Shown here piece after piece: positions 1 through 64,000 of a stretch of 64,000 nt of DNA. Numbering within the stretch: the stretch's first letter is position 1; the number at the start of each line of letters is the position of its first letter. The position numbers were made by a program, and so were the translations under genes. The notes below the pieces were generated by a model, which was not told where the DNA came from, did no database searches, and worked only from the letters and a program-made list of their open reading frames with translations. The stretch is taken from the NCBI GenBank assembly GCA_016199805.1, contig JACQGC010000004.1, positions 19,816-83,815 on the forward strand, in the 5' to 3' direction. Source of the DNA: Candidatus Nomurabacteria bacterium. Its GTDB lineage: Bacteria > Patescibacteriota > Minisyncoccia > Phycocordibacterales > UBA9973.

Positions 1-66
1 TCACGAGAAACACCAAAAGGACGAGAAAAACCCTTTTGACTATACTTTTTCTGTTTACGAAAAATT

Positions 67-453
67 CTAAGATTTTTTCGCCACAATTCTTTTGACGCCC
101 AGGCTTTTAGCCATTTTTGCGCAGGCCGGACAAGGAGTCGTTTTGCAATACATCGTGGCTCCTTCCAAAGGAAGGCCAAATTTTAAGGCTTGAGTAATCG
201 CATTTTGTTCGGCATGAATGGTTCTCATGCAATTCCCGGATTTCATGTCGTGGCCGACTTCGTTGCAGTGAGGCAGCCCGGAAAGCGAACCGATATAACC
301 GGTGGAAACAATTCTATTTTCTTGAGCAAGGACGCATCCGCTGCCACCCTTGTCACAAGTGGCGCGTGAACCGACACTTTCGACTATCTGCAAAAAATAT
401 TCATCCCAAGTCGGTCTCTTATTTTTTATTATTTTTTTCGTAATTTTTTTCAT
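67..453 (-). CDS. comEB: dCMP/cytidine deaminase (ComEB-like)
   Basis: HAEQNA zinc-binding motif and PCPACAKM motif; N-terminal RPTWDEYF typical of dCMP deaminases. Confidence 0.85.
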   Translation of the reverse strand: MKKITKKIIKNKRPTWDEYFLQIVESVGSRATCDKGGSGCVLAQENRIVSTGYIGSLSGLPHCNEVGHDMKSGNCMRTIHAEQNAITQALKFGLPLEGATMYCKTTPCPACAKMAKSLGVKRIVAKKS

Positions 454-458
454 AAAAT

Positions 459-1481
459 TTAGATAGTTTTTTTACTGCAAGAAGCTGTGATTGTAAACGG
501 CATGGACATTTCACTGATTAAAATCCCCGTATCAGTCGTCTCTATCCCCTGCGGGCTATCTCCTGTGACGGCCGGACTGATTTTAAGGTGTAAATGATAT
601 TGTCCTCCTGCCATACCGGTAAGATCGCAAGATCTTTTCAGCGCATCCCCGACCGCGTCTTTTGTATCAAAAGATTTCATGGTAAAAATTCCTCCGGAAA
701 CAATGCTTACACCCGAAGCATCCATCCCATTGTAATTATCCAGGTTGTTGTTTTCATCCAGGTAAAATCTGTATAGATAAGCATTGATTGTTTTAGCTGT
801 GTTGTTCTTCAACACTACGTTTAAAGTATTTCCGGAAAATGGGTAAGTGAGTTGCGCCGATGGAGTGGCAGACATAGAAACAATTTGTAAGGGTGCGTTT
901 GTGTTCTGTGAGTTAGCGGGCGCACTTGATTTAATTTTGGTCGTCGGCGCTGGTGATTTAATTCCGTAATCGAGCGAGGCTTTCATGTCGTATTTCCAGT
1001 CGCCTCCTTCTTGAATGAAAACTATGTTTTGAGTCGGCTTTTGGTTTGCGGGTCCCCCTTTTGTGGTTATGGTTGCCACGATATTATTCTGATCCAATTG
1101 AGAAACACTATCCACAATAAACGAAGTGACCGGAACAGTTTTGGTCTTACTGTCCAAAATTAACTTCGATGTTTCAAGAGATGCATACTTGGCAATGACG
1201 GTCTTGTCACCCGCGAGAAAACCGGCACTCATCCCTTCCAGGGCAACCTTGACCTTGGCGACATCGGGATTTTCCGTCTGGACAACGGGTGCGGCTGGGA
1301 CCCCTTCCTGATTAACCACTGGCGCAACCACGGCATTGTTTGTTTTTGGCTTACTGAAATATTTAAAAGCATACCAACTCGCTCCGGCCAAAATAGCGAC
1401 TAGCACTAAAATAAGAATAAACTTCTTCCAGTGTTTTGGTTTTGGGGTTATAAAATTTGGTGGCAGTTGTTGATTGTCCAT
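459..1481 (-). CDS. hypothetical membrane-anchored protein (N-terminal TM helix, Thr/Ser/Asn-rich ectodomain)
   Basis: Long ORF; hydrophobic segment FILILVLVAILAGASWYAF near the N-terminus; no recognisable catalytic motif. Confidence 0.45.
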   Translation of the reverse strand: MDNQQLPPNFITPKPKHWKKFILILVLVAILAGASWYAFKYFSKPKTNNAVVAPVVNQEGVPAAPVVQTENPDVAKVKVALEGMSAGFLAGDKTVIAKYASLETSKLILDSKTKTVPVTSFIVDSVSQLDQNNIVATITTKGGPANQKPTQNIVFIQEGGDWKYDMKASLDYGIKSPAPTTKIKSSAPANSQNTNAPLQIVSMSATPSAQLTYPFSGNTLNVVLKNNTAKTINAYLYRFYLDENNNLDNYNGMDASGVSIVSGGIFTMKSFDTKDAVGDALKRSCDLTGMAGGQYHLHLKISPAVTGDSPQGIETTDTGILISEMSMPFTITASCSKKTI

Positions 1482-1516
1482 TTTATTTATTTTTAACTTA
1501 ATAATGAAAACTAAGT

Positions 1517-1846
1517 TTATGGATCTTCGTCGGTTTTGATGCGGATGAAAACATCGTTGCCTTCGGGAGATTTTGTTTTTTTATACTTTCTGTTTTTATT
1601 TATTTCTATTTTTCGAAGCAATTCTTTTTCTAAATCAAAACCCATGTCTTCACACATGCCCAGGATGAAAATCATCACGTCGGCAAATTCTTCGGCCACG
1701 CCCGGCTGGTTTTTGTTGTGCTTGGAAAAGGCCTCGGAGAGCTCTTCGTGCGCGCGGCAAAATTCCAAAGCAGTATTGGTAAGATTGAAACCCTTTTCCA
1801 CTTTGTTGCGCATCACTTCTTTTTGTAAAACCTTTAGGTCAATCAC
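1517..1846 (-). CDS. MazG-like nucleotide pyrophosphohydrolase (small single-domain type)
   Basis: EExxE/D acidic helix pattern (EELSEAF...EEFADVMIFIL) resembling YpjD/MazG small proteins. Confidence 0.5.
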   Translation of the reverse strand: MIDLKVLQKEVMRNKVEKGFNLTNTALEFCRAHEELSEAFSKHNKNQPGVAEEFADVMIFILGMCEDMGFDLEKELLRKIEINKNRKYKKTKSPEGNDVFIRIKTDEDP

Positions 1847-2601
1847 CTATTAAATATACCCCGTAGTGAAGTTTTTTGCAAAATCTTACTACCGGGCAGG
1901 CTCCCAAAAAGCGGTAAATACAAATCATCTTTGATGTTTATTATCAATTCTTGCCTGTTTGTCTTTTTGGTAAATTTAACCGGGGGCTTGTTTATCAGGG
2001 CCAGTGGCTGTGTTTCTTTTCCTTCCCCCATACACAGCACTGCCGCAGTTGCCAAACTGTCGGCCACATCGGTTTTGGACATCTTCAACACCCTGCCAAA
2101 AATGTCTTTTTCGCCTATATAATTCTTGATACCTTGGAAACCGGCATAACCCAGGGCCACGCCCACCACCCCGGAACGCAGAGGGAAAATACGGCTGTCG
2201 GTAATCAGCACGCCGAAGTTTTTAATTTTGAATATTTTTTTTAATTTATTCCTTATAAAATCCGCGGAGTCAAAACTATCCTTGGGCAAGAGAATGAGTT
2301 TACCGTTTGCATTGGACTCATCTATCCCCGCCGAGGCCATGACCATGCCGTCTTTGATAGTCAGCCAGACGAGTTTGGTTTTTATGGCCAAATCACTTTC
2401 TTGCTTTATAAGCTTAACTTTCTCTGCTTTATTTTTATATTCCACTGTTCTTCCTTCAGCCAGAGCCACGATTTTCGAAGTCACCACCAAAATGGAATTC
2501 TCAAGATTCTTTTTGGGAATTTTCTTTATATATTGGAGAATAAACTCGGGCAAGTCTTCGTTCTCCTTAAATATTCTGGTTTTGATTGGTGTAATTTGCA
2601 T
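1843..2601 (-). CDS. CofE-like protein (F420-0:gamma-glutamyl ligase family fold)
   Basis: N-terminal ITPIKTRIF..EDLPEFI..VVTSKIVALAEGR pattern typical of the CofE/FbiB family. Confidence 0.45.
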   Translation of the reverse strand: MQITPIKTRIFKENEDLPEFILQYIKKIPKKNLENSILVVTSKIVALAEGRTVEYKNKAEKVKLIKQESDLAIKTKLVWLTIKDGMVMASAGIDESNANGKLILLPKDSFDSADFIRNKLKKIFKIKNFGVLITDSRIFPLRSGVVGVALGYAGFQGIKNYIGEKDIFGRVLKMSKTDVADSLATAAVLCMGEGKETQPLALINKPPVKFTKKTNRQELIINIKDDLYLPLFGSLPGSKILQKTSLRGIFNR

Positions 2602-3247
2602 CTGATTTTTGACTCGATCCTTTTAACAAACGAATTCCCAAATACGAAAGCGGGGTGTATAAAAATCCCATAAATATTTTATAAGCCCACCAGGGAATAA
2701 TAATTAAAATTATAGTTTTGACCGGCAAAATACCCAAATAAGCGATAAACATAAAAATAGCCGAGTCGAAAAACTCCGACCAGATGTTGGACAAATTGGA
2801 ACGCAGCCAGAATTTTTTCTCGCCAATTTGTTTCTTTAGAAAGAAAAAAGAAATCACGTCTTGATATTGACCCACGGCAAAAGCAACCAGTGAGGCAATG
2901 GAAAAACGCACCGACAGCCCGAAAATTTGATTGTACCCATCATGTACCCAAAGACCTTCCTTTGCCCAAGGGGTAATTGTTGAAACTAAAGAATAGAATA
3001 AAAACAAAAGAATGCTTATTATTCCGGCCCAAACAAAATTATTGGCCATTTTTTTGCCGTAGACTTCCCCGATGACATCGGTCATGCAAAAGACAATCGG
3101 AAAAGAAAAAACCGCCACCGAAAGATGGGTGCCAAAAAGAAACGGCATCAATTTTATTCCGAGAGTATTGGCCGCAAAAAGAGAACCGACATAAAGGGTC
3201 AAACAAATAAGAATTTTTTTATAGTCTCGGTCAGTAAGTTCCTGCAT
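2567..3247 (-). CDS. multi-pass membrane protein, YhhQ/VUT-family-like (queuosine-precursor transporter family)
   Basis: ~226 aa with 6 predicted TM helices and a conserved VIGEVYG segment. Confidence 0.35.
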   Translation of the reverse strand: MQELTDRDYKKILICLTLYVGSLFAANTLGIKLMPFLFGTHLSVAVFSFPIVFCMTDVIGEVYGKKMANNFVWAGIISILLFLFYSLVSTITPWAKEGLWVHDGYNQIFGLSVRFSIASLVAFAVGQYQDVISFFFLKKQIGEKKFWLRSNLSNIWSEFFDSAIFMFIAYLGILPVKTIILIIIPWWAYKIFMGFLYTPLSYLGIRLLKGSSQKSDANYTNQNQNI

Positions 3248-3284
3248 TTTACTTTATAGACTTTATAACTTTACAAACTTTTAA

Positions 3285-3707
3285 CTATTTTACTTCTATC
3301 CCCATACTTCGGGCGGAGCCGGCGATGATATTGATTATGCCTTCGTCGTCTTTGGCATTCAGGTCAACTAATTTTTTCTTTCCTATTTCCAGAGCTTGAG
3401 CTCGGGTGATTTTACCCACCTTGGTGGTGGCGTTCTTGCCGGAACCCTTTTCCACTCCAGCAGCCTTTAGAATAAGGCCCGTAGCGGGAGGAGTTTTGAC
3501 GACGAAATCATAGCTGCGGTCTTCGTAGACGGTAATAGACACACCGACTTTGTCTCCGGCCATCTTGGCGGTTGCAGCGTTAAACTTGGTGACGAAGTCA
3601 CCGATGTTTATACCGGCCTGTCCGAGGGCAGGACCGAGCGGGGGTGCCGGGGTTGCCTTGGCGGCTTGGATTTGTAATTTAATTTTTTTGGTTATTTTCT
3701 TTGCCAT
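3285..3707 (-). CDS. rplK: 50S ribosomal protein L11
   Basis: [16 protein letters not shown] and KTPPA motifs, length 140 aa, classical secE-nusG-rplK context. Confidence 0.95.
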
Positions 3708-3816
3708 CCCAGTACTAAAATTTTTATTAATAATTAACTAACTTAATCTATACTATTTTGTCCCATTTGTCTATTTTTCTTTATATTGCCTATGTAGAAA
3801 TTTAGTACGGGACAAG
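3708..3816 (-). promoter_or_regulatory. conserved bipartite upstream element (variant copy) abutting the rplK start codon
   Basis: CCCAGTACTAAAATTTTT immediately 3' of the start codon on the plus strand, and AAATTTAGTACGGGACAAG ~90 nt away; the arms are an imperfect inverted repeat. Confidence 0.5.
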
Positions 3817-3823
3817 TATGATT

Positions 3824-4369
3824 TTATATCTTTTTTATCTGTAAAAAGTCGAGTTCAACCGGAGTTTCACGACCGAACATTGAAACCAACACTTTTACTT
3901 TTCCTCGGTCTTGGTCTACGGAGTTTACCTTACCCTCCAGTTCCTTGAATGGACCATCGGTAATGCGAACCGTCTCACCAATCTCCATTTCGATATTATG
4001 TTTGGTGGTACCGGCATCCATCTTTTTGAAAAGATAATCCACTTCTTCCTTTTTGAGAGGCACCGGATTTACTCCCGCGCCGACGAAACCGGTCACTCTG
4101 GGAGTGTTTCTGACTACATACCAGGAATCATCCGTTACAATCATATCTACCAACACGTAGCCGGGATATATCTTTTCTTCCACTTCCACTCGCTTGCCAC
4201 CTTTTATCTTTATTTTCTTTTCAATCGGAACGATGACGTTGAAAATTTTGTCATTCATGCCAAGAGAGTCTATGCGCTGCTTCAAATTACGTAGAACAAC
4301 GTTCTCGTATCCGGCATAAGTGTGTATGGCGTACCAATTTCTAATTCCCTCGTTTTCTTGTTTTGACAT
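3824..4369 (-). CDS. nusG: transcription termination/antitermination factor NusG
   Basis: NGN domain start WYAIHTYAGYENVV and C-terminal KOW region; gene order secE-nusG-rplK. Confidence 0.95.
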   Translation of the reverse strand: MSKQENEGIRNWYAIHTYAGYENVVLRNLKQRIDSLGMNDKIFNVIVPIEKKIKIKGGKRVEVEEKIYPGYVLVDMIVTDDSWYVVRNTPRVTGFVGAGVNPVPLKKEEVDYLFKKMDAGTTKHNIEMEIGETVRITDGPFKELEGKVNSVDQDRGKVKVLVSMFGRETPVELDFLQIKKI

Positions 4370-4443
4370 CCCAGTACTAAAATTTTAATTAATAATGTTT
4401 ATCGTTATGCCCCGTAATCAAAAATTTAGTACGGGACAGGTTT
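4370..4443 (-). promoter_or_regulatory. conserved bipartite upstream element (canonical copy) abutting the nusG start codon
   Basis: cccagtactaaaattttaatt...cccgtaatcaaaaatttagtacgggacaggtt; near-identical at both ends to the copy upstream of tsaE. Confidence 0.55.
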
Positions 4444-4448
4444 GATTT

Positions 4449-4634
4449 TTAGCCTATGATTTTCTGCAAGACTTGTGAAAAAATAAAATCCCAAATCCCC
4501 AAGTAATAAGCTACTACTACGGACAAAACAATGACTATCAAAGTATAGTATAAAGTTTGGTTCCTGGTCGGCCAAATTACGTGTTTGAGTTCTGTTTTTG
4601 TCTCCTTAAAATACTCGGTTATTTTTGATCCCAT
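4449..4634 (-). CDS. secE: preprotein translocase subunit SecE
   Basis: 61 aa; KETKTELKHVIWPTR followed by a single TM helix; position upstream of nusG. Confidence 0.85.
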   Translation of the reverse strand: MGSKITEYFKETKTELKHVIWPTRNQTLYYTLIVIVLSVVVAYYLGIWDFIFSQVLQKIIG

Positions 4635-4667
4635 AAGAAAATTTAAATACTAAAGTTTGGTGATACT

Positions 4668-4700
4668 TTTTGCCCTGTTGATTTTCTAACGGGACAAGCA
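4668..4700 (-). promoter_or_regulatory. diverged copy of the upstream element (ccctgttgattttctaacgggacaag) upstream of secE
   Basis: Shares the ttgattttctaacgggaca core with the copy upstream of rplS (16896-16922). Confidence 0.4.
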
Positions 4701-4705
4701 TATCT

Positions 4706-4728
4706 CTTTTAAAAAAGCCCCCTTTCAA
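4706..4728 (-). terminator. rho-independent terminator downstream of the SIMPL-domain gene
   Basis: Minus-strand hairpin AGCCC-TTGAAAGG-GGGCT followed by TTTTTT. Confidence 0.55.
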
Positions 4729-4765
4729 GGGCTCTTTTAACAGTACTATCTTTCAGTCCAAAATG

Positions 4766-4844
4766 CAACCCCCTAAATCCCCCTTGTCAGGGGGACTCCC
4801 CAATTTTCCATCCCCTGATAAGGGGAGGGTTAGGGAGGGGTTGT
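4766..4844. repeat. GC-rich palindromic element with terminal inverted repeats CAACCCC/GGGGTTG and two internal hairpins
   Basis: TCCCCC-TTGTCA-GGGGGA and TCCCCT-GATA-AGGGGA hairpins; GGTTAGGGAGGGGTTG tail resembles other family members. Confidence 0.6.
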
Positions 4845-4846
4845 AT

Positions 4847-5710
4847 CTATCTTATTTCGTAAGTTATAGAGACATTTGATGTAATCTTGTTTTCTCCTGT
4901 CGGAAGTATCGGGGATGGAGCGGCTGAAGGAGCCACACTATCCAAGGCCATGCCTTTTGATGCATACATCATAGGATAATTGCCGTTTTCGGAGAAATTA
5001 ACAATTCGGACAAGGTGCACTCCGAGGTCGGAAGCCAGAGTTTTTGCTTTAGCTTGCGCGTCGTCTATGGCAATCTTGCGGGCTTGTTCGGTCAACTTGT
5101 CTTGGTTCTCGATTGAGAAACTAGGTCCGTTTAAGTTTGAAATCCCGACATTGGTAATACCGGATACAATATCCCCGGCTTTTGTCAAATCATGAACTTT
5201 CACGGAAATATTTTCAGAAACTTCATAACCGGTCAAAATTGATTTTCCTGGTGGACAGTAAACTGGAACGTAAGAAGAAACTGCACCCGAACCCGAAGAG
5301 ACCGAACCCGAATTCATCATAGGCACAGCAGGATATTGCGGACAAATGGAGTTCCGATATTCATACTTTGGATAAGAATTGTAATTCTCTGTCTTGATGT
5401 CTTTTTTGGCTATGCCACTTTTATCCAAGAAAGCCAGCACCGCTGCTTCTTTGGTGGTCACTTTGGTTTGAGCATCTTTCGCCAAAGTTGCGTCTTCCTG
5501 AATGGTAAAACTGATTGTGGCCAAATCCGGAGTACCGGAGACATCTCCTGTTCCGTTGAAGGTCATGGTGTTGGAAGCCGTGGCACCTCCGCCGATATAA
5601 TTGTACCCCTTCACTTCAGTGATTATTTTAGTAGCGTAATATGCCGTCAAAATAATTAGTAAAACAAAACCTGCTTTCAATAAACGAGACTTTTCTATAC
5701 TTTGTTCCAT
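4847..5710 (-). CDS. SIMPL-domain (DUF541/YggE-like) secreted protein
   Basis: N-terminal TM/signal, characteristic ISFTIQEDATLAKDAQTK...ENISVKVHDL...ARKIAIDDAQAKAKTLA SIMPL architecture. Confidence 0.7.
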   Translation of the reverse strand: MEQSIEKSRLLKAGFVLLIILTAYYATKIITEVKGYNYIGGGATASNTMTFNGTGDVSGTPDLATISFTIQEDATLAKDAQTKVTTKEAAVLAFLDKSGIAKKDIKTENYNSYPKYEYRNSICPQYPAVPMMNSGSVSSGSGAVSSYVPVYCPPGKSILTGYEVSENISVKVHDLTKAGDIVSGITNVGISNLNGPSFSIENQDKLTEQARKIAIDDAQAKAKTLASDLGVHLVRIVNFSENGNYPMMYASKGMALDSVAPSAAPSPILPTGENKITSNVSITYEIR

Positions 5711-5737
5711 ATAATAATTCCCGCCGAAGCGGACAAG

Positions 5738-6241
5738 TTATTTTTTAATTCCTAATAATTCTACTTCAAAGGTCAAAGTGGCGTTTGGAGGAATGACTCC
5801 GCCGGCGCCCGCGGCTCCGTAACCATCGGCTGGCGCTATCACCAAAGTTTTCTTTTCACCGACTTTCATTCCTACTATTCCTTTATCCCAGCCAGGAATT
5901 ACTTGTCCGGCACCCAAAGTAAAAATAAAGGGCTGGACGTGTTTGAATTTCGGGTCAACATTTGAATCGAAAACTGTGCCGTCTGCTAATCGTCCGGTGT
6001 AATTCATCGCAACCGTATCACCTGTTTTTGCCACTGTGCCGAGTGGAGCGGAACCCTCGGGAACTTGCCCTGTCGGAGCGGGAGTGGGAGTTGCGTTGTC
6101 TGCTACATTATTTACTGAGTTGTTTGTATTATTATTTACTGCCATATTTGGTTTATTTTTTATACTGATAAAAACTATAGCACCTATTAAAACCAGACAA
6201 ATTACCACTGCCAAAACTATATTCATCTTTTTATTTTCCAT
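5738..6241 (-). CDS. FKBP-type peptidyl-prolyl cis-trans isomerase, membrane-anchored
   Basis: GDTVAMNYTGRLADGTVFDS...GAGQVIPGWDKGIVGMKVGEKK...ATLTFEVELL FKBP signature; N-terminal TM helix. Confidence 0.9.
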   Translation of the reverse strand: MENKKMNIVLAVVICLVLIGAIVFISIKNKPNMAVNNNTNNSVNNVADNATPTPAPTGQVPEGSAPLGTVAKTGDTVAMNYTGRLADGTVFDSNVDPKFKHVQPFIFTLGAGQVIPGWDKGIVGMKVGEKKTLVIAPADGYGAAGAGGVIPPNATLTFEVELLGIKK

Positions 6242-6294
6242 TTAAATTAAAAAGTTAACTTCTAATAAATCTATTATAGCAAAAAGTAAGAACT

Positions 6295-7371
6295 TTACAC
6301 AATATTGACTTCGGGCTTTAATTCCAGCCCAAATTTTTCTTTCACCGAGGCTATGATTTTATTGGCCAATTCGATGATTTCTTCACCTTTTGCGCCACCG
6401 TGGTTTACCAAAACCAAGGCTTGCTTGTCGTGCACGCCGACATTCCCCATCCTTCTCCCCTTCCAACCGCATTGCTCTATCAGCCATCCGGCTGGAATTT
6501 TGTACTGTATTTCCCCCCTCTCCTTCGCAAGGAGAGGGGTTGGGGGTGAGGTCATATTTTCTTCTTCAAAGTGTGGAATTTCCGGATATTTTTTTTTGAG
6601 TATTTCCAATTCTGTTTTCGTCACAAAAACATTTTTAAAAAAGCTTCCGGCGTTGCCTATTATTTTCGGGTCGGGTAGTTTGCTTCTGCGTATCTCTGCC
6701 ACAGCGTCGCTGATATTTTTAAGTGTTGTTGTTTTGTTGGTTTTTTCCAAATAATCAGACAGAATCTTGTAAGAAACGTTTGGCTTTGGTGTCTTGCTTA
6801 ATTTTAAAGTCACTGCCGAAATAAAATATTTTCCTTTCAATTTATTTTTAAAAACACTATCCCTATAGCCAAGTTCGCATTCTTCACAGCTAAAAATTTT
6901 TTTCTCTCCGCTCTCAATCTCAAAAGTTTCCACACTAAAAAGAGTATCTTTGAGTTCGGCTCCGTAGGCGCCAATGTTTTGCATCGGCGCCGCACCGACT
7001 GTACCCGGAATGAGAGACAAGTTTTCAATTCCCCAATATCCTTTATCTACGGCAAACAACACAAGACCATGCCAGCTTTCACCGCCCATCGCTCTAATAT
7101 AAACACACTCTTTCCCGACCCCTGTCGGGACCCCGACTTTGGTCGGGGCTATACCTTTTACTTTATTTAAAATAACTATACCGTCGAAATCTTTTGTAAA
7201 AAGAACATTACTTCCACCACCCAAAAATATTTTTTTGTTATTTTTAAATTCAGGCGTCGCCAAAAGTTCTTTCAAGTCTTCTTCTGAATTTAACTCGACA
7301 AAAAACTTGGCGTTTACAGAAATACCGAAAGTGTTTAATTTAAGCAGATTGTAATTATTTTCTAATATCAT
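6295..7371 (-). CDS. murB: UDP-N-acetylenolpyruvoylglucosamine reductase MurB
   Basis: LGGGSNVLF, GIENLSLIPGTVGAAPMQNIGAYG and GNAGSFFKN motifs; start taken at MILENNYN (the ORF-track N-terminus overlaps the upstream gene); contains an in-frame palindromic insertion. Confidence 0.9.
   Translation of the reverse strand: MILENNYNLLKLNTFGISVNAKFFVELNSEEDLKELLATPEFKNNKKIFLGGGSNVLFTKDFDGIVILNKVKGIAPTKVGVPTGVGKECVYIRAMGGESWHGLVLFAVDKGYWGIENLSLIPGTVGAAPMQNIGAYGAELKDTLFSVETFEIESGEKKIFSCEECELGYRDSVFKNKLKGKYFISAVTLKLSKTPKPNVSYKILSDYLEKTNKTTTLKNISDAVAEIRRSKLPDPKIIGNAGSFFKNVFVTKTELEILKKKYPEIPHFEEENMTSPPTPLLAKERGEIQYKIPAGWLIEQCGWKGRRMGNVGVHDKQALVLVNHGGAKGEEIIELANKIIASVKEKFGLELKPEVNIV
6511..6553. repeat. 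palindromic element copy inserted in-frame in murB
   Basis: cccccctctcc-ttcgcaa-ggagagggg followed by ttgggggtgaggt; translated in murB as MTSPPTPLLAKERGEI. Confidence 0.65.
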
Positions 7372-7372
7372 A

Positions 7373-8647
7373 TCAATGTCCCAATGTAAAAAACATCGCC
7401 ACTGCCGCTGCCCCCATAAGCACAAAAGTACCCCAGACTAGTATGTTTGATACATTACCACTCTTGTGTTCACCCATGATTTTTTCGTTCCTGGCTATCT
7501 TGCCGATTATAAAGATAAGTGGAACGGCGGCTACGCCATTGAATACAGCGGTATAAACCAAGGCTTTAATCGGGTCTATGCCAATGAAATTTATCATCAA
7601 GCCGACAATGGTGGCGATAGTGATGACTCCATAAAATCCATGAGCTTTTTTTAATTTCAAATTCAAACTTTCTTTCCAATTTAAAGTTTCGGCGACGGCA
7701 TAAGAAGCGGAAGCGGAAAGCACCGGCACGGCCAGGAGTCCGAGCCCGATGACTCCGACGGCAAAAATCAACTTGGCTAAAAATCCCGCATATGGAAATG
7801 TATGCACCAAGGGCTCCAGGGCTTTGGCCGCGTCCGCGGCGGTGGCGATATTGGTTATGCCATGAGTGTTTAGGACTGTGGCAGCAACGACGATGATACA
7901 CCATGTGGCTATTTCCGAAGACAGCATCCCGACAAAATTATCAATTCTAAGATTTTTGAGAAAAGATTTTGTAATATGTGTCTCGCCGTGTTTTAAGAGG
8001 TGCTTAGCTCGTTCTTCTTCCACTTCTTCGGACGCTTGCCAAAAAAACATATATGGGGAAATAGTCGTTCCGAAGACACCAGTAATGATAAAAAGAAAAG
8101 CAAAACTCAATTCAATATGCGGAATGAAGGTGGCTTTTAATATCGTCAACCAGGGTTGTTTGACTAAAAATAAAGTCAAAGGATAAGCGAGCAAAGAAAA
8201 AGCCAGCCATTTCAAAATCTTGGCATATTTTTTATAGGAGATAAATATTTCCAGTGACAAAATCAGGGCGGTAAAAAAAAGTGTCAGCACTGTCAGGTTG
8301 ATTGGCAAAACAAGCTGCGCGGCGGCCGCCATCGCCCCCAAATCTGCTCCGATATTGATCGTATTGGCTAAAACAATAAGGACGACTGCCGCATAAAGCA
8401 TTTTCTTGCTGTAATTTTCTTTAATCACGGCGGCAATTCCTTTGCCAGTTACCGCCCCGATTCTGGCGCAAGCCTCCTGAATGGCGGTCATAAACGGCAA
8501 TAGCAATAAAGCTGTCCAGAGTTGCCCATAACCAAATTGCGAACCGGTCTGCGAATAAGTGGCGATGCCCGAAGGGTCATCATCCGCCGCGCCGGTAATA
8601 ATCCCCGGCCCCAGTTTTTTCCAAAAGCTTTTTCTCATATATTTCAT
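7373..8647 (-). CDS. NRAMP-family divalent metal cation transporter (MntH-like)
   Basis: GPGIITGAADDDPSGIATYSQ N-terminal signature resembling the Nramp GPGxLxxxAxxDPGN motif; 11-12 TM helices. Confidence 0.65.
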   Translation of the reverse strand: MKYMRKSFWKKLGPGIITGAADDDPSGIATYSQTGSQFGYGQLWTALLLLPFMTAIQEACARIGAVTGKGIAAVIKENYSKKMLYAAVVLIVLANTINIGADLGAMAAAAQLVLPINLTVLTLFFTALILSLEIFISYKKYAKILKWLAFSLLAYPLTLFLVKQPWLTILKATFIPHIELSFAFLFIITGVFGTTISPYMFFWQASEEVEEERAKHLLKHGETHITKSFLKNLRIDNFVGMLSSEIATWCIIVVAATVLNTHGITNIATAADAAKALEPLVHTFPYAGFLAKLIFAVGVIGLGLLAVPVLSASASYAVAETLNWKESLNLKLKKAHGFYGVITIATIVGLMINFIGIDPIKALVYTAVFNGVAAVPLIFIIGKIARNEKIMGEHKSGNVSNILVWGTFVLMGAAAVAMFFTLGH

Positions 8648-9639
8648 TTTAGCATTTTCTGCAATTTATATGCATTCCCATGTTTCAACATCCCCAAATA
8701 AGATTGAATCGTTGCTGGTTTCTGGCTATTTTTCACATTCTTAAGCATTCTCCTTTCCGTGCTAGTCCGCAAAACTCTATGCTCAGGAAAATGTACCCAG
8801 CCAAGAAAATCCACACCAGAAGCAATGGTTTTAATATAAACTTTATCTGGGTGCATTTGTAATTTTAATTTGTTTTCCAAAAATTCTTCCATTTTTTCTA
8901 ACACATTTTCTAAATACTTTTTGTCTTCACTCAAAACAACAAAATCATCAGCATATCGTATGTAATATTTCACTTTCAATTCTCTTTTTGCAAACTGGTC
9001 AAATTCATTCATATAGATATTTACTAAAAGTTGAGAAGTTAAATTACCAAGCGGTAGACCTTTTTGCATATTTACGCTATCGCGCATATATGCATCTGTG
9101 TAAAAACTGTCTATCACTTGTGAAAGTAGCCATAAAATATATATGTCAAAGACCGTCTTTGACAATATTCCTTTTAAGATTTGATGATCAATATTCGCAA
9201 AGAATTTTCGGATGTCGCATTTTAATACAAGGCAAGACCTTGTACTGTTTTTGGAAACTTTAAAAATATAGTCTTGAAATCTATTTATTGCTTTATGGGT
9301 GCCTTTGTTTACCCTGCAGGAATACGAATCATTTATAAATTTGGAGTCAAAATATTCATACAGTTCTTGGTAAATTAAATGGTGAAGCAATCTGTCTCGT
9401 ACTGTAGCTTTATGGATTATTCTTGGTTTGGGGTCAGAAATATTGAAAGCTGTGTAACCTCCGTGAGTATATGTTTTGTTTTTTAAATCATTATGTAGAT
9501 CGAGAATATTATCCATCAACTTAGCTTGAAATAGAATCACGTCTTTCCTATCTTTTTTATCATGTAAAAATTCCTGCCAAGCTTTGAGCAGTTTTTCTAC
9601 AGTTATGATATTATCGTAAGTATGCATAAATTGTTTCAT
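8644..9639 (-). CDS. DGR-type reverse transcriptase
   Basis: RT motifs DIRKFFANIDH, LPLGNLTSQLLVNIY (DGR-specific GxxxSQ motif 4), YADDFVV and FLGW thumb; no maturase or endonuclease domains; TR/VR pair adjacent. Confidence 0.85.
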   Translation of the reverse strand: MKQFMHTYDNIITVEKLLKAWQEFLHDKKDRKDVILFQAKLMDNILDLHNDLKNKTYTHGGYTAFNISDPKPRIIHKATVRDRLLHHLIYQELYEYFDSKFINDSYSCRVNKGTHKAINRFQDYIFKVSKNSTRSCLVLKCDIRKFFANIDHQILKGILSKTVFDIYILWLLSQVIDSFYTDAYMRDSVNMQKGLPLGNLTSQLLVNIYMNEFDQFAKRELKVKYYIRYADDFVVLSEDKKYLENVLEKMEEFLENKLKLQMHPDKVYIKTIASGVDFLGWVHFPEHRVLRTSTERRMLKNVKNSQKPATIQSYLGMLKHGNAYKLQKMLK

Positions 9640-9748
9640 ATTTCTCGGACCCCCCCCCGCAGCGCCTTCAGCGCTTTTAAAAACAAAAACCGCCTACTCT
9701 CTTTGGTTTAACATATATAACGATTTTCCGAAAGCGCATAGATACACC

Positions 9749-10006
9749 TTGGGTGGAAAGATTGAAGATTATTTCCTCGGGTTGTTGGAAAACATTTTCA
9801 TTTCTATTTATCTACCGCCGGAAACTAAAATTCCCCGACTTATTATCGCAATTTCTAAACTTGATGGAGTTAAGTTTTTTCTACAAATCGCTTGGGAAAA
9901 TAAATGTATTAGTAATGAAAAATATTCCCAGCTTTCAGAAAAATTAGATGAAATTGGAAAAATGCTTGGTGGTTGGAAAAAAGGCCTAGAAAAGAAAACT
10001 CCCTGA
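9749..10006 (+). CDS. Avd-like four-helix-bundle protein (short or truncated; TTG start)
   Basis: C-terminus SEKLDEIGKMLGGWKKGLEKK and LPPETK segment match the TIGR02436/Avd family pattern (..FPKDE.. / ..EEVSKMLNGL..); about 30 aa shorter than typical and on the strand opposite the RT. Confidence 0.4.
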   Translation: MGGKIEDYFLGLLENIFISIYLPPETKIPRLIIAISKLDGVKFFLQIAWENKCISNEKYSQLSEKLDEIGKMLGGWKKGLEKKTP

Positions 10007-10030
10007 ACTTAGTCAGGGAGAAACATTCTT

Positions 10031-10147
10031 AGTTTCGGAACGACGATTCGATGAGCGTACTTGGCATTCCAGACATTGCTGTTCTCAAGCGGATTGACGT
10101 TCAAGTTCAGACGACCATCGTCATACACGTTGACGTTGGCAACGAAG
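10031..10147 (-). repeat. DGR template repeat (TR), 117 nt
   Basis: Near-identical to 10523-10639; all 18 mismatches fall on TR adenines (minus strand); AAC-rich. Confidence 0.85.
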
Positions 10148-10453
10148 ATTTGTAGGATAAGCCATCTATTCCACCGCCAGCCTGAGCATAACTTAATATC
10201 AAAGACTGTGCTGTATATTATTTGAGAGCGTAAAACTCTTCCAACTCACCCCACCAACTTTTATGTTTTTTTGTTTTAAAAAAGAATTCACTCTTCCACG
10301 AGACATATCCGGCGAAATTCTCAAATTGATTTTTAAGCAATCATGTCCCAAAGCCTTGACCGTGAGCATTTCCAGATTGCGGATTTAGTATATATTAAAA
10401 TTTAAAAAGATAAAGGGTCAAAGGGAAAAAGTTTCAAAGTGACAAATGAAAAA

Positions 10454-10502
10454 CCGTTCCTCCAGGTCGGCTTTTCACCTTACTGATGGAACGGTTTGAT
10501 GT
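10454..10502 (-). promoter_or_regulatory. inverted repeat/hairpin immediately downstream of VR (candidate DGR target-recognition structure)
   Basis: ccgttcctccagg ... ctgatggaacgg (10 of 12 complementary) with a ~19-nt loop, starting ~20 nt after the target stop codon. Confidence 0.5.
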
Positions 10503-10518
10503 TGAAACAGAAACAAAG

Positions 10519-11199
10519 TTACAGTTGCGGAACGACGACCCGATGAGCGCACCTGGCACCCCAGACATTGCTGAACTCAAGCGGATCGACGCCCAAGTCC
10601 AGACGACCATCGCCACACACGCTGACGCCGGCAACGAAGAAGCCGCCGTTTTCCCCCTCAAACAGGAAGAAGGTACCGTAGCCCTCTGCACGAAGATACT
10701 CGCGGTTGCGAGGATCTCGACAGAATGCCACGATTTGCGACTCCTGCCAGCAGAGACGTTTCAGATTCTCGCCGAAGCCTCCGAAGACCTGTGCGTAAGT
10801 ACCGTCTTTGATCATGTAGTAGACGGCTAGGACGGTTTTTTTCGTTGCCTTGCAGACTCCACGCTTCGCGGCTCCGTAGATGCCCGCATTGAAAACGTCA
10901 TTTGCTTCTGCCAGCGTCTCCTTCCCGTCGGTTTCCGCGAGCTCAATTGTGCGATCGGCAAACAAACGCTTGAGCCGCCCGACCACGTTCTCCGCGAGCT
11001 CGGCGAGAATAGTCTTCACCGTAGCTTTCACCACTGCCGCGATTTTATCACCCTGAGTCAATACCCGCTGAAAGTTATCGCCGTGGAGCACCCCGTTGGC
11101 GGAGAGCTCGATTACTGCCTCGTCTACTACCTTGCGGGTCGCAGACGCCACAACCGTCATCAACTGCTCTTTTCTTTCGAGTGTAATCATGCTGGGCAT
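10519..11199 (-). CDS. DGR target protein with C-terminal variable region (CLec/FGE-like fold inferred)
   Basis: VR occupies the last ~39 codons (..GYGTFFLFEGENGGFFVAGVSVCGDGRLDLGVDPLEFSNVWGARCAHRVVVPQL); higher GC than flanking genes. Confidence 0.8.
   Translation of the reverse strand: MPSMITLERKEQLMTVVASATRKVVDEAVIELSANGVLHGDNFQRVLTQGDKIAAVVKATVKTILAELAENVVGRLKRLFADRTIELAETDGKETLAEANDVFNAGIYGAAKRGVCKATKKTVLAVYYMIKDGTYAQVFGGFGENLKRLCWQESQIVAFCRDPRNREYLRAEGYGTFFLFEGENGGFFVAGVSVCGDGRLDLGVDPLEFSNVWGARCAHRVVVPQL
10523..10639 (-). repeat. DGR variable repeat (VR) at the 3' end of the target gene
   Basis: 117-nt match to the TR with 18 substitutions, exclusively at TR-adenine positions (A to G 15, A to T 2, A to C 1); ends 2 nt before the stop codon. 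Confidence 0.85.
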
Positions 11200-11336
11200 G
11201 TTATCATCCTTTTCTGCTAGATAACTACGTATCCCGTAGTCATAGCCAGGAAACGCCTAAAATTAAGCATCTTTTGGCTATGACTACTATTTTGCAAGTA
11301 ACTTTTTAAGGAACAATATATCTTTATATAATACAC

Positions 11337-11930
11337 TTAATTTCTCATTAAGTCAATACTTCCGTCTTTATGCAATTTTATCAGTTTGGAGGCTTTGTTT
11401 TTGATTGTGCCGCCGTCTATATATAGGTCAACACTGTAACCAAAGTATTTTCTAGCATCTTCCATGGTTTCACACGGCGGAATAGTTTCCAGATTGGCCG
11501 ATGGCGCAATGAGTGGTCCAGTTTCCAAAAGCAAATCCCGCAGAGCTTGTGGAGCGGGCAAACGAAAGGCTAAAGTATTTGTGCCACGATGCAAATACTC
11601 CAAGGCCGGGTCGGGACAATCCAAAACAATACTGACAGCTCGCTCGTGGCACATATCAGCCATGACTGATATGTGCCACAGCTCTTTTAATTTATTTTTT
11701 TGCTCTTGTGTTAAAATTACAGAAAACTTTTCAAGTTCACTCGTGTCTCCAATCAAAATAATGCAGGGTTTGGTTGGATTTCTTTTGCGGATAGTGTAAA
11801 TGCGATTGACTACAAATTCTGCTTGCGCCCGGCCGACCATGCCATAGATGGTATCCGTCGGCATAATCACCACACCATCTTCTTGTAAAATTTTTATTAA
11901 ATTTTTATCGTTCCAAATATTTTCTTGCAT
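11337..11930 (-). CDS. tsaC: L-threonylcarbamoyladenylate synthase TsaC/YrdC
   Basis: VIMPTDTIYGM YrdC/Sua5 signature, ~197 aa. Confidence 0.85.
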   Translation of the reverse strand: MQENIWNDKNLIKILQEDGVVIMPTDTIYGMVGRAQAEFVVNRIYTIRKRNPTKPCIILIGDTSELEKFSVILTQEQKNKLKELWHISVMADMCHERAVSIVLDCPDPALEYLHRGTNTLAFRLPAPQALRDLLLETGPLIAPSANLETIPPCETMEDARKYFGYSVDLYIDGGTIKNKASKLIKLHKDGSIDLMRN

Positions 11931-11931
11931 T

Positions 11932-12375
11932 TTATTTTAATTCCAAACTTCTGTGACCTTTTTCTTTATGCGAAATATAGATGTATCGGGCATTGGATGG
12001 GATAACACCTGAAACATTTTCCGGCCACTCAATGAAAACTATGTGTTCTTTATTGCCGATAATTTCTTCCCAACCCAGATGTAATAATTCTTTTTCATTT
12101 TTCAAACGATATGCATCAAAATGATATAAAAATTTATATTTTTTTGATTTAATCTTGTATTTTTTAAAAATAACAAAAGTCGGGCTTTTGATTTTATCTT
12201 TTAGGCCAAGGTGTTTGCCGACTGCTTGCGTAAAAGCCGTCTTGCCCGCGCCCAAATCTCCGGACAAGGCCACCACTAAAGCGCCTTTTTGCTTGGCGCT
12301 GGTTTTTAAAATTTTCTCCAGAAATATCTTGGCTATTTCCCCGGTTTCTTTGGTGTTTTTTGAAATCTTTTTCAT
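11932..12375 (-). CDS. tsaE: tRNA threonylcarbamoyladenosine biosynthesis protein TsaE
   Basis: P-loop ALSGDLGAGKTAFTQAVGK and PTFVIFKKY; adjacent to tsaC. Confidence 0.85.
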   Translation of the reverse strand: MKKISKNTKETGEIAKIFLEKILKTSAKQKGALVVALSGDLGAGKTAFTQAVGKHLGLKDKIKSPTFVIFKKYKIKSKKYKFLYHFDAYRLKNEKELLHLGWEEIIGNKEHIVFIEWPENVSGVIPSNARYIYISHKEKGHRSLELK

Positions 12376-12447
12376 CCCAGTACTAAAATTTTAATTTATA
12401 AACCCTATCTTTATTACCCGTAATCAAAAATTTAGTACGGGACAGGT
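12376..12447 (-). promoter_or_regulatory. conserved bipartite upstream element (canonical copy) abutting the tsaE start codon
   Basis: cccagtactaaaattttaattt...cccgtaatcaaaaatttagtacgggacaggtt; ends near-identical to the nusG copy. Confidence 0.55.
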
Positions 12448-12487
12448 TGCTTTCATATTAACATATTTTGGTGTATTATCTTAAGAC

Positions 12488-12880
12488 ATGAGAAATAATA
12501 TTGCGAAATTTTTCGATAAATTGGAAATTATGATACGGGGGAAATTGAGCCATTACCCTATTTTATACGCACTCGTAGGCGGAGTGGGCATCGTGCTATT
12601 TTGGCGCGGCGTCTGGCACACCGCCGATGACATGAATATGAGTAGTATCCTGTCCTTAATATTGGGATTTTTTATCCTCGTTTTGACCGGAGTGTTTGTG
12701 GCGGAATTTATCGGAAACAAACTCATTATGACCGGCCTCATCGGTGAAAAAAAATTGGAAGAAAAAGAAGAGGGTGAAATCGAAACGGAAGAAAGCCAAT
12801 TGAAAAATCTGCAAAGCACTTTAAACCGACTGGAAAAAAAGTTGGAACATATTGATGAAGAAATAGACGAAAAGAAATAA
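12488..12880 (+). CDS. hypothetical membrane protein with acidic coiled-coil C-terminus
   Basis: Two TM segments followed by a KKLEEKEEGEIETEESQLKNLQ coiled-coil-like tail. Confidence 0.4.
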   Translation: MRNNIAKFFDKLEIMIRGKLSHYPILYALVGGVGIVLFWRGVWHTADDMNMSSILSLILGFFILVLTGVFVAEFIGNKLIMTGLIGEKKLEEKEEGEIETEESQLKNLQSTLNRLEKKLEHIDEEIDEKK

Positions 12881-12942
12881 CTTTTATTTCATAATTTTTT
12901 CACCCCTTCTTTTATAGGATTTGATATGAAGGAGTACCTGGT

Positions 12943-13095
12943 ATGCAGTGGGTAGAAGCTTGGTTCACGGCAATAAAGCTCTTCGTAGTCGCGATCTTGG
13001 GTATATTCGTCTTGGTCATCAGAAAGTTTTCCAGGCGGACCCAAGACAGGGACGAGATGAAGAAAAACGTGAGGAGAAATGAAGACAGGTTATAA
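12943..13095 (+). CDS. small single-TM protein (50 aa) with strong RBS
   Basis: GAAGGAG 8 nt upstream of ATG; MQWVEAWFTAIKLFVVAILGIFVLVIRKF TM helix; followed by a strong terminator. Confidence 0.35.
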   Translation: MQWVEAWFTAIKLFVVAILGIFVLVIRKFSRRTQDRDEMKKNVRRNEDRL

Positions 13096-13108
13096 GCCCA
13101 AAGCGAAA

Positions 13109-13143
13109 GAGGCGCCAACGATCCGTTGGCGCCTCGCTTTTTA
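13109..13143 (+). terminator. rho-independent terminator
   Basis: GAGGCGCCAACG-ATC-CGTTGGCGCCTC perfect 12-bp stem followed by a T-run. Confidence 0.7.
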
Positions 13144-13383
13144 TAGATGCCTCGGCCTTGCATTGGAATATAATATATAAACCAAGGCCGTTATGAAAGA
13201 ACTACGCTCGCAACATATTGTTGTTTTTTCGCATAATCTCATTTCAAGAGCAAGGCACGACTGGCCCGTCAAGTTGTCCTTCGCGTATGCTCACGCATAA
13301 GCTCCAGATCTCCCTCAAGGCCAACTCGCCCGGGGTGAAATAAAATAGTTTGAAAAACAAAATATAAATGCGAGGCTAAAGAA

Positions 13384-14262
13384 CTAGTTGTCGTTGCAGG
13401 CTGCCAGTTTTTTTCTCATCTCCGCCTGTGAAATTGTTGGGATTCTCAATTTTGTGTGTTTATCCAAGTGGTCATGTTTGTTTTTTGGATTGTCTGCAAT
13501 GTTATCTTCAAAACAATACACACAACCAACCCGGCGTATGGTTGTATCACGCCACTCAACAACCTCTCCATAATACACGAAGGGTTGTTTCGGCTTCGGA
13601 CGTAATTTCTCTATCTCCTCGTTAGCAGTTTTCAATCTTTCATTCAACGCATCAACTGCTTCCTCTTTGTCAATTTGATTTTCCTTTTCCAGGTGCGGAA
13701 TAAAAGAAAACCAGAAATAAGCCAGAACAGCCGTGGCTCCGAACAAGCAACCGAGACCTATTCCCCAGAACATACTTGAAATTACGGATTGGTCCGCCCC
13801 CTTGAGAAGAAGGTGAAGTTTACCGTTCACCTCCCCCAGATGTTTATTTTTGTCTTGTAGATTGTTGTTGTCAGCGCCGGGAGATTGCCCTTGTTTCTCT
13901 TCGTCCGCAACCTCGGTTTCTTCTTTCTTGTCTTCCAACGTCGACATCGCCGTCTCTTGTTTTTGGAATGCTTTTATGTCCTTAAACAAGAGGAGTGTGT
14001 CCTGCTGAACTTTCTCTGACGGTTTTTCCGCCTTGCAGTTGTCGGGAACAAACATAGTGTCCCCAACGTGAATTTTCGTGAGCCGAAATGACGGCACGGC
14101 GCTCAGCCACATCACTTCGGATGTCCAGAGAACACTGCCACATTCTCTACTGGCGACATCTACAATACCGGCGTCACCTTCTTGAAACATTGTTTTTCTT
14201 ACCGGAGCGGCCGCGCAAAGCGCGGCCCCCACGATGCAAATCATCAGCAATCTACCCGTCAT
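13384..14262 (-). CDS. island-encoded membrane protein (signal peptide, central TM, Cys-containing C-terminus)
   Basis: MTGRLLMICIVGAALCAAAPV signal-like N-terminus; WGIGLGCLFGATAVLAYFWFSFI TM; coiled-coil EEAVDALNERLKTANEEIEKLR; immediately downstream of the FtsZ-like gene. Confidence 0.45.
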   Translation of the reverse strand: MTGRLLMICIVGAALCAAAPVRKTMFQEGDAGIVDVASRECGSVLWTSEVMWLSAVPSFRLTKIHVGDTMFVPDNCKAEKPSEKVQQDTLLLFKDIKAFQKQETAMSTLEDKKEETEVADEEKQGQSPGADNNNLQDKNKHLGEVNGKLHLLLKGADQSVISSMFWGIGLGCLFGATAVLAYFWFSFIPHLEKENQIDKEEAVDALNERLKTANEEIEKLRPKPKQPFVYYGEVVEWRDTTIRRVGCVYCFEDNIADNPKNKHDHLDKHTKLRIPTISQAEMRKKLAACNDN

Positions 14263-14270
14263 GATTACTC

Positions 14271-15716
14271 CTAACTTTTTGGTCTTAGTCTCGTCAGGTC
14301 GTGTGGAATGTATATTTCAACTTCTGTCGCCTGAGCTATCGCCCGCTGAACTTTTTCCGCTATTTCTAAGCGAAAAAGTGACGGATTCCCAGTGTAGAGA
14401 GAAAGTTCTTGGTAACGCTTAGCAAGTTCCGGAGAAGCCTCAACCTCTTGCTTGTCACCCTTGGCGTTGATGACCACTTCAAACCGAACCTTGGGTTGTT
14501 CGGCGACCACGGCGCCATTCGTCTTCTGCGGCGCAGGCGGCGCAACTTCCAGAGACACCATTGGTCTGCCCACGATGGCGGGAACCCCGGTCTCCGGCGT
14601 CATTGGTTTACCCATAGCGAAAACCGAACCCTCTTTCTTTTCGTTTGCGTCGGGTAGGTTTCTGGGCGGGTCTTTCGCTACCGCCATTAGCCTGACCCTT
14701 TTTACACCCTTCTCCACGCCCCTTTTCTTTATGCCGAACTTCAACTCATACGGTTCACCGTGAACCATCTTTTTCCTGATACACTCCTGTATGGCCTCAC
14801 GGTCTTGAATGGGCCACCCTTTATCTGACTCATACCAAAGGACTACCCTCAGGGCGTTCTCAATAATCCTCGGATTGAGACATGGAGCGCCGCTAAACAA
14901 AACGTTATCTATGTCACCCAGGCTGTTGTTTGTGGCATCGAAAGATATGGGCAGAGCGTGGTTGCCCGTAGCCAATAACTTTTTCAAGTCGCTCAGGTCC
15001 AGGTCCCTGACATCCCCCCAATCCTGGAGCAACGATTTGTAAAAATCCAAGATCCAGAACAGGGACGTCTCGTTTATTTTCTGCCAGGCCTCTTCGTCGT
15101 CAATTGTTTTGTCCTGCCACCTCTCATTCTCAATGAGCGTGACCGTGCAATATTTCAAGATCCGCTCGTACATGTCTCCGCCGTGCCTCACCCGCTCCGG
15201 CCCCTCACCCACACTAGGCATTGCGAGGATGGCGTAAGTGGGTATATTCATCTTCTGGAGCATTTCTGCTACCGGTGGCACTGCGCCACAAGTACCGCCA
15301 CCCAAACCGGCGACCAAGCAGACACTATCATACTTGGCAAAAAGGTCTTTAAGGAGTTTTGTTTTTTCCTCTTCCTTGACCATCTCTTCGCCTTTGTTCG
15401 CATCGCCGCCAGCTCCCCAACCTTTTTCTCCCAACTGAAGTTTAAGAAAACGGTCCTCAAGACGAGTCCAGCCGAGCATATGACCACAATCTGCTTCTTC
15501 GCTTTGGTTGACTTCAAAACGATTCTTCAACTGGCTCTGATTGGACTCCATAGCCAAAACAGTCAGGTGGGGATTCATCTCTGGATCATATTTTCTGAGC
15601 ATTGCCGCAATTGCCGTCGTGCCGCAACCGCCGAATCCCACAACTAACAATTTTGCTTTTACTTTGGGAGCAATTACTTCCTCTTTTTTTTCAACCTTCA
15701 CGTCTTTATCTGCCAT
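14271..15716 (-). CDS. divergent FtsZ/tubulin-superfamily GTPase
   Basis: T1 loop VVGFGGCGTTAIAAM, T3-like GWGAGGDANKGEE, T4 signature VAGLGGGTCGAVPPVAEM (cf. FtsZ GGGTGTG); alignable to E. coli FtsZ over the GTPase domain; long divergent C-terminal half. Confidence 0.8.
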   Translation of the reverse strand: MADKDVKVEKKEEVIAPKVKAKLLVVGFGGCGTTAIAAMLRKYDPEMNPHLTVLAMESNQSQLKNRFEVNQSEEADCGHMLGWTRLEDRFLKLQLGEKGWGAGGDANKGEEMVKEEEKTKLLKDLFAKYDSVCLVAGLGGGTCGAVPPVAEMLQKMNIPTYAILAMPSVGEGPERVRHGGDMYERILKYCTVTLIENERWQDKTIDDEEAWQKINETSLFWILDFYKSLLQDWGDVRDLDLSDLKKLLATGNHALPISFDATNNSLGDIDNVLFSGAPCLNPRIIENALRVVLWYESDKGWPIQDREAIQECIRKKMVHGEPYELKFGIKKRGVEKGVKRVRLMAVAKDPPRNLPDANEKKEGSVFAMGKPMTPETGVPAIVGRPMVSLEVAPPAPQKTNGAVVAEQPKVRFEVVINAKGDKQEVEASPELAKRYQELSLYTGNPSLFRLEIAEKVQRAIAQATEVEIYIPHDLTRLRPKS

Positions 15717-15730
15717 CTCTTCTCTCCTCC

Positions 15731-16096
15731 TTACTCTTCGGATACAACTTCAAAACTTTGTTGCGCTTTGTACTTGAGATACGACGGGTCGCTGAATATC
15801 TCCAGAAGACGTTGCTGGATAAATGCCTTCACTTGCTCTTCGTCTGAATCACCCAAATCGGTGAAGACAAAGAACAGAAGCATTTCTACCGACCGCGTCA
15901 ATTTATCTCCTGACCCGCCAAGCTCAAGCGTCACCCCATGCTCAAACCTCGTCCTAATGTTGGACGCACTTGTTTCAAGACTTTCTTTGACGTCGGCAAT
16001 AATTGCTGCTCCGACGCTCATCAATTCCTCCCTCTCTTCGTCGGTAATTCTTCTCGGGTTATTATCTACGTCCGCGCTCCAGCTCCCCACGAACAC
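15731..16096 (-). CDS. island-encoded small acidic protein
   Basis: 121 aa, Asp/Glu-rich, directly upstream of the FtsZ-like gene on the same strand. Confidence 0.35.
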   Translation of the reverse strand: MFVGSWSADVDNNPRRITDEEREELMSVGAAIIADVKESLETSASNIRTRFEHGVTLELGGSGDKLTRSVEMLLFFVFTDLGDSDEEQVKAFIQQRLLEIFSDPSYLKYKAQQSFEVVSEE

Positions 16097-16220
16097 CCCC
16101 TTTCTTTTTACTTTTAATTCTCTTCTGTTTTCAACGAACTCGCAACGAACTAGAAAATGCCCATTGTAAAATTCTGTCTTGAGAATATCAAAACAGTTAT
16201 GAAAATATTATGAAAATAAA

Positions 16221-16295
16221 TGGGGTGGTTATCGGGGGTTGAACCCGAACTAAAAGCTCCACAAGCTTCTGTGCTGCCGCTACACCATAACCACC
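16221..16295 (-). tRNA. tRNA-His (anticodon GTG) with encoded G-1 and CCA
   Basis: Cloverleaf with 8-bp acceptor stem (G-1:C73), anticodon loop TTGTGGA, T-loop TTCAACC, 3' CCA encoded. Confidence 0.8.
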
Positions 16296-16320
16296 ATGTA
16301 CAAAAAACAACAAAACACTG

Positions 16321-16404
16321 TGCTCGGGGGGAGATTTGAACTCCCATGCCCTTGCGGGCGCTACCACCTCAAGGTAGTACGTCTACCAGTTTCGCCACCC
16401 GAGC
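16321..16404 (-). tRNA. tRNA-Leu (anticodon GAG), class II with long variable arm
   Basis: GCTCGGG acceptor, anticodon loop TTGAGGT, long variable arm GCGCCCGCAAGGGCA, T-loop TTCAAAT. Confidence 0.75.
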
Positions 16405-16446
16405 ATATTATGAGTATAGCAAGAGTTAAGAAAAAATAATAGAAAT

Positions 16447-16854
16447 TTATTCTGCAACTTTTTCTGCCACTTCTTCCTCTTCCACATTGGCGACGGAACG
16501 CATTTTACTGCGAACGTCTTTGATAGCTTTGGTACGAATGTAATATAGTTTGCTCCTCTTGGCATGAGACCTCTTGGTGATTTCAATTTTACCAACCATT
16601 GGAGAAAAAAGCGGGAAAATTCTTTCCACTCCCACCCCAGAGGCCACCTTACGAACAGTAAAAGTAGCGCCGACTTCGGTGCCATGTTTTCTAGCCAAGA
16701 CGATGCCTTCAAAAATCTGGAAGCGAGCCTTGCCTTTTTCATCTATTATTTTTGAAGAGACGGAAACTGTATCACCTGCTCTAAAATCAAGCTTTTTTCG
16801 AGCTTCAATATCCACCGGACTAAACTTTATTTTGTTGATTTTATTTCCTGCCAT
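16447..16854 (-). CDS. rplS: 50S ribosomal protein L19
   Basis: FRAGDTVSVSSKIIDEKGKARFQIFEGIVLARKHGTEVGATFTVRKVASGVGVERIFPL; start taken at MAGNKINK (the ORF-track N-terminus is an upstream read-through). Confidence 0.9.
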   Translation of the reverse strand: MAGNKINKIKFSPVDIEARKKLDFRAGDTVSVSSKIIDEKGKARFQIFEGIVLARKHGTEVGATFTVRKVASGVGVERIFPLFSPMVGKIEITKRSHAKRSKLYYIRTKAIKDVRSKMRSVANVEEEEVAEKVAE

Positions 16855-16922
16855 CCCATTAAAAAATTTAAATAATAAAAGTACTACTTCCTGCAAGTCC
16901 GTTGATTTTCTAACGGGACACG
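16855..16922 (-). promoter_or_regulatory. diverged copy of the upstream element upstream of rplS
   Basis: CATCCCA..aaaagtactac.. then tccgttgattttctaacgggaca; shares both halves with the rplK/nusG/tsaE/secE copies. Confidence 0.4.
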
Positions 16923-16979
16923 TTGCCAAAACACTTTAACATAAAAGTTTTTCAAAGGCAACTAAGAATTATTTTTAAA

Positions 16980-19900
16980 CTATTTCCCCAATATCATCAT
17001 GGCCTTGGTCTTGGGACCAATGAGTCCATCGGACACAAGCCCATGATTCTTCTGCCACTGTTTGATGACAGCGATAGTCTTTGGCCCAATTTTGCCGTCT
17101 AAAACCAAACCGAGTTTCATCGTGTCATTTAGATATCTTTGCAGTTCTTTAGCGGTATCGCCTATACTTCCTAGTTTAAGAGTAGTGAAACCGAAATTAT
17201 ACATCAGCGTAGGATTGATGGCAGAAACATTTATGGTGTTTGTGGTCGCAATCGCAGTTTTGGCGGCAACATTTCCCGAACAAGATTGTCCCGTGGCAGT
17301 ACTAAAGCCCGTGATTCTAGAACCACAACCTGGCATAGATATCGGAGTAGGAGGTGTATAGCTTCCTCCCCCTCCACCACCGCCACTACTTGGCACATAA
17401 ACCAAGGTAAAGTTCGCGGTAATATTTTTATCCGCATCCATAGAAACAGTCATTGGATTAGCTGAAGAGGTGATATCTCCAGACCAATCAGAGAATGCGT
17501 ACCCGGAATTTGGAGTTGCAGTGAGAATGATAGAACTTCCAAAATCATAGTTTGCCTGGTCTGGGTTTTTGGCAACGGTGCCATTGGTGGAGAGAATGGA
17601 TATTATATAGGTGATGATATTATCTTGGATTTGAGTTGTGGCGGAACTCAAGGAAGCAGAACCGGTGCCACTTGCAGAAGAAGGGGTCACTTGGAATTTT
17701 AAATATTGTCCAATATCGGAAGAAGTTAATATATATGTAATAGCGGTTGCGCCACCGATGGCAGTATATGTTCCTCCCGAGGAAGAGGAACGAAGCCATG
17801 CATATGTTGTGCCGGATTCGGGCAAACTATTTGGGTCAGAAAATGCGTATGAACCTGTCAGTGTTTGGCCGATTGTTTTTGTGCCAGAAATGGTGACATT
17901 GGTAGCAGTAGGTAAACCGAAAGATTCTGTCGCTTGAGATTTAATTACATATGATGCTTTGTTCCCTGCTTCGTCTTTAAGTATAACATTAAAGTAATAA
18001 GTGGTGGTGGAAGAAAGACCGGAAACAGGAAGAGTGTTGATGTCTGTGGTGTAAGTGTTGAGTGGTGTGCCATTGGCTTCAATATTGGTCACCGTATCGA
18101 TATTATTGGAAGATGATTGATACACCCTGTATTGTAGAACTCCCTGAGCCGAGACATCGTCTGTGCCTTTAGTCCAATTTAAAGTAAGACTACTTGTAGT
18201 AACACTTGCAGTGGTAATGACGCCACTTGCTCCCGGTGTGGGATTTACTAAATCACCCGCTGAACTAACCGCGACCGGAGCATTTAAACTCGTGGAAATA
18301 TTTCCGTTGGCATCTTTGGCCCAGGCATAAAGAGTTTTTGAGCCATAAGTGGAGAACGTGTAATTGGCAGGAGCACTTCCTGTCCAACCGGCATTTCCTG
18401 CCAAGGGCGCCGTAGGTGACTCAGTCAGAAGATATCCGGTGACGCCAATATCGTCCGTGGCGGTAAAAGAAGATACGGAAACAGTCAATGAACTGGAAGT
18501 AGCGGGAATTGAGAAAGCAGTTACAGTGGGGGCGACATCGTCATACACATATGGTCCTAGGTCCCAATCATAGTTGGCGCGGTCAAGCAATTGAATATTG
18601 GTATAGCTGGCCGGACTCAAACCCACATTGTATGGAACGCCAAGATTTGTCCCGCTATTGATGAGAGAAGAACCGGGGGAAAGTCTGTAATCACTTGTGT
18701 CTGTGTATGTTTTTGTCCACGACAGACCACCATCAGAAGTCGTATGCCCATCGGAATAAATACCTGCCGCGATGGAAGATTGGGTAACAAAAGTTCCTCC
18801 GAGATTTCTTATTTCATCCACAAACCAAATCAATTTTTGGTTTGTCACATTAACGGCATCGGTAAGGTGCCAAAACATTCCTATGTAACCACCTGCGGCG
18901 GCGGCCAATAAATAAGTGTGACGAGCCACTTTACGAATATCGGCTTCAGTACTAAATCCATTCATCGCCCAAGACATTGCTTGCCCGGACAACATATATG
19001 GGTGGATTGATGGCATATACATATACCCCCCACCGGCTGACCGGGCACTGGTAAATGTGGAAGAAATCGTTGGCATATACGCTTCAGCCCCCGCATCGGA
19101 CCATCCTCCTCCATATGCAAAAGAAACTGGAACTGTTCCGATGTTGGATGCAATCCAACCAGCTGAATCTAAAATTTCTTCATCTCTATATGCTGACATC
19201 AGCATATTTACAACGTATGGAAAGGTTGTGCTGGTTTGGTTATCCAATGCCTTCAGACGCACAGGGTCATTCATATTTGTTGTATTGCTGATGGTCCACC
19301 CTTTTCCGGTGGCAGAAAGTCCGACGCATGCATTCGCCACATTGATAGTTTTCTTAAAATCACATAATGTTTTGTCTGTTACTGACCAATCAATCAGAAT
19401 ATTATTTTCTGGGTTACCACTACTAGCCAGACTGAGGGTGTGAGCGGTCCTGTCTATGGTTACTGTATTAGTTCCGGAATTTGTTGTTGATACAGTAAAC
19501 ATAGAAGTTTTGGTGACATCCGAATGAGACCAACTGTGCGAACCAATTTCTATTCCCCTAGCAGGAAGAGATGACAAAATAGTTTTACCTCCGGATGAAA
19601 TTCCTGTAAGATTTGTTAAATACGCCAAGAAAGGGATAGTGTTTGTTCCAAAGGCCGCATCAAATGCATCTGCCAATCCGCTGGAATACGCGGGGATACC
19701 TGCATAATCATCTCCATCAATAGACAAAACAATTTTTACTGCAGGAAAAGGTAAAGCTTTAAAGTTTGGAACCGTAGAATAATTATGTCCTCCATCGGTT
19801 ATGGTTCCACTTCCGGAAAAATTACCAGCTATAAAAGAAGCAGTTGTAACTCTATTATTGCCGAGAATAAGACTATAATCATAATCAATAGTGTTGCCAG

Positions 19901-20549
19901 TGGCAACGGCAACTCCGGCCCCGCCTGTAAAAACTCCCGTGCCATAACCATTTCCTTCAATGATTGAATTGCGAACAGTTGTGATTGCCCCTGTGCCAGC
20001 CATAGAAATTGCCGAACCGGCACATTGGGTAATCAATGAATTGTTTAGAGTCACCGTTGCTGAGTTGGCAACAGACAAACCAATTCCGGCGGCACGGCGT
20101 ATTATTACATTAGATAAAGACAATGAATCGGAAGCTCCAACTGATACGGTCCCTTGAAAATCCAAATACTCCGCCTTGATTCCGGTTCTACCTGTAACCA
20201 TATTTATCGCATAACCACTGGAACCAGGAATAGCCGGAAGTGCTCCGGTATCAGCGACATCATATAGTGTATAAGTTATACCATTTTGGCTAGGAGATAT
20301 TGACTGAGCCCATGAACAACCACGTTTAAACATAACCGTGGCATTCAATCCAGCTGAGGTGTTAGCTTTGGTAATATTTTTCCAGGCCGTTGCAGGAGAT
20401 GTTCCATCTCCTGTATCATTTGCAGCATTGCAGTCAACATAATACGTTGTGCCACCAGCATGAACCATCTTTCCGAAAGAAAACAAAAAGCAACAGAAAA
20501 CCAAAAATACAAATATTTTTTCTGTTTTATTGATTTTAATGCGAAACAT
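16980..20549 (-). CDS. giant secreted protein: right-handed beta-helix + polysaccharide deacetylase (NodB)-like + Ig/FN3-like repeats + C-terminal peptidoglycan-binding domain
   Basis: Signal/TM N-terminus; beta-helix repeats (NSIIEGNGYGTGVF..GNTIDYD..); LSIDGDDY and IGSHSWSHSD NodB-like motifs; C-terminal LNDTMKLGLVLDGKIGPKTIAVIKQWQKNHGLVSDGLIGPKT PG_binding_1-like. Confidence 0.65.
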   Translation of the reverse strand: MFRIKINKTEKIFVFLVFCCFLFSFGKMVHAGGTTYYVDCNAANDTGDGTSPATAWKNITKANTSAGLNATVMFKRGCSWAQSISPSQNGITYTLYDVADTGALPAIPGSSGYAINMVTGRTGIKAEYLDFQGTVSVGASDSLSLSNVIIRRAAGIGLSVANSATVTLNNSLITQCAGSAISMAGTGAITTVRNSIIEGNGYGTGVFTGGAGVAVATGNTIDYDYSLILGNNRVTTASFIAGNFSGSGTITDGGHNYSTVPNFKALPFPAVKIVLSIDGDDYAGIPAYSSGLADAFDAAFGTNTIPFLAYLTNLTGISSGGKTILSSLPARGIEIGSHSWSHSDVTKTSMFTVSTTNSGTNTVTIDRTAHTLSLASSGNPENNILIDWSVTDKTLCDFKKTINVANACVGLSATGKGWTISNTTNMNDPVRLKALDNQTSTTFPYVVNMLMSAYRDEEILDSAGWIASNIGTVPVSFAYGGGWSDAGAEAYMPTISSTFTSARSAGGGYMYMPSIHPYMLSGQAMSWAMNGFSTEADIRKVARHTYLLAAAAGGYIGMFWHLTDAVNVTNQKLIWFVDEIRNLGGTFVTQSSIAAGIYSDGHTTSDGGLSWTKTYTDTSDYRLSPGSSLINSGTNLGVPYNVGLSPASYTNIQLLDRANYDWDLGPYVYDDVAPTVTAFSIPATSSSLTVSVSSFTATDDIGVTGYLLTESPTAPLAGNAGWTGSAPANYTFSTYGSKTLYAWAKDANGNISTSLNAPVAVSSAGDLVNPTPGASGVITTASVTTSSLTLNWTKGTDDVSAQGVLQYRVYQSSSNNIDTVTNIEANGTPLNTYTTDINTLPVSGLSSTTTYYFNVILKDEAGNKASYVIKSQATESFGLPTATNVTISGTKTIGQTLTGSYAFSDPNSLPESGTTYAWLRSSSSGGTYTAIGGATAITYILTSSDIGQYLKFQVTPSSASGTGSASLSSATTQIQDNIITYIISILSTNGTVAKNPDQANYDFGSSIILTATPNSGYAFSDWSGDITSSANPMTVSMDADKNITANFTLVYVPSSGGGGGGGSYTPPTPISMPGCGSRITGFSTATGQSCSGNVAAKTAIATTNTINVSAINPTLMYNFGFTTLKLGSIGDTAKELQRYLNDTMKLGLVLDGKIGPKTIAVIKQWQKNHGLVSDGLIGPKTKAMMILGK

Positions 20550-20553
20550 AATT

Positions 20554-23500
20554 TTATTGCACCAAAGAATACATCAAGGCTTTTGTTTTTTCACCGACGA
20601 CACCGTCTGCAAGCAATCCATGACTTTTTTGCCATTTCATAACAGCGGAAAGTGTTGTTGTGCCAAACTTTCCGTCGAGAACCAACCCGGCTTTTGATGT
20701 ATCATTTAAATATCTTTGCAATTCTTTAACCGCATCTCCCGCACTCCCTTTTTGTAGAGTGACGGTACCTAAATTATATTTTTGGGTACTAGTTGAAGGA
20801 ATTGGTTTTGTGGGTTTTGGCGGAATTGGAGTTGTATCGCCATTTTTAGGAGTGGAAACCGGTTGTGGAGTCGGAATGTCAACAGGAACAGGAGCAGAAA
20901 TAACGCCGGTTGATATTTCATAGACGTGGGCTTGGTACGGAGTAAAGGTGTCGGTAAAACCATTTCCGGAAACAGTTAGGTTTCTATTCTCACCATAAAC
21001 AGACACCAGTGAAGGTGTCGTGCTCCAAGTAAAAGTGACTGGAACAGTTGCATTGGTATTATTGGAAGCAATCAGATATCCTCTGCCACCTGCATATTTC
21101 ACTCTGGTGTGAATACTGCTGTTTGAGCTGAAAGAAAGCAGGTCATTCTTATCAATGGAAGACAAGGCCGGTTGGAGAGAATTGAGTTCTGTGGTTACGG
21201 CTTTGAGGTTGTTGAAATTATCAACTTTGGCCTGACACCACGAGAGCGAACCGGAAGGCGAATGAGCCGCATCGGAACCATCACAGATATACGCCAAAGC
21301 CCCAACACCCAAACTCCAATACACTAGCCCATCGCTCCCCTCGGCAATTGCCATATAGGACATATTGCGAAGTTCCGCTTGGGTCGGCCAGCGACCCTTG
21401 GAAGTAAATTTAAAGAATTGGATGACAGTGGCAACAGGTCTGCTGTTTTGCACGGCATCTTTTGTGATTTTTGTCTGATTAGCCACTAGAGAATAATCAT
21501 AACCGCTAGCTGGTTCTGCTCCGTACAAAGCGTATGGGTCCATGGAAAGCAGGTCAACGGTGTCTCGCCAGTAAGACATTGAGTTTGGAGTATTCCCTGC
21601 GCCAAAAGAAAGACCGATAGGGTCAAGATTTCTCAACTTGTTGTAATAAGTAAACATATCCGGCGCCAAATAAGACACACATTCGTCCATATTGTATTGA
21701 CCGGCAAAACCAGGATATTGGCCCCGAGCAACAATATCGGCATCGCTGAAAGTTTTTAACCAACCATCATCATAAGTACTGGTTGAAAAACAATTGGCGT
21801 TGGAAACAAGAGATATCCCATGTCTCTGTAAAACATTCATCAGCGGAAAGGCAGCGCTGTTTGGCATATTACCCAGCCAATAATTAAACCAGAAATTTAC
21901 CGGCAGTTCAAATAATCGCTTGGTAGAGGTGAGCGTGTTTTCCCAAGTGGTTTCGCTCATTGAGTATCCACCACCGGAATCATACACACCGAGCAAAAAC
22001 TTTGGCTGACCGTTAAATAAAATCTGATTATTTTGATTGAAGGAAATAGGAATGGAATTTCTGACAGAGCCGGAAACTTTGGAAATTCTATAAGACGGAT
22101 ATTCGTACAAAGCTACACTATTTGAACTGCGCAATAATTTAAACCGCGCCAAATAAGTATGGCCATTTGTCATGCTGGAGCCACTTAAAGTAGCTGTAAA
22201 ATCGGCAGATGATGAGTATGATTGGTTTGCAACCACGGAACCGCTGGATTCGTCTGTCAGAGTAATTTCCGGTTTCCAATCGCCAAGCGTTGTCCCAGCC
22301 GGAGGATTTATCTTTACATCAAATTTTATGGTCTGAGACTGGTCGTCAAAAAGAAATCCTTTATAATTTGGATAGAGCATAAATACATCCATGGGTGACT
22401 GATATTCTTCTTGTATCGCCATATCGTCAAACCAAGCCTGACCTGCCGGTTCATTCCAGCTTTCCAAAACAAATTTCACACTTGAAGAATCCTGATTGAT
22501 GACAACATTTTTTAACTCAACATATGTCCAATCATTGACTCCATTCAGACATTTACCCACCCCGTTTCCGGCACTGCCTGCGTTTACACTAATACGAACA
22601 CAGGGATGAATAGTAGTATCAACCAAGTTTGTTTTTATCCAACCGCTGATACGATAAGATCCTTTTTTCAAAGAAAGAGTCTGCCTGGCGGATTCCGTAT
22701 AGGGGAAACTGGGAGCGTCTTTCATACTATAACTACTTGCTCCGCCATGAACTGTAGAAGAATCAACCAGAAAAGCGGACGAACCCGACCAATTTGCCGG
22801 TTTACCACTGGATAATGTTTCAAAACCGGAGTTAAGTAATAAATTTGGACCGAGGCTAGCCATTGGATACCACATCAACCCTCCAGCCACCAATCCATTG
22901 ATTGGAGCAGACGGAGTCGGAGCATTAAATTCCATCATGTCACTTGCGCTACTACAACCTGGGTCATTCGGATAATCTATTTTGCCATCCAAGTCATTAT
23001 CAATGCCATCAGAACATTGTGGAAGGCTTGAATCTGGAAGAACAACGACGGGCGGAGTCGGGGTGCTGACTGGCGGTATATTTGTAGTTGGCAAGGTTGT
23101 CGTTGGAGTTGTCGGATTGTTGTTCGTAGGGGTTGTGGTAGGCGGTGGCGTGTTGCCGGTATTACTAATCATCACGGAAGCATCGTCAAACCAAGCTGTG
23201 CCATTTGGGTCTCCATACATTTCTACAACAAAGTAAGCCGGAGAATCATTGGTGATTGTGACATTCTGCACCTGTAAATATTGCCAGTCGCTGGCACCTT
23301 TTATGATTTGTGATGACTTACATCCATTAACGCAGGCATTTGGGTATACTCCGGTATTAAAATTTATTCTCAAACCACTACCAACCGTTGATGCTACCCC
23401 ATCCATTTTCACCCACATGCCAATATTGTAAACACCCTTTGGAAGGGTGCCGATAGTTTGCATTGCCGACTGGGAATAAGGTATCAAGTTTGCATTAACG

Positions 23501-23805
23501 ATTTTTAAGCTATGCGTTCCCGTGTGGGCCACACTCCCATCAACTGTAAATCCGTTTGCGCTCCAGCTCAGTGGTTTACTGCTGGTATCTGTGTTTTCAA
23601 AACCTCCATTGGTAATATATTCTGTTGTATTCAATACTTGCCCCTGCAGAGAAGAACTGGGAACATTTACAGGATTTGTATTTCTAACTGACACAAAAAT
23701 CACAACACCAATAAAAACAATAAACACAACCAGAGAATAGTGCGTTTTCAAAAAATTTTTTAACATAAATTTTTTAACAAAATTAATTAATAATTGATTT
23801 TTCAA
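20554..23805 (-). CDS. giant secreted protein: two CBM4/9-like carbohydrate-binding modules + central domain + C-terminal peptidoglycan-binding domain
   Basis: N-terminal TM; repeated GFENT..W..NGF..DGS.AHTG..S modules; Thr/Pro linkers; C-terminal SAGDAVKELQRYLNDTSKAGLVLDGKFGTTTLSAVMKWQKSHGLLADGVVGEKT paralogous to the neighbouring gene. Confidence 0.65.
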   Translation of the reverse strand: MKNQLLINFVKKFMLKNFLKTHYSLVVFIVFIGVVIFVSVRNTNPVNVPSSSLQGQVLNTTEYITNGGFENTDTSSKPLSWSANGFTVDGSVAHTGTHSLKIVNANLIPYSQSAMQTIGTLPKGVYNIGMWVKMDGVASTVGSGLRINFNTGVYPNACVNGCKSSQIIKGASDWQYLQVQNVTITNDSPAYFVVEMYGDPNGTAWFDDASVMISNTGNTPPPTTTPTNNNPTTPTTTLPTTNIPPVSTPTPPVVVLPDSSLPQCSDGIDNDLDGKIDYPNDPGCSSASDMMEFNAPTPSAPINGLVAGGLMWYPMASLGPNLLLNSGFETLSSGKPANWSGSSAFLVDSSTVHGGASSYSMKDAPSFPYTESARQTLSLKKGSYRISGWIKTNLVDTTIHPCVRISVNAGSAGNGVGKCLNGVNDWTYVELKNVVINQDSSSVKFVLESWNEPAGQAWFDDMAIQEEYQSPMDVFMLYPNYKGFLFDDQSQTIKFDVKINPPAGTTLGDWKPEITLTDESSGSVVANQSYSSSADFTATLSGSSMTNGHTYLARFKLLRSSNSVALYEYPSYRISKVSGSVRNSIPISFNQNNQILFNGQPKFLLGVYDSGGGYSMSETTWENTLTSTKRLFELPVNFWFNYWLGNMPNSAAFPLMNVLQRHGISLVSNANCFSTSTYDDGWLKTFSDADIVARGQYPGFAGQYNMDECVSYLAPDMFTYYNKLRNLDPIGLSFGAGNTPNSMSYWRDTVDLLSMDPYALYGAEPASGYDYSLVANQTKITKDAVQNSRPVATVIQFFKFTSKGRWPTQAELRNMSYMAIAEGSDGLVYWSLGVGALAYICDGSDAAHSPSGSLSWCQAKVDNFNNLKAVTTELNSLQPALSSIDKNDLLSFSSNSSIHTRVKYAGGRGYLIASNNTNATVPVTFTWSTTPSLVSVYGENRNLTVSGNGFTDTFTPYQAHVYEISTGVISAPVPVDIPTPQPVSTPKNGDTTPIPPKPTKPIPSTSTQKYNLGTVTLQKGSAGDAVKELQRYLNDTSKAGLVLDGKFGTTTLSAVMKWQKSHGLLADGVVGEKTKALMYSLVQ

Positions 23806-23832
23806 TAAAAAAACTCGACCTGTTGGTTCGAG
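23806..23832 (-). terminator. rho-independent terminator downstream of the Com-like gene
   Basis: Minus-strand hairpin CTCGAACC-AACA-GGTCGAG followed by TTTTTTT. Confidence 0.55.
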
Positions 23833-23865
23833 CTTCGCGAGCTTCTCTTGTTAAACTAATCCCTT

Positions 23866-24090
23866 CTACTTATCTGTATCTGGAATCAAACCTTGATTTA
23901 TTAACACCGCACGTTTTCTAATAATCTCTGCATCTGGCCCTTGAAAGAATTGTATATTATGACAATTCCGACATTTTACTTCCAGCATGTTGTCTTTATC
24001 CGTCAGACAACCCTTGCACAAAAGCTTGTCGCATTTATCGCACCGATATTCATTTAGTTCCATATTCCGCATTATACTACACGCAAGCAA
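23866..24090 (-). CDS. Com-like zinc-finger protein (phage Mu Com family-like)
   Basis: YRCDKCDKLLCKG...LEVKCRNCHNIQFF matches the Com CxxC..KLL...CxxC pattern; 74 aa; immediately downstream of a Cys-rich gene. Confidence 0.45.
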   Translation of the reverse strand: MLACSIMRNMELNEYRCDKCDKLLCKGCLTDKDNMLEVKCRNCHNIQFFQGPDAEIIRKRAVLINQGLIPDTDK

Positions 24091-24150
24091 AAAATCTATC
24101 GGAAGAAAAATGCCTGTGGATAACTCAAAAACACTGTTTTGTTGTAAAAA

Positions 24151-25848
24151 TTAGGCAAATTCCTGTTGGTAGCATTTTTCGCAGTAGACCGTCTCGGGTC
24201 TGCCTGGGGCAAAAGAGGTTCTGATTGCCTTGCCACACTTCATACACTGCCGGTCATAAAGTTTTGGCATTTGCAATTTATTAAAACGTGATTTTTCCCG
24301 GCACTTTAGACATCTACTCGGGAGCGGAATGTTCATTTTTCGCAAAAGGTCAAATTCGAGCGAAGCAATTTTGTATTTTCTGTCACAAGTCGTACAAGAA
24401 ATCACTTCTTTTAAGATTGAATCATTCACTTCGCCGATAGTTTCCGGAAAGTCTTCCCCTTTTATTGTCGCTTCCACTTGTTGTTCGGCTTCGTCGTTCC
24501 AAGTGTATCCCGCTTTCAGAGCTTCTTCTTTTGTTTTTGGGAAAAATTTAAAAGCGTTCGAATTGTTGTAAGCGAATTTACTGAAACCGGGCTGAAAAAA
24601 TTCTCCGTAAGGCCAAGCTCTGCCTTGTTCATCTATGTATGGATTATTTTTCATATCTTCAATGATTTTTTCTTTCAAAGCTTCATATTCTTCTTTGGAA
24701 TATTCTTTGTTCAAGATGCAATACGATTTTCTTTTTAGATTCACGCAACCGAAATTGTTTTTTGACGCCGGACACCAAAGACAATACTCGGAATTCAAAA
24801 CATCAGGAAAACAATATGCGGAAAACTTTACGTTGGCGACATTATCCCCCACGCTGGCCGACTCATACAGGAGCTCGGCATTAGCTCCCCAGCCGGAATA
24901 ATCCATGCAATCTTTTACCGGAGAGACGGAAATCATCTGGCACCATTTGCTGTTCTCAACCTTGCTACCAATATATATTTCTTTTGAATTTTTGGAATTA
25001 AACAAATATTCCCCGGTGACATTCAAGTTTAGGGTGTTCCCGGTGTAAAACCGATAGGGGTGTTCCAACCAAAATTTCTCTGCTTCCTTTTTCACTTTTT
25101 CAATTCCGGAACGCGTGTCCAGTTTCATTTCTTTTAATTTTTCCGCGTATTCTTCCTTAGAATATTTAACATTAAAAATACAATTTGAAGCGCCACGTAA
25201 ATTTACACAACCCACGCAATTCATAGAGCTGTAACAGTTGCGGGAAAACCATACATCGGTGCAAGCATCACACTCTTGCGAGTAAAAAACACGATAACAA
25301 TCATTCTGCCCGATACTTTCATAGCATAGTTCTGACTTGAATATGCGCAGAGAATCAGCTGTGTCTTTGGCTGTGTTTAAAATTGAAGAAAAATAAACGT
25401 TCTCACAATAGTCTGCTCCAGTAATCAAAGTACAATTCTTTGAATAAGCCAAGGCATTGCAATAATCACAATTTTTTAGTGTTAAAAAAGTTGATTCCAG
25501 CGCAACGTACGGAACTTTTTCTGACAATTCTTTTACCTGTTCTAGGAATGGTCGTTTTGAATCATAATCCATTGCGGATTCTGTGCCATCCCAATCATCC
25601 GCCCACCAGCATGGCTGACAAAATACTGTAATTTCTTGCTCCGGTGGATACATAGATAGTGTACGCTTGCCACATTTATCGCAATTTCGGTAAAAAAGCG
25701 ACCACCAGTTTATGCATGTAAAACGCCTAATCATCCGGCATTCCGGGCACCAGGTCGGTGCTGGGACTTTTATTTTTTCGTAAAAAGAAAAATCTGACTC
25801 TTCAACAACAAACTCCGATTTACAATTTTGACATGTTTTATTTTCCAT
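24151..25848 (-). CDS. large cysteine-rich protein with N- and C-terminal zinc-ribbon motifs (paralog A)
   Basis: N-term CQNCKSEF..FYEKIKVPAPTWCPECRMIRR, C-term CTTCDRKY..IPLPSRCLKCREKSR ... YCEKCYQQEF; internally duplicated Cys-ladder modules each ending KYSKEEY..LKE; paralog at 57686-59404. Confidence 0.6.
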   Translation of the reverse strand: MENKTCQNCKSEFVVEESDFSFYEKIKVPAPTWCPECRMIRRFTCINWWSLFYRNCDKCGKRTLSMYPPEQEITVFCQPCWWADDWDGTESAMDYDSKRPFLEQVKELSEKVPYVALESTFLTLKNCDYCNALAYSKNCTLITGADYCENVYFSSILNTAKDTADSLRIFKSELCYESIGQNDCYRVFYSQECDACTDVWFSRNCYSSMNCVGCVNLRGASNCIFNVKYSKEEYAEKLKEMKLDTRSGIEKVKKEAEKFWLEHPYRFYTGNTLNLNVTGEYLFNSKNSKEIYIGSKVENSKWCQMISVSPVKDCMDYSGWGANAELLYESASVGDNVANVKFSAYCFPDVLNSEYCLWCPASKNNFGCVNLKRKSYCILNKEYSKEEYEALKEKIIEDMKNNPYIDEQGRAWPYGEFFQPGFSKFAYNNSNAFKFFPKTKEEALKAGYTWNDEAEQQVEATIKGEDFPETIGEVNDSILKEVISCTTCDRKYKIASLEFDLLRKMNIPLPSRCLKCREKSRFNKLQMPKLYDRQCMKCGKAIRTSFAPGRPETVYCEKCYQQEFA

Positions 25849-25922
25849 AACTTTTTTGCAGCCTGCCCCGTATGAAGCTTTGCTTTCGTTCGGGGTTTTG
25901 GCAGACCTTGGTTTCCATTTAT

Positions 25923-26717
25923 TTATTTTATCACTTTTTCAAACTCCTTCGGAATTTTAGATTCTATTTTTACTGTTTTGCCTTTCATATCTTTAAATTC
26001 TATGGATTTGGCATGCAGAAACATGCGGATTCCTTTTTTTTCCTCCCCTGCGAAGGGGAGGCGTAGGAGGGGTGAACTTTTTGGATTATAAAGCGCATCT
26101 CCCGCCACCGGATGATTTAAAAATTTCATATGCACGCGAATTTGATGTGTCCGACCGGTTTTTGGTTTTAGTTCCAAATAGGTAAATTTCCTCCCCTCCT
26201 TATTGAGGAGGGGCTTCGGGGTGGTGATTTCTAATCTCTTGAGTACTTTGTATTCCGTAATCGCCTCCCGCATCTCTCCCCTAGCGCCGCGACCTGCCAA
26301 GCGGCGGCGAAAATCCGAAGGACTGCGGCCAATGGGTTTGTTTATCACTCCGCGGTCTTCTTTTACCCAACCGTCTACAATAGCTACATAAGTTTTTTTA
26401 ATATCTCTGCCCATAAATTGATTTTTTAAAAACTCATGCGCTTTTTGGTTTTTTGCCAAAAGCATTACTCCGGAAGTTCCGCGGTCCAGTCTGTGAACAA
26501 TGCCCGGCCGGTCTATTTCCCCCATCGGCTCCCCTACACCTTTCATTTTCGGATAATTTTTGATTATCCAACTAGTGATAAAAGTTTCTTTTTTTTTGCC
26601 ATCAGCGCCTGCCCCGTAGTGAGCTTGCTCTACTGCGGGGTGCACAGAAATGCCCCAAGGCTTTTCAATGGCCAAAATGTCTTTATCTTCGTATAAAACT
26701 TTGATTTTCATATGCAT
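25923..26717 (-). CDS. RluA-family pseudouridine synthase
   Basis: PGIVHRLDRGTSGVMLLAKN catalytic motif; carries two in-frame palindromic-element insertions. Confidence 0.85.
   Translation of the reverse strand: MHMKIKVLYEDKDILAIEKPWGISVHPAVEQAHYGAGADGKKKETFITSWIIKNYPKMKGVGEPMGEIDRPGIVHRLDRGTSGVMLLAKNQKAHEFLKNQFMGRDIKKTYVAIVDGWVKEDRGVINKPIGRSPSDFRRRLAGRGARGEMREAITEYKVLKRLEITTPKPLLNKEGRKFTYLELKPKTGRTHQIRVHMKFLNHPVAGDALYNPKSSPLLRLPFAGEEKKGIRMFLHAKSIEFKDMKGKTVKIESKIPKEFEKVIK
26038..26076. repeat. palindromic element copy inserted in-frame in the RluA-family gene
   Basis: cctcccct-gcga-aggggagg followed by aggaggggtgaac; encodes ..SSPLLRLPFAGEEKKG.. Confidence 0.6.
26189..26228. repeat. second palindromic element copy inserted in-frame in the RluA-family gene
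   Basis: cccctcct-tattg-aggagggg followed by cttcggggtggtga; encodes ..TPKPLLNKEGRKF.. Confidence 0.6.
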
Positions 26718-26803
26718 TTTGATTATACACTTTCAACCAACCAAGAGCTATAAACCTTCACAATTTTTGACATATTTATAAATATGTGTTAAATTGAATA
26801 GGA

Positions 26804-27514
26804 ATGAGGAATAAATTGTTCTTTCTGACAATCATCGTCATGCTCATGACGCTGGTTAACGGCCCTGTGAGGGCCAGCGTAATATATGTTGGAATCGAAG
26901 ACACTGCCCTCCCGGGCGGCGACAAAGATTACCAAGACATCATCCTCACAATTTCCGGCGCCACATTGGCCGGAAATTACGGATGGAAACCCATGGTCGC
27001 TCCAAATTACGACGGTGTTCCGTATTTCGACGGCGCCTCGTATGACGGGCCACACATGGGATTCATGGACTTCGCGCTCGGCACCGGCGGCTTTGCCGGA
27101 AACCCGACGAGTCCACACCTGACACTCGCAACAACCAAGTTCTGGGGATCAACAACAGGAAGCTACGATGCCTCCACTCACTTCACCAGCAATGGTGCGG
27201 TGGACGAGAACGTGCTGATTGAAGTGTCTGCCTGGTCTGGACAAAACACCTTGGGCTGGGCCAATACCGCATCGCTTTGGTTGGTCAACTCTCTCTCCGC
27301 CGATGCCGGCGGAAGTGTGTCATTCCGTCCGGGGAGTGATTTTGTACTTGTGTTTAGTTCTCCCGGTGGAAACATGAACCAGAAATGCGACGGTGAGCAG
27401 TTCGCATTTTTGGAGTCAGACTCGGCCCCCGAACCGGCCTCCATGGCGCTCATCGGCGGCGGGTTGCTGGGCCTCGGTTTCTGGAGGCGCCGAAAGAAAC
27501 AAGCGAAGCAGTAA
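26804..27514 (+). CDS. PEP-CTERM sorting-domain protein (secreted, Gly/Ala-rich), high GC
   Basis: N-terminal signal peptide; C-terminal DSAPEPASMALIGGGLLGLGFWRRRKK (PEP motif, TM helix, basic tail). Confidence 0.7.
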   Translation: MRNKLFFLTIIVMLMTLVNGPVRASVIYVGIEDTALPGGDKDYQDIILTISGATLAGNYGWKPMVAPNYDGVPYFDGASYDGPHMGFMDFALGTGGFAGNPTSPHLTLATTKFWGSTTGSYDASTHFTSNGAVDENVLIEVSAWSGQNTLGWANTASLWLVNSLSADAGGSVSFRPGSDFVLVFSSPGGNMNQKCDGEQFAFLESDSAPEPASMALIGGGLLGLGFWRRRKKQAKQ

Positions 27515-27632
27515 AGCACCAAGAGGGCTGAACTCTATAATCAGCTGGGAACGGAATCTCCGCTCTCAAAACCCATATCTAAAGTCGTTAAGATTTTCTT
27601 TCTAGAAAAACCCTGGCGGCTTTTTTAGTTTG

Positions 27633-27705
27633 TGCCCTCGGGAGGAATCGAACCTCCATCAAAGCCTTAGAAGAGCTTCGTTTTATCCATTAAACTACGA
27701 GGGCA
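27633..27705 (-). tRNA. tRNA-Arg (anticodon TCT)
   Basis: GCCCTCG acceptor, D-arm TAGTTTAATGGATAAAAC, anticodon loop CTTCTAA, T-arm GGAGGTTCGATTCCTCC; CCA not encoded. Confidence 0.75.
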
Positions 27706-28632
27706 AAATGAGCGCATGTGCACATTCTGTCCCTAGATTGGAACACCATACAGAATATAGTTGTAAGGTGGAATCAAGTTCTAGGGGGATTAACTAACAA
27801 GTATAGTATGGCTTAAATAGGCTTATTCTGCAAGTGTTTTATTTCGCTTTGATATATAAAATTATTACCTTAATGGTAGTAGAGTAGTTAGAGCACCCCC
27901 CCCGACAAGGTTAAGTTTAGTGATTTTGCAAACACGATGATAACATAGCTTAAAATGCAAAACGTTGATAAATATGAGTGTTCATAAAAATTGATGTTAT
28001 CATTTGTTATTCTTTTTATGGTTATATAATTTAAGACTGAAGCACTTTCTAATTGATAACTATTGATAACATTCTTAGAAAAGAAAATTGCTTTATGGTG
28101 GGAAAATAAGAAACCGCCTGTAGAAGCTCGGCTTCTTACAAGCGGGATACACGCCCCCATTTTAGTTTCTTTCAACGATAATTCTTGTCTTGCTTGCCAG
28201 CTTGGCGATGTCGGAATCGTCTCCGAACAGGATGTCCAGAACAGGTTGCTCCACATCGGGGCAAGTTGTTGTCTTGCCAAGACAGCAAACGATGCTCTGC
28301 GTCACTCCTTCCAAGTCCAATCCTCTGGGGGCACTCACGATTCTTACGAGCATAGGAACTCCTTTCAGAAAACACACTAACACGATTATTTACTCTTGTC
28401 TAGGGCAACGCAATGTTTTATTTTTATAAAATAGCACTAGCAATAAAGGCAATAATCCCAACAAAAATCATCAGCTTGAAGGAAAAACTTAGCAATAAGC
28501 AAGAACAGGTGGCTCTTTATAGCCTTTTCTTTGAGGAGTTCCCAACGTATGAAGAAATTGTTAGTGGAACACCGAAACTAACCTTAATTTTCAAGTTAAA
28601 TCAAGAAATTACTGACCAAAAATCTGATATAG

Positions 28633-28705
28633 TGCGCGATGTAGGACTCGAACCTACGACCTTGATGGTGTAAACATCCTGCTCTACCAACTGAGCTAAT
28701 CGCGC
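28633..28705 (-). tRNA. tRNA-Val (anticodon TAC)
   Basis: GCGCGAT acceptor, D-arm TAGCTCAGTTGGTAGAGC, anticodon loop TTTACAC, T-arm GTAGGTTCGAGTCCTAC. Confidence 0.75.
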
Positions 28706-28806
28706 GCAACAAACTTACATAATATATTGTACAGAAAAATGCCCTAAAATCAAGGTGTGGATAACTGGACTGGTAAGTTATTTATATAATATAGTATACT
28801 CTACTT

Positions 28807-29478
28807 ATGAAACTAGTCGAAAAGGAAGAAGCAAGAGCTCTGCGCAAAAAAGGATATTCCATGAATCAAATTGTGGAAAAAACAAGTTTTACAAAATCCA
28901 GTGTAAGTTTGTGGGTTCGAGACATTGTGCTAACGAAAGCACAAAAGAAAAAAATATCTAAAAGAGGAAGGAGTATGGCTTCTGTGGAAAAAAGAAGAAT
29001 TAATCGCCTTTTCAATGAAAATGAAAAAAGACAAATTATTATTGATAATGCAAAAAAAGATTTTACTAAAATTTCCTTGGATGAATTAAAGATCATTGGA
29101 ATCATTTTATATCTAGGCGAGGGTGGAAAAACTAGCCGGGGAATGGTTCGCCTAGCCAATAGTGACCCTGCTGTAATAAAAATCATGATGAGATTTTTTA
29201 GAGAAATTTGTGGAGTTTTAGATAATAAATTTCGGGCGAGTATCCATACTTTTGCGCATGCAGACATAGAAAAAACAGAAAAATATTGGTCAGAAATTTC
29301 TAGGATACCACGTAAACAATTCTTTAAAACATATATAAAACCAAGTTCCGCGAGCTTACAAAAAAGAAACACTTTACCGTTTGGAACTTTTGATATCTAT
29401 GTTTGTGACACAAAACTTTTTTTAACTATTATGGGCTGGATAGAAAAGATAAAAGAATTAACGATTAACGGTAGGTAA
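28807..29478 (+). CDS. HTH-domain protein with possible degenerate LAGLIDADG-like core
   Basis: N-terminal HTH-like ARALRKKGYSMNQIVEKTSFTKSSVSLWVRDI; central IGIILYLGEGGKTS resembles a LAGLIDADG-type motif; adjacent to tRNA-Val. Confidence 0.35.
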   Translation: MKLVEKEEARALRKKGYSMNQIVEKTSFTKSSVSLWVRDIVLTKAQKKKISKRGRSMASVEKRRINRLFNENEKRQIIIDNAKKDFTKISLDELKIIGIILYLGEGGKTSRGMVRLANSDPAVIKIMMRFFREICGVLDNKFRASIHTFAHADIEKTEKYWSEISRIPRKQFFKTYIKPSSASLQKRNTLPFGTFDIYVCDTKLFLTIMGWIEKIKELTINGR

Positions 29479-29492
29479 TAATTTATAAAAAA

Positions 29493-29807
29493 CTACAGCG
29501 ATGGGTCAACGACTGGCGCGGGAGAACTCATAATTCGATTTGAATTTTCTTCTCTGATGGAAAAGAAGTTTAATACTTTATCAATGCGGTTCTTATCTAT
29601 CATCTTGCTTTGGCTGTTTCCTCCCCCGTTCGACAAGACAAACTCTTCGTTTATATGCGCAAAAAGATTGTAGCCAAAATAGAAAGCGAAAAGTATCATC
29701 ATAAATGTAATTCCAAGAAAAATTTTCCAATAAAAACCGGAGTCCAGTTTGAAATCTTTTTTCTTGAAACTATTTTCTCTTTTAAAAAATTTTATATTTA
29801 TATTCAT
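29493..29807 (-). CDS. small single-TM protein at the 3' end of the pilMNO cluster
   Basis: 104 aa; one TM helix (ITFMMILFAFYFGYNLFAHI); operon position after pilO. Confidence 0.3.
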   Translation of the reverse strand: MNINIKFFKRENSFKKKDFKLDSGFYWKIFLGITFMMILFAFYFGYNLFAHINEEFVLSNGGGNSQSKMIDKNRIDKVLNFFSIREENSNRIMSSPAPVVDPSL

Positions 29808-29819
29808 TGTAGTGTAATT

Positions 29820-30326
29820 TTACGGTACAAAACTTAAAAGATTTATTTTAAAAGTCACCTCCCATTTTTTATCCACTTTTTGCATATCCATCGAAAGAAA
29901 ATCGAGTTCGTATGGAGAATTTTCCAAAAGTGTCAGAAATTTATAGACGGATTCAAAACTGCCGGAAGCTTTCATCCCCACCGAAAGGCCGGCGTTGCCG
30001 GGCAAAGCGTCGACTGAACTTATTTCCGTTGTTACCCCGACCTTTGGAGCCAGCTTTTCGAGCGTATCCAAAAACGGCACAACATCGGAACTTTTAGCAA
30101 AATGTGTCTCCAGCATTCCCAAATCCGGAGCAATTTTTTGAAGTGAGCTGTTTAGAGATGTCGTTTCGTTACGCCTAGCCGCCTCTTCGCCCCACTTTGT
30201 CATGCCTTCCTGCGCCACTTGATTATTGTTGTTTATTTTTTTATATAAAAAGACAAAAACCACAGAAAGAACGACAAAAAGCAGTGCAGAGAAAATCAAT
30301 TGTGTTTTTGGGAAATTGTTTTTCAT
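29820..30326 (-). CDS. pilO: type IV pilus assembly protein PilO-like
   Basis: N-terminal TM plus coiled coil, ~168 aa, position after pilN. Confidence 0.5.
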   Translation of the reverse strand: MKNNFPKTQLIFSALLFVVLSVVFVFLYKKINNNNQVAQEGMTKWGEEAARRNETTSLNSSLQKIAPDLGMLETHFAKSSDVVPFLDTLEKLAPKVGVTTEISSVDALPGNAGLSVGMKASGSFESVYKFLTLLENSPYELDFLSMDMQKVDKKWEVTFKINLLSFVP

Positions 30327-30871
30327 TAGGAAGGAATCAGCATCAGGTTAAATTTAATATCGGACCCTTTGATAAAGTTTGAAATAGGTAAATCGACACT
30401 TTTGAAGGCCATACTTTCTTCCAGAGACTGACGAAACAAAAGCAACACCTCGCGGGACGGCGCCGTGCCGGTGACACTGATTTGTTTGCCCTTGGTGGAA
30501 TCATTTTGGTAAGAAATTTCGGTAATTTTAATATTGGGCATTTTTCTCAAGACAACCGCGCTGACAACTTTCAGTGAAAGAGGAAATTTATTTTTTTCCG
30601 CGCTTTCTACCAAGCCAAGCTTTTTGTTCATGTCTTGTATAGTGGAGAGTGCCTGCTCTCCCAACAGGGGCAATGGCTCCTTCTTTTGGGTTTCAAGCTT
30701 CATATTAACTTCGGAATTTTTCGCGACTGAAAGAAAGTATGAAGGTAAAATTGAAACCAAAGCGACAAAAACAGAAAAACTTACCATGGCCAAAAACAAG
30801 ACCAGGAGCCGATAGTAAAAATCCATGGTCATTTTTTTCTTCTCTTCTTTTGGAATCAGGTTAATCATCAT
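30326..30871 (-). CDS. pilN: type IV pilus assembly protein PilN-like
   Basis: MMINLIPKEEKKK...YYRLLVLFLAMVSFSVFVALVSILPSYFL typical PilN N-terminus; follows pilM. Confidence 0.55.
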   Translation of the reverse strand: MMINLIPKEEKKKMTMDFYYRLLVLFLAMVSFSVFVALVSILPSYFLSVAKNSEVNMKLETQKKEPLPLLGEQALSTIQDMNKKLGLVESAEKNKFPLSLKVVSAVVLRKMPNIKITEISYQNDSTKGKQISVTGTAPSREVLLLFRQSLEESMAFKSVDLPISNFIKGSDIKFNLMLIPS

Positions 30872-30884
30872 TATTTAGTATTAT

Positions 30885-31976
30885 TTAATTATTATAATCC
30901 ACCAAGGCCAGGCCGAGAGCGGTCGAAAACGAAAGCGCCTGTTTGAAGACCATTCCCGGAATGGAATTTTCCGTATTAGTGATATTTATCCAGACGTTGG
31001 CCATCTCGACTGGTGTCTTCATGCTGATGGAAATATAATCGGAGAGACCAATCAGGTTCGAATCGCCACCGCAAAGGATAATTTTTTTTATAAGCGGATT
31101 GCTTTTTCCTTCTTCGTCCCGATGCGTCTGCCAGTATATAAAATGTTTCGATATCTCGTCGCGCAGAACCGAAACACTGTTTAAAAGCACCGCGAAAATT
31201 TCTTTATTTTTTGCATTTCGTTCCAGCCCGTATTCCCGTTTCATTTTTTCCGCTTCTTCTAGGCTCACATTGAAACTTTTTTGAATTACGTTGTTCAAAA
31301 TTTCTCCACCCACATCGAGCGTGGAGGTAAACATGACAATACCGTTTGAGACAATGAAAATACCTGTGCGCTTTTTACCAAAATCGACAATCATGTATGT
31401 TTCCATGTCGCCGTCTTTGATGACCGCCCGCGAAATAGCTTGCGCTTCGAGCTCGAATGATTGAGCCGATATCTGGGCACGCTCGAAAATCAATAAATAG
31501 TTTTCGATTATATTTTTAGGAATGGCTGCCACTTGCACTTCCAAACTTTGCGCGTCTTCTTTTACCAAATCATAATCGAAAATCGCATCTTCCGCCTGAA
31601 TAGGAATATGTTCTTCTAGAGCAAGTTCAATTCCTTCTTTGACGTTCCGCAATCCCGCCCTTTCTAGTCGGAGCTGAAATAGATACACTTGTTCTTCCGG
31701 CAGGGAGACTCGGACAGAGTTTACGCCCTCTTCTTTCCGCAGACTTGTCAAAATTTCTTCCATTTTTCCCGGGTTTTTTATCTTACCGGATTCAATGACT
31801 CCGGGCGGAATAGGGCGTTCCCCGTACCGCCCCACCTGAAAACCATTTTTGGTCATAATCAATTCTAAAAATTTCAGAGATTCGTCGGAAATATCCAAAC
31901 CGAAGGAAGAAGCGGAAAGCATTTTGGGCACGGGAAAAAATTTAAAGAAGAATCTGTTGAATGAATTCTGAACCAT
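30885..31976 (-). CDS. pilM: type IV pilus assembly ATPase-like protein PilM (start uncertain)
   Basis: Actin-like fold signatures (FGLDISDESLKF, MIVDFGKKRTGIFIVSNG, LCGGDSNLIGL); the ORF-track N-terminus overlaps the upstream gene so a downstream Met is taken. Confidence 0.7.
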   Translation of the reverse strand: MVQNSFNRFFFKFFPVPKMLSASSFGLDISDESLKFLELIMTKNGFQVGRYGERPIPPGVIESGKIKNPGKMEEILTSLRKEEGVNSVRVSLPEEQVYLFQLRLERAGLRNVKEGIELALEEHIPIQAEDAIFDYDLVKEDAQSLEVQVAAIPKNIIENYLLIFERAQISAQSFELEAQAISRAVIKDGDMETYMIVDFGKKRTGIFIVSNGIVMFTSTLDVGGEILNNVIQKSFNVSLEEAEKMKREYGLERNAKNKEIFAVLLNSVSVLRDEISKHFIYWQTHRDEEGKSNPLIKKIILCGGDSNLIGLSDYISISMKTPVEMANVWINITNTENSIPGMVFKQALSFSTALGLALVDYNN

Positions 31977-31992
31977 ACCGATATTGTATCTT

Positions 31993-32337
31993 TTATTTTG
32001 CCCGTGCGCCAGCCGGAATTTCATTATTTGGCTCAAGTAAAGAAAATTTACCGTCTTCTGTAGAAACGGCTAGTATCATCCCCTGGCTTTCAATTCCCCG
32101 AATCATCCTGGGTTCCAAATTGGCGACAAACATGCATTTTTTACCCACTAAAACGGAGCAATCGGGAAAATACAAAGAAATTCCGGAAACAATTGTTCGT
32201 GGAGTGGCTTCACCCAAATCAACCGAGAGTTTCAAAAGCTTGTCTGTCTCCGGAACTTTTTCCGCCGACAAAATCTTCCCCACGGCGATATCTATTTTTT
32301 TAAAATCTTCTAATGTAATCATAAATACATTATACAC
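31993..32337 (-). CDS. tRNA-binding domain protein (CsaA/EMAP-like)
   Basis: DIAVGKILSAEKVPETDKLLKLSVDLGE...IVSGIS typical OB-fold tRNA-binding domain. Confidence 0.65.
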   Translation of the reverse strand: MYNVFMITLEDFKKIDIAVGKILSAEKVPETDKLLKLSVDLGEATPRTIVSGISLYFPDCSVLVGKKCMFVANLEPRMIRGIESQGMILAVSTEDGKFSLLEPNNEIPAGARAK

Positions 32338-32406
32338 CTCACCCCTTTCCCCTCTCCATTTTCTTAAAATGGAGAGGGGTGGCTCGCTTGCGAGACGGGG
32401 TGAGGT
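32336..32406. repeat. full-length intergenic palindromic element (reference copy)
   Basis: ACCTCACCCC-ttt-CCCCTCTCCATTTT-ctta-AAAATGGAGAGGGG-tgg-CTCGC-ttg-CGAG-ac-GGGGTGAGGT; nested inverted repeats. Confidence 0.7.
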
Positions 32407-32843
32407 TAATGGTTATTAATTTTATCAAGATAACGTTGCAATATCAAAGCCGCCGCGGAGGCGTCTATACGGCCGGACTTTATTTGCTTCACCCGGCTAT
32501 GCGAGTGGGAAGGACTCAAATCATTTTTGCTATTCCCTGCTTTGCGCGCTTCTACTGAAGTCAAAAATTCTTTTTGTTTATGAATGGGTAAATTGAATTT
32601 CTCCTGCAACTCCAAAATAAAAACTTCAATCCGTCCCGACAAAGCATTCAACTTCCCAGAAAAATCGATTGATTCCCCGATGACTATTTCTTTTATATTT
32701 TCTTTTTTGATTATCTCGGCAAACTTTTTAAGAACGTTTGCATCGTTCAAAACAATCTCCTTAGGAAAAGCCAAGGTGTGATTTTCGTCCGAAATAGCCA
32801 CCCCAATCCGCTTTGTGCCGTAATCAATGCCTAAAAATCTCAT
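32406..32843 (-). CDS. ruvX: Holliday junction resolvase-like protein RuvX/YqgF
   Basis: MRFLGIDYGTKRIGVAISD N-terminus, ~145 aa. Confidence 0.85.
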   Translation of the reverse strand: MRFLGIDYGTKRIGVAISDENHTLAFPKEIVLNDANVLKKFAEIIKKENIKEIVIGESIDFSGKLNALSGRIEVFILELQEKFNLPIHKQKEFLTSVEARKAGNSKNDLSPSHSHSRVKQIKSGRIDASAAALILQRYLDKINNH

Positions 32844-32912
32844 AAATAAATACTAGCATAAATAAGCCTTTTCTGGTATATTTTAAAAGTTGAAAAAAGA
32901 ATAGCTCTTGAC

Positions 32913-32997
32913 GGAAACGTGGCGGAGTGGTCTAACGCACTTGTCTTGAAAACAAGAGTGCCGCAAGGCACCGTGAGTTCGAATCTCACCGTTTCCG
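32913..32997 (+). tRNA. tRNA-Ser (anticodon TGA), class II
   Basis: GGAAACG acceptor, anticodon stem-loop CTTGT-CTTGAAA-ACAAG, long variable arm, T-arm GTGAGTTCGAATCTCAC. Confidence 0.8.
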
Positions 32998-33007
32998 CTT
33001 GTACAAA

Positions 33008-33040
33008 AACGAGCACAATTTTATTTGTGCCGTTTTTTTG
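33008..33040 (+). terminator. rho-independent terminator after tRNA-Ser
   Basis: GCACAA-TTTTATT-TGTGC hairpin followed by TTTTTTT. Confidence 0.55.
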
Positions 33041-33703
33041 TTTAGCGTAAACGAGCGAGCAAACTGCTTTGCTCGTGTGTGAGATGAGAAAGATTTTTCG
33101 TTGCAAAATGACTGAAAAGAATTTTGCCGAAAAGTACCCGCCGCAGTATCGGCGAATCTCACCACCTCCACCTGACACATAAAAGGAGAGCTGGTCAGGC
33201 TCCCCGATTTGTTTTGCGACCGCTCACGATTCATTTATTTTTTTGTGCCCCACCCAAGCACTCATCACACGGGGGACCGAAGCGGCCCGGCCCCACACAA
33301 ATCAAGGAATTGTAGTAATCCGGATGCTTCTTCTGACACGCCCTGTCAGCGATTTGTCTTATTTGCTCTGACCTTAGGCGTTTTTTTACGATTTTTTTTG
33401 GCATATTTTGCCTCCACATACTATGGTACACTTTTATAAAAAAAATAAAACCCTGAGGATTTTAAAAAATTCGTTCCAACTTTACATCACCTCTTCCGCA
33501 AACGAATTTTATGCTAAAATATCTACGAGCTGCACAAAGTGTGGATTTTGATTGATGCGGGTCGAAAGACCTAAAAAGGCTGTGCTCCGGAGTATCGGAG
33601 GACAATCGGGGTAGCTAATCCCCAGGATAAAAGAGGGCTATGCGACCACTGCTATGCCCTCTCTCTTTTTATGCTTTGTTAAAAACTTTGATATAATAAA
33701 TTC

Positions 33704-34120
33704 ATGGATCAATTTAACCAACCACCTTCCAAAAAAGAGAAAATTAAAAAAACACAACAGGAAAAAGATGCTGATTGGCTAGAGAAGTTTCAAATAAAAA
33801 ACACACCGGGATATATAAAAATGGCAGACTGTCGTGAGTTTTCGGAAGAAGATACAAGTTCTTTTATGTCACTTATTAACGCATTTAAAACAAAGCATTC
33901 CCTGGAAGTTCTGTCGGCTACGACAGATGCTGATGAGGAAACTCAAAAAATCAGAATGGCGGCCAAGGAAGATCTAAATAAAATTTTTGCTTTACTTAAA
34001 AAATTGCAAAATGAAACCAAAATTAACCAACCACAATTTGAAGAATTAAATAAAGAATATAGAGAAATCTCTCAAGCCATAGGAATATTGAGTGATGAAA
34101 AGATTGATCACACTCGCTAA
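33704..34120 (+). CDS. hypothetical protein
   Basis: 138-aa ORF with a TATAAT-like box ~10 nt upstream; charged/helical; no recognisable motif. Confidence 0.35.
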   Translation: MDQFNQPPSKKEKIKKTQQEKDADWLEKFQIKNTPGYIKMADCREFSEEDTSSFMSLINAFKTKHSLEVLSATTDADEETQKIRMAAKEDLNKIFALLKKLQNETKINQPQFEELNKEYREISQAIGILSDEKIDHTR

Positions 34121-34164
34121 CTTTCTTTTTTGAATTGATAGCTTTTGTATTTAAATAGAGAAAT

Positions 34165-34608
34165 TTATTTTTTCAGCGCATGGATATCTTTCAGTATTTC
34201 CTCTCCATGATGCGCGGGGTCTACTTTATCATACGCTTTTTCTATCATTCCGTCGGGGCCGATGAGGTACGAGATTCTTTTATTAAAAAGAGTTCCATCT
34301 GCGCCGTACATTTTTATCACTTCTTTTTTCGGGTCGGATAGTAAAGTAAACGGCAACCGATATTTTTCCGCAAATTCTTTATGGCTTTCCACGGAATCGG
34401 CGCTGATGCCGAAAACTTTCACGCCATTGGTTTCAAAATCTTTATACATATCGCGGATGACGCAAGCCTCTTTGGTGCAGCCCGGTGTATCATCTTTTGG
34501 ATAAAAATAAACCAGCACATAATGCCCTCGCTCCCCCGAAAGAGAATACTCTTTACCATTTTGGTCCGGGAGTTTAAAATCCGGCGCTGGTGTTTTTATA
34601 TCTAACAT
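34165..34608 (-). CDS. bcp: thiol peroxidase/peroxiredoxin Bcp
   Basis: FYPKDDTPGCTKEAC active-site motif. Confidence 0.85.
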   Translation of the reverse strand: MLDIKTPAPDFKLPDQNGKEYSLSGERGHYVLVYFYPKDDTPGCTKEACVIRDMYKDFETNGVKVFGISADSVESHKEFAEKYRLPFTLLSDPKKEVIKMYGADGTLFNKRISYLIGPDGMIEKAYDKVDPAHHGEEILKDIHALKK

Positions 34609-34661
34609 CTTTCTCTTTTATTTTTTACAACTGAAGAAATAGTTAATTTTTCCCCTCGCAC

Positions 34662-34693
34662 AAAAAACACCCCGACCATCGGGGTGTTTTTTG
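34662..34693. terminator. bidirectional rho-independent terminator
   Basis: CACCCCG-ACCAT-CGGGGTG hairpin flanked by an A-run and a T-run. Confidence 0.6.
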
Positions 34694-34720
34694 TGCTAAT
34701 TATTTTCGACCTAAATAGTT

Positions 34721-37693
34721 TTAATTACCTTTTTTAGCTGTTGTTGCCGCTTTTACTGCTTTGTGAGCCCTTGTTCGGGCAACTTTTGCCTTAACAATTT
34801 TTGCAGCACTACTAATTGCACTTCTCCTGCCGCCTACTACATCGTCACTTCCAGTAACATTTACTGTGACAGATGAAGTTCCGGTAACAGTCACATCACC
34901 ACTAACCGAGGTCGCAGTGATGGTAGTTGTTCCAGCGGCTACGCCGGTAACCTTACCAGTGCTGTCTACCGTGGCAATTGTTGTATCACTCGAAGAATAC
35001 GTGGTTGTTGCTCCGACAAAAGCTGCTCCGTTTTGGTCCATCGGTGCAGCGGTTAGTTGTCTCGTTGCTCCGATTGCTACCGAAGCAGTACCTGGAGTAA
35101 CGGAAACACTAGAAAGCGTAATTGGTCCGGTGGCTACAATAACCATCGAGGAAGAAGCTATTTCCCCGGCGTCATTCATGACCGTAAACTTAGCTGTGTA
35201 AGTTCCAGCCACGCTGTAAACATGGCTAAATGTAGCTGTCTGAACGAAAGGAGTTCCAGCAAAAGCCATTGCCCTTAGCGTAGTAGCTGAATCACCCCAG
35301 TCTGCCGCATATGTTAGATTTCCATCTTGAGGATCAAGAGCATTGACAGTAACGGTTTCAGTTTGTCCGGTTGCTATTGTTTTCGGACCGTCAAGACTGG
35401 TGATAACTGGAGTTGTAGCAACAGTTACTGTTGCTGTTCCGGTAACCGTCACACTGCCACTAACTGAAGTCGCGGTGATGGTAGCGGTTCCAAAGTTTAC
35501 TCCGGTAACTTTTCCTGTATTGTCTACGGTGGCGATAGTGTCGTCACTAGAAGAGTATGTGGTTGTAGCTCCCACAAAGACTGCTCCGTTTTGGTCCATA
35601 GGAACACCTGTTATTTGTTGCGTACCCGTTACTGTTACTGAAGAGGTAGCAGGAGTAACGACGACACTTGTGAGAACAGGAACTATTGCAGGCGTCACTG
35701 TTACGGTTGCTGTACCTGTAACTGTAGTCGTGCCGCTGACTGATGTGGCTGTGATTGTAGCTGTACCATCTGCTACTCCCGTAACCATACCTGTTTCTGC
35801 ATTAACTGTAGCGACTGACTCATCGCTTGAAGAGAACGTAGTTGTTGCTCCAACAAAAGCTGTTCCGTTTTGATCAAGCGGACTAGCCGTAAGTTGAGCT
35901 GTTCCTCCGGTTGTTATCGAAGAGGTAGCTGGAGTAACCACGACGCTGGTAAGCGTAGGTGTAGTCGTTGATCCTTGGACGACATGCACGGTAATGGTCG
36001 AGACAGCTGAAGTGCCTGCGGCAGAACTTACCGTGAATGTTACGGTGTAAGTTCCAACAACACTATATGCGTGCGTAAATGTTGCTGTTTGCACAAAGAT
36101 TGGCGCCAAGGCCGCGCGCCTTATGCCTGCCGTGTCTCCCCAATCAACTGCATAAGTTAGAGTCCCATTTTGTGGGTCGGAAGCATTTACTTTCCAAGTA
36201 CCCACTTGTCCGGTTTTAATAACTGTTGGCGCAGTAATGCCAGAGATATTCGGCAAAGTGCTACCGCCACCAGTGACGGCAGTCACAGTTACTGTTGCTG
36301 TGTCAGAAACAGTTGTTGTTCCACTCACTGAAGTCGCGGTGATGGTAGCTGTTCCGGCAGCTACACCTGTAACCATTCCGGTTCCTGCATCAACTGTGGC
36401 GATGGTTGTATCGCTGGAAGCGAAGGTTGTCGTTGCACCGACAAACGCCGCTCCGGTTTCATCGAGAGGTGCAGCTGTCAGTTGTGTTGTTCCTCCGACA
36501 GCTACTGAAGGAGTAGCTGGAGTCACTGTGACAGAAGTTAGAACCGGGGTAACTGTTGCGGGTCCGACGGTGACTACCGTAGTACCTGTAACTGTAACAT
36601 CCCCACTCACTGCAGTTGCAGTAATTGTAGATGTTCCATCGGCGACACCTGTAACCATACCTGTATTGTCTACTGTGGCAACTGCTGTGTCACTGGATGC
36701 GAATGTAGTTGTTGCTCCGACGAAAGGTTTTCCGTCTTGATTAAGAGGTGCAGCGACTACAGGCAAAGTTCCTCCGACATCCACAGAAGGGGTGGCTGGA
36801 GTCACGTTGACACTAGTCAAAACAGGAGCTGCTACAGTAACTGTGGCTGTTCCAGTAACGGTAACTGTTCCACTCACCGAACTTGCAGTGATGGTAGCTG
36901 TACCAGGAGCTACTGCTGTAACCATTCCGGCATTGTCCACTGTGGCAACATTTACATCACTGGAAGTAAATGTAGTTGTTGCTCCGACGAAAGCTGTTCC
37001 ATTTTGATCCATCGGTGCAGCTGTGAGTTGAGCTGTATCTCCCGTCGCGATTGAAGAGGTAGCAGGAGTTACAGTCACACTTGTCAAAACCGGAGTTACT
37101 ACGACCGGGGTCACTGTAACTATAGAAGTTCCCGTAACCGTCACACTACCACTAACCGAAGTAGCGGTAACTGTGGCCGTACCAGCCGCGACACCGGTAA
37201 CCATTCCGGTGTTATCAACCGTCGCAACTGTTGCATCACTAGAAGCGAAGGTTGTCGTTGCTCCGACAAAAGCTGTTCCATTTTCATCCAATGGTGCAGC
37301 TATCAGCTGTGTCATTGCACCGACCTCTACAGAAGAAGGATTTGGGGTCACGGTGACACTAGTCAGAACGTGAGCGTCTGTCAGTGTACCTATGATGTCA
37401 CTTGCCACGACACTCAAAACCTGACTACCATGTCCCGAGTTATTTAATACAGTTGTGCCATCAATACCACACATTTGCGTGATAGTAGCTACCCCGCCGG
37501 GATGTTGAGAAATGTAGCTGGTTAAATTGTAAACATTGTTGTTTACAACCGTCCAACAATCTGCCGCTGTGCTGTGTGCCGCTACATCCGCCAAGGTAAA
37601 GGTGGCTGCTTGGGCAACATTTGCGTTGAACCCAAAAGCAACTAATGCTAAAACAAGGAGTGTTTGTCCTAATAGATTTATTTTATTTTTCAT
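34721..37693 (-). CDS. giant surface protein: N-terminal cytochrome b5-like heme-binding domain + ~9 Big_2 (bacterial Ig-like) repeats + basic C-terminal tail
   Basis: HSTAADCWTVVNNNVYNLTSYISQHPGG (cyt b5-like H..DCW...VY..T....HPGG); repeated VTVTPATSS..G.TAQLTAAPMDQNGTAFVGATTTF.SSD..VATVD..GMVTGVA.GTATITATSVSGTVTVTG units. Confidence 0.7.
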   Translation of the reverse strand: MKNKINLLGQTLLVLALVAFGFNANVAQAATFTLADVAAHSTAADCWTVVNNNVYNLTSYISQHPGGVATITQMCGIDGTTVLNNSGHGSQVLSVVASDIIGTLTDAHVLTSVTVTPNPSSVEVGAMTQLIAAPLDENGTAFVGATTTFASSDATVATVDNTGMVTGVAAGTATVTATSVSGSVTVTGTSIVTVTPVVVTPVLTSVTVTPATSSIATGDTAQLTAAPMDQNGTAFVGATTTFTSSDVNVATVDNAGMVTAVAPGTATITASSVSGTVTVTGTATVTVAAPVLTSVNVTPATPSVDVGGTLPVVAAPLNQDGKPFVGATTTFASSDTAVATVDNTGMVTGVADGTSTITATAVSGDVTVTGTTVVTVGPATVTPVLTSVTVTPATPSVAVGGTTQLTAAPLDETGAAFVGATTTFASSDTTIATVDAGTGMVTGVAAGTATITATSVSGTTTVSDTATVTVTAVTGGGSTLPNISGITAPTVIKTGQVGTWKVNASDPQNGTLTYAVDWGDTAGIRRAALAPIFVQTATFTHAYSVVGTYTVTFTVSSAAGTSAVSTITVHVVQGSTTTPTLTSVVVTPATSSITTGGTAQLTASPLDQNGTAFVGATTTFSSSDESVATVNAETGMVTGVADGTATITATSVSGTTTVTGTATVTVTPAIVPVLTSVVVTPATSSVTVTGTQQITGVPMDQNGAVFVGATTTYSSSDDTIATVDNTGKVTGVNFGTATITATSVSGSVTVTGTATVTVATTPVITSLDGPKTIATGQTETVTVNALDPQDGNLTYAADWGDSATTLRAMAFAGTPFVQTATFSHVYSVAGTYTAKFTVMNDAGEIASSSMVIVATGPITLSSVSVTPGTASVAIGATRQLTAAPMDQNGAAFVGATTTYSSSDTTIATVDSTGKVTGVAAGTTTITATSVSGDVTVTGTSSVTVNVTGSDDVVGGRRSAISSAAKIVKAKVARTRAHKAVKAATTAKKGN

Positions 37694-37852
37694 ATACTTT
37701 TACAATTATTAATAATATTGTTAATGCTAATAATGATAAATTAAGTACGCTCAATTTTTACTTGCGTGACCAGCGCAATATAAAAATACAAACATACTGT
37801 GACCAATTATCACTTTGTAACATTAAAAAATGGTGAAAGATATTTAGTTTTT

Positions 37853-38821
37853 CTATTCCAGAATAAGCTTTTTGAACTCTTCCACCATAGGTACTTGCTC
37901 GGGTTCGAGTCCATACGAGAGTGCTGTGTAATACGCCGTCCAATCGGCCAAAATAAGTGAAGAGAAAATCTTCAGCCAGATGTTTTTTTCGTTTAATTCC
38001 AGGGTTTCTACTTTTAAATTTCGGTCTTTGTACAATTTTTCCAGCACTTTTGTCCTTTTGATAATTTCCGGGTTGTCTGTTATGTCCCTTAGAACTATAA
38101 AACAGAATTTGTTGCTTAATTCTCTGGTGGAATCTTTCACATCAAAACCATTCATCTCGTTGTGATTCAGTTCAGGCAAGACATTATAAAAGGCGGGAAT
38201 CTTGCCCGTCTCATTCAGTTTTATTTTCCAGTTATAGGCTACAGACGAATTGCGGTTTGAGGAATAAATAACCGGGACACAATTTTTTATTTTTTCTGCC
38301 AGCATTTTTCCTTTTTCTTCAAAATCAGACGGTTTTAAAGTTGTTGCCAGTTCTGTTATGTTTTTGAGTTCACTTTCTTCCCCCATCAGTTTTAAAAATG
38401 CTTTGATGGAAAAACCCAAAGCCGAGCGCGGTTGTATTTTTGTGTCCGGCAATTGTATATATGGAATATTGTTTTCCTTGGCCAACGCGAGCAATTTGCC
38501 ACCGACGGCAACAACCGCCATGCTTATATTTTTATTTTTTGCTTCATTGAAAGCTTCAATCACTTCTTCGGTGTTGCCGGAATAAGAACTCAAAATGACG
38601 AGTTTGCTTTTTAGTTCTTCCGTCGTAAATCCTTCCAATCCGTAATCGGTGCGGACACTGACATCAATATCCGGCTTCCAAGTTTTTAATAATTTTGCCG
38701 CCAGAGCGGAGCCGCCCATGCCAACGACGATAAAACCGGGGGTTTTCGTCAAAAACTCCCCATTTATAATTTCCGGCCCGTAAGAAAACTGTGTATTGAA
38801 ATTTTTAATTGCTTCATACAT
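37853..38821 (-). CDS. SIS-domain bifunctional phosphoglucose/phosphomannose isomerase-like
   Basis: GMGGSALAAKLLK and a second SIS half; ~322 aa. Confidence 0.6.
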   Translation of the reverse strand: MYEAIKNFNTQFSYGPEIINGEFLTKTPGFIVVGMGGSALAAKLLKTWKPDIDVSVRTDYGLEGFTTEELKSKLVILSSYSGNTEEVIEAFNEAKNKNISMAVVAVGGKLLALAKENNIPYIQLPDTKIQPRSALGFSIKAFLKLMGEESELKNITELATTLKPSDFEEKGKMLAEKIKNCVPVIYSSNRNSSVAYNWKIKLNETGKIPAFYNVLPELNHNEMNGFDVKDSTRELSNKFCFIVLRDITDNPEIIKRTKVLEKLYKDRNLKVETLELNEKNIWLKIFSSLILADWTAYYTALSYGLEPEQVPMVEEFKKLILE

Positions 38822-38843
38822 ATGTTGTTGGTATAATTATAGC

Positions 38844-39326
38844 ATGAATCCAAATCAAAAATTAAGTTGGTCTGCGTTGGAATACGAAGAGAAGGAACGC
38901 AGTTCGGATTGGTTTTGGGCTCTCGGCATCATTGTGGTTACCAGCTCCATCGCCGCTATTATTTTTGGTAATTACTTTTTTGCGACCTTGCTCATTTTGA
39001 GCGGAGTGCTCCTCGGTTTCTTTGCCGTAAAAAAACCGGATATGGTTTTTTATGAATTAAGTGAAAAGGGTTTGCAAATCCGCGACCGTATCTATCCTTA
39101 TGAAAATATAAAATCTTTTTGGGTACAGGTGGGAGCGTCGCCCGAGGCTAACATCAAGCCATTATTCTTCATCCACACCGAGAGAATTTTTATGCCGATA
39201 ATAAGCATCCCGATACATGAAGATATGGCGGAAGAAATACACTCAATAATGCTCGACCAAAATATTCCGGAGGTGGAAATGCGCGAGCACCCATCGGAAA
39301 AAATAATGGAAGTGCTTGGCTTTTAA
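38844..39326 (+). CDS. hypothetical membrane protein
   Basis: Two TM helices (WFWALGIIVVTSSIAAIIFG, FFATLLILSGVLLGFFAV); start taken at MNPNQK. Confidence 0.35.
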   Translation: MNPNQKLSWSALEYEEKERSSDWFWALGIIVVTSSIAAIIFGNYFFATLLILSGVLLGFFAVKKPDMVFYELSEKGLQIRDRIYPYENIKSFWVQVGASPEANIKPLFFIHTERIFMPIISIPIHEDMAEEIHSIMLDQNIPEVEMREHPSEKIMEVLGF

Positions 39327-39353
39327 AATAAAAACTGTTAATCTAAAAAAATA

Positions 39354-39428
39354 GCCCTCATAGTTTAATGGATAGAATGCGAGCTTGCGGAGTTTGCGAT
39401 GTAGGTTCGATTCCTACTGAGGGCACCA
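39354..39428 (+). tRNA. tRNA-Arg-like (anticodon reads GCG; anticodon stem is G-U rich), CCA encoded
   Basis: Paralogous to tRNA-Arg(TCT) in acceptor, D and T arms; anticodon loop TTGCGGA; 19-nt 3'-end sequence repeated ~110 nt downstream. Confidence 0.55.
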
Positions 39429-39703
39429 GCACGAATGAAGCCAATTGATTGGCTTCATGTAGGAAGCGAAAAGCTTTTCCTTATTTTTTATTTATAAAAA
39501 ATGGAAAAGGTGTACTGTTCTCGTAGAGAAAGATTTCCTACTGAGGGCACCAGAAATTTCTCGTTTTAAATAACTGTTACCGCACAAAAGCAGTATAAAA
39601 ATATATTTGACATTTGTGCATGTCTATGCTACAATCTTGATGGAATTATCTGGCGGGTTTTTACCGCCAAACCCTAAGTTCTCGAAAATTTAACAGGAGA
39701 AAT

Positions 39704-40450
39704 ATGACGAAAAACGTGTTGTTTGTGCTGTTGATTTTGGCGCTGGGCTTCTCGGCCTATGCGCAGGGACCTACACCTCCGGCCACAGAACCCACTGCCC
39801 CTCAAGAAGTAGCTGCTCCCGCATCCATCACCACGGCGCCGCTAGTCGACTACTGGAAGACCGCTGATGAATGCTTGGTTCTTGGACCTCGCACCCCTTT
39901 CTACCACCCCACCAAAACCCACGCACAGAAGTTGGGTAAAAATGAAGTGGTAGCAGGGTTGCCGCAATCCGGTTGCATTGAAATGGACCTTCCCGACCGA
40001 TTTGGGAAAAAAGGGTTCGTTCCAATTGAGACTGGTCGGCCGTTCGTCTATGACAAAACGAACGGCAAGATGTTGAGAATGCAGGAATGCAACAACAAGG
40101 CGTATTCCTTTATTCCATTCCCCACCCCACCCCCGCCCACCAACGGCATCGACGGCAAAGATGGCGCCAACGGCAAGGACGGACGTGATGGTGTCAACGG
40201 CATCAACGGTCGGGATGGTAAGGACGGTAGGGACGGAACTAGTTACATTCCACCCGCTCGTGTCAACACCCAACCCAGGAAGGGTTGGTTCGCTCGTCAC
40301 TGGAAGCCGGTTCTGGTTTTCGCTGCCGCTGTCGCAATCGGGGGAGAAGAAGCCGCGCGTCGCGCAGGTCGTGGTCAACATCCCACCCCAACCCCAACCA
40401 CCCCCACGGGACCCGGCGTCGTGACCAACCCCCCGGGCGCGGGTAAGTAG
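39704..40450 (+). CDS. collagen-like (G-X-Y repeat) secreted protein with C-terminal TM anchor
   Basis: Signal peptide; GIDGKDGANGKDGRDGVNGINGRDGKDGRDG; C-terminal WKPVLVFAAAVAIGG; GC-rich. Confidence 0.7.
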   Translation: MTKNVLFVLLILALGFSAYAQGPTPPATEPTAPQEVAAPASITTAPLVDYWKTADECLVLGPRTPFYHPTKTHAQKLGKNEVVAGLPQSGCIEMDLPDRFGKKGFVPIETGRPFVYDKTNGKMLRMQECNNKAYSFIPFPTPPPPTNGIDGKDGANGKDGRDGVNGINGRDGKDGRDGTSYIPPARVNTQPRKGWFARHWKPVLVFAAAVAIGGEEAARRAGRGQHPTPTPTTPTGPGVVTNPPGAGK

Positions 40451-40615
40451 TTCATTTTAGTTTCTCCTAGCATCATCGCGCAGGAGGGAGAGTGTTGGAA
40501 ACTCGCTCCTTCCTGCACTCTTCAAAGTTATGACAAATGGTTCATAATTTCGAAGAGTGAAAAAGCGATTTTTTATTCTTGACAATTTTAATAATTTAAG
40601 TAAATATCAAATCTT

Positions 40616-43162
40616 ATGAAGACAAAAATACAACAATTTATATTTGCAGTCGCAATATTATCCATATTTTTTACGGGTGCCACCAACGCTTCGGCACAGT
40701 ATGCCGTGCCCACCTGCAGTAGTGCTACCTTAAACGGCACGGTTATCCCAAACGGGGCAAGCACCATAGCCTGGTTTGACTGGGGAGTAGGCAGTTCTCT
40801 CGCCAACCACACCGATCCTCAGACTTTTTCTACAACACAAGCCTACAGCCAGGTGATATATAACCTTCAGCAAAACACCACTTATTCTTTTCGAGCGATG
40901 GCTTCAAATGTCAACGGCACTGCGACTGGGCAAACTTTTACCTTTACGACTTCTTCATGCAACACAACACCGCAAACTTGCCAAGACCCAGCGGCCACAA
41001 ACTTTGGCGGACCGTTGCCTTGCACTTATCCTACCGCACAGCTTTGCCAAGATCCAACTGCAACTAATTACCATGGACCTTTGCCCTGCACCTACCCTCC
41101 TCAACTGTGTCAGGACCCCACTGCAAATAATTATGGCGGACCATTGCCTTGCACATATCCTACTCCTGTAAACAAAACCGCCACTCTTTCAATAAATAAA
41201 ACCGCCTTCAAAGTAGGAGAAAACTGGACATTGTCTATAAATTCAAATATCTACAATGGCACGGTGACAATCTGCTCCAGAATTCCATCTCCTTCCGGTA
41301 ATTCTTGCACCCCGGCAGCCAACTTGGGTTTTTCTGCAAACACAAATTCATACGGCAGTTGGTCCGGAAGCGGTTCTCATGCCACAAGCGCAATAGGCTC
41401 CTGGGATGAGTACGCTATAGTTAGTGGCACAAATACCAACGATATTTATTTCACAGTAGCAGACCAGGTTCCTCAAAATCTTCCCATGTCCGGTACCCTC
41501 ACCCCGGCGACCTCAAACTGTGTCATCACTGCCGGACAAAACAGTTGTACTATTAATTTCACTTGGAACACTATAAATCCGGTGGCGACTTCATCTGTAA
41601 CCAGCGCCGGAGTAACGGTGGCAAATGGCAACTCCAGCCCCAGCCCCTTCCCTTTTGTGATTCCGTTCGGAAGCAAAACATTTTATCTTTACAACAATGC
41701 CATCTTGCTGGCCCAGAGCACTGTTTCTGCGCTCTGTGCTTCGGGGACAAGTTGGAACGGAGGCGTATGCCAGACTAGCACCACTCCTGTTCAAACTTGC
41801 CAAGACCCATCTGCGACAAATTACGGAGGAACACTACCTTGTAGATATTCACAGCCCACTTCCAGCGTCAGTGCTGGCGTAAACTACGTCTATGGAACAA
41901 ACACCAACACGAATACCAGTACCGGTGGTACAAGTACAAACACCAACACAAGCACTGGTGGCACAAGTACCAACACCAATACAAACACGAATAACAACAA
42001 TCCAATCATCAACGTAAATGTAAACGGAGGTGGCGATGGCGTCATTACTCAGACCTGCCGAGACACCAGCGCAACCAACTATGGAGGATCGTTGCCATGT
42101 AATTATTATTACGCTCCGCAAGTTTGCCAAGATTCATCTGCTATAAATTATCACGGAACATTGCCTTGCACCTACTACAACTACAACTACAACTATCAAA
42201 CTTGTCAGGACCCAAGCGCCATAAATTACCGAGGAATTTTGCCTTGCACATATTATAATTACAACAATTATAATAACGTTCAAACTTACCAAAATAATTT
42301 TAGTACTGGCCAACAGCCTACAGTCGTAGTCTTTGCCAACCATGCTACTGTTCCTTACAACAGTGCAGCCACCGTGAGTTGGATTACTACCAACGCAACT
42401 TCTTGTTCCGCCTCTGGTGGTTCAACCGGCTGGGCGGGAGTAAAAAGCATCGGCCCTGGAAGTTTTTACACCGGCTCACTTACCTCGAGCCAGACTTACA
42501 CTCTTACCTGTAATAATAATTTCGGATCGGCTACCGACAGCGTGACAGTGAATGTCACCAGGCAAACCGTTATCACTCCCGGCAATCCGATAACTCCAAC
42601 TTCTTTAGTGCTTATTACTTCTTCCATCGACCGAAATCAGCCGATAGTGCCGACATTGGACAATAGCCGTCCACACCCAGGTGATGAAATCAATTACACT
42701 GTCAGTTATCAAAATGTGGGAACCGGTTCAATCACTGGACTCACTCTCAGGATAAATCTTCCCCCGGAAGTGGACTATATGTTTTCCACCCCAAATAATC
42801 CGATTGTAACCGGGCAAACATTGATCTTTAATTTGGGAACCTTGAGAGCCAACGGACAGGGTACGGTTACTGCCAGAGTGCGAGTCCGAGACAATATTCC
42901 CGAAAACACAAACTTGGACTTTCCGGCGACTCTTTCCTATATAGACCCTTCCGGAATTCCTCAGTCCGTAGTGGCCAATGTTTCCGCGCAAGTATGGCAA
43001 AATCCCGCAAAAATAAACGCAAACACTTCAGCCTTGGGCGCGGGCATATTCGGATCCGGAATATTCTTGCCGGTCACTCTGCTTGGTTGGTTGATATTGA
43101 TTATTCTTATTCTCATCCTTATATATTTGAGCAGACACGCATACGCTCAATATAAAAAATAA
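40616..43162 (+). CDS. large secreted protein with ~8 copies of a 2-Cys repeat (CQDPSATNYGGxLPCTY) and C-terminal TM anchor
   Basis: Signal peptide; repeats at ~40975-41170 and ~41800-42250; NT/ST low-complexity linker; C-terminal LPVTLLGWLILIILILILIYL. Confidence 0.6.
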   Translation: MKTKIQQFIFAVAILSIFFTGATNASAQYAVPTCSSATLNGTVIPNGASTIAWFDWGVGSSLANHTDPQTFSTTQAYSQVIYNLQQNTTYSFRAMASNVNGTATGQTFTFTTSSCNTTPQTCQDPAATNFGGPLPCTYPTAQLCQDPTATNYHGPLPCTYPPQLCQDPTANNYGGPLPCTYPTPVNKTATLSINKTAFKVGENWTLSINSNIYNGTVTICSRIPSPSGNSCTPAANLGFSANTNSYGSWSGSGSHATSAIGSWDEYAIVSGTNTNDIYFTVADQVPQNLPMSGTLTPATSNCVITAGQNSCTINFTWNTINPVATSSVTSAGVTVANGNSSPSPFPFVIPFGSKTFYLYNNAILLAQSTVSALCASGTSWNGGVCQTSTTPVQTCQDPSATNYGGTLPCRYSQPTSSVSAGVNYVYGTNTNTNTSTGGTSTNTNTSTGGTSTNTNTNTNNNNPIINVNVNGGGDGVITQTCRDTSATNYGGSLPCNYYYAPQVCQDSSAINYHGTLPCTYYNYNYNYQTCQDPSAINYRGILPCTYYNYNNYNNVQTYQNNFSTGQQPTVVVFANHATVPYNSAATVSWITTNATSCSASGGSTGWAGVKSIGPGSFYTGSLTSSQTYTLTCNNNFGSATDSVTVNVTRQTVITPGNPITPTSLVLITSSIDRNQPIVPTLDNSRPHPGDEINYTVSYQNVGTGSITGLTLRINLPPEVDYMFSTPNNPIVTGQTLIFNLGTLRANGQGTVTARVRVRDNIPENTNLDFPATLSYIDPSGIPQSVVANVSAQVWQNPAKINANTSALGAGIFGSGIFLPVTLLGWLILIILILILIYLSRHAYAQYKK

Positions 43163-43236
43163 ATAATTACGGCTTAAAGCAAGAAATTCCATCTAAGTGG
43201 AATTTCTTGCTTTTTAGTTTGTGGTATATTGATGTT

Positions 43237-43800
43237 ATGTCAGGAGAATCCGACGCAGACATAATTATTTCATATAAAAACGGCAACGAAGAAGCATTCA
43301 AGGAATTGGTAAACCGCTACAGCGCACCACTCTTCAATTTTACTGCTCGCATAGGCGGACGAAATGAGGCCCCCGATATTGTGCAAGAAACTTTCATAAA
43401 AGTCTGGAAAAGTATTTTTCGTTTTGACCAAAACAAAGCCAGCTTTAAAACCTGGATTTTTACCATAGCAAAAAATACCACTACGGACTTTTTAAGGAAA
43501 AAGAAAAGTATTTTATTTACCGATTTGGAAAAAAATAAAGACGAGGAAATGATTTCTTTTGCCGAAAACATACCGGACGAGAATTTATTACCCGACTTGG
43601 TGCTACAAAAAATGGAAGATAGCCAGCTTTTAAACAAAACACTGGAAAAACTGCGCCTAGATTATAGGGAAGTTTTAATCTTGCATTACCAAGAAGAAAT
43701 GACTTTTGAAGAAATAGGACGTGTGCTCAACAAACCCCTAAACACCGTCAAAAGCCAACACCGTAGGGCGTTGATGGAACTGCGTAAATTACTTGAATAA
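43237..43800 (+). CDS. ECF-type sigma-70 family RNA polymerase sigma factor
   Basis: Region 2 DIVQETFIKVWKSI and region 4 HTH MTFEEIGRVLNKPLNTVKSQHRRALMELRK. Confidence 0.85.
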   Translation: MSGESDADIIISYKNGNEEAFKELVNRYSAPLFNFTARIGGRNEAPDIVQETFIKVWKSIFRFDQNKASFKTWIFTIAKNTTTDFLRKKKSILFTDLEKNKDEEMISFAENIPDENLLPDLVLQKMEDSQLLNKTLEKLRLDYREVLILHYQEEMTFEEIGRVLNKPLNTVKSQHRRALMELRKLLE

Positions 43801-43870
43801 GGTGAAATTGCACCAAAGCATTTCTCCCATGCGTATACATAGCCGTAAAACAATCAATTATTAAAATGTT

Positions 43871-44281
43871 ATGAAAGACAAAATAACCACAATATTTCAA
43901 AAAGCTGCATACTCACCCGAGCCGGAGTTGGCTTTGGCTGTTTGGAGTTCGGTAATTGCCCAAGAGAGAAAACAAACCAGATTAAAATTGTGGGCTTTTG
44001 GGTTTACGGGGCTTGCTTCCCTTACAGGTTTAGTGCCAGCCTTCAAAATATTGTTTACTGATTTGTCACAGTCCGGTTTTTACGAGTATTTCTCTCTCCT
44101 ATTCTCAGACACCGGGTCTGTAGTTACTTATTGGAAGGAATTTTCTTTTTCTTTGGCTGAAGCTTTACCGGTGATTAGCACAATCCTTACCCTTTCCCTT
44201 CTGTTTGTGTGTTTCTTGTCTTTAAAATATTTAATGAAGCAAATTATTAGAAGTCAGTTAACATTTAACGCCGCACTTTAA
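43871..44281 (+). CDS. putative anti-sigma factor/membrane protein co-transcribed with the ECF sigma
   Basis: 136 aa with TM helices, directly downstream of the sigma factor. Confidence 0.35.
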   Translation: MKDKITTIFQKAAYSPEPELALAVWSSVIAQERKQTRLKLWAFGFTGLASLTGLVPAFKILFTDLSQSGFYEYFSLLFSDTGSVVTYWKEFSFSLAEALPVISTILTLSLLFVCFLSLKYLMKQIIRSQLTFNAAL

Positions 44282-44283
44282 TT

Positions 44284-44730
44284 ATGGAAGATATAAAAAA
44301 GGTTTTTGAATCAAAAGTTTCTTTTAAAATTTTATTCACAATTGGAGTGGCCATAGTTGCTCTCTTAATTTTTTGTCTGGGTGTAATGGTGGGGTTTCAT
44401 AGAGCGTCTTTTGGGCGTGCCTGGGAAGAAAACTATGAGCGCAATTTTGGATTGATGCCGGGGCGTCCTCCTTTTGATAATTTTCCGAACGCGAGCGGAG
44501 CCATCGGTAAAATAATAAAAATAACTCTGCCGACGATGATAGTGGAAGATAAAAACAATACGGAAAAAGTAATTTTGATAAAAGATGATACCAGAATACA
44601 AGAAATGCGCGAAAATATTGCGGAAAGAGATTTAAAAATAGACGATTTTGTGGTGGTCATAGGAACTCCAGACGCGCAAGGTCAGATAGAAGCAAAACTT
44701 ATCAGGATAATGCCAATCCCCATAAATTAA
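44284..44730 (+). CDS. hypothetical membrane-anchored protein
   Basis: N-terminal TM (ILFTIGVAIVALLIFCLGVMVGF), 148 aa. Confidence 0.35.
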   Translation: MEDIKKVFESKVSFKILFTIGVAIVALLIFCLGVMVGFHRASFGRAWEENYERNFGLMPGRPPFDNFPNASGAIGKIIKITLPTMIVEDKNNTEKVILIKDDTRIQEMRENIAERDLKIDDFVVVIGTPDAQGQIEAKLIRIMPIPIN

Positions 44731-44733
44731 TTT

Positions 44734-46428
44734 ATGAATTTTTTAAATAAAATAAAATTATATATTTTTGCGCATAAATTCATAACTCTCATCGCGGTTA
44801 TTTTGGTCATCGGTGGTGGATATTTTGTTTATGGAAAAATAAACAGCTCTGCGGGAGAAACCCGCTATGTGTTGTCACCGGTTACCAGGGGCACGATTAT
44901 TTCCTCCGTCGACGGCAGTGGCCAAGTATCGGTTTTAAACCAAGTCACCATCAATCCGACCGTTTCAGGGGCACTCACCGGTGTGTATGTAAAACCCGGA
45001 GACAAAGTCGGGCAAGGTAAAACTCTTTTCATTATAGATGACACAACCGCACAAAAAGCAGTCCGCGACGCGCAAATAAATCTGCAAAATGCGAACCTGG
45101 CCCTGCAGAAACTCCAGCTTCAAAACTCTGATACAAACTTAAATACGGCTCTGTCAAAATCTTACGACGACGGCTTCAGCACCGCATCAAACACATTCCT
45201 GGACCTGCCGGGAATTATGAACGGGCTAAATACTATGTTCTTCACCAGTGTTGTCAGTAAAAATGGACAATGGAGCGTAGACTGGTATGCGGAACAAGTG
45301 TCAAATGCCGACACCGACGATGTGCAACCTTATAAACAAAATTTTGTTGATGCTTACAACACGGCGTTAAAAGCGTACAATGCAAATTTTGATAATTTTA
45401 AATCTGTCTCTCGAAGCTCGAACAGCGCAACCTTGGAAGCCCTCATCTCGCAAACTTATACGGATGTGAAACTGATATCCAGCGCCATAAAAAGTGCCAA
45501 TAACTACATTGACTTCGTCAATGCTTCCATTCAGAAGATTAACAACACTCCTCCGGCAATAATCGCCACCAACCAAGCAACTTTGAACACTTACACTGCG
45601 CAAGCTAATACCGATTTGCAAAATTTACTGTCGACTGAAAGCCAAATACAAAGCGCCAAGGATTCTTTTTCGAGTAGCGATTTAAATACCCAGTCGACTC
45701 AGATATCCATCAAGCAAGCGCAAAATTCCCTGCTGGATGCGCAAAATAATTTGGCTGATTACTACATAAAAGCTCCTTTTAGCGGAGTCATCGCCAGTGT
45801 GCCCGTCATCAAAGGTAACAACGTAAGTTCCGGAACGACCTTGGCGACAATCATTACCTCGGAAGATTTGGCTACTGTCACTTTGAATGAAGTGGATGTG
45901 GCCAAGATATCCCTCGGAGAAAAAACGACTCTTACTTTCAGCGCAATCCCTGACCTAACCATTACAGGCCAGGTAGTACAGATTGATTCGCTCGGAACCG
46001 TTTCTCAGGGAGTCGTGAACTACGGCGTAAAAATAAGTTTTGATACTACCGATGCCAGAGTGAAACCCGGAATGAGTGTAGACGCAAAAATAATCACCAA
46101 AGTAGAACAAAATGTTTTGACTGTCCCGAATGTCGCTGTCAAAAAACAAGGAACAACAAGTTATGTGCAAATGTTTGACACTACCCTGCCAGCTCCGGCC
46201 ACCGGCACACAAGGTTCTGTTTCTCTTGTTCCGCCAAGAAATCAAGATGTGGAGATTGGCATTTCTGATGCGACACTTACAGAGATTACATCAGGTCTAA
46301 ATGAAGGAGATGAAATAGTCACCAAGACAATAACTTCAACGACCAAAACTACAACCACGGCGCCTAGCATCCTGGGCTCTCCGGCAGGCGGAGCTCGAGG
46401 AGGCGGAGGTATAAGAATAGGCGGGTAA
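44734..46428 (+). CDS. HlyD/MacA-family efflux periplasmic adaptor subunit
   Basis: N-terminal TM, long coiled-coil, [31 protein letters not shown] barrel-sandwich motif. Confidence 0.8.
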
Positions 46429-46435
46429 AACTTCC

Positions 46436-47137
46436 ATGATAGAAATAAAAGATATCACAAAAACATACAAGACAGGTGATGTGGAATTCCAGGCCCTAAG
46501 AGGGGTCAGCTTTATCATCAAGGATGGAGAATTTGTGGCCATCATGGGTCCGTCCGGTTCCGGAAAATCGACCTTGATGCACATATTGGGCGCGCTAGAC
46601 AATCCGACAGACGGAACATATTTCTTGGATGGAAAAGACGTTTCAAAATTGACCGACGACGAACTGGCCGACATACGCAAAGACAAGATTGGTTTTGTTT
46701 TCCAGTCTTTCAACCTGCTTCCCCGAACGACCGTCCTGCGCAATGTTATCCTTCCACTTATATATGACGGAATAAATCCAAATGAGAGAGAAGAGCGAGC
46801 AAAAAAAGCTCTTGTCTTGGCCGGTCTAGATGAAGGCCATTTTTTAAATTTATCAAACCAACTTTCCGGCGGACAAATCCAACGCGTGGCCATCGCCCGT
46901 GCGCTAGTAAACAATCCATCTCTCATTTTGGCCGATGAACCAACGGGAAACTTGGATTCTAAGACAAGTGAAATAGTTTTGGGCACTTTTCAAAAATTAA
47001 ATAAAGAACTTGGTCGCACTATAATCCTCATCACTCACGAGCAAGACATTGCCGAACACGCCGACCGTATACTTTTTATAAAAGACGGGTTGCTGGAACA
47101 TCGCGAGCCACACATTAAAAGAATAGCGAAAAATTAA
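46436..47137 (+). CDS. MacB/LolD-type ABC transporter ATP-binding protein
   Basis: Walker [16 protein letters not shown], signature [15 protein letters not shown], Walker [13 protein letters not shown]. Confidence 0.9.
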
Positions 47138-47141
47138 TTCG

Positions 47142-48365
47142 ATGAAAAACTCAGATTTATTACATGAAACATATTCCGCTCTCTCTGCCAACAAAGCACG
47201 CTCTGGCTTAACCATGCTCGGGATTATTATCGGCATTGCTTCGGTCATAGCCATGACGGCTATCGGACAGGGAGCGCAAAATTCCGTCTCGGCTAGCATC
47301 GAATCCATCGGGGCAAATTTATTATTGGTCATGCCCGGAGCCGTGCGTACTTTTGGCGGACCTTCCGGTGGTCGTGGAGGAGCGCAGAGCCTGACAGTGG
47401 CAGACGCAGACGCTATCGCTTCTCAAGTTTCAAATGTGGCTGGGGTAGTACGGGAAGTAAGTGCCCGAGAGCAAGTAGTCGGCACCGGAACAAACACAAA
47501 CACAAACATTATCGGCACAGAACCGGCATATTTACCGGTTCGCAATGTGGCTATCGATGAGGGAAATTTCATAACCGACCAAAATGTGGCAAGCGGTGAT
47601 AAGGTCGCCGTCTTGGGCCCCACAGCTAGAGATGATTTGTTTGGAGCAGGTGCTACCGGAGTCGTTGGGCAAACAGTCCGTATCAATGGCGGAGAATACA
47701 CCATTGTCGGTATAATCGTAGCCAAGGGCGGTTCCGGTTTTAGTAATGCAGACGATGTAATATATGTCCCCTACACCACCGCGCAACGCTATCTTTCCGG
47801 AAATAAATATTTAAGCGAGATTGATGTGCAAGCAGTTAGCTCCGATGTCGCCACCCTAGTACAGAATGATGTGACCACTCTATTACTCACCCAGCACAAC
47901 ATCTCCGATCCCACTAAGGCAGACTTTAATGTATTAAACGAAGCATCTATTATTGCCACGGCATCCAGTGTCACTGGCACATTTACCGCCCTCTTGGCGG
48001 CAGTGGCGGGAATCTCGCTCGTGGTCGGCGGCATCGGCATCATGAATATGATGCTCACCACGGTGACCGAACGCACGCGGGAAATCGGTTTACGCAAAGC
48101 CATTGGCGCCAAAAAAAGTGACATCAATAAACAGTTTTTGGTCGAAGCCATAATGCTGACCTTTATCGGCGGAGTAATCGGAGTTATTTTAGGGTGGCTG
48201 ATATCTTTCGGGGTGACCCAGCTCGGAATACTGCAAGCCTCTGTCTCTCTTTCATCTATAATTCTGGCTTTCTGTGTGTCAGCGGCAATTGGAATCATCT
48301 TCGGCTACTACCCCGCCCGTCGCGCGGCGCAGTTGAGTCCGATAGATGCGTTGAGGTATGAATAG
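47142..48365 (+). CDS. MacB/FtsX-family ABC transporter permease
   Basis: N-terminal TM, periplasmic core domain, C-terminal FtsX 3-TM module. Confidence 0.85.
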   Translation: MKNSDLLHETYSALSANKARSGLTMLGIIIGIASVIAMTAIGQGAQNSVSASIESIGANLLLVMPGAVRTFGGPSGGRGGAQSLTVADADAIASQVSNVAGVVREVSAREQVVGTGTNTNTNIIGTEPAYLPVRNVAIDEGNFITDQNVASGDKVAVLGPTARDDLFGAGATGVVGQTVRINGGEYTIVGIIVAKGGSGFSNADDVIYVPYTTAQRYLSGNKYLSEIDVQAVSSDVATLVQNDVTTLLLTQHNISDPTKADFNVLNEASIIATASSVTGTFTALLAAVAGISLVVGGIGIMNMMLTTVTERTREIGLRKAIGAKKSDINKQFLVEAIMLTFIGGVIGVILGWLISFGVTQLGILQASVSLSSIILAFCVSAAIGIIFGYYPARRAAQLSPIDALRYE

Positions 48366-48402
48366 AAAAATATTATTAGAATTATTAATTTAGTAAAATA
48401 AA

Positions 48403-48822
48403 ATGAATACAAATAAAAAAATCGGTTTCGTAGTTTTGGGGATTATAGTTTTAGCGGGAGTGTTTTATGGAGGTATGACTTATGGCGGAAACAATGTGCG
48501 AGCGGCTATAATGAGCAGAACTGGGGGCGCTGGAAATTTTGCCGGCAGAATGGGGGGAGCAAGAAATGCCAGTGGATTTACCATTGGGCAAATTATTTCA
48601 AAGGATGCGACTAGCATTACCGTCAGCATGCAAACCGGTGGCTCTAAAATAATCTTCCTAGACAAGAGCACCCCGATTACAAAACAAGTAGCTGGAGCCC
48701 TGTCTGACCTGGCAGTAGGCACAGATGTATCAATCACCGGCACAGCCAACACCGATGGCAGCATCAGCGCAACAGCGGTGCAAATTAGACCAAACATGCC
48801 TCAAGGTGCTAGAGTACAGTAA
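48403..48822 (+). CDS. hypothetical secreted protein
   Basis: N-terminal TM/signal; Gly/Thr-rich; 139 aa. Confidence 0.35.
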   Translation: MNTNKKIGFVVLGIIVLAGVFYGGMTYGGNNVRAAIMSRTGGAGNFAGRMGGARNASGFTIGQIISKDATSITVSMQTGGSKIIFLDKSTPITKQVAGALSDLAVGTDVSITGTANTDGSISATAVQIRPNMPQGARVQ

Positions 48823-49469
48823 TGCGAATTAACAAGTATTTAGCCGATAAAAAAATATCTACCCGCCGGGGCGCGGATGAACTTGTAAAAAATAAGAAGG
48901 TTTTTATCAATGGTAAACTGGCCGAACTCGGCAGCCAGGTAAACGAAAGCGACGAAGTGGAAGTAAAAAACGCCAAAGCTAAAAATTACCAGTATTTTGC
49001 TTACAATAAGCCCATCGGCATAGAAACAGACTCTCCAAAAACGGGCTTATTTCCTCTGGGTCGCCTGGATAAGGCCTCTCATGGCCTTTTGATACTGACC
49101 AACGACGGACGCATCACCGACCAACTCTTAAATCCAAAATACATTCACGAAAAAGAATACTTGGTCCGAACTTCCAATAAACTCCGTTCAAACTTCAAAG
49201 CGAAAATGGAAGCCGGAGTGAATATAGAGGGTTATGAAACCAAGCCATGCAAAGTGAAAATATTAAACGACTTTGAATTCAGAGTAACCTTAACAGAAGG
49301 CAAGAAACACCAAATCCGCCGCATGTGCGCGAACCTTTTCCAAGAAATAGCCGACCTGAAAAGAGAAAGAATTATGAATATAAAATTGGGCAATCTGAAA
49401 CTTGGCGGAGTGAGAGAAATAAATGGTGAAGAATTGAAAACTTTTTTGGATTCATTGCTCAAAATTTAA
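48822..49469 (+). CDS. rsuA: RsuA/RluB-family pseudouridine synthase with S4 domain
   Basis: S4 domain MRINKYLADKKISTRRGADELV..; catalytic GRLDKASHGLLILTNDG. Confidence 0.85.
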   Translation: MRINKYLADKKISTRRGADELVKNKKVFINGKLAELGSQVNESDEVEVKNAKAKNYQYFAYNKPIGIETDSPKTGLFPLGRLDKASHGLLILTNDGRITDQLLNPKYIHEKEYLVRTSNKLRSNFKAKMEAGVNIEGYETKPCKVKILNDFEFRVTLTEGKKHQIRRMCANLFQEIADLKRERIMNIKLGNLKLGGVREINGEELKTFLDSLLKI

Positions 49470-49505
49470 TTTTTTAAAAACTTACTACACGCAAACTTCA
49501 ATCAT

Positions 49506-50345
49506 CTATTCAATCCACGGTGTAGCCTTTATTGCTACTACTATATGCCAAAAATCTTTGTTGCTGAATTGGGCAAATGCAGAATAAGAAGTGAAGGTAT
49601 TAATTTTATGAATATTGAAAGTAAATCTAATCATTCCTTTATATTCTTTAAAACGATATTTGCTTAAACTTACCATCTCACTCATTCCGTTTGGTCCCCC
49701 ATGTATATAAGATGAAAGCTCTGAATATTCTGGAATAATCATTTCAATAAAACTATTTTTAGCATATGTAACATTTTTTAATAAATAAGCAACCATTTCT
49801 CTATAATTAAATTGCTGTGACTTTTTCTTTATTTCTTCTTTAGAATATTTCCCTAAATCAGCTCTGTGTTTGATTAACAAGTCCCATGGATCCTTTTTGC
49901 TTTCCTGAGAAGAAAGAATTTCCAATAACCATTTTAAGGAATTACCATATTTCACATCTTCATCAAAAGAACAAAAGGTGTTGTACTCTTGACCCACTGT
50001 ATCCGTTTTTTCACTAGTTAACCTTGCGAATATATAATTTGCCTTTATCCAATGCTCCATCATTATTATATAAAGAGCTTTTGCGGTAATCATGTTATCA
50101 TTTTCACATTCATCAAATATACCCAATTTAATACTATTCATCCTCCAGAGTAAATTTAAAAGAGCCTGTAAACTTTGTTTCATTGGTGAATCTTTTATTG
50201 ACTCAAAAACAATAACCATGGAATTGCTGAACAACTTAAAAAGCTCATCATCTTTATCTCGAGCTGTTTCAAGCCATTCTAGGAATTTCTCTCTTTCTTT
50301 TTCTTGTAAGTCTAATTCTTTTTTGTTTCCAAATTTATTTTTCAT
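49506..50345 (-). CDS. hypothetical protein (AT-rich orphan; no recognisable motif)
   Basis: 279-aa ORF with markedly lower GC than its neighbours. Confidence 0.35.
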   Translation of the reverse strand: MKNKFGNKKELDLQEKEREKFLEWLETARDKDDELFKLFSNSMVIVFESIKDSPMKQSLQALLNLLWRMNSIKLGIFDECENDNMITAKALYIIMMEHWIKANYIFARLTSEKTDTVGQEYNTFCSFDEDVKYGNSLKWLLEILSSQESKKDPWDLLIKHRADLGKYSKEEIKKKSQQFNYREMVAYLLKNVTYAKNSFIEMIIPEYSELSSYIHGGPNGMSEMVSLSKYRFKEYKGMIRFTFNIHKINTFTSYSAFAQFSNKDFWHIVVAIKATPWIE

Positions 50346-50394
50346 ACTTTATAAAAACACTACTACTAGTACCCCCTTTTAGCAAACGAATTTT

Positions 50395-50482
50395 TTTCCT
50401 CTCCTTTCCATGAGATGGTTAGGGTGAGGTTGTTCCCCTCGCCAGTACTATGGAGAGGGGTTGGGGGTGAGGTTTTAGTGAT
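50395..50482. repeat. composite intergenic palindromic element
   Basis: cctctcc..ggttagggtgaggttg..cccctc-gccagtactatg-gagagggg-ttgggggtgaggtttt. Confidence 0.6.
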
Positions 50483-50492
50483 GTCTGAATTT

Positions 50493-51989
50493 CTATTTTT
50501 CCAAATCCAAAATTTCATCAATCCTGATTTGTTTGACAAATTCGGGTACGTGGGAGACTAATATCATCGCGCCTTTGTATTTGTCCAGCGCTTCGGCTAT
50601 TATCGGCAGATGGCGGAAGTTTATGTGGTTGGTCGGCTCGTCCAGGATGAGCAGCCCTGGCTTTTGGAGCACCAGTCTGGCAAAGGCCACCAGCCCTTTT
50701 TGTCCCTCGGACAAATCATCAATCTTGGTGCGGATAAATTCTCCGGTGATGAGGAATCCCGCAGCCACAGAACGCATATGCTCTTCGTTCAGTCTCTCTC
50801 CCCCTTCCAGCATCGCTTGCGACAGGGATTGATATACAGTATCGTCAAAATTCAGCGTAGAAAAATCTTGGCGGTAATATCCGATACGGATTCCTTCGGC
50901 CACTTTTTCTCCCTCGGCATGCCCGCTCGCCAACCTTTCCAGCAACGTGGTCTTACCAATACCATTTGGCCCTTGTAATAGCAGATGGTGTCCTTTATTT
51001 AAAGAAATATTGCATTTGCGTTTGGCAATTTTGCCGTTTTTCATCGTGGTGAAAGAAGAAATTTTTAAAATCTCTCCTATCAGGTCCGGCTGGGCGGGAA
51101 TAACAAAAGGCCGAATGGATTTGTCCTCTTTACGCACGTCTACAATCTCTTCTTCCAGTTCCTCGGCTTTCTCGCGCATCCGTTTGGCCACCAGGCGCAA
51201 CCGTCCGCCCTTGTAAGCGAAAACGTTGGCCTGTTCTTTCTTGGCCTGAATTTCTTTTTGCAGCTGCGCGTTTTTCATATTTTCTTTTTCCACCCTAGCG
51301 GTGATGTCTCTCACCACGTTGAAATAGTTTCCGACATACTGCTCTATTTTTTTGGTGTAAACATCCAGATAAAGCACGCCTTCAGTGAAGGCATTCAAAA
51401 ATTCCGCGTCGTGGGAAATGACCAGCACTGTTTTTTTGTAATTTACCAAAAAATTTGTCAGGTGGGCGATGCCCGCTTTGTCCAAATTGTTTGTCGGCTC
51501 GTCCAAGAGGAGCAGGTCCGGGTCTTGGATGAGGGCGGAAGCCAAAAGCAAACGTGCTTGCTGACCGCCGGAAAAAGTTTTGATAATTCTATCGTGAACT
51601 TTTGTGTGCCCTTTCAGATTTACCACTTCCAAAACATCGTCAATCTTTGGGTCTAAGTCATACACCTTATTTTTAAAACATTTGGCAAAAAATTCCCGCA
51701 CTGTCAGGTCGAGCTCATTCCTCTGAATAATTTGGTTGGCGGAAGCGATACTGACTCCGTTCACAATATTTATGATTCCCGATTCCGGCTTATATAAACC
51801 GGAAATCAAGCCAAAAATAGTACTTTTGCCGGCGCCATTCTGGCCCATCAGGGCGAATTTCATCCCCCGGCGAATAGTAAAACTTACTCCATCCAAAATG
51901 GGTTTATTCACGTCCCATTCAAATGAAACATTATCAAATCTGGCTATTGTTTCTTGATTTTTTATGTTTTCCTTGGGCTCCTTGGACAT
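50493..51989 (-). CDS. ABC-F family ATPase (tandem ABC domains, no TM)
   Basis: Two Walker A (GQNGAGKSTIFG, GPNGIGKTTLLERL) and two signature motifs (LSGGQQARLLLASAL, LSEGQKGLVAFARL). Confidence 0.85.
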   Translation of the reverse strand: MSKEPKENIKNQETIARFDNVSFEWDVNKPILDGVSFTIRRGMKFALMGQNGAGKSTIFGLISGLYKPESGIINIVNGVSIASANQIIQRNELDLTVREFFAKCFKNKVYDLDPKIDDVLEVVNLKGHTKVHDRIIKTFSGGQQARLLLASALIQDPDLLLLDEPTNNLDKAGIAHLTNFLVNYKKTVLVISHDAEFLNAFTEGVLYLDVYTKKIEQYVGNYFNVVRDITARVEKENMKNAQLQKEIQAKKEQANVFAYKGGRLRLVAKRMREKAEELEEEIVDVRKEDKSIRPFVIPAQPDLIGEILKISSFTTMKNGKIAKRKCNISLNKGHHLLLQGPNGIGKTTLLERLASGHAEGEKVAEGIRIGYYRQDFSTLNFDDTVYQSLSQAMLEGGERLNEEHMRSVAAGFLITGEFIRTKIDDLSEGQKGLVAFARLVLQKPGLLILDEPTNHINFRHLPIIAEALDKYKGAMILVSHVPEFVKQIRIDEILDLEK

Positions 51990-52162
51990 TGGTATAGATT
52001 AGCTTATTTGGACCAAAATAGCCAGTAAAATTGACGTGAAATGACTTTTTGCTTGACAAATGGGTTTGAATATACTATACTTGTAGAGCAAAGTAGGTCG
52101 CGAAAAGAGTCGATTTCTAGAGTATATCTATTTGTAATTTAATAACTTAAACAAAAATATCA

Positions 52163-52360
52163 ATGACTGGTACAATAAAAAGACTCACTGATAAAGGTTT
52201 TGGCTTCATCACAGCAGAAGGACTTGCGAAAGATTTATTCTTTCACAGCAATTCTCTTGTCGGAGTAACCTTTGACGAGCTGAAAGAAGGTGATATGGTT
52301 TCTTTTGAAACCGAGGAATCACCAAAAGGATTGAATGCTACAAACGTACAACGTGCGTAA
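52163..52360 (+). CDS. cspA: cold-shock protein CspA family
   Basis: GTIKRLTDKGFGFI RNP1-like and FFHSNSL RNP2-like motifs, 65 aa. Confidence 0.9.
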   Translation: MTGTIKRLTDKGFGFITAEGLAKDLFFHSNSLVGVTFDELKEGDMVSFETEESPKGLNATNVQRA

Positions 52361-52372
52361 TATTCAGTAAAT

Positions 52373-52402
52373 AAAAAACCCCGACCTAGGTCGGGGTTTT
52401 TT
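52373..52402. terminator. bidirectional rho-independent terminator
   Basis: AAAAAA-CCCCGACC-TAGG-TCGGGG-TTTTTT. Confidence 0.75.
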
Positions 52403-52405
52403 ATT

Positions 52406-53179
52406 TTATGCTTCCATTTTTTCAAACAATTGTTTGCCTATAAATAAAACCACTAGGGAGAAAGCCAGTAGAATCAAAAGGTCAATCCATGGATTAAATG
52501 CCGACATTCCTATGAAAGAATAACGCAACCCGTCAATGCCATAAGACAGCGGGTCTATGTGCCCCAGTATTTGTAACGCCTTTGGGGCAGTATCGAGCGG
52601 AAAGATTGAACCGGAAAGAAAAAACAAAGGCATCACCAAGAAGTTCATAATAATTGGAAAGGCCTGCATGTCTGTAAGTTTAGAGGCGATAGCTGTGCCG
52701 AGGGCCGTAAAGAAAAATGCGGTCAAAAACATAAAAACGATTGCCGGGATAATCATAAAAAAATTTTGCATTTTAAAACCTACCAAGAAAGAAATAATCA
52801 AAACTGCGATACCCTGGATTACGGATACAGTCGCTCCTCCGAAAGTTCGGCCAAGCATTATATTAAAACGGGAAACGGGTGCCACCATTGTTTCTTTCAA
52901 GAAACCAAATTGTCTGTCCCAGATGAGCTCGATGCCTCCAAAGATAGCCGTAAAGACCACGGCCATGGCCACGATGCCGGGCACTAAGAATTGTATATAA
53001 CTTCCACCACCCGCTTTGGCAAAAATGGAACCAAAACCAAAACCAAACACTAAAAGGAAAAGAAGTGGCTGCCCCAAAGAACCGATGATTCTCGGAGTTG
53101 ACCTGCTGTATTTTTTAAGTTGTCTCAACCAAAGGATATATATTGTGCTCATGCGATTTTGCAAAATCGTGTCGCGCAA
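52406..53179 (-). CDS. ABC-2 type transporter permease
   Basis: 6 TM helices; adjacent to an ABC ATPase. Confidence 0.7.
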   Translation of the reverse strand: MRDTILQNRMSTIYILWLRQLKKYSRSTPRIIGSLGQPLLFLLVFGFGFGSIFAKAGGGSYIQFLVPGIVAMAVVFTAIFGGIELIWDRQFGFLKETMVAPVSRFNIMLGRTFGGATVSVIQGIAVLIISFLVGFKMQNFFMIIPAIVFMFLTAFFFTALGTAIASKLTDMQAFPIIMNFLVMPLFFLSGSIFPLDTAPKALQILGHIDPLSYGIDGLRYSFIGMSAFNPWIDLLILLAFSLVVLFIGKQLFEKMEA

Positions 53180-53217
53180 TTGTCCATTAAAGCGCGACGT
53201 TATTTACTAATAACTTA

Positions 53218-54015
53218 CTATCTCCTGCCCCAAGCTCTCGCGTGGGAGCGCAGAGTATCTATGCTGCTAGCCTCATCGCTTCTAATGGCACTGCCGGTAA
53301 GTTTCAAAAATGCTTCTTCCAGCGACTCAGTATGGGTGTTTTTCTTCAGCTCCGCTGGAGTGCCCGAGGCCATCACCTTACCATGGTCTATTATTACCAC
53401 GCGGTCGGCCATCTTGTCCGCCTCTTCCATGTAGTGCGTAGTCAGAAATACCGTCACTCCTTCTTTTTTGGAAAGGTCCACGACATAAGACCAGATATGG
53501 TTTCGGGTTTGCGGGTCCAGCCCCACCGTCGGCTCATCCAGAAAAATTACTTTCGGTGTGTGTATGAGTGAACGCGCTATTTCCAGCCGTCTTTTCATTC
53601 CGCCGGAAAAAGTTTTGACCAAATCTTTCTGCCTGTCCCACAAATCCACCAATTTCAAAAGTTCTTCAATTCTTTTTACTCGAATATTTTTCGGAACATT
53701 ATAAAGCACCCCATGAAATTCCATATTCTCATACGCAGTCAGGTCGTCATCCAGACTCGGATCCTGAAAGACTATGCCAAAAGAATGCCGGACTTCATCC
53801 CGTTCCGTTTCTAAATTAAAATTATTTACCTTGGCTTCCCCTGTTGTCGGTTCGAGCAAGGTCGTCAGCATTTTTATCGTCGTCGTCTTGCCTGCGCCGT
53901 TTGGACCCAGAAAAGCAAAAATCTCTCCGTGCTCCACGGAAAAAGATATATTGTCCACAGCAACAAAGTCACCGAATTTTTTTGTTAAATTTTTTACTTC
54001 TATGATTTTGCCCAT
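53218..54015 (-). CDS. ABC transporter ATP-binding protein
   Basis: Walker A GPNGAGKTTTIKML, signature FSGGMKRRLEIARSL, Walker [12 protein letters not shown]. Confidence 0.9.
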   Translation of the reverse strand: MGKIIEVKNLTKKFGDFVAVDNISFSVEHGEIFAFLGPNGAGKTTTIKMLTTLLEPTTGEAKVNNFNLETERDEVRHSFGIVFQDPSLDDDLTAYENMEFHGVLYNVPKNIRVKRIEELLKLVDLWDRQKDLVKTFSGGMKRRLEIARSLIHTPKVIFLDEPTVGLDPQTRNHIWSYVVDLSKKEGVTVFLTTHYMEEADKMADRVVIIDHGKVMASGTPAELKKNTHTESLEEAFLKLTGSAIRSDEASSIDTLRSHARAWGRR

Positions 54016-54260
54016 TCTTTTAATTCTTCATAGGTGGCTTCTCCACAAATCCATTGTTTAGATTTTAAATTATAGAAAAATGGCACACCGCCACACATAT
54101 CTTTATCCAGCTCTAGCAGGCGCTTCTCGTTTTCTTCGTTGTGCCAGACTTCAATACTCTCAATCTTTATACCTTCTTCTTTTTCCAAACGCACCACGAG
54201 TTCATGCATAGTTATACAGTGTGGGCATTCGGTTCCATAAAATTCTAACAAATTATTCAT
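54000..54260 (-). CDS. small thioredoxin/glutaredoxin-like protein
   Basis: CPHC redox motif, 86 aa. Confidence 0.55.
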   Translation of the reverse strand: MNNLLEFYGTECPHCITMHELVVRLEKEEGIKIESIEVWHNEENEKRLLELDKDMCGGVPFFYNLKSKQWICGEATYEELKEWAKS

Positions 54261-54304
54261 GAAATCATGATGAAGAAATTATGGGGTTTGGAGAAACCCA
54301 ACAA

Positions 54305-54556
54305 TTACTTTATTAGTTTTGATAAACGAGACTTTTTGTTAGCAGCGTTGTTTTTCTTGATGACACCTTTTTGAGCGGCTTTGTCGATGGCCTGGAAAGC
54401 CCCGGAGAGCATTTTAGCCGCTTCTTTTTTGTCGGTTTTGACGACTTTCTCAATTTTCTTGATTATTTCTTTCATGGTCTTCTTGCGCTGGTCGTTAAAG
54501 GCCTTCTTACGCAGAGAACCTCGGATTGCTTTTTTAGCTGATTGTGTTATTGGCAT
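54305..54556 (-). CDS. rpsT: 30S ribosomal protein S20
   Basis: MPITQSAKKAIRGSLRKKAFN...AFQAIDKAAQKGVIKKNNAANKKSRLSK. Confidence 0.9.
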   Translation of the reverse strand: MPITQSAKKAIRGSLRKKAFNDQRKKTMKEIIKKIEKVVKTDKKEAAKMLSGAFQAIDKAAQKGVIKKNNAANKKSRLSKLIK

Positions 54557-54598
54557 ATATTGAATATAGCAAAAAAAGCCGAGAAATGCAAATTAAAA

Positions 54599-54640
54599 GA
54601 ACCTCACCCCTGCCCCTCTCCTTGTTAAGGAGAGGGGTTT
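54599..54640. repeat. intergenic palindromic element (left-arm variant)
   Basis: aacctcacccc-tg-cccctctcctt-gtta-aggagagggg-tt. Confidence 0.65.
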
Positions 54641-54658
54641 CTGTGCTATGATAAGTCT

Positions 54659-55225
54659 ATGATTGGCAGTATAAGAGGGAAAATAATTTTAAAAAAGGAG
54701 AAGTTTTTGATAGTGGAAGCCAGTGGAGTGGGTTATAAAATAAGTATCTCCCCAGATACATTATCTAAGACAAAAAAGCTCGGGGATGAAGCTTTTCTAT
54801 TTATTCACACGCATGTGCGCGAAGATGCGCTCGACTTGTATGGATTTTCAGATTATCAGGAGCTCGAATTTTTTGAAATGCTCATTGGCGTCTCCGGCAT
54901 TGGCCCTAAGGGCGCGCTGGCCATCCTGGGCATAGCTTCAATAGAGACACTGCGTAAGGCCATAGGCACGGGCGACACGAGTTACCTCACCAAAATTTCC
55001 GGCATAGGCAAGAAAACCGCGGAGAAAATAGTCATAGAGTTAAGAGACAAAATGGGCGAAGTTGAAAAAGGAAGTTCCATGCAAGGAGAACTGGATGCCA
55101 TGGAAGCACTGAAATCACTCGGTTATGGGCAAAGTGAAATTCGTGAAGCATTAAAAAAAGTCTCCCCTGACTCAGACACCAGCACCAAAATCCGCGAAGC
55201 TCTGAAAATATTGGGAGGAAAATAA
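54659..55225 (+). CDS. ruvA: Holliday junction DNA helicase subunit RuvA
   Basis: MIGSIRGKI...VEASGVGYKISI...FIHTHVREDALDLYGF...LIGVSGIGPKGALAIL. Confidence 0.9.
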   Translation: MIGSIRGKIILKKEKFLIVEASGVGYKISISPDTLSKTKKLGDEAFLFIHTHVREDALDLYGFSDYQELEFFEMLIGVSGIGPKGALAILGIASIETLRKAIGTGDTSYLTKISGIGKKTAEKIVIELRDKMGEVEKGSSMQGELDAMEALKSLGYGQSEIREALKKVSPDSDTSTKIREALKILGGK

Positions 55226-55229
55226 ATTT

Positions 55230-55266
55230 CTTCCCTCTCATTCCAGGAGAGGGCTAGGGTGAGGTT
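55230..55266. repeat. intergenic palindromic element (right-arm variant)
   Basis: ccctctc-attccag-gagaggg-ctagggtgaggtt. Confidence 0.6.
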
Positions 55267-56111
55267 GGAAAAAAGTAATTTTTTATGCCTGTAGCGGTTA
55301 GAGATGCCATGTCTTTATACGATTGTTTGCGGGCTGCGGAGGTGCGGAATTTCTTTTCGTAGATGTAGCTGTATTCTATGAGGACGGAACGCACTTTGGC
55401 ATCCAGCGTACCGTTGGAGCCTATGGCAATGAGTTTCTGGTCAGGTGTCAATCCGCCCACTTCGGGCGGGTATGTGCTCGAGGCATATTTTTTACGCAAC
55501 TGCGTATATATGTCTGCCGCCAAACCCGTGCTCTCTTTGGAGTTGGCCAGCTGACCATCTGGGTAATAAACGACGAAACCTTTATATTTACCAATAGTCC
55601 AAGCGTCCGGCCGCGGATAATCATTGAAGTGAACATGAATCATGGCGTCAATTTTGTTTTCGTCCGCCCATTTATTAAACCCGTATAGCCGCAGCGCCAC
55701 ATCTTCCGAGGCTCTGTTGTGCGGAGCATTTTCTTTGGGAATAAAATCCCCGCTAATAATTTTGTCTTGAACTATTTTTTTAGCAGCTTGTTCAAAAGCC
55801 AGAATGGCATCTTTTTGACTTTCAAAATCAGAGAAATTTTTCGTGTATCCATTGCTGTCTCGGGTTATGTACACATCAAACCGCTTGTCTCTTTTTAGAA
55901 TGTTATAAATCTGGGTAGCCAAAGCCAAAGTCATCGTCGCCTCTTTCATATTGCCATATTGCGCTCCCCAGACTTCACTGTCATGCCCCGGCACCAACAG
56001 AATCTTTACAGGTTTTGGTGTTACAACCTTTGTTTTTGCGGCGTAAATAGGGAAAATAGGGGTAAAAAGCGAAAGGAAAAGCAATAAAATTGAGATTTTT
56101 TTAATTATCAT
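55254..56111 (-). CDS. secreted cell-wall amidase-like protein (Amidase_3-like, tentative)
   Basis: Signal peptide; LLVPGHDSE..DVYITRD..IDAMIHVHFND loosely matches the N-acetylmuramoyl-L-alanine amidase pattern. Confidence 0.4.
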   Translation of the reverse strand: MIIKKISILLLFLSLFTPIFPIYAAKTKVVTPKPVKILLVPGHDSEVWGAQYGNMKEATMTLALATQIYNILKRDKRFDVYITRDSNGYTKNFSDFESQKDAILAFEQAAKKIVQDKIISGDFIPKENAPHNRASEDVALRLYGFNKWADENKIDAMIHVHFNDYPRPDAWTIGKYKGFVVYYPDGQLANSKESTGLAADIYTQLRKKYASSTYPPEVGGLTPDQKLIAIGSNGTLDAKVRSVLIEYSYIYEKKFRTSAARKQSYKDMASLTATGIKNYFFPTSP

Positions 56112-56125
56112 AGTATCATTGTAAC

Positions 56126-57046
56126 ATGCCAGAATTACCAGAAGTAGAAAATCTTAGAATGGGCTTAGCTAAGAACATTCTAAATCAAAAAATCCTTAGT
56201 GTGGAAATCGGAAAACCGAAACTCGTTTCGGGTAAAGGAACCCTGCGAAAAATTTCCACAAAAAAGAAAACGCAATTTATAAAGGGCGTCGTGGGTGAAA
56301 AGTTTATCGGCGTAGAACGCCGGGCCAAAAATCTCATTTTTAAACTGACTCACGGAAAAATTCTTATCGCCCATCTGAAGATGTCGGGGCAATTCGTTTA
56401 TCAAAAAAAGAATGGGCAGAACGCCATTATTGGCGGGCACCCCATAGAACTTTCCGAAACCAAACTGCCAAACAAACATTCGCATATTATCTTTAAATTA
56501 AGTAATGGGGTTTTGTATTACAACGACACCAGAATGTTTGGCTATGTTCTTTACTACTCCGACCTAAAAACATTTGAAGCGGAAAACCATTTCGCTATGT
56601 ATGGGGTAGAACCACTATCCAAAGAATTCACCCCTAAGTATTTTTTTGAATCGCTGAAAAATAAAAAAGGCCGCGCCAAAGGACGGACAGGCAAGATAAA
56701 AGCGTTGCTGATGGACCAAAAAATAGTGACCGGTCTCGGAAATATATATGCGGATGAAAGTTTGTTTGAAGCCAAAATACGCCCGGACAGGCAGGCTATG
56801 AGTATCTCAAGCAAAGAAACGACCAGACTACACAAGGCCATAATCCGCATCATAAAAAGAGCCATAAAAGTAGGCGGTTCATCGGTGGCGACCTATCGCC
56901 TGCTCGACAACACTCGGGGCAATTATGCCAGAGAACATAAAGTATACGGCAAAGACGGAGAAAAGTGTCAAAATTGCAAAAAACCACTTACAAAAACGAT
57001 AGTCGCCGGCAGAACGACAATTTTCTGTCCAAGCTGTCAAAGATAG
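56126..57046 (+). CDS. mutM: formamidopyrimidine-DNA glycosylase (Fpg/MutM)
   Basis: MPELPEVE N-terminus; C-terminal zinc finger CQNCKKPL...FCPSCQ. Confidence 0.9.
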   Translation: MPELPEVENLRMGLAKNILNQKILSVEIGKPKLVSGKGTLRKISTKKKTQFIKGVVGEKFIGVERRAKNLIFKLTHGKILIAHLKMSGQFVYQKKNGQNAIIGGHPIELSETKLPNKHSHIIFKLSNGVLYYNDTRMFGYVLYYSDLKTFEAENHFAMYGVEPLSKEFTPKYFFESLKNKKGRAKGRTGKIKALLMDQKIVTGLGNIYADESLFEAKIRPDRQAMSISSKETTRLHKAIIRIIKRAIKVGGSSVATYRLLDNTRGNYAREHKVYGKDGEKCQNCKKPLTKTIVAGRTTIFCPSCQR

Positions 57047-57149
57047 ATAGCAAAAGAGTTTTTTAAAGGCCTTTCGCAGCCGGGTAGGCGAGAAGTTCGC
57101 TCCGCAAGCTTGCGGAGATAGATTGCCTTTTAAAAATTGCTTTTGCTAT

Positions 57150-57635
57150 CTATCTTCCCAAGATTCCAAAAAGCGCAATTCCACAAGCCACCGAGACATT
57201 CAGAGATTCTTTTTTGCCAAGCATGGGAATCTCGGCTATAATATCGCATTTTTCTAGAATATTTTTAGGTATTCCTGTTACTTCCGCACCCACGATAAAT
57301 ACATTCCCTTGCCCTGAGCGAAGCCGAAGGGTTTTATAATCAACAGAATTTTTGTCTTGTTCTACAGCTATGACAGTAAATTTATCCTTTTTGAGTTTCG
57401 CCAAAAGCGGCAATATGCTTTTCTTCTGTTCCCAGCTTACAAATTCTTCCGCGCCCAACGCCGACTTGGCCAAATCCCCTCTTTTACGCCCAAAGCGGTC
57501 CAAGGGTGTGGGTGTGTAACCCGTCAGATAAATTTTATCTATCCCCGCTGCGTCAGCCGTGCGAAACATAGCGCCCACATTCTGCACACTCCGCACATTG
57601 TGTATTATTAAAATGTTTTCCTGTTTTTTTGTCAT
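57150..57635 (-). CDS. SpoU/TrmH-family RNA 2'-O-methyltransferase
   Basis: IHNVRSVQNVGAMFRTADAAGI and a C-terminal SPOUT knot region. Confidence 0.8.
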   Translation of the reverse strand: MTKKQENILIIHNVRSVQNVGAMFRTADAAGIDKIYLTGYTPTPLDRFGRKRGDLAKSALGAEEFVSWEQKKSILPLLAKLKKDKFTVIAVEQDKNSVDYKTLRLRSGQGNVFIVGAEVTGIPKNILEKCDIIAEIPMLGKKESLNVSVACGIALFGILGR

Positions 57636-57685
57636 AAGTAAATTTAAACTATTCGCCTATTCGCGCGAATTAGAGAATAGATATG

Positions 57686-59404
57686 CTAGTAAACCTCCTG
57701 CTGATAACACTTCTCACAATAAACAATCTCCGGTCGTTCGGGAGCATAGGAAGTTTCAAACTCATTAGCACAGCCGGGTTTCATACACTGTCTATGCCAA
57801 AGTTTGGGCGGATTTCGTTGTTCTATTCTTTGAATATGTCGACAATTGGGACATAAGTGTGGAATGGGTAAATTTATTCTTTTATAAAATTGAAATTCTG
57901 ATGCAGTAATTTTAAATGCTTCTGTGCATTGTTCTTTGCATTCACCTTGGTGCTCACATTCTATAACTTTTCCTATGATACTTTCATTCACATCCAACAA
58001 ATTATCGGGAATATCTTCATTTTTTATGTCTATTTTATAATTTCTTTCAATTCTGTCTTTCCATTTATATCCCTGTTTCAATGCCTCTCTTTTAGTTAGG
58101 GGGAAATATTCTTGAGCTTGAGTTTCATTGTAAGCAAAAAAGGATAATTCTATTGGAAAAAATTCTCCGTATTTATATATCCTACCGTTGTTGTCTATAT
58201 AAGGCATTTTCATCATTTGTTCTTTTATTTTTCCAAGTATTTCAAAATATTCTTTCTCGGAATACTGCTTATTTAAAATGTAAAATTTGGCATTAGTAAG
58301 CCCCACACAACCAAAACAATTTGAGCAGTTTTTAAGAATAAAAGAATACTCACATTCTCGGCACCCTTCTATGGTGATGTAACAGAAAAAATCCTTAAAA
58401 GTATTGCCGGTTGGAGCCATTCCTTCATAAATGAGTTCCCCTGTAGCAAGCCCTGAGCTATCAAAAACATCTTTTGATTTAATCACTCTGTAGCTATAAG
58501 CGACATTTTCGGAATCAATGGTGTTAAAAGACCTTTTTATATTTCTTGAATTGTGAATATAATCACCGGTCGCATTTTGTGAAGCATAAATTGATGCATA
58601 TTTATGAATCGATTTTTCTTTAGTCAATAATTCAAATTCTTTCTTCGCTTTTTCTATTCCTGCATGTGTTTCCAAGTAATATTCTTTTAGTTTTTTGAAA
58701 TATTCTTCTTTTGATAATTTTATATTATTAAAATAATATTGTTGATTTCTTAAGTTTGAAGATAGAAAACAATTTTGACAATTTTTACAATCATATAGGA
58801 AATAAGAATCAATGCAGTTGTTGGATTTTATTGCGTAGTGGGTATTGTAATTCAACTCGCAGTCAATATTTTGATAGCAATTATCCAATTTATTAACAGC
58901 TAGACAATCTAAACTATTTTTTGAATTATCAATATTTTCGGAATATGAAACATCCTCGCAGTAAATAACAGAATAAGACAAATAACAATTCTTATCATCT
59001 ATGGCAAAATTTATAAACTCGGAATTTATTAGATTGCCGAATTTATAGGCATAGAAACGAGGATTTATTTTAAGCAATTCACTTAGCTGTTCAAAAAAGG
59101 TTTTGGAAAAATCATATTCTTTTGCATTCACAAATTGATCCCAATTTCCCCCATAATAACATTCAGTGCAATAAACAGGTGCAGTATCTTTGTCGGAATA
59201 CATTGAAATAAGAGACTTTTCACATAAACCACAAGACCTCTTATATAGAGAGCGCACGTTTCGCCATGCCATTCTTCGTATCAACCTGCACTCCGGGCAA
59301 AAAGTCGGCGGAGGAACTTTGATTTTTTCATAGAAATTGAAGTCTTCCGGCTCTATGGTGAAGTCTTTCTTACAGTTTTGGCATATTTTGGTTTCAGAAT
59401 CCAT
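57686..59404 (-). CDS. large cysteine-rich protein with N- and C-terminal zinc-ribbon motifs (paralog B)
   Basis: N-term CQNCKKDF..FYEKIKVPPPTFCPECRLIRR; C-term ..IPIPHLCPNCRHIQR...YCEKCYQQEVY; same architecture as 24151-25848. Confidence 0.6.
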   Translation of the reverse strand: MDSETKICQNCKKDFTIEPEDFNFYEKIKVPPPTFCPECRLIRRMAWRNVRSLYKRSCGLCEKSLISMYSDKDTAPVYCTECYYGGNWDQFVNAKEYDFSKTFFEQLSELLKINPRFYAYKFGNLINSEFINFAIDDKNCYLSYSVIYCEDVSYSENIDNSKNSLDCLAVNKLDNCYQNIDCELNYNTHYAIKSNNCIDSYFLYDCKNCQNCFLSSNLRNQQYYFNNIKLSKEEYFKKLKEYYLETHAGIEKAKKEFELLTKEKSIHKYASIYASQNATGDYIHNSRNIKRSFNTIDSENVAYSYRVIKSKDVFDSSGLATGELIYEGMAPTGNTFKDFFCYITIEGCRECEYSFILKNCSNCFGCVGLTNAKFYILNKQYSEKEYFEILGKIKEQMMKMPYIDNNGRIYKYGEFFPIELSFFAYNETQAQEYFPLTKREALKQGYKWKDRIERNYKIDIKNEDIPDNLLDVNESIIGKVIECEHQGECKEQCTEAFKITASEFQFYKRINLPIPHLCPNCRHIQRIEQRNPPKLWHRQCMKPGCANEFETSYAPERPEIVYCEKCYQQEVY

Positions 59405-59429
59405 GTTTATATAATATGCTTATATCGGG

Positions 59430-60701
59430 CTAAATCAAGAAGTTTCTATTCCTTAGATTTTTGTGATACGCTATCGCGAATCTGTGCGCTTCGCTGTTTG
59501 ATAGCAGGATTTCTCTTTTATATTTTTTAGTAAATTCGCTCGCTCCGAGAATGTCTTTGGGTTTGTGTTTTTCGTCTTTCAATACTGCCACCACGGGGAT
59601 TTTTAGGCCAAGTTTTTTCAAGACAGACATTCCTGCGTGCAGCTGCGCCACTCCGCCATCCACAACAATCAGGTTCGGATACTGCCACTCCGTATGCGCC
59701 AGGCGCCTTTCCAGCACTTCTGTGAGCGCGCCCGTGTCGTTGGCATTATTTTGCGTTCTGATTTTGAATTTTTTATATTCATTCTTTGCCACTTCCCCAT
59801 CTTCTACCACTGTCATCACGCCCACCATATTTTTTCCTCCCATGTGCGCTATGTCATAAGATTCTATTCTAGCGAATGAAACAGGAAAATTTTTATCCGT
59901 GTGGGACCCACCTCGTACTCGAGGAAGGGAGGAGCGGGAAAAATTTTCCTGTTTCAGGAGCGCCACATCATTTATGTGCTGCAAGGCAAACATTTGCCTT
60001 TTTATTTCTCCCGCTTTTTCAAATTCACGAGCCTTCGCATAATCTTTCATTTCTTTTTTTAGATTTTGCAAAATTTGCTGTTTTTTGCCGGAAAAAAATA
60101 ATTTTATATTCCGAATATTCTGCATATACAGTTTTCTGTCTTTTAAATCCGGCACCAGATTTATTTGTTTGTAAAATTCTAGATAATTTTTACTTTTGTC
60201 ATCCAGGAAGGGAAAAATCCGGCGAATAATTTTCATCGCCTCGCGAAGCTGTGGCCCACTGGTATAAGGCCCATATATTTTGTTAAACACCGAGTGTTTA
60301 ACATTTCTACCTCGCACAACAATTACTCTAGGTAATTCCTCCCCGCCTGCTCCCGAACCATCGTGAGGGCGGGCAGGTTTGGTTATGCAAACATAATTAA
60401 AACTTTTATCATCTTTTTCCCTGGTGTTGTAATAAGGTTGATGTTTCTTAATCAGTTGCGCCTCTAAAATGAGGGCTTCGAGAACACTATCCGTCTCTTG
60501 CCAATCTATTTTATCCGCCTTGTAAACCATATCCACTAAAAGCGGACCCCTGGTCTCAATCAAATCTTTTGAAAAATAACTTTTTGTGCGGTCTTTGAGT
60601 GAAGTGGCTTTGCCGATATAGAGAATTTGCTTCTTGTGCTTAAAGAAATAAACCCCTGGCTTGTCTGGAAGTTTTGATTTTTTATGATATTTGATATCCA
60701 T
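59430..60701 (-). CDS. uvrC: excinuclease ABC subunit C (UvrC), compact form
   Basis: GIY-YIG N-terminus LPDKPGVYFF..ILYIGKATSLKDRTKSYF; position adjacent to uvrA. Confidence 0.7.
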   Translation of the reverse strand: MDIKYHKKSKLPDKPGVYFFKHKKQILYIGKATSLKDRTKSYFSKDLIETRGPLLVDMVYKADKIDWQETDSVLEALILEAQLIKKHQPYYNTREKDDKSFNYVCITKPARPHDGSGAGGEELPRVIVVRGRNVKHSVFNKIYGPYTSGPQLREAMKIIRRIFPFLDDKSKNYLEFYKQINLVPDLKDRKLYMQNIRNIKLFFSGKKQQILQNLKKEMKDYAKAREFEKAGEIKRQMFALQHINDVALLKQENFSRSSLPRVRGGSHTDKNFPVSFARIESYDIAHMGGKNMVGVMTVVEDGEVAKNEYKKFKIRTQNNANDTGALTEVLERRLAHTEWQYPNLIVVDGGVAQLHAGMSVLKKLGLKIPVVAVLKDEKHKPKDILGASEFTKKYKREILLSNSEAHRFAIAYHKNLRNRNFLI

Positions 60702-60702
60702 T

Positions 60703-63378
60703 TTATTTTCTTAGTACTTTTTTGAGATATTTGCCAGTATAACTTTTTGCATTGTTTGCCACCTCCTCCGGTGTGCCCTTAGCCACGATATTTCCGCCAT
60801 TCACTCCCCCTTCCGGCCCTATATCTATTATATAATCCGAACTCTTCACGATGTCCAGGTTGTGTTCTATCAGCACCACAGTGTTGCCGTGCGACACGAG
60901 CTTGTTTAAAACCTCCAGAAGTTTGTGCACATCATCATAGTGCAAGCCAACCGTCGGCTCGTCTAAAAGATAAATCGTTTTCTCGGTGTGCGGACGATAC
61001 AGCTCGCTAGATATTTTTACGCGTTGCGCTTCTCCTCCAGAGAGAGTCGTAGCAGATTGGCCGAGCTCCACATAACCCAAGCCCACATCGAGCAAGGTTT
61101 GCAGCCGGTCGGAAACCGCCGGAATATCTTTAAAAAAGGTCAGGCCTTCTTCCACAGTCATATGCAACACTTCATAAATATTTTTCTTTTTGTATTTTAT
61201 CGTCAGAGTTTCCTTATCAAATCTTTTTCCGCCACACACGTCGCAGGTTACATAAACGGTTGGTAAGAAATGCATCTCCACAGCAATTTCTCCGTTGCCT
61301 TCGCAGGCCTCACAGCGTCCGCCTTTTACGTTGAAAGAAAAGCGGTTGGATTTCCAGCCACGTAGCCGCGCTTCTTCAGTTGTAGCGAAAAGATCACGAA
61401 TGTGGGTGAAAGCGCCTGTGTAAGTCGCAATGTTTGAACGCGGCGTGCGGCCGATGGGGCTCTGGTCTATCAAAATCACCCGGGAAATATATTCCGTGCC
61501 GGAAAAAGACGAACAATTAAAAACTTGTGCCGTGCGATATTTGCGTTCCAGTCGCCCCTGGAGATTTTTATAAAGAATTTCGTACATGAACGAACTCTTG
61601 CCCGAACCGGAAACACCGGTGATGGAGGTCATCACGCCGAGGGGCACTTCCACATTCATATTGTTTATATTGAAAACTTTTCCACCCGTGACCCTTAGCA
61701 CCCCTTTCGCCTGCCGTCTCTTTTTGGGAATTTCTATTTTTATTTCATCACGCAGGTAAGCCAGGGTTCTCGAATTGTTTGTATTTTTCTTGGCAGTCAA
61801 TAAATCTTCCAAATAGCCCGACACAATTACTTCTCCGCCGTGCACTCCCGCCTTGGGACCGATGTCCACTATAAAATCCGAAGCGTAAATAGTGTCTTCG
61901 TCATGCTCCACGATTATTATCGTATTTCCCAAATCACGCAGGTTTTGTAAGGTTTTTATCAGGCGGTCGTTGTCCCGTTGATGTAGGCCAATCGTCGGTT
62001 CATCCAGCACATACAATGCGCCTACGAGCCTGGAGCCGAGTTGTGAAGCCAGGCGAATGCGTTGCGCCTCCCCGCCAGAGAGCGTATTGGCTTTACGGGA
62101 GAGTTGTAAATAGTCCAAACCGACATCGAGCATGAACTGCAAGCGCGCTTCTATTTCTTTGACGATAGGCACGGAAATTTCTTTCTCTTGTTCGGAAAGT
62201 TTTAGATTTTTGAAAAAATCATGCGCGTCTTTGATGGAAAGAGAAGATAAATCCAGAATATTTATTTTTTTATGCGACGCTTCTAAAAATACGTTCAGCG
62301 CCTCGGGTCGTAAACGCGCGCCATGACATGCCTCGCAGGGTTCATCGCCCATGAAATATTTCGAACCGAGGCCGTTACAGGCCGGGCAAGCGCCGTAAGG
62401 AGAATTGAAGGAAAATAATCTTGGCTCCACTTCCGGAAAAGAAAAACCGTCGTTCTTGCAGGCAAACTTGGCGGACATGATAAATTCATCATCACCTATT
62501 TTTATAGCCACTAGGCCGTCGGACTCAATCAAGGCCCGCTCTATGGCTTCCGCCAGACGCATCCGGCTGCCGTCTTTGTTGTCGGAAAATTCATGCACCG
62601 CAAAATGATCCACCAAAATATCTATGTTGTGGGCTTTGTTTTTGGAAAGAGTGATTTGCTCGCGTAATTTTTTCATCACTCCATCCAGACGGATTTCAGC
62701 AAAACCTTTGCCAAGTAAATCATAAAGCAATTGGTAATATTCCCCTTTGCGTCCGCGGACCACTGGAGAAAAAATACTGATTTCGGTATTATCCCATTCC
62801 ACGCCCATGACTTTGCGCTTGCCCTCTCCTCCTTTCGGAGGAGGAGTGCCCTTTAGGGCGAGGTGGTTCTTTTTAGAATTACCACCCCCTGCCCCCTCCT
62901 TAATCAAGGAGGGGAGGGTAAAATCTTTCACTTTCCCCAACACAAAATTCAAAATTTCTTCATTAGAAAGTTTTTTGATTTCCTCGCCACAAAGCGGACA
63001 GTGCGGGTGCCCGATGCGGGCATACATCACCCGTAGGTAATCATAAATCTCGGTAATCGTCGCCACTGTGGATCGCGGGTTATTGGAGCGGGATTTTTGG
63101 TCAATGGAAATCGCCGGCGATAAACCGGTGATTTCATCCACGTCCGGCTTGGGCATTTGATTCAAAAATTGCCGCGCGTAAGAAGACAGAGACTCCACAT
63201 ATCGCCTCTGCCCTTCGGCAAAAATGGTATCAAAAGCGAGCGAACTCTTTCCGGACCCGGAAACCCCGGTGATGACCACCATTTTATTGCGTGGCATCTC
63301 CACATCAATATTCTTCAAATTGTGTGTCCTAGCCCCTTTTATTGTTATTTTATCTATGTTTTTATCAAGTTTTGTCAT
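60703..63378 (-). CDS. uvrA: excinuclease ABC subunit A (UvrA)
   Basis: Duplicated ABC ATPase with GVSGSGKSS Walker A motifs, zinc fingers ([21 protein letters not shown]), 891 aa; carries an in-frame palindromic insertion. Confidence 0.95.
62821..62918. repeat. composite palindromic element inserted in-frame in uvrA
   Basis: ctctcctcc-tttc-ggaggagg .. tagggcgaggtgg .. ccccctcctt-aatc-aaggagggg; encodes [31 protein letters not shown]. Confidence 0.65.
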
Positions 63379-63470
63379 AACGCATTTGACACCCCACTAC
63401 GCTCGTAGGGGGTGTGTATCAATATTAATGTATCCACATTATAGCACAAAAAACGTGAAAAGTCCTGTTT

Positions 63471-64000
63471 TTATTTCTTCTCCAAACGCAGACGCAAAAC
63501 TCCTATTTCGTCCCGCAGGATGGCCGCTGTTTCGAAGTCCAGTTCTTTCACCGCTTTACTCATCTCTTTCTCTTTTATTTTTATTATTTTCTCGTAAACC
63601 AAATCGTTCCTCTCTTGGTCCGACATATGCAGTTTTACTTCCGTCTTTCCTTCTTTCTTGGTAACTATGCTTTTATCTTTTTTCAATTCTATCGCGTAGG
63701 CGCGCTTGAAAACCTCCAAATCGAGGTCCAGCTCTGCGTTTACCGTCTTCCCATGCTCGCTTTCCATTTCTTCGGTAATATCATTTATTTTCTTCATAAT
63801 AGTCTTTGGAGTAATGCCGTGCTCTTTGTTGTAAGCCATTTGAATATTTCGACGGCGGGCAGTTTCGGAAAGAGCGTATCTCATCGCATCGGTTTCTATA
63901 TCGGCATAGAGAATCACTTTTCCTTCGCTATTTCTGGCCGCGCGGCCGATAGTCTGAACGAGAGATGTCTCCGAACGTAAAAATCCCGCCTTGTCGGCAT
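63471..64000 (-). CDS. uvrB: excinuclease ABC subunit B (UvrB), C-terminal part (continues beyond the window end)
   Basis: C-terminal UVR domain (..[20 protein letters not shown]) and helicase C-terminal motifs; the reading frame stays open to the window edge. Confidence 0.8.

Follow-up and report, generated by a model that had tools for sequence, protein, structure and literature searches.

Canonical FtsZ is recognized by TIGR00065 and by the Pfam pair Tubulin and FtsZ_C. A divergent second FtsZ has been described in CPR bacteria (e.g. PIS34807.1 and PIR58248.1; Santana-Molina 2023, PMC9871819). Like the FtsZ-like protein analyzed in this work, it is an extra, long-branch protein of the FtsZ type found in Patescibacteria; its own motifs are GGGGG(S/A), GGGTGSG, N-(L/I)-D-F-(S/A)-D-F and a (V/T)P(T)(F/I)LR tail, all of which it keeps. 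Two further groups are non-canonical members of the FtsZ superfamily. FtsZl1 has ~1000 aa with a long coiled coil and Pfam Tubulin_2, lacks a recognizable T6-H7-T7 region or C-terminal domain, and shares its operon with vWA, GTPase and OmpA proteins (Makarova and Koonin 2010, PMC2875224). FtsZl2 is proteobacterial, lacks conserved neighbors and has a C-terminal region of ~300 aa with mixed alpha/beta structure; both groups were proposed to act in membrane remodeling (PMC2875224).

With FtsZl1 the present protein shares a non-canonical place in the FtsZ superfamily and a conserved operon with membrane-associated proteins, but it differs in its length of 481 aa, its full FtsZ core, the lack of a PF13809 match, its CPR host and its other partners. 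From FtsZl2, as far as the description of that group goes, it is set apart by the CPR host, a ~130-aa extension and a strictly conserved operon. TubZ/RepX and PhuZ resemble the present system in the superfamily fold and in a small upstream gene, and in TubZ-type tubulins the C-terminal tail serves partner binding. CetZ is not the closest family by either profile or structure. In CetZ (archaeal cell shape) as in TubZ and PhuZ (DNA positioning), FtsZ paralogs with new partners revealed new cell biology. A large part of bacterial diversity belongs to the CPR, whose cells are very small and epibiotic; to our knowledge, almost nothing is known about their cytoskeleton, and an FtsZ-like system of their own could show how they divide or attach.

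The window, i.e. the whole stretch of DNA that was analyzed, spans 64 kb of a 214-kb contig and contains a cassette of three genes:

15731..16096, minus strand: small-protein gene, first of the cassette; an open reading frame of 119-121 aa, predicted cytoplasmic, orphan
14271..15716, minus strand: FtsZ-like gene; an open reading frame of 481 aa, the NCBI hypothetical protein HY311_00555 of Candidatus Nomurabacteria
13384..14262, minus strand: third gene, a type-I membrane protein of 292 aa, from the open reading frame and its hydropathy

We read this locus, with a probability of roughly 0.55, as a three-gene operon that encodes an accessory filament system of the FtsZ type, tethered to the membrane and confined to Patescibacteria. 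The observations behind this reading are the fold, the conservation of motifs, the discreteness of the family, the conservation of the operon and the topology signals of the partner; from these we infer polymerization, binding partners and a cellular role.

The FtsZ-like protein and its family

The FtsZ-superfamily GTPase core named in the original prediction was recovered: the strings VVGFGGCGTTAIAAM, GWGAGGDANKGEE and VCLVAGLGGGTCGAVPPVAEMLQKMNIPTYAILAMP are present exactly, Pfam Tubulin (PF00091) matches residues 23-202 with 52 bits against a cutoff of 33, and FtsZ is the top PDB sequence match (E 2.6e-13). TIGR00065 reached 69.4 bits against a cutoff of 295.2, with the N-terminal half alone matched, and Pfam FtsZ_C (PF12327) was absent at E<=1. 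The same holds for the precomputed Pfam assignments, in which family members carry PF00091 alone whereas canonical matches carry both PF00091 and PF12327. The claim that the C-terminal half is unlike FtsZ was wrong, as the whole FtsZ fold is there together with the T7 catalytic aspartates. The two domains of this fold comprise a Rossmann-like GTPase domain, helix H7 and a C-terminal domain, and the core takes an FtsZ-like conformation (pLDDT >90) in an AF2 model built from a 46-sequence alignment; an earlier model from 3 sequences was poor (pLDDT 58). The parts of the protein are as follows:

15105..15656, minus strand: N-terminal GTPase domain, residues ~21-204; Pfam Tubulin match and AF2 pLDDT >90
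14667..15104, minus strand: helix H7, T7 loop and FtsZ-type C-terminal domain, residues 205-350
14505..14666, minus strand: Pro/Ala-rich linker, residues ~351-404; predicted disordered, of varying length across the family
14274..14504, minus strand: family-specific C-terminal module, residues ~405-481; two strands, two helices and the tail, from AF2 and alignments

The best matches are thus to FtsZ with an intact T7 loop, one half of what the original prediction had named as speaking against it, but the profiles separate the protein from canonical division FtsZ, as had been predicted: besides the low TIGR00065 score (69 vs 295 bits), a family HMM outscores a canonical-FtsZ HMM by 367 bits on the protein encoded at 14271..15716. 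Family-minus-canonical scores are bimodal, ranging from +67 to +449 on one side and from -61 to -628 on the other, with almost no intermediates. HMM scores and motifs both spoke against equating the family with the divergent CPR FtsZ of Santana-Molina, and the identity was rejected: PIS34807.1 and PIR58248.1 fall on the canonical side (-119 and -129 bits between them, vs +367); hallmark motifs of the present family were not found in the accessible part of the sequence files of PMC9871819. Judged by its sequences, the family is discrete and stands apart from canonical FtsZ, FtsZl1, FtsZl2 (by description), TubZ, PhuZ, CetZ and the divergent CPR FtsZ. Full-text searching of the literature yielded no description of it.

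In an exhaustive HMM search, about 87-95 of the best 150 representatives were family members, and 47 representatives were found at E<=1e-30. Rarity was judged by this exhaustive search of representatives; a word-indexed search matched just 2-4 members and missed the query's own sequences. Every named record in the family has a host in Patescibacteria, and nearly all of the 90% clusters examined are singletons. Patterns specific to the closest sub-family, taken from 6 sequences, gave 1 locus (Saccharibacteria) among 185,579 GTDB species-representative genomes and no related locus in IMG/VR and JGI metagenome contigs. As a rule, Paceibacteria (including UBA9983_A) and other CPR classes have a canonical FtsZ with standard T1, T4 and T7 loops and C-terminal peptide. 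As canonical FtsZ exists in Paceibacteria, the family is most simply explained as an extra paralog.

This bears on the alternative that the FtsZ-like protein would be the organism's own and only division FtsZ, driven off the canonical profile by fast CPR evolution, with neighbors that are lineage-specific divisome parts and a membrane protein that replaces or supplements FtsA. Such a role would agree with the complete fold and intact T7 loop, and with FtsZ as the closest relative by structure and profile. It would also agree with the position of the cassette in loci L008 and L010, where it adjoins mraZ directly upstream of mraZ-rsmH-ftsL-ftsI-murE (the mraZ end of the dcw cluster). No canonical ftsZ was found in the window or in any locus (220 kb for window and loci together), some distant family members end in FLRR-like tails that resemble the FtsA/SepF-binding peptide, and several members are labeled FtsZ by NCBI and JGI. 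However, the bimodal scores with almost no intermediates, the canonical FtsZ of Paceibacteria and other CPR classes, the near-exclusive singleton clusters and the single locus found with sub-family patterns among the GTDB genomes all point away from a sole division protein. Cassette proteins are only 26-46% identical between two syntenic genomes, compared with 86-92% for NusG and L11, which is atypical of an essential division protein. On balance, we consider a sole division FtsZ rather unlikely.

Conserved motifs and the C-terminal module

Three loops are central to the comparison with canonical FtsZ:

15615..15638, minus strand: T1 loop GFGGCGTT, residues 27-34, from alignments; family consensus G.GGCG.N
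15282..15308, minus strand: T4 loop GLGGGTCGA, residues 137-145, from the alignment to canonical FtsZ
14985..15005, minus strand: T7 (synergy) loop DLDLSDL, residues 238-244, from the 46-sequence family alignment

Canonical FtsZ differs from the present protein, which has a Cys in T1, inserts, a short T4 and a folded module before the terminal peptide. Substituted glycine loops had been predicted, and this stood for T1 (GFGGCGTT vs GGGGGN) and T4 (GGGTCGA vs GGGTGTG); what the prediction had not reported is that T4, which also holds a Cys, lacks one residue relative to the canonical GGGTG(T/S)G. Among the 46 scorable representatives, the short T4 occurs in 8, all from the closest sub-family, and the canonical length in 38, and most family members keep GGGTG(S/T)G. 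In the sub-family of the FtsZ-like protein T2 reads ESN instead of NTD. An insert of ~30 aa (residues 63-90) between T2 and T3 is family-specific and includes the near-invariant W83, and a 4-aa insert, DP..NPH, is additional to canonical FtsZ. The altered T1 (GGCGTT), T2 (ESN) and short Cys-bearing T4 could weaken nucleotide binding in the sub-family.

Pairwise identity within the 46-sequence family alignment is only 20-40%. Seven residues are invariant (G29, G32, G101, G103, N197, D240 and D243), and family-wide there is little or no variation in the T3 GAGG motif, the T4 glycines or the T6 Asn. D240 and D243 align with D209 and D212 of E. coli FtsZ. The only sensible reading of the T7 conservation is that the longitudinal polymer interface is in use.

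A degenerate, non-polymerizing protein of the FtsZ fold, either a pseudo-GTPase or a GTP-regulated scaffold that would work alongside its membrane partner in monomeric or dimeric form, is accordingly hard to reconcile with these residues. Such degeneration was also considered for FtsZl1 by Makarova and Koonin (PMC2875224), and in the present family it could draw on the altered T1, T2 and T4 of the sub-family, including the one-residue deletion in the tubulin signature loop, as well as on rapid sequence evolution. The (near-)invariance of the T7 aspartates, T3 GAGG, T4 glycines and T6 Asn, the canonical length of T4 in most members and the FtsZ-like, confidently modeled core argue against degeneration, and we hold it to be improbable.

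The Pro/Ala-rich segment noted in the original prediction is present and is predicted to be disordered (AF2 pLDDT <50 for residues 358-403). It is followed by a folded module of ~65 aa (pLDDT ~92 for residues 410-464) that stands before the terminal peptide; the C-terminal extension is ~130 aa long. A search with this module found no PDB relative. The tail here is ...ATEVEIYIPHD and the family consensus is ETG..FD(V/I)P, of which a strict regular expression for a C-terminal D-x-P motif matches only 30 of 79 full-length representatives.

Operon partners and genomic setting

The order of small orphan protein, FtsZ-like protein and type-I membrane protein was found in 10/10 loci and persists where identity of the FtsZ-like protein has dropped to 23%. 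This includes the downstream membrane protein of the original prediction, which is encoded directly downstream and proved to be a conserved operon partner. The gene of canonical FtsZ is differently placed: the FtsZ-like gene lies instead in its own two-partner operon and not beside ftsA, and no FtsA or ftsZ neighbor was detected in the window or the 10 loci. The genes of the cassette are tightly spaced, with ribosome-binding sites (AGGAGG and GGAG) in intergenic gaps of 14 nt and 8 nt. The small-protein gene probably starts at the GTG at 16090, the start assigned on Logan contig L004 (119 aa). Two putative signals flank the operon:

16163..16191, minus strand: promoter-like site TTGATA-17-TACAAT, ~65 nt upstream of the cassette; assigned from 10/12 consensus matches only
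13109..13135, strand not assigned: 12-bp G+C-rich hairpin, ~250 nt downstream of the third gene

The hairpin is likely a terminator common to the cassette and the convergent open reading frame 12488..12880. Short direct repeats upstream of the cassette were spotted by eye.

With a pI of 4.4 the small protein is acidic in this cassette, and it is acidic in 8 of 10 loci overall (pI 4.3-6.3). Searches of Pfam, NCBIfam, PDB, PADLOC and PHROGs placed it in no family; the one borderline match of its profile was to a MarR winged-helix protein (E 0.015). The membrane protein begins with a signal peptide and an outside domain, continues with a coiled coil that is also outside, crosses the membrane with a TM helix (~165-188) and ends in a cytoplasmic tail. 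Its outside domain has the invariant C41 and C76 and the motif G..V.PD.C, while the tail has the invariant C247, C250, H265 and H269 (C2H2). The LysM-like and C2H2 labels rest on such patterns, the database matches being non-significant (E 1.3 and 0.4-0.045, respectively); Pfam, NCBIfam and PDB-profile searches of the partner proteins returned nothing beyond noise from coiled coils and hints of C2H2, LysM and MarR below significance.

Housekeeping genes flank the cassette at all loci. MurB, FtsW/MurG or D,D-carboxypeptidase genes occur within ~7 kb in 4 loci further to L008 and L010, by a rough count of cell-wall genes. Among 50,697 phage and 72,556 plasmid records and the viral contigs of IMG/VR no relatives were found, and PADLOC and PHROGs searches gave no matches; with the PADLOC, PHROGs, phage and plasmid searches all empty, a defense or phage origin was rejected. 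The vicinity of the cassette has no integrase or replication genes. Its GC3 is 0.50-0.56, compared with 0.36-0.41 in the neighbors, and tRNA genes adjoin it in the window. In the syntenic relative L001 the cassette has the same position and the same GC3 offset, which weakens the case for recent horizontal transfer. It diverges far faster than its syntenic neighbors, the fastest being the membrane-spanning protein with its exposed domain.

A TubZ/PhuZ-like module for DNA segregation or of a mobile element, with the small protein as a TubR-like adaptor and the FtsZ-like protein as the motor, could account for the gene order, which resembles tubR-tubZ (a small protein, then a tubulin-like GTPase with a C-terminal tail), for the borderline MarR match and for the raised GC3, adjoining tRNA genes and short upstream repeats, but is very improbable because the cassette does not fit the definition of such partition systems (plasmid or phage location with a TubR-type DNA-binding adaptor and a centromere), its GTPase is far less similar to TubZ/RepX and PhuZ than to FtsZ, phage, plasmid and IMG/VR sets hold no matches, the flanks are all housekeeping and free of integrase and replication genes, two syntenic genomes share its position, the small protein is mostly acidic and the secreted/TM third gene has no TubZRC counterpart.

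A possible membrane-tethered filament

In the accessory filament system that we favor, the FtsZ-like protein would bind GTP and polymerize head-to-tail, with D240 and D243 of one subunit completing the GTPase site of the next. The C-terminal module on its flexible Pro/Ala linker, together with the D-(V/I)-P-type end, may form a docking element like the FtsZ C-terminal peptide. Its most likely receptor would be the cytoplasmic C2H2 tail of the co-transcribed type-I membrane protein, whose coiled-coil stalk and putatively disulfide-bonded, LysM-like head could reach the cell wall. A connection across the membrane would thereby tie the filament to the envelope, and the small, mostly acidic protein may act on the polymer in soluble form, as a modulator or adaptor.

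Bitopic linkers of this kind, encoded together with a cytoplasmic filament or acting on one, are known in ZipA and FtsN for FtsZ and in RodZ for MreB; each is bound to the polymer at one end and turned toward the wall at the other. The likeness is one of analogy and not of homology, as the membrane partner has no sequence or profile similarity to these proteins. Unlike them, it is N-out C-in, with a C2H2-type motif inside and a coiled coil and Cys-pair domain outside. The nearby peptidoglycan and division genes suggest envelope remodeling or division-related morphogenesis rather than DNA segregation.

A more speculative extension, which we regard as possible but doubtful, is that Patescibacteria have a second cytoskeleton of their own, apart from the divisome, in which an FtsZ-derived filament, a zinc-finger membrane link and tuning by a small protein would shape, constrict or polarize the ultra-small cells, e.g. 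in budding or host attachment. If so, the fast divergence of all three proteins would reflect adaptation at the host interface. The compact operon, the mutable catalytic residues and the predicted trans-membrane link make the family a testable system. For the members of the family, the current labels 'hypothetical protein' and 'cell division protein FtsZ' are both misleading.

Identity, fold and extent of the FtsZ-like family

The FtsZ-like protein is encoded by an ORF of 481 aa at 14271..15716 on the minus strand, which contains every peptide string quoted in the original prediction. The same protein is deposited as 'hypothetical protein HY311_00555 [Candidatus Nomurabacteria bacterium]', encoded on a 214-kb contig; this taxon belongs to the Parcubacteria/Patescibacteria group. 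The protein matches Pfam Tubulin/FtsZ (PF00091, 52 bits, residues 23-202), and its match to the NCBIfam ftsZ equivalog is weak (69 bits, cutoff 295) and restricted to the N-terminal half. By sequence, its closest relatives of solved structure are all FtsZ (E 2.6e-13 downward), with CetZ and RepX far behind. A family profile searched against PDB sequences gave FtsZ at 4e-52, CetZ at 1e-18, RepX at 3e-13, PhuZ at 3e-6 and BtubA at 4e-4.

AlphaFold modelling from three sequences gave low confidence (pLDDT 58); with 46 family members the model was confident (pLDDT 87, pTM 0.74), residues 20-350 being mostly above 90. The top Foldseek matches of the FtsZ-like model in PDB are FtsZ chains only; the alignments cover ~335 columns and give TM-scores of 0.83-0.85 when normalised to the FtsZ chain. 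In phmmer, similarity to Aquifex FtsZ extends to residue 355, and the alignment pairs DLDLSDL in the T7 loop with NVDFADV of FtsZ. The first two domains below follow from these comparisons.

Domain layout of the FtsZ-like protein (residues)
~21-204: GTPase domain
~205-350: H7, T7 and FtsZ C-terminal domain
351-481: additional part beyond FtsZ
358-403: Pro/Ala-rich linker, predicted disordered in the AlphaFold model
410-464: C-terminal module of two strands and two helices, confident in the AlphaFold model, followed by a short tail

This layout contradicts the claim that the C-terminal half is unlike FtsZ, as only residues 351-481 are extra; the Pro/Ala-rich segment noted there is real and corresponds to the linker. 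The altered glycine loops were likewise confirmed (T1, GFGGCGTT; T4, GGGTCGA), and the alignments show the T7 aspartates D240 and D243 intact. Overall, the observation was largely real with one structural claim wrong, and the interpretation is partly supported.

Loops of canonical FtsZ and the FtsZ-like protein, from their alignment. The E. coli FtsZ sequence serves for numbering only (N165, N207, D209, D212).
T1: canonical GGGGGN; FtsZ-like GFGGCGTT
After H1: canonical none; FtsZ-like 4-residue insert DP..NPH
T2: canonical NTD; ESN in the sub-family of the query, NTD in more distant members
T2-T3 interval: canonical none; FtsZ-like ~30-residue insert with near-invariant W83
T3: canonical GLGAGANP; FtsZ-like GWGAGGDA
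T4: canonical GGGTGTGA; FtsZ-like GGGT-CGA, one residue shorter
T6: canonical N165; FtsZ-like N197
T7: canonical N207, D209, D212; FtsZ-like D238, D240, D243

Members of the 46-sequence family alignment share only 20-40% identity with the query; G29, G32, G101, G103, N197, D240, D243 and G251 are invariant among them. The short Cys-containing T4 is a sub-family trait: the short form occurs in 8 of 46 scorable representatives, and the other 38 have the canonical length.

A three-sequence profile, searched exhaustively with HMMER against 1.84 billion representatives, returned 47 proteins at E<=1e-30, after which the list continues into canonical FtsZ near 1e-20. When the 150 best proteins listed were each scored by the family HMM and the canonical-FtsZ HMM, the score difference was bimodal with almost nothing between the modes: ~87-95 proteins favour the family HMM (+67 to +449 bits) and the remainder the canonical one (-61 to -628 bits). 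The proposed distinction from canonical FtsZ is supported at the level of a separate family, and the closest PDB profile matches are FtsZ. The median length of full-length members is 480 aa, and the 90%-identity clusters looked up are mostly singletons. All named records are from Patescibacteria, including the Nomurabacteria window itself, Parcubacteria GW2011_GWA1_59_11 (protein KKW48099.1) and an uncultured Saccharibacteria MAG, the sole match to sub-family-specific patterns among GTDB species representatives. The family appears to be confined to CPR bacteria.

Two published groups were considered and set apart by their descriptions, neither of which fits: FtsZl1 (~1000 aa, with a coiled coil, unrecognisable T6-T7 and vWA/GTPase/OmpA operons) and the proteobacterial FtsZl2, which lacks conserved neighbours (Makarova and Koonin, PMC2875224). 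Identity with the 'divergent CPR FtsZ' of Santana-Molina et al. 2023 was ruled out, as in two sequences from the supplement (PMC9871819) the T1, T4 and T7 loops are canonical and the tail is of FLR type, and the HMM test places both with canonical FtsZ; the family motifs were not found in the searched parts of those sequence files. A full-text search gave no other description of the family within the searchable literature, beyond which one may exist. The protein represents a new variant, at family level, of the FtsZ superfamily and is not categorically new.

A conserved three-gene cassette

The FtsZ-like gene is the middle member of a cassette, whose other two ORFs are as follows.
15731..16096 (-): small protein, 119-121 aa, 14 nt upstream of the FtsZ-like gene
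13384..14262 (-): third protein, 292 aa, 8 nt downstream of the FtsZ-like gene

Ribosome-binding sites (AGGAGG and GGAG) occupy the two gaps. The cassette is preceded by a promoter-like site at a distance of 65 nt, and a strong hairpin follows it after 250 nt. The gene-neighbourhood survey found the three genes in identical order in all ten readable loci (the window, L001, L003 and L005-L011), and the proteins can be aligned throughout, even where the FtsZ-like proteins share ~23% identity. The downstream membrane protein of the original prediction is therefore a constant third member. This conserved partner pair was previously unannotated.

The small protein has no family match in Pfam, NCBIfam, PDB-profile, PADLOC or PHROGs searches. 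In 8 of 10 loci the protein is acidic to near-neutral, and it lacks a hydrophobic segment everywhere except in the Parcubacteria locus L009. There, the small protein (7589-8020) is basic (pI 10.7) with an N-terminal hydrophobic helix (hydropathy 2.07), and that of L011 is likewise basic (pI 10.5), so the small partner may be membrane-anchored or otherwise different in distant sub-families.

The third protein begins with a signal-peptide-like segment that ends at an A-x-A-type site, and a single TM helix lies in its centre. C41 and C76 are invariant in its outside part, as are C247, C250, H265 and H269 in its cytoplasmic tail. By pattern, the outside part suggests a LysM-type beta-alpha-alpha-beta unit (G..V.PD.C) and then a coiled coil, and the tail suggests a C2H2 zinc knuckle; among database matches the coiled coil alone is clear, and LysM and C2H2 are not significant.

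Housekeeping genes surround the cassette. Its neighbours in L008 and L010 are rplJ-rplL on one side and mraZ-rsmH-ftsL-ftsI-murE on the other, and in the window, L001, L003 and L009 MurB, FtsW/MurG or a D,D-carboxypeptidase occurs within a few kb. In 6 of 10 loci, core wall or division genes are thus no more than ~7 kb away, a proximity that by rough, informal estimate would exceed chance. Downstream of the cassette, window 1-12400 is syntenic with 6600-14683 of L001 (JGI metagenome contig 3300045240) over Sua5, MurB, FKBP, SIMPL, NusG, L11, Vut_1 and F420 ligase. Housekeeping proteins of the two are 56-92% identical, and cassette identities are well below this (small protein 46%, FtsZ-like 37%, membrane protein 26%); judging from these comparisons, the cassette keeps its position through inheritance and evolves far more rapidly than the genes around it.

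Cassette GC3 is raised in both genomes (0.50-0.60 versus ~0.36-0.47), so recent transfer is not required to explain it; codon usage, recombination or transfer are all possible sources. Cassette genes consistently exceed their neighbours in GC and GC3 in the window (13384-16096, GC3 0.50-0.56 versus 0.36-0.41), L001, L005-L007, L009 and L011, and the FtsZ-like gene of L009 reaches GC3 0.85.

Several neighbours were also noted. tRNA-His(GTG) and tRNA-Leu(GAG) (16221-16404, -) lie directly upstream of the cassette, before rplS (L19, 16447..16929). Convergent to the cassette is a gene (12488-12880, +) whose product is a small membrane protein ending in an acidic coiled coil, and L001 has a convergent 124-aa gene at the matching position (6170-6544, -). 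The region 16980-23805 encodes two very large secreted proteins: one of 1189 aa with Pfam beta-helix, InlB B-repeat and AIR9 Ig-like domains and a C-terminal PG_binding_1, and one of 1083 aa whose C-terminal sequence looks closely like that PG_binding_1 end. PG_binding_1 proteins also occur near the cassette in L007 and L008.

Proposed function and alternatives

We favour, at a rough probability of 0.55, a GTP-dependent FtsZ-type polymer docked to a wall-reaching membrane partner. The linker-borne C-terminal module and D-(V/I)-P tail would dock on the putative zinc-binding cytoplasmic tail of the type-I membrane protein, whose stalk and head would reach the wall, and the small protein would modulate or bridge polymer-partner assembly. 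The ETG..FD(V/I)P consensus of the tail is similar to the C-terminal peptide of FtsZ, D-(I/V)-P-x-F-L-R, and some distant members end in true FLRR-like tails; by a strict regular expression the motif is present in only 30 of 79 full-length representatives. As functional analogies only, the membrane partner may be compared with ZipA and FtsN for FtsZ and with RodZ for MreB. The family is a concrete and testable starting point for studying the cell biology of a bacterial branch about which very little is understood.

No canonical ftsZ was found in the 64-kb window or in the 220 kb of window plus loci, as would be expected if the FtsZ-like protein were the only division FtsZ of its lineage. However, Paceibacteria, order UBA9983_A among them, do have canonical FtsZ, which makes a paralogue the simpler reading and a sole division FtsZ rather unlikely. 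No ftsA was found anywhere in the 64-kb window; the product of 30885-32036 is a PilM-type actin-like ATPase (type IV pilus assembly) and not FtsA.

T7 of FtsZ and tubulin works solely across the longitudinal interface between subunits. That T7 is strictly conserved here is the strongest argument at hand that the family would polymerise and hydrolyse GTP, and we consider a non-polymerising scaffold improbable. Still less credible is a TubZ-like partition module; phage, plasmid, viral-contig, PADLOC and PHROGs searches revealed no mobile or defence origin of the cassette.

A diversity-generating retroelement in the window

A diversity-generating retroelement occupies 8644-11199; compared with the syntenic L001, it is an insertion between Sua5 and Nramp/MurB.
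8644..9639 (-): reverse transcriptase, RVT_1
9749..10006: bAvd-like ORF of 85 aa, unusually on the opposite strand
10031-10148: template repeat
10523-10640: variable repeat, at the 3' end of a 226-aa ORF (10519..11199, -, GC 0.56)

Over 118 nt the template and variable repeats share 85% identity. Each of the 18 mismatches lies at a plus-strand T, corresponding to A on the coding strand, the pattern that adenine-specific mutagenesis would be expected to leave.

Follow-up and report, generated by a model that had tools for sequence, protein, structure and literature searches.

A previously undescribed family of zinc-ribbon proteins with a predicted double beta-solenoid core in Paceibacteria-type bacteria and its possible link to VirD4-like ATPases

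The stretch of DNA analyzed here (the window; 64 kb) comes from a Candidatus Nomurabacteria MAG and raises the question of what its two large, cysteine-rich proteins are and with what they might work. Paralog A (positions 24151 to 25848, minus strand; 565 amino acids [aa]) and paralog B (positions 57686 to 59404, minus strand; 572 aa; identical to NCBI HY311_00800) align over their full lengths with 40% identity (BLASTP, E = 2e-134), which agrees with the shared architecture that a sequence-only reading had proposed for the two open reading frames (ORFs). A contains 36 Cys residues (6.4%), and B contains 32. B is 100% identical to a database entry (P0121) titled "hypothetical protein [Candidatus Nomurabacteria bacterium]," and the best matches of A, which are 64 to 80% identical and come from Paceibacterota/Nomurabacteria, are every one titled "hypothetical protein." No signal peptide or membrane segment was found in the family protein, which is soluble. 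A and B represent the A-type and B-type orthogroups of a zinc-ribbon/double beta-solenoid family, and they are anciently diverged paralogs within this one very large, unnamed family.

Each end of A is a zinc-ribbon pair, in which a CxxC-x24-CxxC site is followed by a CxxC-x17-CxxC site, and the zinc-ribbon termini proposed earlier are thereby upheld. The N-terminal pair (residues 1 to 85; positions 25594 to 25848, minus strand) holds site 1 (C6, C9, C34, and C37), which is zf_Tbcl-like (18 bits for Pfam zf_Tbcl on residues 5 to 41), and site 2 (C56, C59, C77, and C80). The C-terminal pair (residues 481 to 565; positions 24154 to 24408, minus strand) holds site 3 (C485, C488, C513, and C516) and site 4 (C535, C538, C556, and C559) and is basic (net charge, +9; pI 9.3). 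All eight Cys are invariant in either pair. The C-terminal ribbon had been described as an echo of the N-terminal one, and the first and last ~80 aa of A do align with each other (30% identity, E = 1e-17). In B, the first knuckle of site 4 is Cx4C, unlike the CxxC of A. Between the ends lie the two internal modules that had been noted in each protein, which are mutually homologous (E = 2e-11) and have YSKEEY-type ends (KYSKEEY and EYSKEEY). Module 1 comprises beta-solenoid 1 (residues 125 to 228; positions 25165 to 25476, minus strand), with ~8 to 9 coils of 12 residues, and a closing YSKEEY cap with two helices (residues 229 to 262; positions 25063 to 25164, minus strand; helices at 231 to 241 and 246 to 261 in the model), whose motif is conserved among relatives. 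Module 2 (residues 263 to 380; positions 24709 to 25062, minus strand; strands at 275 to 378 in the model) ends in NKEYSKEEY. It is followed by the block with the highest conservation in the family (residues 381 to 480; positions 24409 to 24708, minus strand), which is alpha/beta and acidic (net charge, -8) and in which the columns of the motif PYxDxxGRxxxYGEFFP...F.YN.S.A..FFP.TK..A...GY.W are invariant or nearly so.

The AF2 model of A, computed from an alignment of 135 diverse representatives, has a pLDDT of 94.2 and a pTM of 0.92 and contains the four terminal Cys4 sites and two beta-solenoids, so the beta-solenoid middle of the earlier reading is now predicted with high confidence. In solenoid 1, the pLDDT is 83 to 97, the DSSP pattern is "EEEE--E--E--," and the coil register has Cys/Ser at positions 3, 6, 9, and 12 and Asn/Asp at positions 2 and 8; the conserved block reaches a pLDDT of 91 to 98. 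An earlier AF2 model from 45 close relatives, in which the repeats reached a pLDDT of only 60 to 70 and gave no Foldseek match, was superseded by this one. A 9-residue repeat had first been read from the Cys spacing; the confident model and the register table led to its rejection in favor of a coil of 12 residues.

The many Cys residues of A fall into two classes. The 16 terminal Cys are invariant among 45 close relatives of A, and among 135 diverse members each terminal Cys4 site is either complete or missing altogether (phi, 0.78 to 1.0), with site 2 present in an all-or-none manner (phi, 0.99 to 1.0). [quoted passage not shown] Each third residue in the solenoid coils is Cys or Ser, and the ladder Cys are 16 to 88% conserved in the same 135 members, interchange with Ser, and have pair phi values of at most 0.4. 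Since they are neither conserved nor covarying, the mid-protein Cys serve to pack the inside of the solenoid and do not act as metal ligands or as obligate disulfides. Of the "multi-zinc or disulfide-ladder beta-solenoid" suggested earlier, the solenoid thus survives in the AF2 model and the ladder does not. For genome annotation, the lesson is that dense Cys residues, as found here, are no evidence for an iron-sulfur, zinc, or disulfide ladder.

The sequence-only reading did not recognize the family of the large proteins, and scans of A and B with the curated models of Pfam, NCBIfam, and PADLOC likewise gave borderline matches to the terminal fingers only and nothing on the core. The solenoid alone found no match in a PDB sequence search, and Foldseek searches of PDB and BFVD returned generic beta-helices at best (E ≥ 2e-4, TM ≤ 0.25). 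As modeled, the core, whose two tight solenoids of 12-residue coils have zinc ribbons on both sides (four in all), is without a significant match to a solved structure and would represent a novel architecture. No description of the family was found in the published literature; the family has never been described before, and its core is without a known relative. B has 7,636 homologs, and A has more than 4,478. Clustering of the family at 90% identity leaves more than 7,600 clusters; at 50% identity, there are 5,129 clusters with an E value of ≤1e-3, 2,082 of which have an E value of ≤1e-30. Nearly all members are 540 to 600 aa long, and wherever they are named, they are "hypothetical" or "uncharacterized," the only exception being a domain label that refers to the CxxC-x17-CxxC finger. 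At least 575 loci were found in GTDB species genomes, and 80 were kept for analysis, among which the informative titles are those of Paceibacteria-type CPR lineages. The family occurs almost only in Paceibacteria/Parcubacteria-type CPR bacteria. A phage or mobile-element origin was rejected, as the family had a single fragmentary match among 2.9 million viral contigs.

Directly after A and on the same strand, as had been pointed out earlier, lies a small Com-like zinc-ribbon gene (positions 23866 to 24090, minus strand; 65 to 74 aa). With a TTG start, this ORF begins 60 nt past the stop of A; the likely start is the ATG at 24072 or 24063, giving 68 or 65 aa, and the NCBI protein has 65 aa. The protein matches Pfam Zn_ribbon_Com (PF10122) with an E value of 3.4e-4 and 20.5 bits, against a gathering score of 22.9. 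It has 15 homologs in Patescibacteria that are 58 to 72% identical, 5 of which carry a precomputed PF10122 match and one of which is named "Com family" by NCBI; C8, C11, C31, and C34 are invariant in them, and the tail DAEII..RSVLI.QGLIPDTD is conserved. The gene is followed by a terminator-like hairpin and U7 (about positions 23803 to 23836, minus strand), with a stem of ~11 pairs and a predicted energy of -12 to -14 kcal/mol. This hairpin was missed by a simple terminator pattern scan because of a bulge in the stem, and the 76-nt fold does not stand out from those of shuffled sequences (z = -0.7). The terminator that was thought to close the gene pair is therefore plausible but weak, with its hairpin and U7 in place.

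The adjacency, the common strand, and the hairpin would suit a unit of two genes, with the Com-like zinc finger as a regulator or partner of the large protein, but the conservation test contradicts it. A Com HMM gave no match in 166 other loci (1.9 Mb) that hold family members or ATPase partners, and A orthologs are followed by rplS where A of the window has the Com-like gene. Three Com homologs found elsewhere have unrelated contexts, beside pilus or large (surface-)protein genes, and a putative TATAAT-like box lies right upstream of the Com start. A two-gene unit is accordingly barely credible, and the idea that the gene is kept beside the large proteins is abandoned: the Com-like gene is an unrelated chance neighbor of A and a real conserved gene of its own family. 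The sequence-only reading had agreed to be overturned if the Com-like ORF proved unconserved and the large proteins fell into a well-characterized family; the ORF is unconserved, but the large proteins lie outside any such family. Downstream of the Com-like gene are two proteins of >1,000 aa with PG_binding_1. No Mu-like prophage, phage gene, or mom-type gene was seen downstream of or around it, and this "phage Com" neighbor is no evidence of a prophage.

What the family might work with is better approached through its copies in other genomes. At least two copies lie within ~14 kb in 49 of the 80 GTDB loci, with a maximum of 7, and these arrays consist of head-to-tail family paralogs. Paralogs of the same array are 31 to 60% identical, and recent gene amplification was rejected since 94% of them have a nearer relative in another genome. 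CPR/Patescibacteria genomes are tiny, yet many Paceibacteria hold two to seven or more copies, and a single array of 570-aa paralogs can take up more than 1% of the coding capacity. The maintenance of multiple copies in tiny genomes, together with the conservation of the lineages across species, indicates an important, lineage-specific, and wholly unannotated cell function.

A T4CP-like ATPase is encoded on the same strand within 6 kb of a family member in 31 of the 80 GTDB loci, and in the reciprocal test from the ATPase, with an independent collection of loci of at least 9 kb, a family member lies within 8 kb in 41 of 53; both counts overstate the independent support, because related genomes share some of their gene order by descent. 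The flanking ATPases match Pfam TrwB_AAD_bind (E = 1.7e-15), TraG-D_C, T4SS-DNA_transf, and DUF87 and are two soluble, VirD4/TraD/TrwB-like paralogs of the FtsK-HerA superfamily, in which no membrane segment was found. The longer one carries a CxxC-x17-CxxC finger (zf_Tbcl_2, 49 bits, above the gathering score). Their scores are far under the curated cut-offs for the true conjugative coupling proteins TraD/VirD4. Together with the paralog arrays, the two ATPases make up a conserved cassette with all genes on one strand. The cassette often also holds a protein with Sigma70_r4 and HARE-HTH and two membrane-anchored proteins, MEM449 and TM178, in the wider order SigR4/HARE-HTH-MEM449-TM178-ATPase. 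It occupies fixed core-genome positions, such as the dnaK-dnaJ interval, and the ATPase is 60 to 90% identical between species. The 64-kb window has no T4CP-like ATPase and no MEM449, and A and B lie outside the cassette; orthologs of both are found inside ATPase-linked arrays (loci L015, L076, L045, and L073). The adjacency expected of a coupling-protein client is strong in relatives (31/80 and 41/53) and absent in this window.

From these neighborhoods, we tentatively favor the reading that the family provides an adaptor, a nucleic-acid-binding partner, or a cargo of the VirD4-like ATPase module. The proteins would act jointly with this module: the rigid solenoid would be a spacer or scaffold, the end zinc-ribbon pairs, one neutral and one basic, may bind nucleic acid and/or the ATPase, and each paralog would be a distinct adaptor, substrate-presenting partner, or cargo for a translocation motor associated with the membrane. 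The copies scattered over the window (rluD-A and uvrC-B-trmH) would be members of this set whose genes lie outside the cassette. CPR genomes contain 5,713 VirD4-like genes, only 148 of which are near virB4, and their possible exaptation has been raised (10.1101/2025.01.22.634366). A more far-reaching proposal, which we regard as doubtful, is that the family represents the missing partners of these "orphan" VirD4-like ATPases, in a Paceibacteria translocation machine, associated with the membrane and not described before, that uses a fixed set of ancient paralogs as specificity adaptors or cargo. Such a machine would comprise the Sigma70_r4/HARE-HTH DNA-binding protein, MEM449, TM178, and the two soluble coupling-type ATPases, and it may serve DNA/nucleoprotein uptake or export or host interaction. 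The link to these highly conserved, nonconjugative VirD4-like ATPases offers a handle on a published puzzle, namely, the role of thousands of CPR coupling-protein homologs far from virB4.

[quoted passage not shown] The paralog arrays that adjoin coupling-type ATPases, the positively charged C terminus of the family protein, and the membrane proteins adjacent in the cassette are consistent with this. Export of this kind is nevertheless quite unlikely: the orthologs are strongly conserved (64 to 80% in the A type) and the arrays ancient, unlike fast-evolving effectors; four zinc-stabilized modules and a rigid solenoid would make a poor substrate for unfolded secretion; signal peptides and membrane segments are absent; and few CPR T4CP homologs (148/5,713) lie near virB4. 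The same ATPases give weak PADLOC matches to mad8 (E = 3e-16) and HerA models, and diversified multicopy neighbors are typical of conflict systems, which would point to antiphage defense by HerA-like ATPases with diversified sensor or effector paralogs. Such a system is improbable, as A, B, and the Com-like protein have no PADLOC match, nuclease and toxin domains are lacking, the family is essentially absent from viral contigs, and the paralogs are old and have orthologs in other genomes; the conserved ATPase (60 to 90% between species) and the fixed core-genome sites of the cassette in the sampled genomes, e.g., between dnaK and dnaJ, also argue against it.

The immediate surroundings of A and B bear on a further reading. 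An RluA/RluD-type pseudouridine synthase gene (positions 25923 to 26717, minus strand; PF00849, E = 7e-29) is the conserved upstream neighbor of A-type orthologs, and the order rluD, zero to two extra copies, A-type gene, and rplS (L19) is found in 9 of 15 A-type loci, with a 4-nt gap in the rluD-A-rplS arrangement of one of them (L001). In the window, uvrC and a SpoU/TrmH methyltransferase gene flank B on its two sides, and one B-type homolog has RuvX/YqgF and a tRNA_bind protein as its neighbors. Ribosomal and RNA-binding proteins often contain zinc ribbons. The tight rluD-A-rplS arrangement, the RNA-related neighbors of B, and the basic C-terminal zinc pair would fit factors associated with RNA or the ribosome that bind rRNA or tRNA through their zinc-ribbon pairs and that serve ribosome biogenesis or RNA modification without involvement of the ATPases. 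The rluD-A-rplS context fits this role and the ATPase-partner model equally well. However, translation-gene neighbors are expected by chance in CPR genomes, which are dominated by translation genes, the contexts of B differ from genome to genome, most family copies lie in ATPase arrays rather than beside RNA genes, and models of RNA-binding domains give no match. An RNA or ribosome role is thus unlikely, and partnership with the ATPase module is the reading tentatively retained here. When the window was scanned for Rfam families and tRNAs, nothing relevant was found near A, B, or the Com-like gene.

The closest known systems include the small treble-clef or CxxC-x17-CxxC zinc-ribbon proteins of zf_Tbcl (PF13451), zf_Tbcl_2 (PF23477), and TIGR04272; each end of A and B corresponds to one copy of their two-finger unit with matching spacings. 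The CxxC-x17-CxxC spacing occurs twice in A (C56/C59...C77/C80 and C535/C538...C556/C559). A scores 26.1 bits against PF23477 (gathering score, 27) and 19.6 against TIGR04272 (cut-off, 36), B has no match, and ~15 close homologs of A carry a precomputed PF23477 match. In addition, BFVD models of a phage "putative zinc-ribbon domain" superpose on the C-terminal pair of A at 0.6 to 0.8 Å over 36 to 43 residues. The zf_Tbcl-type proteins are small stand-alone proteins or tails, whereas in A and B two units flank a 400-residue core. The family profile matched PDB sequences only weakly, at CRP LIM domains (E about 1e-3). LIM domains consist of two contiguous fingers (C-x2-C-x16-23-H-x2-C-x2-C-x2-C-x16-21-C-x2-[C/H/D]), and a LIM assignment was rejected because the fingers of A are 18 residues apart, all ligands are Cys, and Pfam LIM does not match.

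The beetle antifreeze protein TmAFP is a Cys-rich beta-helix of 12-residue coils, and A resembles it in coil length and in the small inward residues (Cys/Ser/Ala) at each third position. A differs in its variable Cys without pairwise covariation, its cytoplasmic location, and the lack of a visible TxT ice-binding face; TmAFP gave no sequence or Foldseek match to A, and a TmAFP-like disulfide or metal ladder was rejected on the conservation of the ladder Cys (16 to 88%), the Ser swaps, and the pair phi values (≤0.4). The best PDB Foldseek matches to the solenoid are hexapeptide left-handed beta-helix proteins (the acyltransferases GlmU, LpxA, and LpxD and gamma-carbonic anhydrase), with E values of 1.6e-3 to 5e-2, probabilities of at most 0.35, and TM values of at most 0.25. 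Their coils have 18 residues and those of A have 12, and a hexapeptide-repeat helix was rejected on this difference, the low TM values, and the absence of a Pfam Hexapep match.

Phage Mu Com is encoded upstream of mom in Mu-like prophages and activates mom translation. The small ORF after A shares with Mu Com (PF10122) a four-Cys zinc ribbon and its size; a Mu Com-type role was rejected, with neither a Mu-like prophage nor a downstream mom-type gene, and the ORF is a chromosomal gene conserved in Patescibacteria, whose product has an additional conserved tail at the C terminus. The ATPases beside the family share the TrwB_AAD_bind, TraG-D_C, T4SS-DNA_transf, and DUF87 matches with VirD4/TraD/TrwB and HerA-type proteins. 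They differ from VirD4/TraD/TrwB in having no N-terminal membrane domain and in forming a paralogous pair, one member of which carries a CxxC-x17-CxxC finger, and, unlike conjugative coupling proteins, ATPases of this type are mostly encoded away from virB4.

Two paralogous cysteine-rich proteins are encoded on the minus strand of the window, A, of 565 aa, at 24151-25848 and B, of 572 aa, at 57686-59404. They are 40% identical over their full length (E=2e-134), and B is the same protein as NCBI HY311_00800 from a Candidatus Nomurabacteria MAG. The first ~80 and last ~80 residues of A are homologous (30% identity, E=1e-17), and its middle modules, both terminating in K/E-YSKEEY, are mutually alignable (E=2e-11), which confirms the paralogous pair with an end-to-end echo and repeated inner modules described in the sequence-only reading. 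That reading did not recognize the family, and searches of Pfam, NCBIfam, and PADLOC with A and B likewise gave nothing beyond borderline matches to the terminal fingers (zf_Tbcl, zf_Tbcl_2, and TIGR04272). At least 4,478 homologs were retrieved for A and at least 7,636 for B; among the matches listed, all names are "hypothetical protein" except for a single domain label, which refers to the CxxC-x17-CxxC finger, and the named homologs belong to Paceibacterota, Nomurabacteria, and other Patescibacteria. When 1.84 billion cluster representatives were searched with a family profile, 5,129 clusters at 50% identity were recovered (2,082 with E<=1e-30), whose representatives are nearly all 540 to 600 aa long and match end to end, and whose members are named only "hypothetical/uncharacterized." At least 575 loci in GTDB species genomes encode a relative, the informative record titles among the 80 loci retained naming Nomura-, Staskawicz-, Jorgensen-, Giovannoni-, Lipton-, Niyogi-, and Sungii-bacteria, and the family is essentially missing from the 2.9 million viral contigs searched. 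The family is almost confined to Paceibacteria/Parcubacteria-type CPR bacteria. The genes around A and B are ordinary housekeeping genes, including those for an RluD-type pseudouridine synthase and a SpoU methylase, uvrA, uvrC, fpg, and tRNA genes. In addition, a 236-aa protein (26804-27514, plus strand) ends in a PEP-CTERM sorting motif that matches PF07589 at 29 bits, above the gathering score of 20.7. Such a motif would not be expected in Patescibacteria, since diderm bacteria are the typical bearers of PEP-CTERM/exosortase systems.

A first AlphaFold2 model of A, with 45 close relatives in the alignment, left the repeats uncertain, and a second, with 135 diverse representatives, reached a pLDDT of 94.2 and a pTM of 0.92. 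In the second model, residues 1-82 form a zinc-ribbon pair, which is followed by a helix and then by a beta-solenoid at 125-228, where the DSSP string repeats regularly as EEEE--E--E--. Two helices (231-261) cap this solenoid, and a further beta module (275-380) has a cap helix of its own (385-401). The chain is completed by an alpha/beta block at 402-480, which carries the best-conserved family motif, and by another zinc-ribbon pair (482-565). The solenoid middle proposed earlier is thus upheld as a prediction. A lacks membrane segments, its overall pI is 5.6, and its C-terminal zinc-ribbon pair is strongly basic (net +9). Sixteen cysteines are invariant among 45 relatives and group into four Cys4 sites, namely, C6/9/34/37 (site 1), C56/59/77/80 (site 2), C485/488/513/516 (site 3), and C535/538/556/559 (site 4). 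Among 135 diverse members, sites 1 and 4 are nearly universal, and site 2 is all or none, whole in 72 and gone in 62 to 63 (phi 0.99-1.0), about half having lost it; site 3 is likewise kept or lost as a unit (phi 0.78-0.94), with losses in about one-fifth. The loss of sites 2 and 3 as complete units in part of the family indicates that the inner fingers are dispensable. [quoted passage not shown] The multi-zinc or disulfide ladder read earlier into the middle cysteines must accordingly be abandoned, as they form neither a metal nor a disulfide ladder and have a packing role. In the 12-residue register of the solenoid, Cys/Ser occupy positions 3, 6, 9, and 12 and Asn/Asp positions 2 and 8; in the model, this Cys/Ser pattern is what would be expected of small residues packed inside a very narrow solenoid. 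A 9-residue repeat considered for the middle of A proved wrong, the 12-residue register being the one that fits the confident model. DsbA-, VKOR-, and DsbB-type disulfide-bond genes lie a few kilobases from some family arrays (locus L003, 8447-9166; locus L004, 464-883 and 11153-11710), probably by coincidence, since the ladder cysteines carry no pairing signal.

Two or more family copies within ~14 kb were found at 49 of 80 GTDB loci, sampled from the at least 575 with a relative. The copies are arranged head to tail on one strand, with 1- to 32-nt gaps between called genes and a maximum of seven copies (L027). Adjacent copies are 31 to 60% identical (median, 43%), and 94% of array copies have their nearest relative in another genome rather than in their own array, indicating that the arrays are old. 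A and B represent two orthogroups of these arrays, with orthologs found both dispersed and within arrays.

Clustering of all flanking ORFs revealed that the dominant neighbor is a P-loop ATPase, encoded on the same strand directly beside the arrays at 31 of the 80 loci. It occurs as two paralogs (43% identical) of ~500 aa and ~650 to 800 aa, neither with a membrane segment. The short form is 60 to 90% identical between species. In the long form, a CxxC-x17-CxxC finger of the type also present in the family (49 bits, above threshold) precedes a Lys/Glu-rich tail; at L032 (10645-12747), the long form ends in a masked run (X/N), leaving its C-terminal tail incomplete in the GTDB record. Reciprocally, 80 metagenome loci were fetched with the ATPase as the query, and in 41 of the 53 that are at least 9 kb long, a family gene lies no more than 8 kb from the ATPase. 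Two layouts recur: dnaK - ATPase~700 - family(1-3) - ATPase~500 - dnaJ, and [Sigma70_r4+HARE-HTH protein] - MEM449 - TM178 - ATPase~490 - family(n) - ATPase~650. The first fills the dnaK/dnaJ interval of Nomurabacteria-like contigs, on the same strand (L089, L090, L094, L102-L105, and L133). The module ahead of the short ATPase in the second was seen at L109, L113, L114, L120, L134, L137, L139, L140, L153, L155, L162, and L165-L168. It comprises a 345-aa Sigma70_r4 and HARE-HTH protein, MEM449 (~449 aa, anchored by a hydrophobic N terminus and unmatched in Pfam), and, in most cases, TM178, a membrane protein of ~178 aa that spans the membrane once. The most distant ATPase loci, which have no family copies, keep most of this wider module, with the 178-aa protein missing from its usual place.

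The family is thus linked by neighborhood in both directions, and by a common finger, to a pair of soluble coupling-type ATPases, with which it may act as an adaptor, a nucleic-acid-binding partner, or cargo. Taken as a whole, this explanation is tentative, its probability falling short of even. Caution is warranted because the 64-kb window contains no coupling-type ATPase, the synteny is partly inherited, and A-type orthologs also occur in a conserved rluD - A - rplS context. The latter would suit a role of the family in RNA or ribosome function, which we consider unlikely; that the proteins are themselves exported cargo is less likely again, and a defense system ranks below that.

The Com-like gene, a 74-codon zinc-ribbon ORF (23866-24090, minus strand; NCBI HY311_00590), starts 60 nt past A; two internal ATGs in frame, at 24072 and 24063, would shorten the product to 68 and 65 aa, the latter being the NCBI annotation. 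The sequence-only reading placed it directly after A, which holds, with a closing terminator, which is plausible but weak (a bulged hairpin of ~11 pairs and U7 at ~23803-23836). Its product scores 20.5 bits against Pfam Zn_ribbon_Com (threshold, 22.9), and 15 homologs from Patescibacteria share four invariant cysteines and a conserved tail (DAEII..RSVLI.QGLIPDTD); this conservation marks it as a genuine, conserved small gene with its own small Patescibacteria family. A partnership with the large proteins fails, as an HMM of the Com-like protein had no hit in 1.9 Mb of sequence from 166 other loci that contain family members or ATPase partners, and the gene 3' of A orthologs is rplS. The Com-like gene is not linked to the family, and a Com-linked unit is, like defense, less probable than exported cargo. 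Elsewhere, three Com-like homologs (L006, 4001-4219; L007, 4001-4228; L008, 4001-4264) have as neighbors either type IV pilus genes, namely, pilB/pilC (T2SSE/T2SSF) or an N_methyl pilin gene, or genes for giant proteins, and in the window the gene precedes those for two PG_binding_1 surface proteins of >1,000 aa (20554-23805 and 16980-20549). The Com-like protein may regulate surface or pilus genes.

Unexplained conserved families are frequent in CPR genomes, which tempers surprise; interest is raised by how many copies such tiny genomes carry, how well each paralog is conserved, the novel fold predicted with high confidence, and the neighborhood link to unexplained orphan VirD4-like ATPases. 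Exaptation of the VirD4-like ATPases of CPR has been raised as a possibility in a paper that makes no mention of neighbors of this type (10.1101/2025.01.22.634366). Both ATPase forms have hits to TrwB_AAD_bind (E as low as 1.7e-15), TraG-D_C, T4SS-DNA_transf, and DUF87 and score far below the cut-offs for genuine TraD/VirD4. None of the curated models, solved structures, or papers found describes the family or its cassette; zinc ribbons and the beta-solenoid are familiar building blocks, and it is the architecture and the gene neighborhood that are unfamiliar.

Follow-up and report, generated by a model that had tools for sequence, protein, structure and literature searches.

The RluA/RluD-type pseudouridine synthase gene of the window (the whole 64-kb stretch of DNA analysed here) contains two palindromic segments, denoted elements A and B, which raises the question whether these segments are native parts of the enzyme or independent insertions and, if the latter is the case, what kind of genetic element has entered the coding sequence. 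That both segments are translated in-frame within the ORF, as the original prediction held, was confirmed together with their positions and peptides. The comparisons described below indicate that A and B probably are decayed copies from a family of dispersed repeats, which are short, non-autonomous and able to form hairpins, and that they were inserted in-frame in rluA. The genomes of CPR/Patescibacteria, of ~1 Mb, are thought to be streamlined, and yet the genes of essential enzymes (rluD-like, murB and uvrA) each carry several selfish hairpin repeats.

The host gene and its three inserts

Judged by sequence and predicted structure, the host gene encodes an RluA family pseudouridine synthase. 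The product is identical (100%) to an NCBI entry named 'RluA family pseudouridine synthase [Candidatus Nomurabacteria bacterium]', contains the PF00849 domain (PseudoU_synth_2; E 6.9e-29, 101.5 bits compared to the Pfam gathering cut-off of 26.8), and matches the structures of RluD, RluC and RluA (E 3e-29 to 7e-17), with the RluD entries in PDB retrieved at E 1e-23 to 3e-29. The segment GIVHRLDRGTSG (aa 72-83) includes the HRLD motif, the carrier of the catalytic Asp in the RluA family; the motif is intact, and H75, R76, L77 and D78 are invariant in an alignment of 29 sequences. The NCBI gene model is 262 aa long and starts with MKIKV. In the AlphaFold model of the product (pTM 0.83), the pLDDT drops below 50 only at aa 30-42, 169-174 and 220-228, with the rest predicted confidently, and these three stretches coincide with the three inserts of the protein, namely the site-1 insert, element B and element A, respectively. 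The features of the locus are as follows (the basis of each assignment is given in parentheses).

25923-26717, (-) strand: RluA/RluD-type pseudouridine synthase gene (intact 264-codon ORF counted from the first ATG)
26034-26076, (-) strand: element A, the insert at site 3 (sequence, hairpin, homologue comparison, pLDDT)
26190-26228, (-) strand: element B, the insert at site 2 (sequence, hairpin, PDB gap, orthologue L083, pLDDT)
26605-26642, (-) strand: site-1 insert, in-frame, of a repeat family other than that of A and B (homologue absence, PDB gap, nucleotide identity, pLDDT)
25861-25907, (-) strand: intergenic stretch related to the site-1 family but diverged (…CCCCGAACGAAAGCAAAGCTTCATACGGGGCAGGC…), located between rluA and the gene that follows (direct repeat)

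Element A forms a hairpin with a perfect 8-bp stem, CCTCCCCT-GCGA-AGGGGAGG (26042-26061), which is preceded by T8 (26034-26041) and followed by CGTAGGAGGGGTGA up to 26075. In the gene sense, the element reads TCACCCCTCC-TACG-(CCTCCCCT TCGC AGGGGAGG)-A8 and is translated as SSPLLRLPFAGEEKK, in-frame within the region ...YNPKSSPLLRLPFAGEEKKGIRMF... (aa 213-229); the energy of the RNA hairpin is -17.9 kcal/mol. Element A is a decayed copy that carries a run of A in place of the right arm known from orthologues (GGAGGGGGT). The perfect 8-bp stem of element B, CCCCTCCT-TATTG-AGGAGGGG (26193-26213), is followed by CTTC-GGGGTGGTGAT up to 26228; the gene-sense sequence is ATCACCACCCC-GAAG-(CCCCTCCT CAATA AGGAGGGG)-AGG, with the translation TTPKPLLNKEGR, in-frame within ...LEITTPKPLLNKEGRKFTY... 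(aa 164-177), and the RNA hairpin is at -15.6 kcal/mol. Element B corresponds to the left half of a longer element, bounded by terminal inverted repeats, that is intact at the same site in L083, where ACCACCCC is followed by a hairpin, a second hairpin, GCCCAAAGGGC and GGGGGTGA. The flanking arm of both elements is TCACCCC or CACCACCCC.

The third insert, which was not part of the original prediction, reads CACCCCGCAGTAGAGCAAGCTCACTACGGGGCAGG in the gene sense and is translated as PAVEQAHYGAG. It is missing from 89 of the 121 sequences compared (see below) and corresponds to a 10-residue gap in the alignment with PDB 11wx. All three inserts open with (T)CACC…CCC right after native sequence, and their hairpins are GC-rich, with stabilities between -12 and -18 kcal/mol, within an AT-richer gene.

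Repeat families in the window and beyond

The dispersed repeat family to which elements A and B belong (hereafter the A/B family) is real. Its layout is ACCTCACCCC-N2-3-CCCCTCTCC-loop-GGAGAGGGG-(GGGGTGAGGT), i.e., an arm (ACCTCACCCC or ACCACCCC) is followed after 2-4 nt (AA, TT, TG, TAG, GAAG or TACG) by a homopyrimidine/homopurine hairpin of the form CCCCTC(T)CC…GG(A)GAGGGG. Full-length copies terminate in the inverted arm GGGGTGAGGT; the majority of the copies, however, have one arm only ('half' elements).

The pattern CCTCCCCTN{2,16}AGGRGGGG matches the window three times, compared to no matches in 100 dinucleotide shuffles. More generally, C-rich hairpins with the pyrimidine arm first yield 14 hits in the window (~12 of them distinct) against 0.63 expected from Markov shuffles, with a single mirror-type hairpin (purine arm first). 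At 14 per 64 kb, the Poisson probability of two copies within 795 bp is ~0.013 by our own calculation. A regular-expression census of arm-plus-hairpin copies proved too strict, missing known copies, and is not the basis of any count given here. For the window and its closest relatives, the density amounts to 0.22-0.29 per kb, as against ~0.04 per kb across the other fetched loci. The arm-plus-hairpin architecture is also found in the related CPR contigs L031, L083, L089, L159 and L201, and the arm-plus-stem consensus in distant lineages, namely Margulisiibacteriota (L066) and Anaerolineae (L046). Within the window, ~5 of the 12 copies are intragenic. The copies outside rluA and related hairpins are the following.

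6515-6552, (-) strand: A/B family copy in murB, in-frame, ACCTCACCCCC-AA-(CCCCTCTCCTT GCG AAGGAGAGGGG), translated as MTSPPTPLLAKERGE
7113-7148, (-) strand: double CCCGAC/GTCGGG hairpin of another repeat family, in-frame in murB (PTKVGVPTGVG; PDB, homologues)
62820-62920, (-) strand: two neighbouring A/B family copies inside uvrA (hairpins at 62826-62846 and 62893-62914)
32336-32406, (+) strand: full-length intergenic A/B copy with 10-bp terminal inverted repeats (sequence)
54601-54637, (+) strand: intergenic A/B copy located upstream of ruvA and made up of the arm and an 11-bp hairpin (sequence)
55233-55265, (-) strand: intergenic A/B copy between the convergent ruvA and amidase genes (sequence)
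50389-50473, (-) strand: two tandem A/B family units, intergenic (sequence)
4767-4836, (+) strand: pair of C-rich hairpins, TCCCCCT…AGGGGGA and TCCCCT…AGGGGA, in the intergenic DNA downstream of the SIMPL gene; looser A/B relatives

The 6515-6552 insert corresponds to a 15-residue gap in the MurB structure 4jay and is missing from most of the 120 MurB homologues (base length 336-337 aa), whereas the 7113-7148 insert, a 6-residue gap with respect to PDB, is found in 19 of these 120. In UvrA, residues 145-195 have no counterpart in the solved UvrA structures, and the two copies make up most of an extra segment of ~45 residues (37 protein letters omitted). The full-length copy at 32336-32406 has the structure ACCTCACCCC-TTT-(14-bp hairpin)-TGG-(CTCGC TTG CGAG)-AC-GGGGTGAGGT.

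The site-1 insert is identical over 33 of 33 nt in L081 and L087, in spite of a gene identity of only 73%, and the third codon positions are only ~50% identical among the orthologues that share the identical 33-nt insert. The element follows the same codon (GTG CAC | CCC…), with identical DNA, in the window, L081, L087 and L176. The 18-nt core of the family is present in more than 120 metagenome contigs, within many different genes and with differing flanks: the apex GTAGAGCAAGCTCACTAC is exact in all of these, an invariance that is partly built into the exact-match search, while the basal stem co-varies (CCCCGTA…GGGG, CCCAGTA…GGGA, ACAGGGTA…CCTGT, GCCATGCA…ATGGC). Among 87 distinct contexts, no flank is conserved beyond A-richness, and 41 are located inside ORFs of at least 150 codons. 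In these long ORFs, all four stop-free frames are used (33 sense and 8 antisense cases) and the two stop-containing frames never are; thus, DNA rather than peptide is the unit of this family, and the element is translated. Such perfect conservation across lineages with saturated synonymous sites is not predicted for a purely neutral old insertion; the identity calls for insertion that was recent or recurred, for gene conversion, or for a function, and provides a handle for finding the enzyme or the function that maintains it.

Insertion hot spots and turnover among homologues

The homologue set consists of 120 close homologues with 60-73% identity (121 sequences with the query); a scan of the genome contigs for rluA orthologues yielded only distant relatives (at most 57% identity) among the matches listed. 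The commonest form among the 120 homologues is a protein of 232-233 aa that lacks both the A and the B segments, in agreement with the proposal that these are insertions; the base forms are KRFxDKKNKFTY at site 2 (element B) and DSLYNPxGxCPKGISRL at site 3 (element A). In all alignments with solved RluD-type structures in PDB, a 13-residue gap is located precisely at ITTPKPLLNKEGR (element B). Given these base forms and this gap, the residues of A and B are not native conserved sequence.

Sites 1, 2 and 3 are insertion hot spots at which differing repeat-derived peptides are present in 13-55% of the homologues. Site 2 is filled in 58-67 of the 121 sequences, with 54-63 lacking any insert there, and site 3 in 15-17, the element A segment being missing from at least 104. 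At least five unrelated insert types occupy site 2, where P0042 carries three in tandem. The presumed independence of the two insertions is borne out by homologues in which one of the two sites is occupied while the other is vacant (only site 3 filled in P0002 and only site 2 in P0016). Similarly, the suggested tolerance of this protein region finds support in the reuse of the same loops by unrelated inserts and in the fact that these sites are the only stretches with pLDDT below 50.

The fillings show almost no phylogenetic clustering: each insert type requires 10-35 parsimony steps, close to the number for shuffled labels, although these event counts are rough because the NJ tree was built from only 163 columns. 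Loss is apparent as well, in that L088 keeps just the arm of an element that is intact in L089, and footprints such as ACCTCACCCCAACCC in L088 indicate that hairpins were deleted. The turnover of inserts is thus high, and in the homologue families a small number of loops constantly acquire and lose them. Orthologous copies keep pairing via two-sided changes (CCTCCCCT/AGGGGAGG compared to CCTCCCCCTT/AAGGGGGAG); a formal covariation count was set aside as circular because the copies had been chosen for perfect stems. The closest empty-site orthologues show only 70-75% DNA identity, so that insert boundaries are not base-precise, and the inserts at sites 2 and 3 seem to have taken the place of a few native codons, not merely to have interrupted the sequence.

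Target-site duplications, a check that accompanied the original prediction, are not clearly present at A or B: the codon-by-codon comparison of filled and empty rluA sites (for element A, the filled loci L081, L083, L088 and L090 compared to the empty loci L084, L085, L087 and L089) yielded no flanks other than those of low complexity or with native repetition (AAAAAG; A TTY ACC). No consistent direct repeats flank the four full-length copies and the arm-plus-hairpin copies, and accordingly classical cut-and-paste MITE behaviour is not shown.

Because MurB homologues display the same pattern as rluA, the hot-spot phenomenon is general. Inserts of this kind inflate apparent protein divergence, burden alignments and trees with indels that are only spuriously 'CPR-specific', and may seed misassemblies; the families also provide a natural map of insertion-tolerant loops.

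Origin of the inserts and relation to known repeats

Copies of the repeats landed in the rluD-like gene at different times, at positions that code for surface loops or turns, with the third insert deriving from another hairpin family. The inserts are multiples of three bases and stop-free in the frame used, so that they are read through by the ribosome and lengthen the loops by 9-12 Pro/Leu…Lys/Glu/Gly residues. The same loops are reused by many element types, the inserts often being gained and lost. Under the scenario that we favour, the clustering at a few loop positions would mainly reflect a survival filter, whereby insertions elsewhere, out of frame or in the terminator orientation would be lethal and hence lost. 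Copying might depend on an enzyme that acts in trans, recognises the arm together with the hairpin and leaves no target-site duplication, as in the case of the HUH/Y1 (IS200/RAYT-type) single-strand transposases; this mobilisation step is the weakest part of the explanation and is proposed here only tentatively.

Alternatively, insertion could be targeted (homing-like), with the elements directed to particular sequences or structures, e.g., to the position immediately 3' of a native CAC/CACC resembling the arm of the elements, in which case the hot spots would represent insertion preference and not survival alone. This possibility appears rather unlikely. It would account for the shared (T)CACC…CCC start of the three rluA inserts after native sequence, for the identical site-1 DNA after the same codon in the window, L081, L087 and L176 despite ~50% third-position identity, and for insert states nearly devoid of phylogenetic signal, as recurrent insertion at the same site would yield. 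However, the five or more unrelated element types at site 2 have different ends, which better fits a permissive loop; the arm belongs to the element in the intergenic copies; the same sites are indel-prone loops in distant members of the RluA family; and the 87 site-1-family contexts have only A-richness in common. It is unlikely that the inserts come from a shared CPR (Paceibacteria) pool of coding-compatible hairpin modules whose sequence stays constant across synonymous-saturated lineages. Should such a pool exist, it would imply either an undescribed active machinery of insertion and gene conversion that is sequence-specific and possibly site-specific (homing-like), or a host function of the hairpins, such as a recognition/uptake signal or an SD/anti-SD-like RNA module, and the modules would continually reshape surface loops of essential enzymes in minimal genomes.

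Quite unlikely, too, is the possibility that the hairpins are selected nucleic-acid signals (a sequence for protein binding or DNA uptake, a hairpin that acts in mRNA stability or pausing, or a module of the SD/anti-SD type), with the copies in genes as a by-product of a need for many copies. The CCTCC/GGAGG stems, in which an anti-SD-like sequence is paired with an SD-like one, the two-sided changes that preserve pairing, the recurrence of the A/B consensus in Margulisiibacteriota and Anaerolineae, and the exact 18-nt apex above a co-varying basal stem are all compatible with such a signal, although the exactness of the apex is in part a product of the search. Against it stand the signs of decay, i.e., the site-1 series PAVEQAHYGAG -> PAAEQVRFRTG -> PAAEKGHNK, the lack of the right arm in element A and the mere footprint in L088, as well as the fact that most orthologues do well without the hairpins. 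Furthermore, no Rfam family matches: a search over 25700-26900 gave only sub-threshold chance hits, the best at 19.5 bits compared to a gathering threshold of 55.5.

An origin of the palindromes de novo on site, by replication template switching or hairpin-primed repair, is very unlikely. Stems that vary between copies and are nevertheless always self-complementary, and small perfect palindromes such as CTGCCTGCGCAGGCAGG (LPAQAG) at further sites, fit this possibility, but the copies have parts outside the palindrome in common, even between unrelated loci and between genomes, namely the arm ACCTCACCCC, the spacer and the side hairpin GCCCNNNGGGC, and they also share the identical 18-nt apex, which local template switching is unable to yield. 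Precedents for ribosome bypass include the GC-rich 'byp' elements of some yeast mitochondria and T4 gene 60, and the stable GC-rich hairpins in an AT-richer gene bring to mind such bypass, or excision from the mRNA. That the inserts remain untranslated is nevertheless highly implausible, given that every insert examined (in rluA, murB, uvrA and eight orthologous loci) keeps the frame and is stop-free and that, inside long ORFs, the site-1 family is never read in its stop frames, a restriction that is sensible only under translation. Finally, native lineage-specific loop sequence can be dismissed almost completely, even though site 3 is taken up by a variable stretch of comparable length in E. 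coli RluD and PDB 11wx, so that the distant alignment is gapless there, because the segments are missing from so many homologues, site 2 is a gap with respect to all solved structures, and the DNA of A and B matches a dispersed family found in intergenic regions and other genes.

The rluA inserts are RPE-like or intragenic-REP-like selfish hairpins of repeat families for which we found no description; the literature search likewise found no description of intragenic palindromes in CPR. The Rickettsia palindromic elements (RPEs; Ogata et al. 2000, 2002) are selfish palindromes of a small reduced genome, ~100-150 bp in length, with a conserved encoded peptide in each family and with hosts that include the pseudouridine synthase gene truB in Rickettsia (PMC10969869). 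Like RPEs, for which no transposase is known either, the repeats described here are palindromic, are located in-frame in unrelated housekeeping genes and are read as an extra peptide that seems compatible with the fold. In contrast to RPEs, as described, they are only 35-70 nt in length, have homopyrimidine/homopurine stems, stack as several unrelated families at one loop, use several frames and both orientations, and come from the phylum Patescibacteria/CPR. Taking 100-150 bp, a family-specific peptide and occurrence in Rickettsia as the definition, the likeness to RPEs is one of behaviour and not of membership. With these repeats, the phenomenon of the 'protein-coding palindrome', for which Rickettsia had at one time been called the only case, extends to a second, unrelated group with reduced genomes.

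REPs and REPINs are dispersed GC-rich hairpins of 20-40 nt, with GTAG- and CGTC-tagged palindromes that occur singly or in inverted pairs; some are located inside ORFs, in particular those of repair genes and sometimes twice per ORF, and mobilisation in trans by a hairpin-recognising Y1 transposase, without target duplication, has been proposed (PMC3733652, PMC3116915). The elements described here similarly are short GC-rich imperfect palindromes, repeated and dispersed, but most copies lack an unpaired GTAG/CGTC tag at the foot of the hairpin and instead have the 10-nt arm ACCTCACCCC; a nearby CTAC/GTAG is present only at element A, in the opposite polarity, and the GTAG of the site-1 family lies within the stem. 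The intragenic share is also much higher than in REPs, which are mostly extragenic. Pfam scans of the ~60 ORFs of the 64-kb window detected no transposase, Y1 (Y1_Tnp) or RAYT gene, nor any cognate autonomous element with the same ends, and a rough tblastn search over 1.67 Mb of fetched loci, a weak negative, detected no relatives of IS200 TnpA/YafM (RAYT). The sole reverse transcriptase in the window is part of a DGR.

Bacterial MITEs include Correia/NEMIS, ERIC, RUP and Nezha (PMC10969869). The present elements resemble MITEs in being short and non-autonomous and in the possibility of in-frame fusions. Terminal inverted repeats are present in the full-length copies (32336-32406 in the window; 5701-5755 and 10804-10857 in L089; L083), whereas most copies, A and B included, have a single arm. 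The elements are below the typical MITE size and show no detected target-site duplication. The cyanobacterial small dispersed repeats (SDRs), reportedly described by Elhai and colleagues in 2008, are mobile repeats of very small size that form hairpins and enter genes as well as one another; they may be alike in kind, whereas the organisms and the sequences differ.

Being stop-free in all frames, considered as a special trait of the repeats, was rejected: individual copies keep 2-5 of the 6 frames open, only slightly above the rough expectation of ~2.5 for random 40-mers of like composition.

Inserts in the rluA gene

The RluA-type pseudouridine synthase gene in which two palindromic insertions, elements A and B, had been predicted encodes a product 100% identical to the NCBI protein 'RluA family pseudouridine synthase [Candidatus Nomurabacteria bacterium]', encoded on a 214-kb contig. 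The nearest solved structures are RluD-type enzymes, and the HRLD catalytic motif is intact and invariant across the alignment of homologues. The G+C content of the window is 42.3%; the gene and the two hairpins, the latter read directly from the sequence, are located as follows:

25923-26717, minus strand: RluA-type pseudouridine synthase ORF, 264 codons (PseudoU_synth_2, Pfam PF00849, 101.5 bits)
26042-26061: element A, perfect hairpin CCTCCCCT-GCGA-AGGGGAGG
26193-26213: element B, hairpin CCCCTCCT-TATTG-AGGAGGGG

The positions and the in-frame translation claimed in the original prediction are confirmed, with A and B read as SSPLLRLPFAGEEKK and TTPKPLLNKEGR, respectively, and the interpretation of these segments as insertions is supported. 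Seen in the reading direction of rluA, each consists of an arm (TCACCCCTCC or ATCACCACCCC) followed by 4 nt, the hairpin and an A-rich tail. Hairpins of this type are not a product of chance: a pattern spanning A and B has 3 matches in the window vs 0 in 100 shuffles, and pyrimidine-arm-first C-rich hairpins yield 14 matches (~12 distinct) vs 0.63 expected, with a single purine-arm-first mirror hairpin in the window.

Alignment of the top 120 homologues (228-288 aa long, 60-73% identical and all of the Paceibacteria type; counts are out of 121 sequences), by which the segments might have proved to be native sequence, revealed a base form without inserts (232-233 aa, the commonest length) and three variable positions.

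Variable positions in RluA homologues
Site 1, after VHP: base form SVHPDG; PAVEQAHYGAG added in the window; insert in 32/121
Site 2 (element B), between VLKRF and KFTYLE: base form KRFxDKKNKFTY; window EITTPKPLLNKEGR; insert in 58-67/121
Site 3 (element A), between LYNP and RLALHA: base form DSLYNPxGxCPKGISRL; window KSSPLLRLPFAGEEKKGI; insert in 15-17/121

Thus, A, B and the site-1 segment are insertions, and rluA contains three. Relative to the solved RluD structures, a gap of 13 residues falls exactly at ITTPKPLLNKEGR and one of 10 residues at VEQAHYGAG, and site 3 lies in a natively variable stretch. In an alignment-based AlphaFold model that is confident overall (mean pLDDT 81.7, pTM 0.83), the only segments predicted with pLDDT <50 (30-42, 169-174 and 220-228) are the three inserts. 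At least five unrelated insert types occupy site 2 (e.g., TTPNPLLRKEGR, TSPQPSPYKGEG, NFSSCALPRVRGGTLGDKNF and FFYARGSHPVLGEGRSAKK), where one homologous protein (P0042) carries three tandem inserts; GPLPsLPLiKGEEKGGG is the usual insert at site 3. In the ortholog from locus L083 (P0003), an in-frame perfect 18-nt palindrome, CCTGCCTGCGCAGGCAGG (LPAQAG), is located at another site, near the 3′ end of the gene.

Dispersed families of hairpin repeats

Elements A and B are members of a family of dispersed repeats. In other copies the anatomy is fuller: ACCTCACCCC is followed, after 2-3 nt, by CCCCTCTCC-loop-GGAGAGGGG, and full-length copies add a small second hairpin and an inverted arm, GGGGTGAGGT. 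Other copies in the window are:

4767-4836: intergenic
6515-6552: in frame in murB, read as MTSPPTPLLAKERGE; 15-residue gap vs solved MurB
32336-32406: full-length, intergenic, with 10-bp terminal inverted repeats
50389-50473: intergenic
54601-54637: intergenic
55233-55265: intergenic
62820-62920: two copies in uvrA, making up most of a ~45-residue segment without a counterpart in solved UvrA

The same architecture is found in related CPR contigs (L031, L083, L089, L159 and L201), and looser forms in one Margulisiibacteriota and one Anaerolineae locus. The family density is 0.22/kb in the window, 0.24-0.29/kb in the closest relatives and ~0.04/kb in what remains of the fetched loci (first 930 kb). 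The CPR-like contig L031 provides a second instance of two copies per gene, both in frame in one 548-codon ORF (2198-2420; …TEEPHPNPLLIKERE… and …GNTPHPNPLLIKERGEGE…). The stems at 26042-26061, 26193-26213, 6515-6539, 62893-62914 and in other copies are of the CCTCC/GGAGG type; as read from the sequence, an SD-like AAGGAGG would pair in such stems with an anti-SD-like CCTCCTT, resembling the 3′ tail of 16S rRNA.

Eight orthologous loci, with codons threaded onto the protein alignment, were compared with the window rluA (70-79% DNA identity; 47-60% at third positions). At site 2, L083 has the left part of the window insert (ACCACCCCGAA-CCCCTCCTT-AATC-AAGGAGGGG-AGG), followed by a second hairpin, a side hairpin, GCCCAAAGGGC, and a right arm, GGGGGTGA; the L083 copy extends to the right arm, which identifies element B as the left half of a longer, inverted-end element. 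Another family member occupies this site in L089 (ACCTCACCCCAACCCTCTCCTTATAATAAAGGAGAGGGG), and in L088 only ACCTCACCCCAACCC remains, the footprint of an in-frame 30-nt hairpin loss. At site 3, L081 and L090 share a nested palindrome, ACCCCTACCC-AA-CCTCCCCCTT-NNN-AAGGGGGAGG-AGAAA-GGAGGGGGT; the stem of element A is shorter, although its pairing is still perfect, and since an A-run occupies the position of the right arm, A is a decayed copy. The scattering of each insert type among empty-site forms in a neighbor-joining tree (163 core columns), together with Fitch parsimony counts of 10-35 changes per insert character, close to those for shuffled labels on this short, rough tree, implies numerous gain and loss events, recombination, or a combination of these.

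MurB behaves like RluA: its base length is 336-337 aa vs 358 aa in the window, and several hot spots are occupied in 6-39/120 homologues by peptides of the same kinds (TSPPAPLLVKE, TSPQPSPLRR, LTPDPSPYKGE, LPAQAG and PTKVGVPTEV), LPAQAG recurring at two of them. In-frame hairpin insertion is a general phenomenon. A further family has a CCCCGAC…GTCGGGG stem (7113-7148, 34667-34687 and 52377-52398). It includes a double in-frame copy in murB (PTKVGVPTGVG), with similar peptides in 19/120 MurB homologues, and two intergenic copies that look like bidirectional terminators because an A-run and a T-run flank them. Among several housekeeping proteins, the Pfam match to the Fpg N-terminal domain (141 residues vs 117 profile positions) and those to SIMPL and NusG are longer than the profiles and may conceal further repeat-derived inserts.

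The most unexpected part of the finding is the site-1 insert (26605-26642), which belongs to a different family. Its 33-nt core (CCCCGCAGTAGAGCAAGCTCACTACGGGGCAGG) shows 0 mismatches among the window, L081 and L087, in genes that are otherwise ~73% identical; by our calculation, the probability of such identity under neutral divergence is ~3e-5 per pair. This perfect conservation needs an explanation, be it insertion that is recent or recurrent, gene conversion by other copies of the element, or function. Among the homologues, the peptides at site 1 make up a decay series (PAVEQAHYGAG, PAAEQARYGAG, PAAEQVRFRTG, PAAEKGHNKAES). When public metagenome contigs were scanned for the 18-nt apex, GTAGAGCAAGCTCACTAC, at least 120 stretches in at least 120 contigs were recovered, representing 87 distinct contexts, with in-frame copies in many unrelated proteins and in four frames, e.g., in UvrB/Mfd-like (…GGIIDVFPINPVVEQAHYGAGLNYAIRIEFF…) and RseP-like (…GGFVKIYGENPEVEQAHYGAGPDDD…) proteins. 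ORFs of at least 150 codons hold 41 of the 87 listed contexts, with 18 + 15 copies in the stop-free sense frames, 4 + 4 in the stop-free antisense frames and none of these 41 in the two TAG-containing frames. The site-1 element is evidently translated inside genes, and its 87 contexts and its use in four frames indicate that the copied unit is DNA, not peptide; it is a widespread CPR repeat. The basal stem co-varies between copies with pairing kept, and the 3′ tail is CARG. In L125, L185 and L199, two inverted copies adjoin GGCTCCCCC, as though belonging to a bigger structured unit.

Mode of insertion and relation to known repeats

Dispersed hairpin repeats have been inserted at loop-coding positions, are read through, and are often gained and lost. 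Their clustering at few positions would mainly reflect a survival filter: in the gene sense, A and B are not terminator-like, with an A-run following the hairpin, whereas in the reverse orientation a T-run would come after it. Targeted insertion into the rluA sites is a possible alternative, suggested by the opening of all three inserts with CACC…CCC directly after native sequence and by the re-use of site 1 at the identical codon. The hairpins could also have a function. It is unlikely that they are bypassed or excised, as the frame and stop-freeness are always preserved.

Target-site duplications, proposed as a check on insertion, were not found at the rluA inserts in the codon-level comparison with the eight orthologous loci, the flanks consisting of A-runs or of a repeat internal to the gene (A TTY ACC at either side of site 2), and four full-length intergenic copies lack flanking direct repeats. 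By analogy with Y1/HUH transposases, which leave no duplication for REPs and IS200/IS605 (PMC3116915, PMC3733652), the elements might be copied in trans by an enzyme that recognizes the arm and hairpin. No transposase was detected among the ~60 window ORFs, and no mobilizing enzyme by rough tblastn across 1.67 Mb.

In behavior, the A/B and site-1 elements resemble Rickettsia palindromic elements (RPEs; ~150 bp, ten families, 44 in-frame insertions in R. conorii; PMC10969869) and intragenic REPs, which have been noted in repair genes, sometimes twice per ORF (PMC3733652). However, RPEs differ in size, host and frame usage, the elements do not show the GTAG/CGTC tag and extragenic bias of REPs or the target duplication of MITEs, and membership in any of the three groups is not supported. 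The elements have no match in Rfam, and literature searches of incomplete coverage turned up neither these repeats nor other palindromes within CPR genes, which is absence of evidence only. They are RPE-like or intragenic-REP-like selfish hairpins in CPR bacteria, distinguished by the presence of three inserts in a single 0.8-kb gene, by hot-spot turnover throughout the family and by the perfect conservation at site 1.

Neighboring features

The window also contains a complete diversity-generating retroelement (DGR):

8644-11199: complete DGR
8644-9639, minus strand: reverse transcriptase (RVT_1, E 7e-26)
9749-10003, plus strand as given by the ORF scan: bAvd-like ORF (E 2.7e-9, slightly short of the Pfam cut-off)
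10031-10148: template repeat
10523-10640: variable repeat, 3′-terminal in its target gene (10519-11199, minus strand)

All 18 mismatches between the DGR repeats are at plus-strand T, i.e., template adenines on the gene strand. In five orthologous loci (L081, L083, L087, L089 and L090), rplS (L19) directly follows rluA; in the window, rplS (16447-16929) is separated from it by ~9 kb. This stretch, within 16447-25848, looks like an inserted island. Of its three large genes, one encodes a Cys-rich protein of 565 aa that has a treble-clef zinc-finger match, and the products of the others (1083 and 1189 aa) end in PG_binding_1 domains. The regions 14271-15716 and 56126-57046 stand out for the over-long Pfam matches described above and for a 481-aa tubulin/FtsZ-family protein with only a weak Tubulin domain match (E 1.4e-13).
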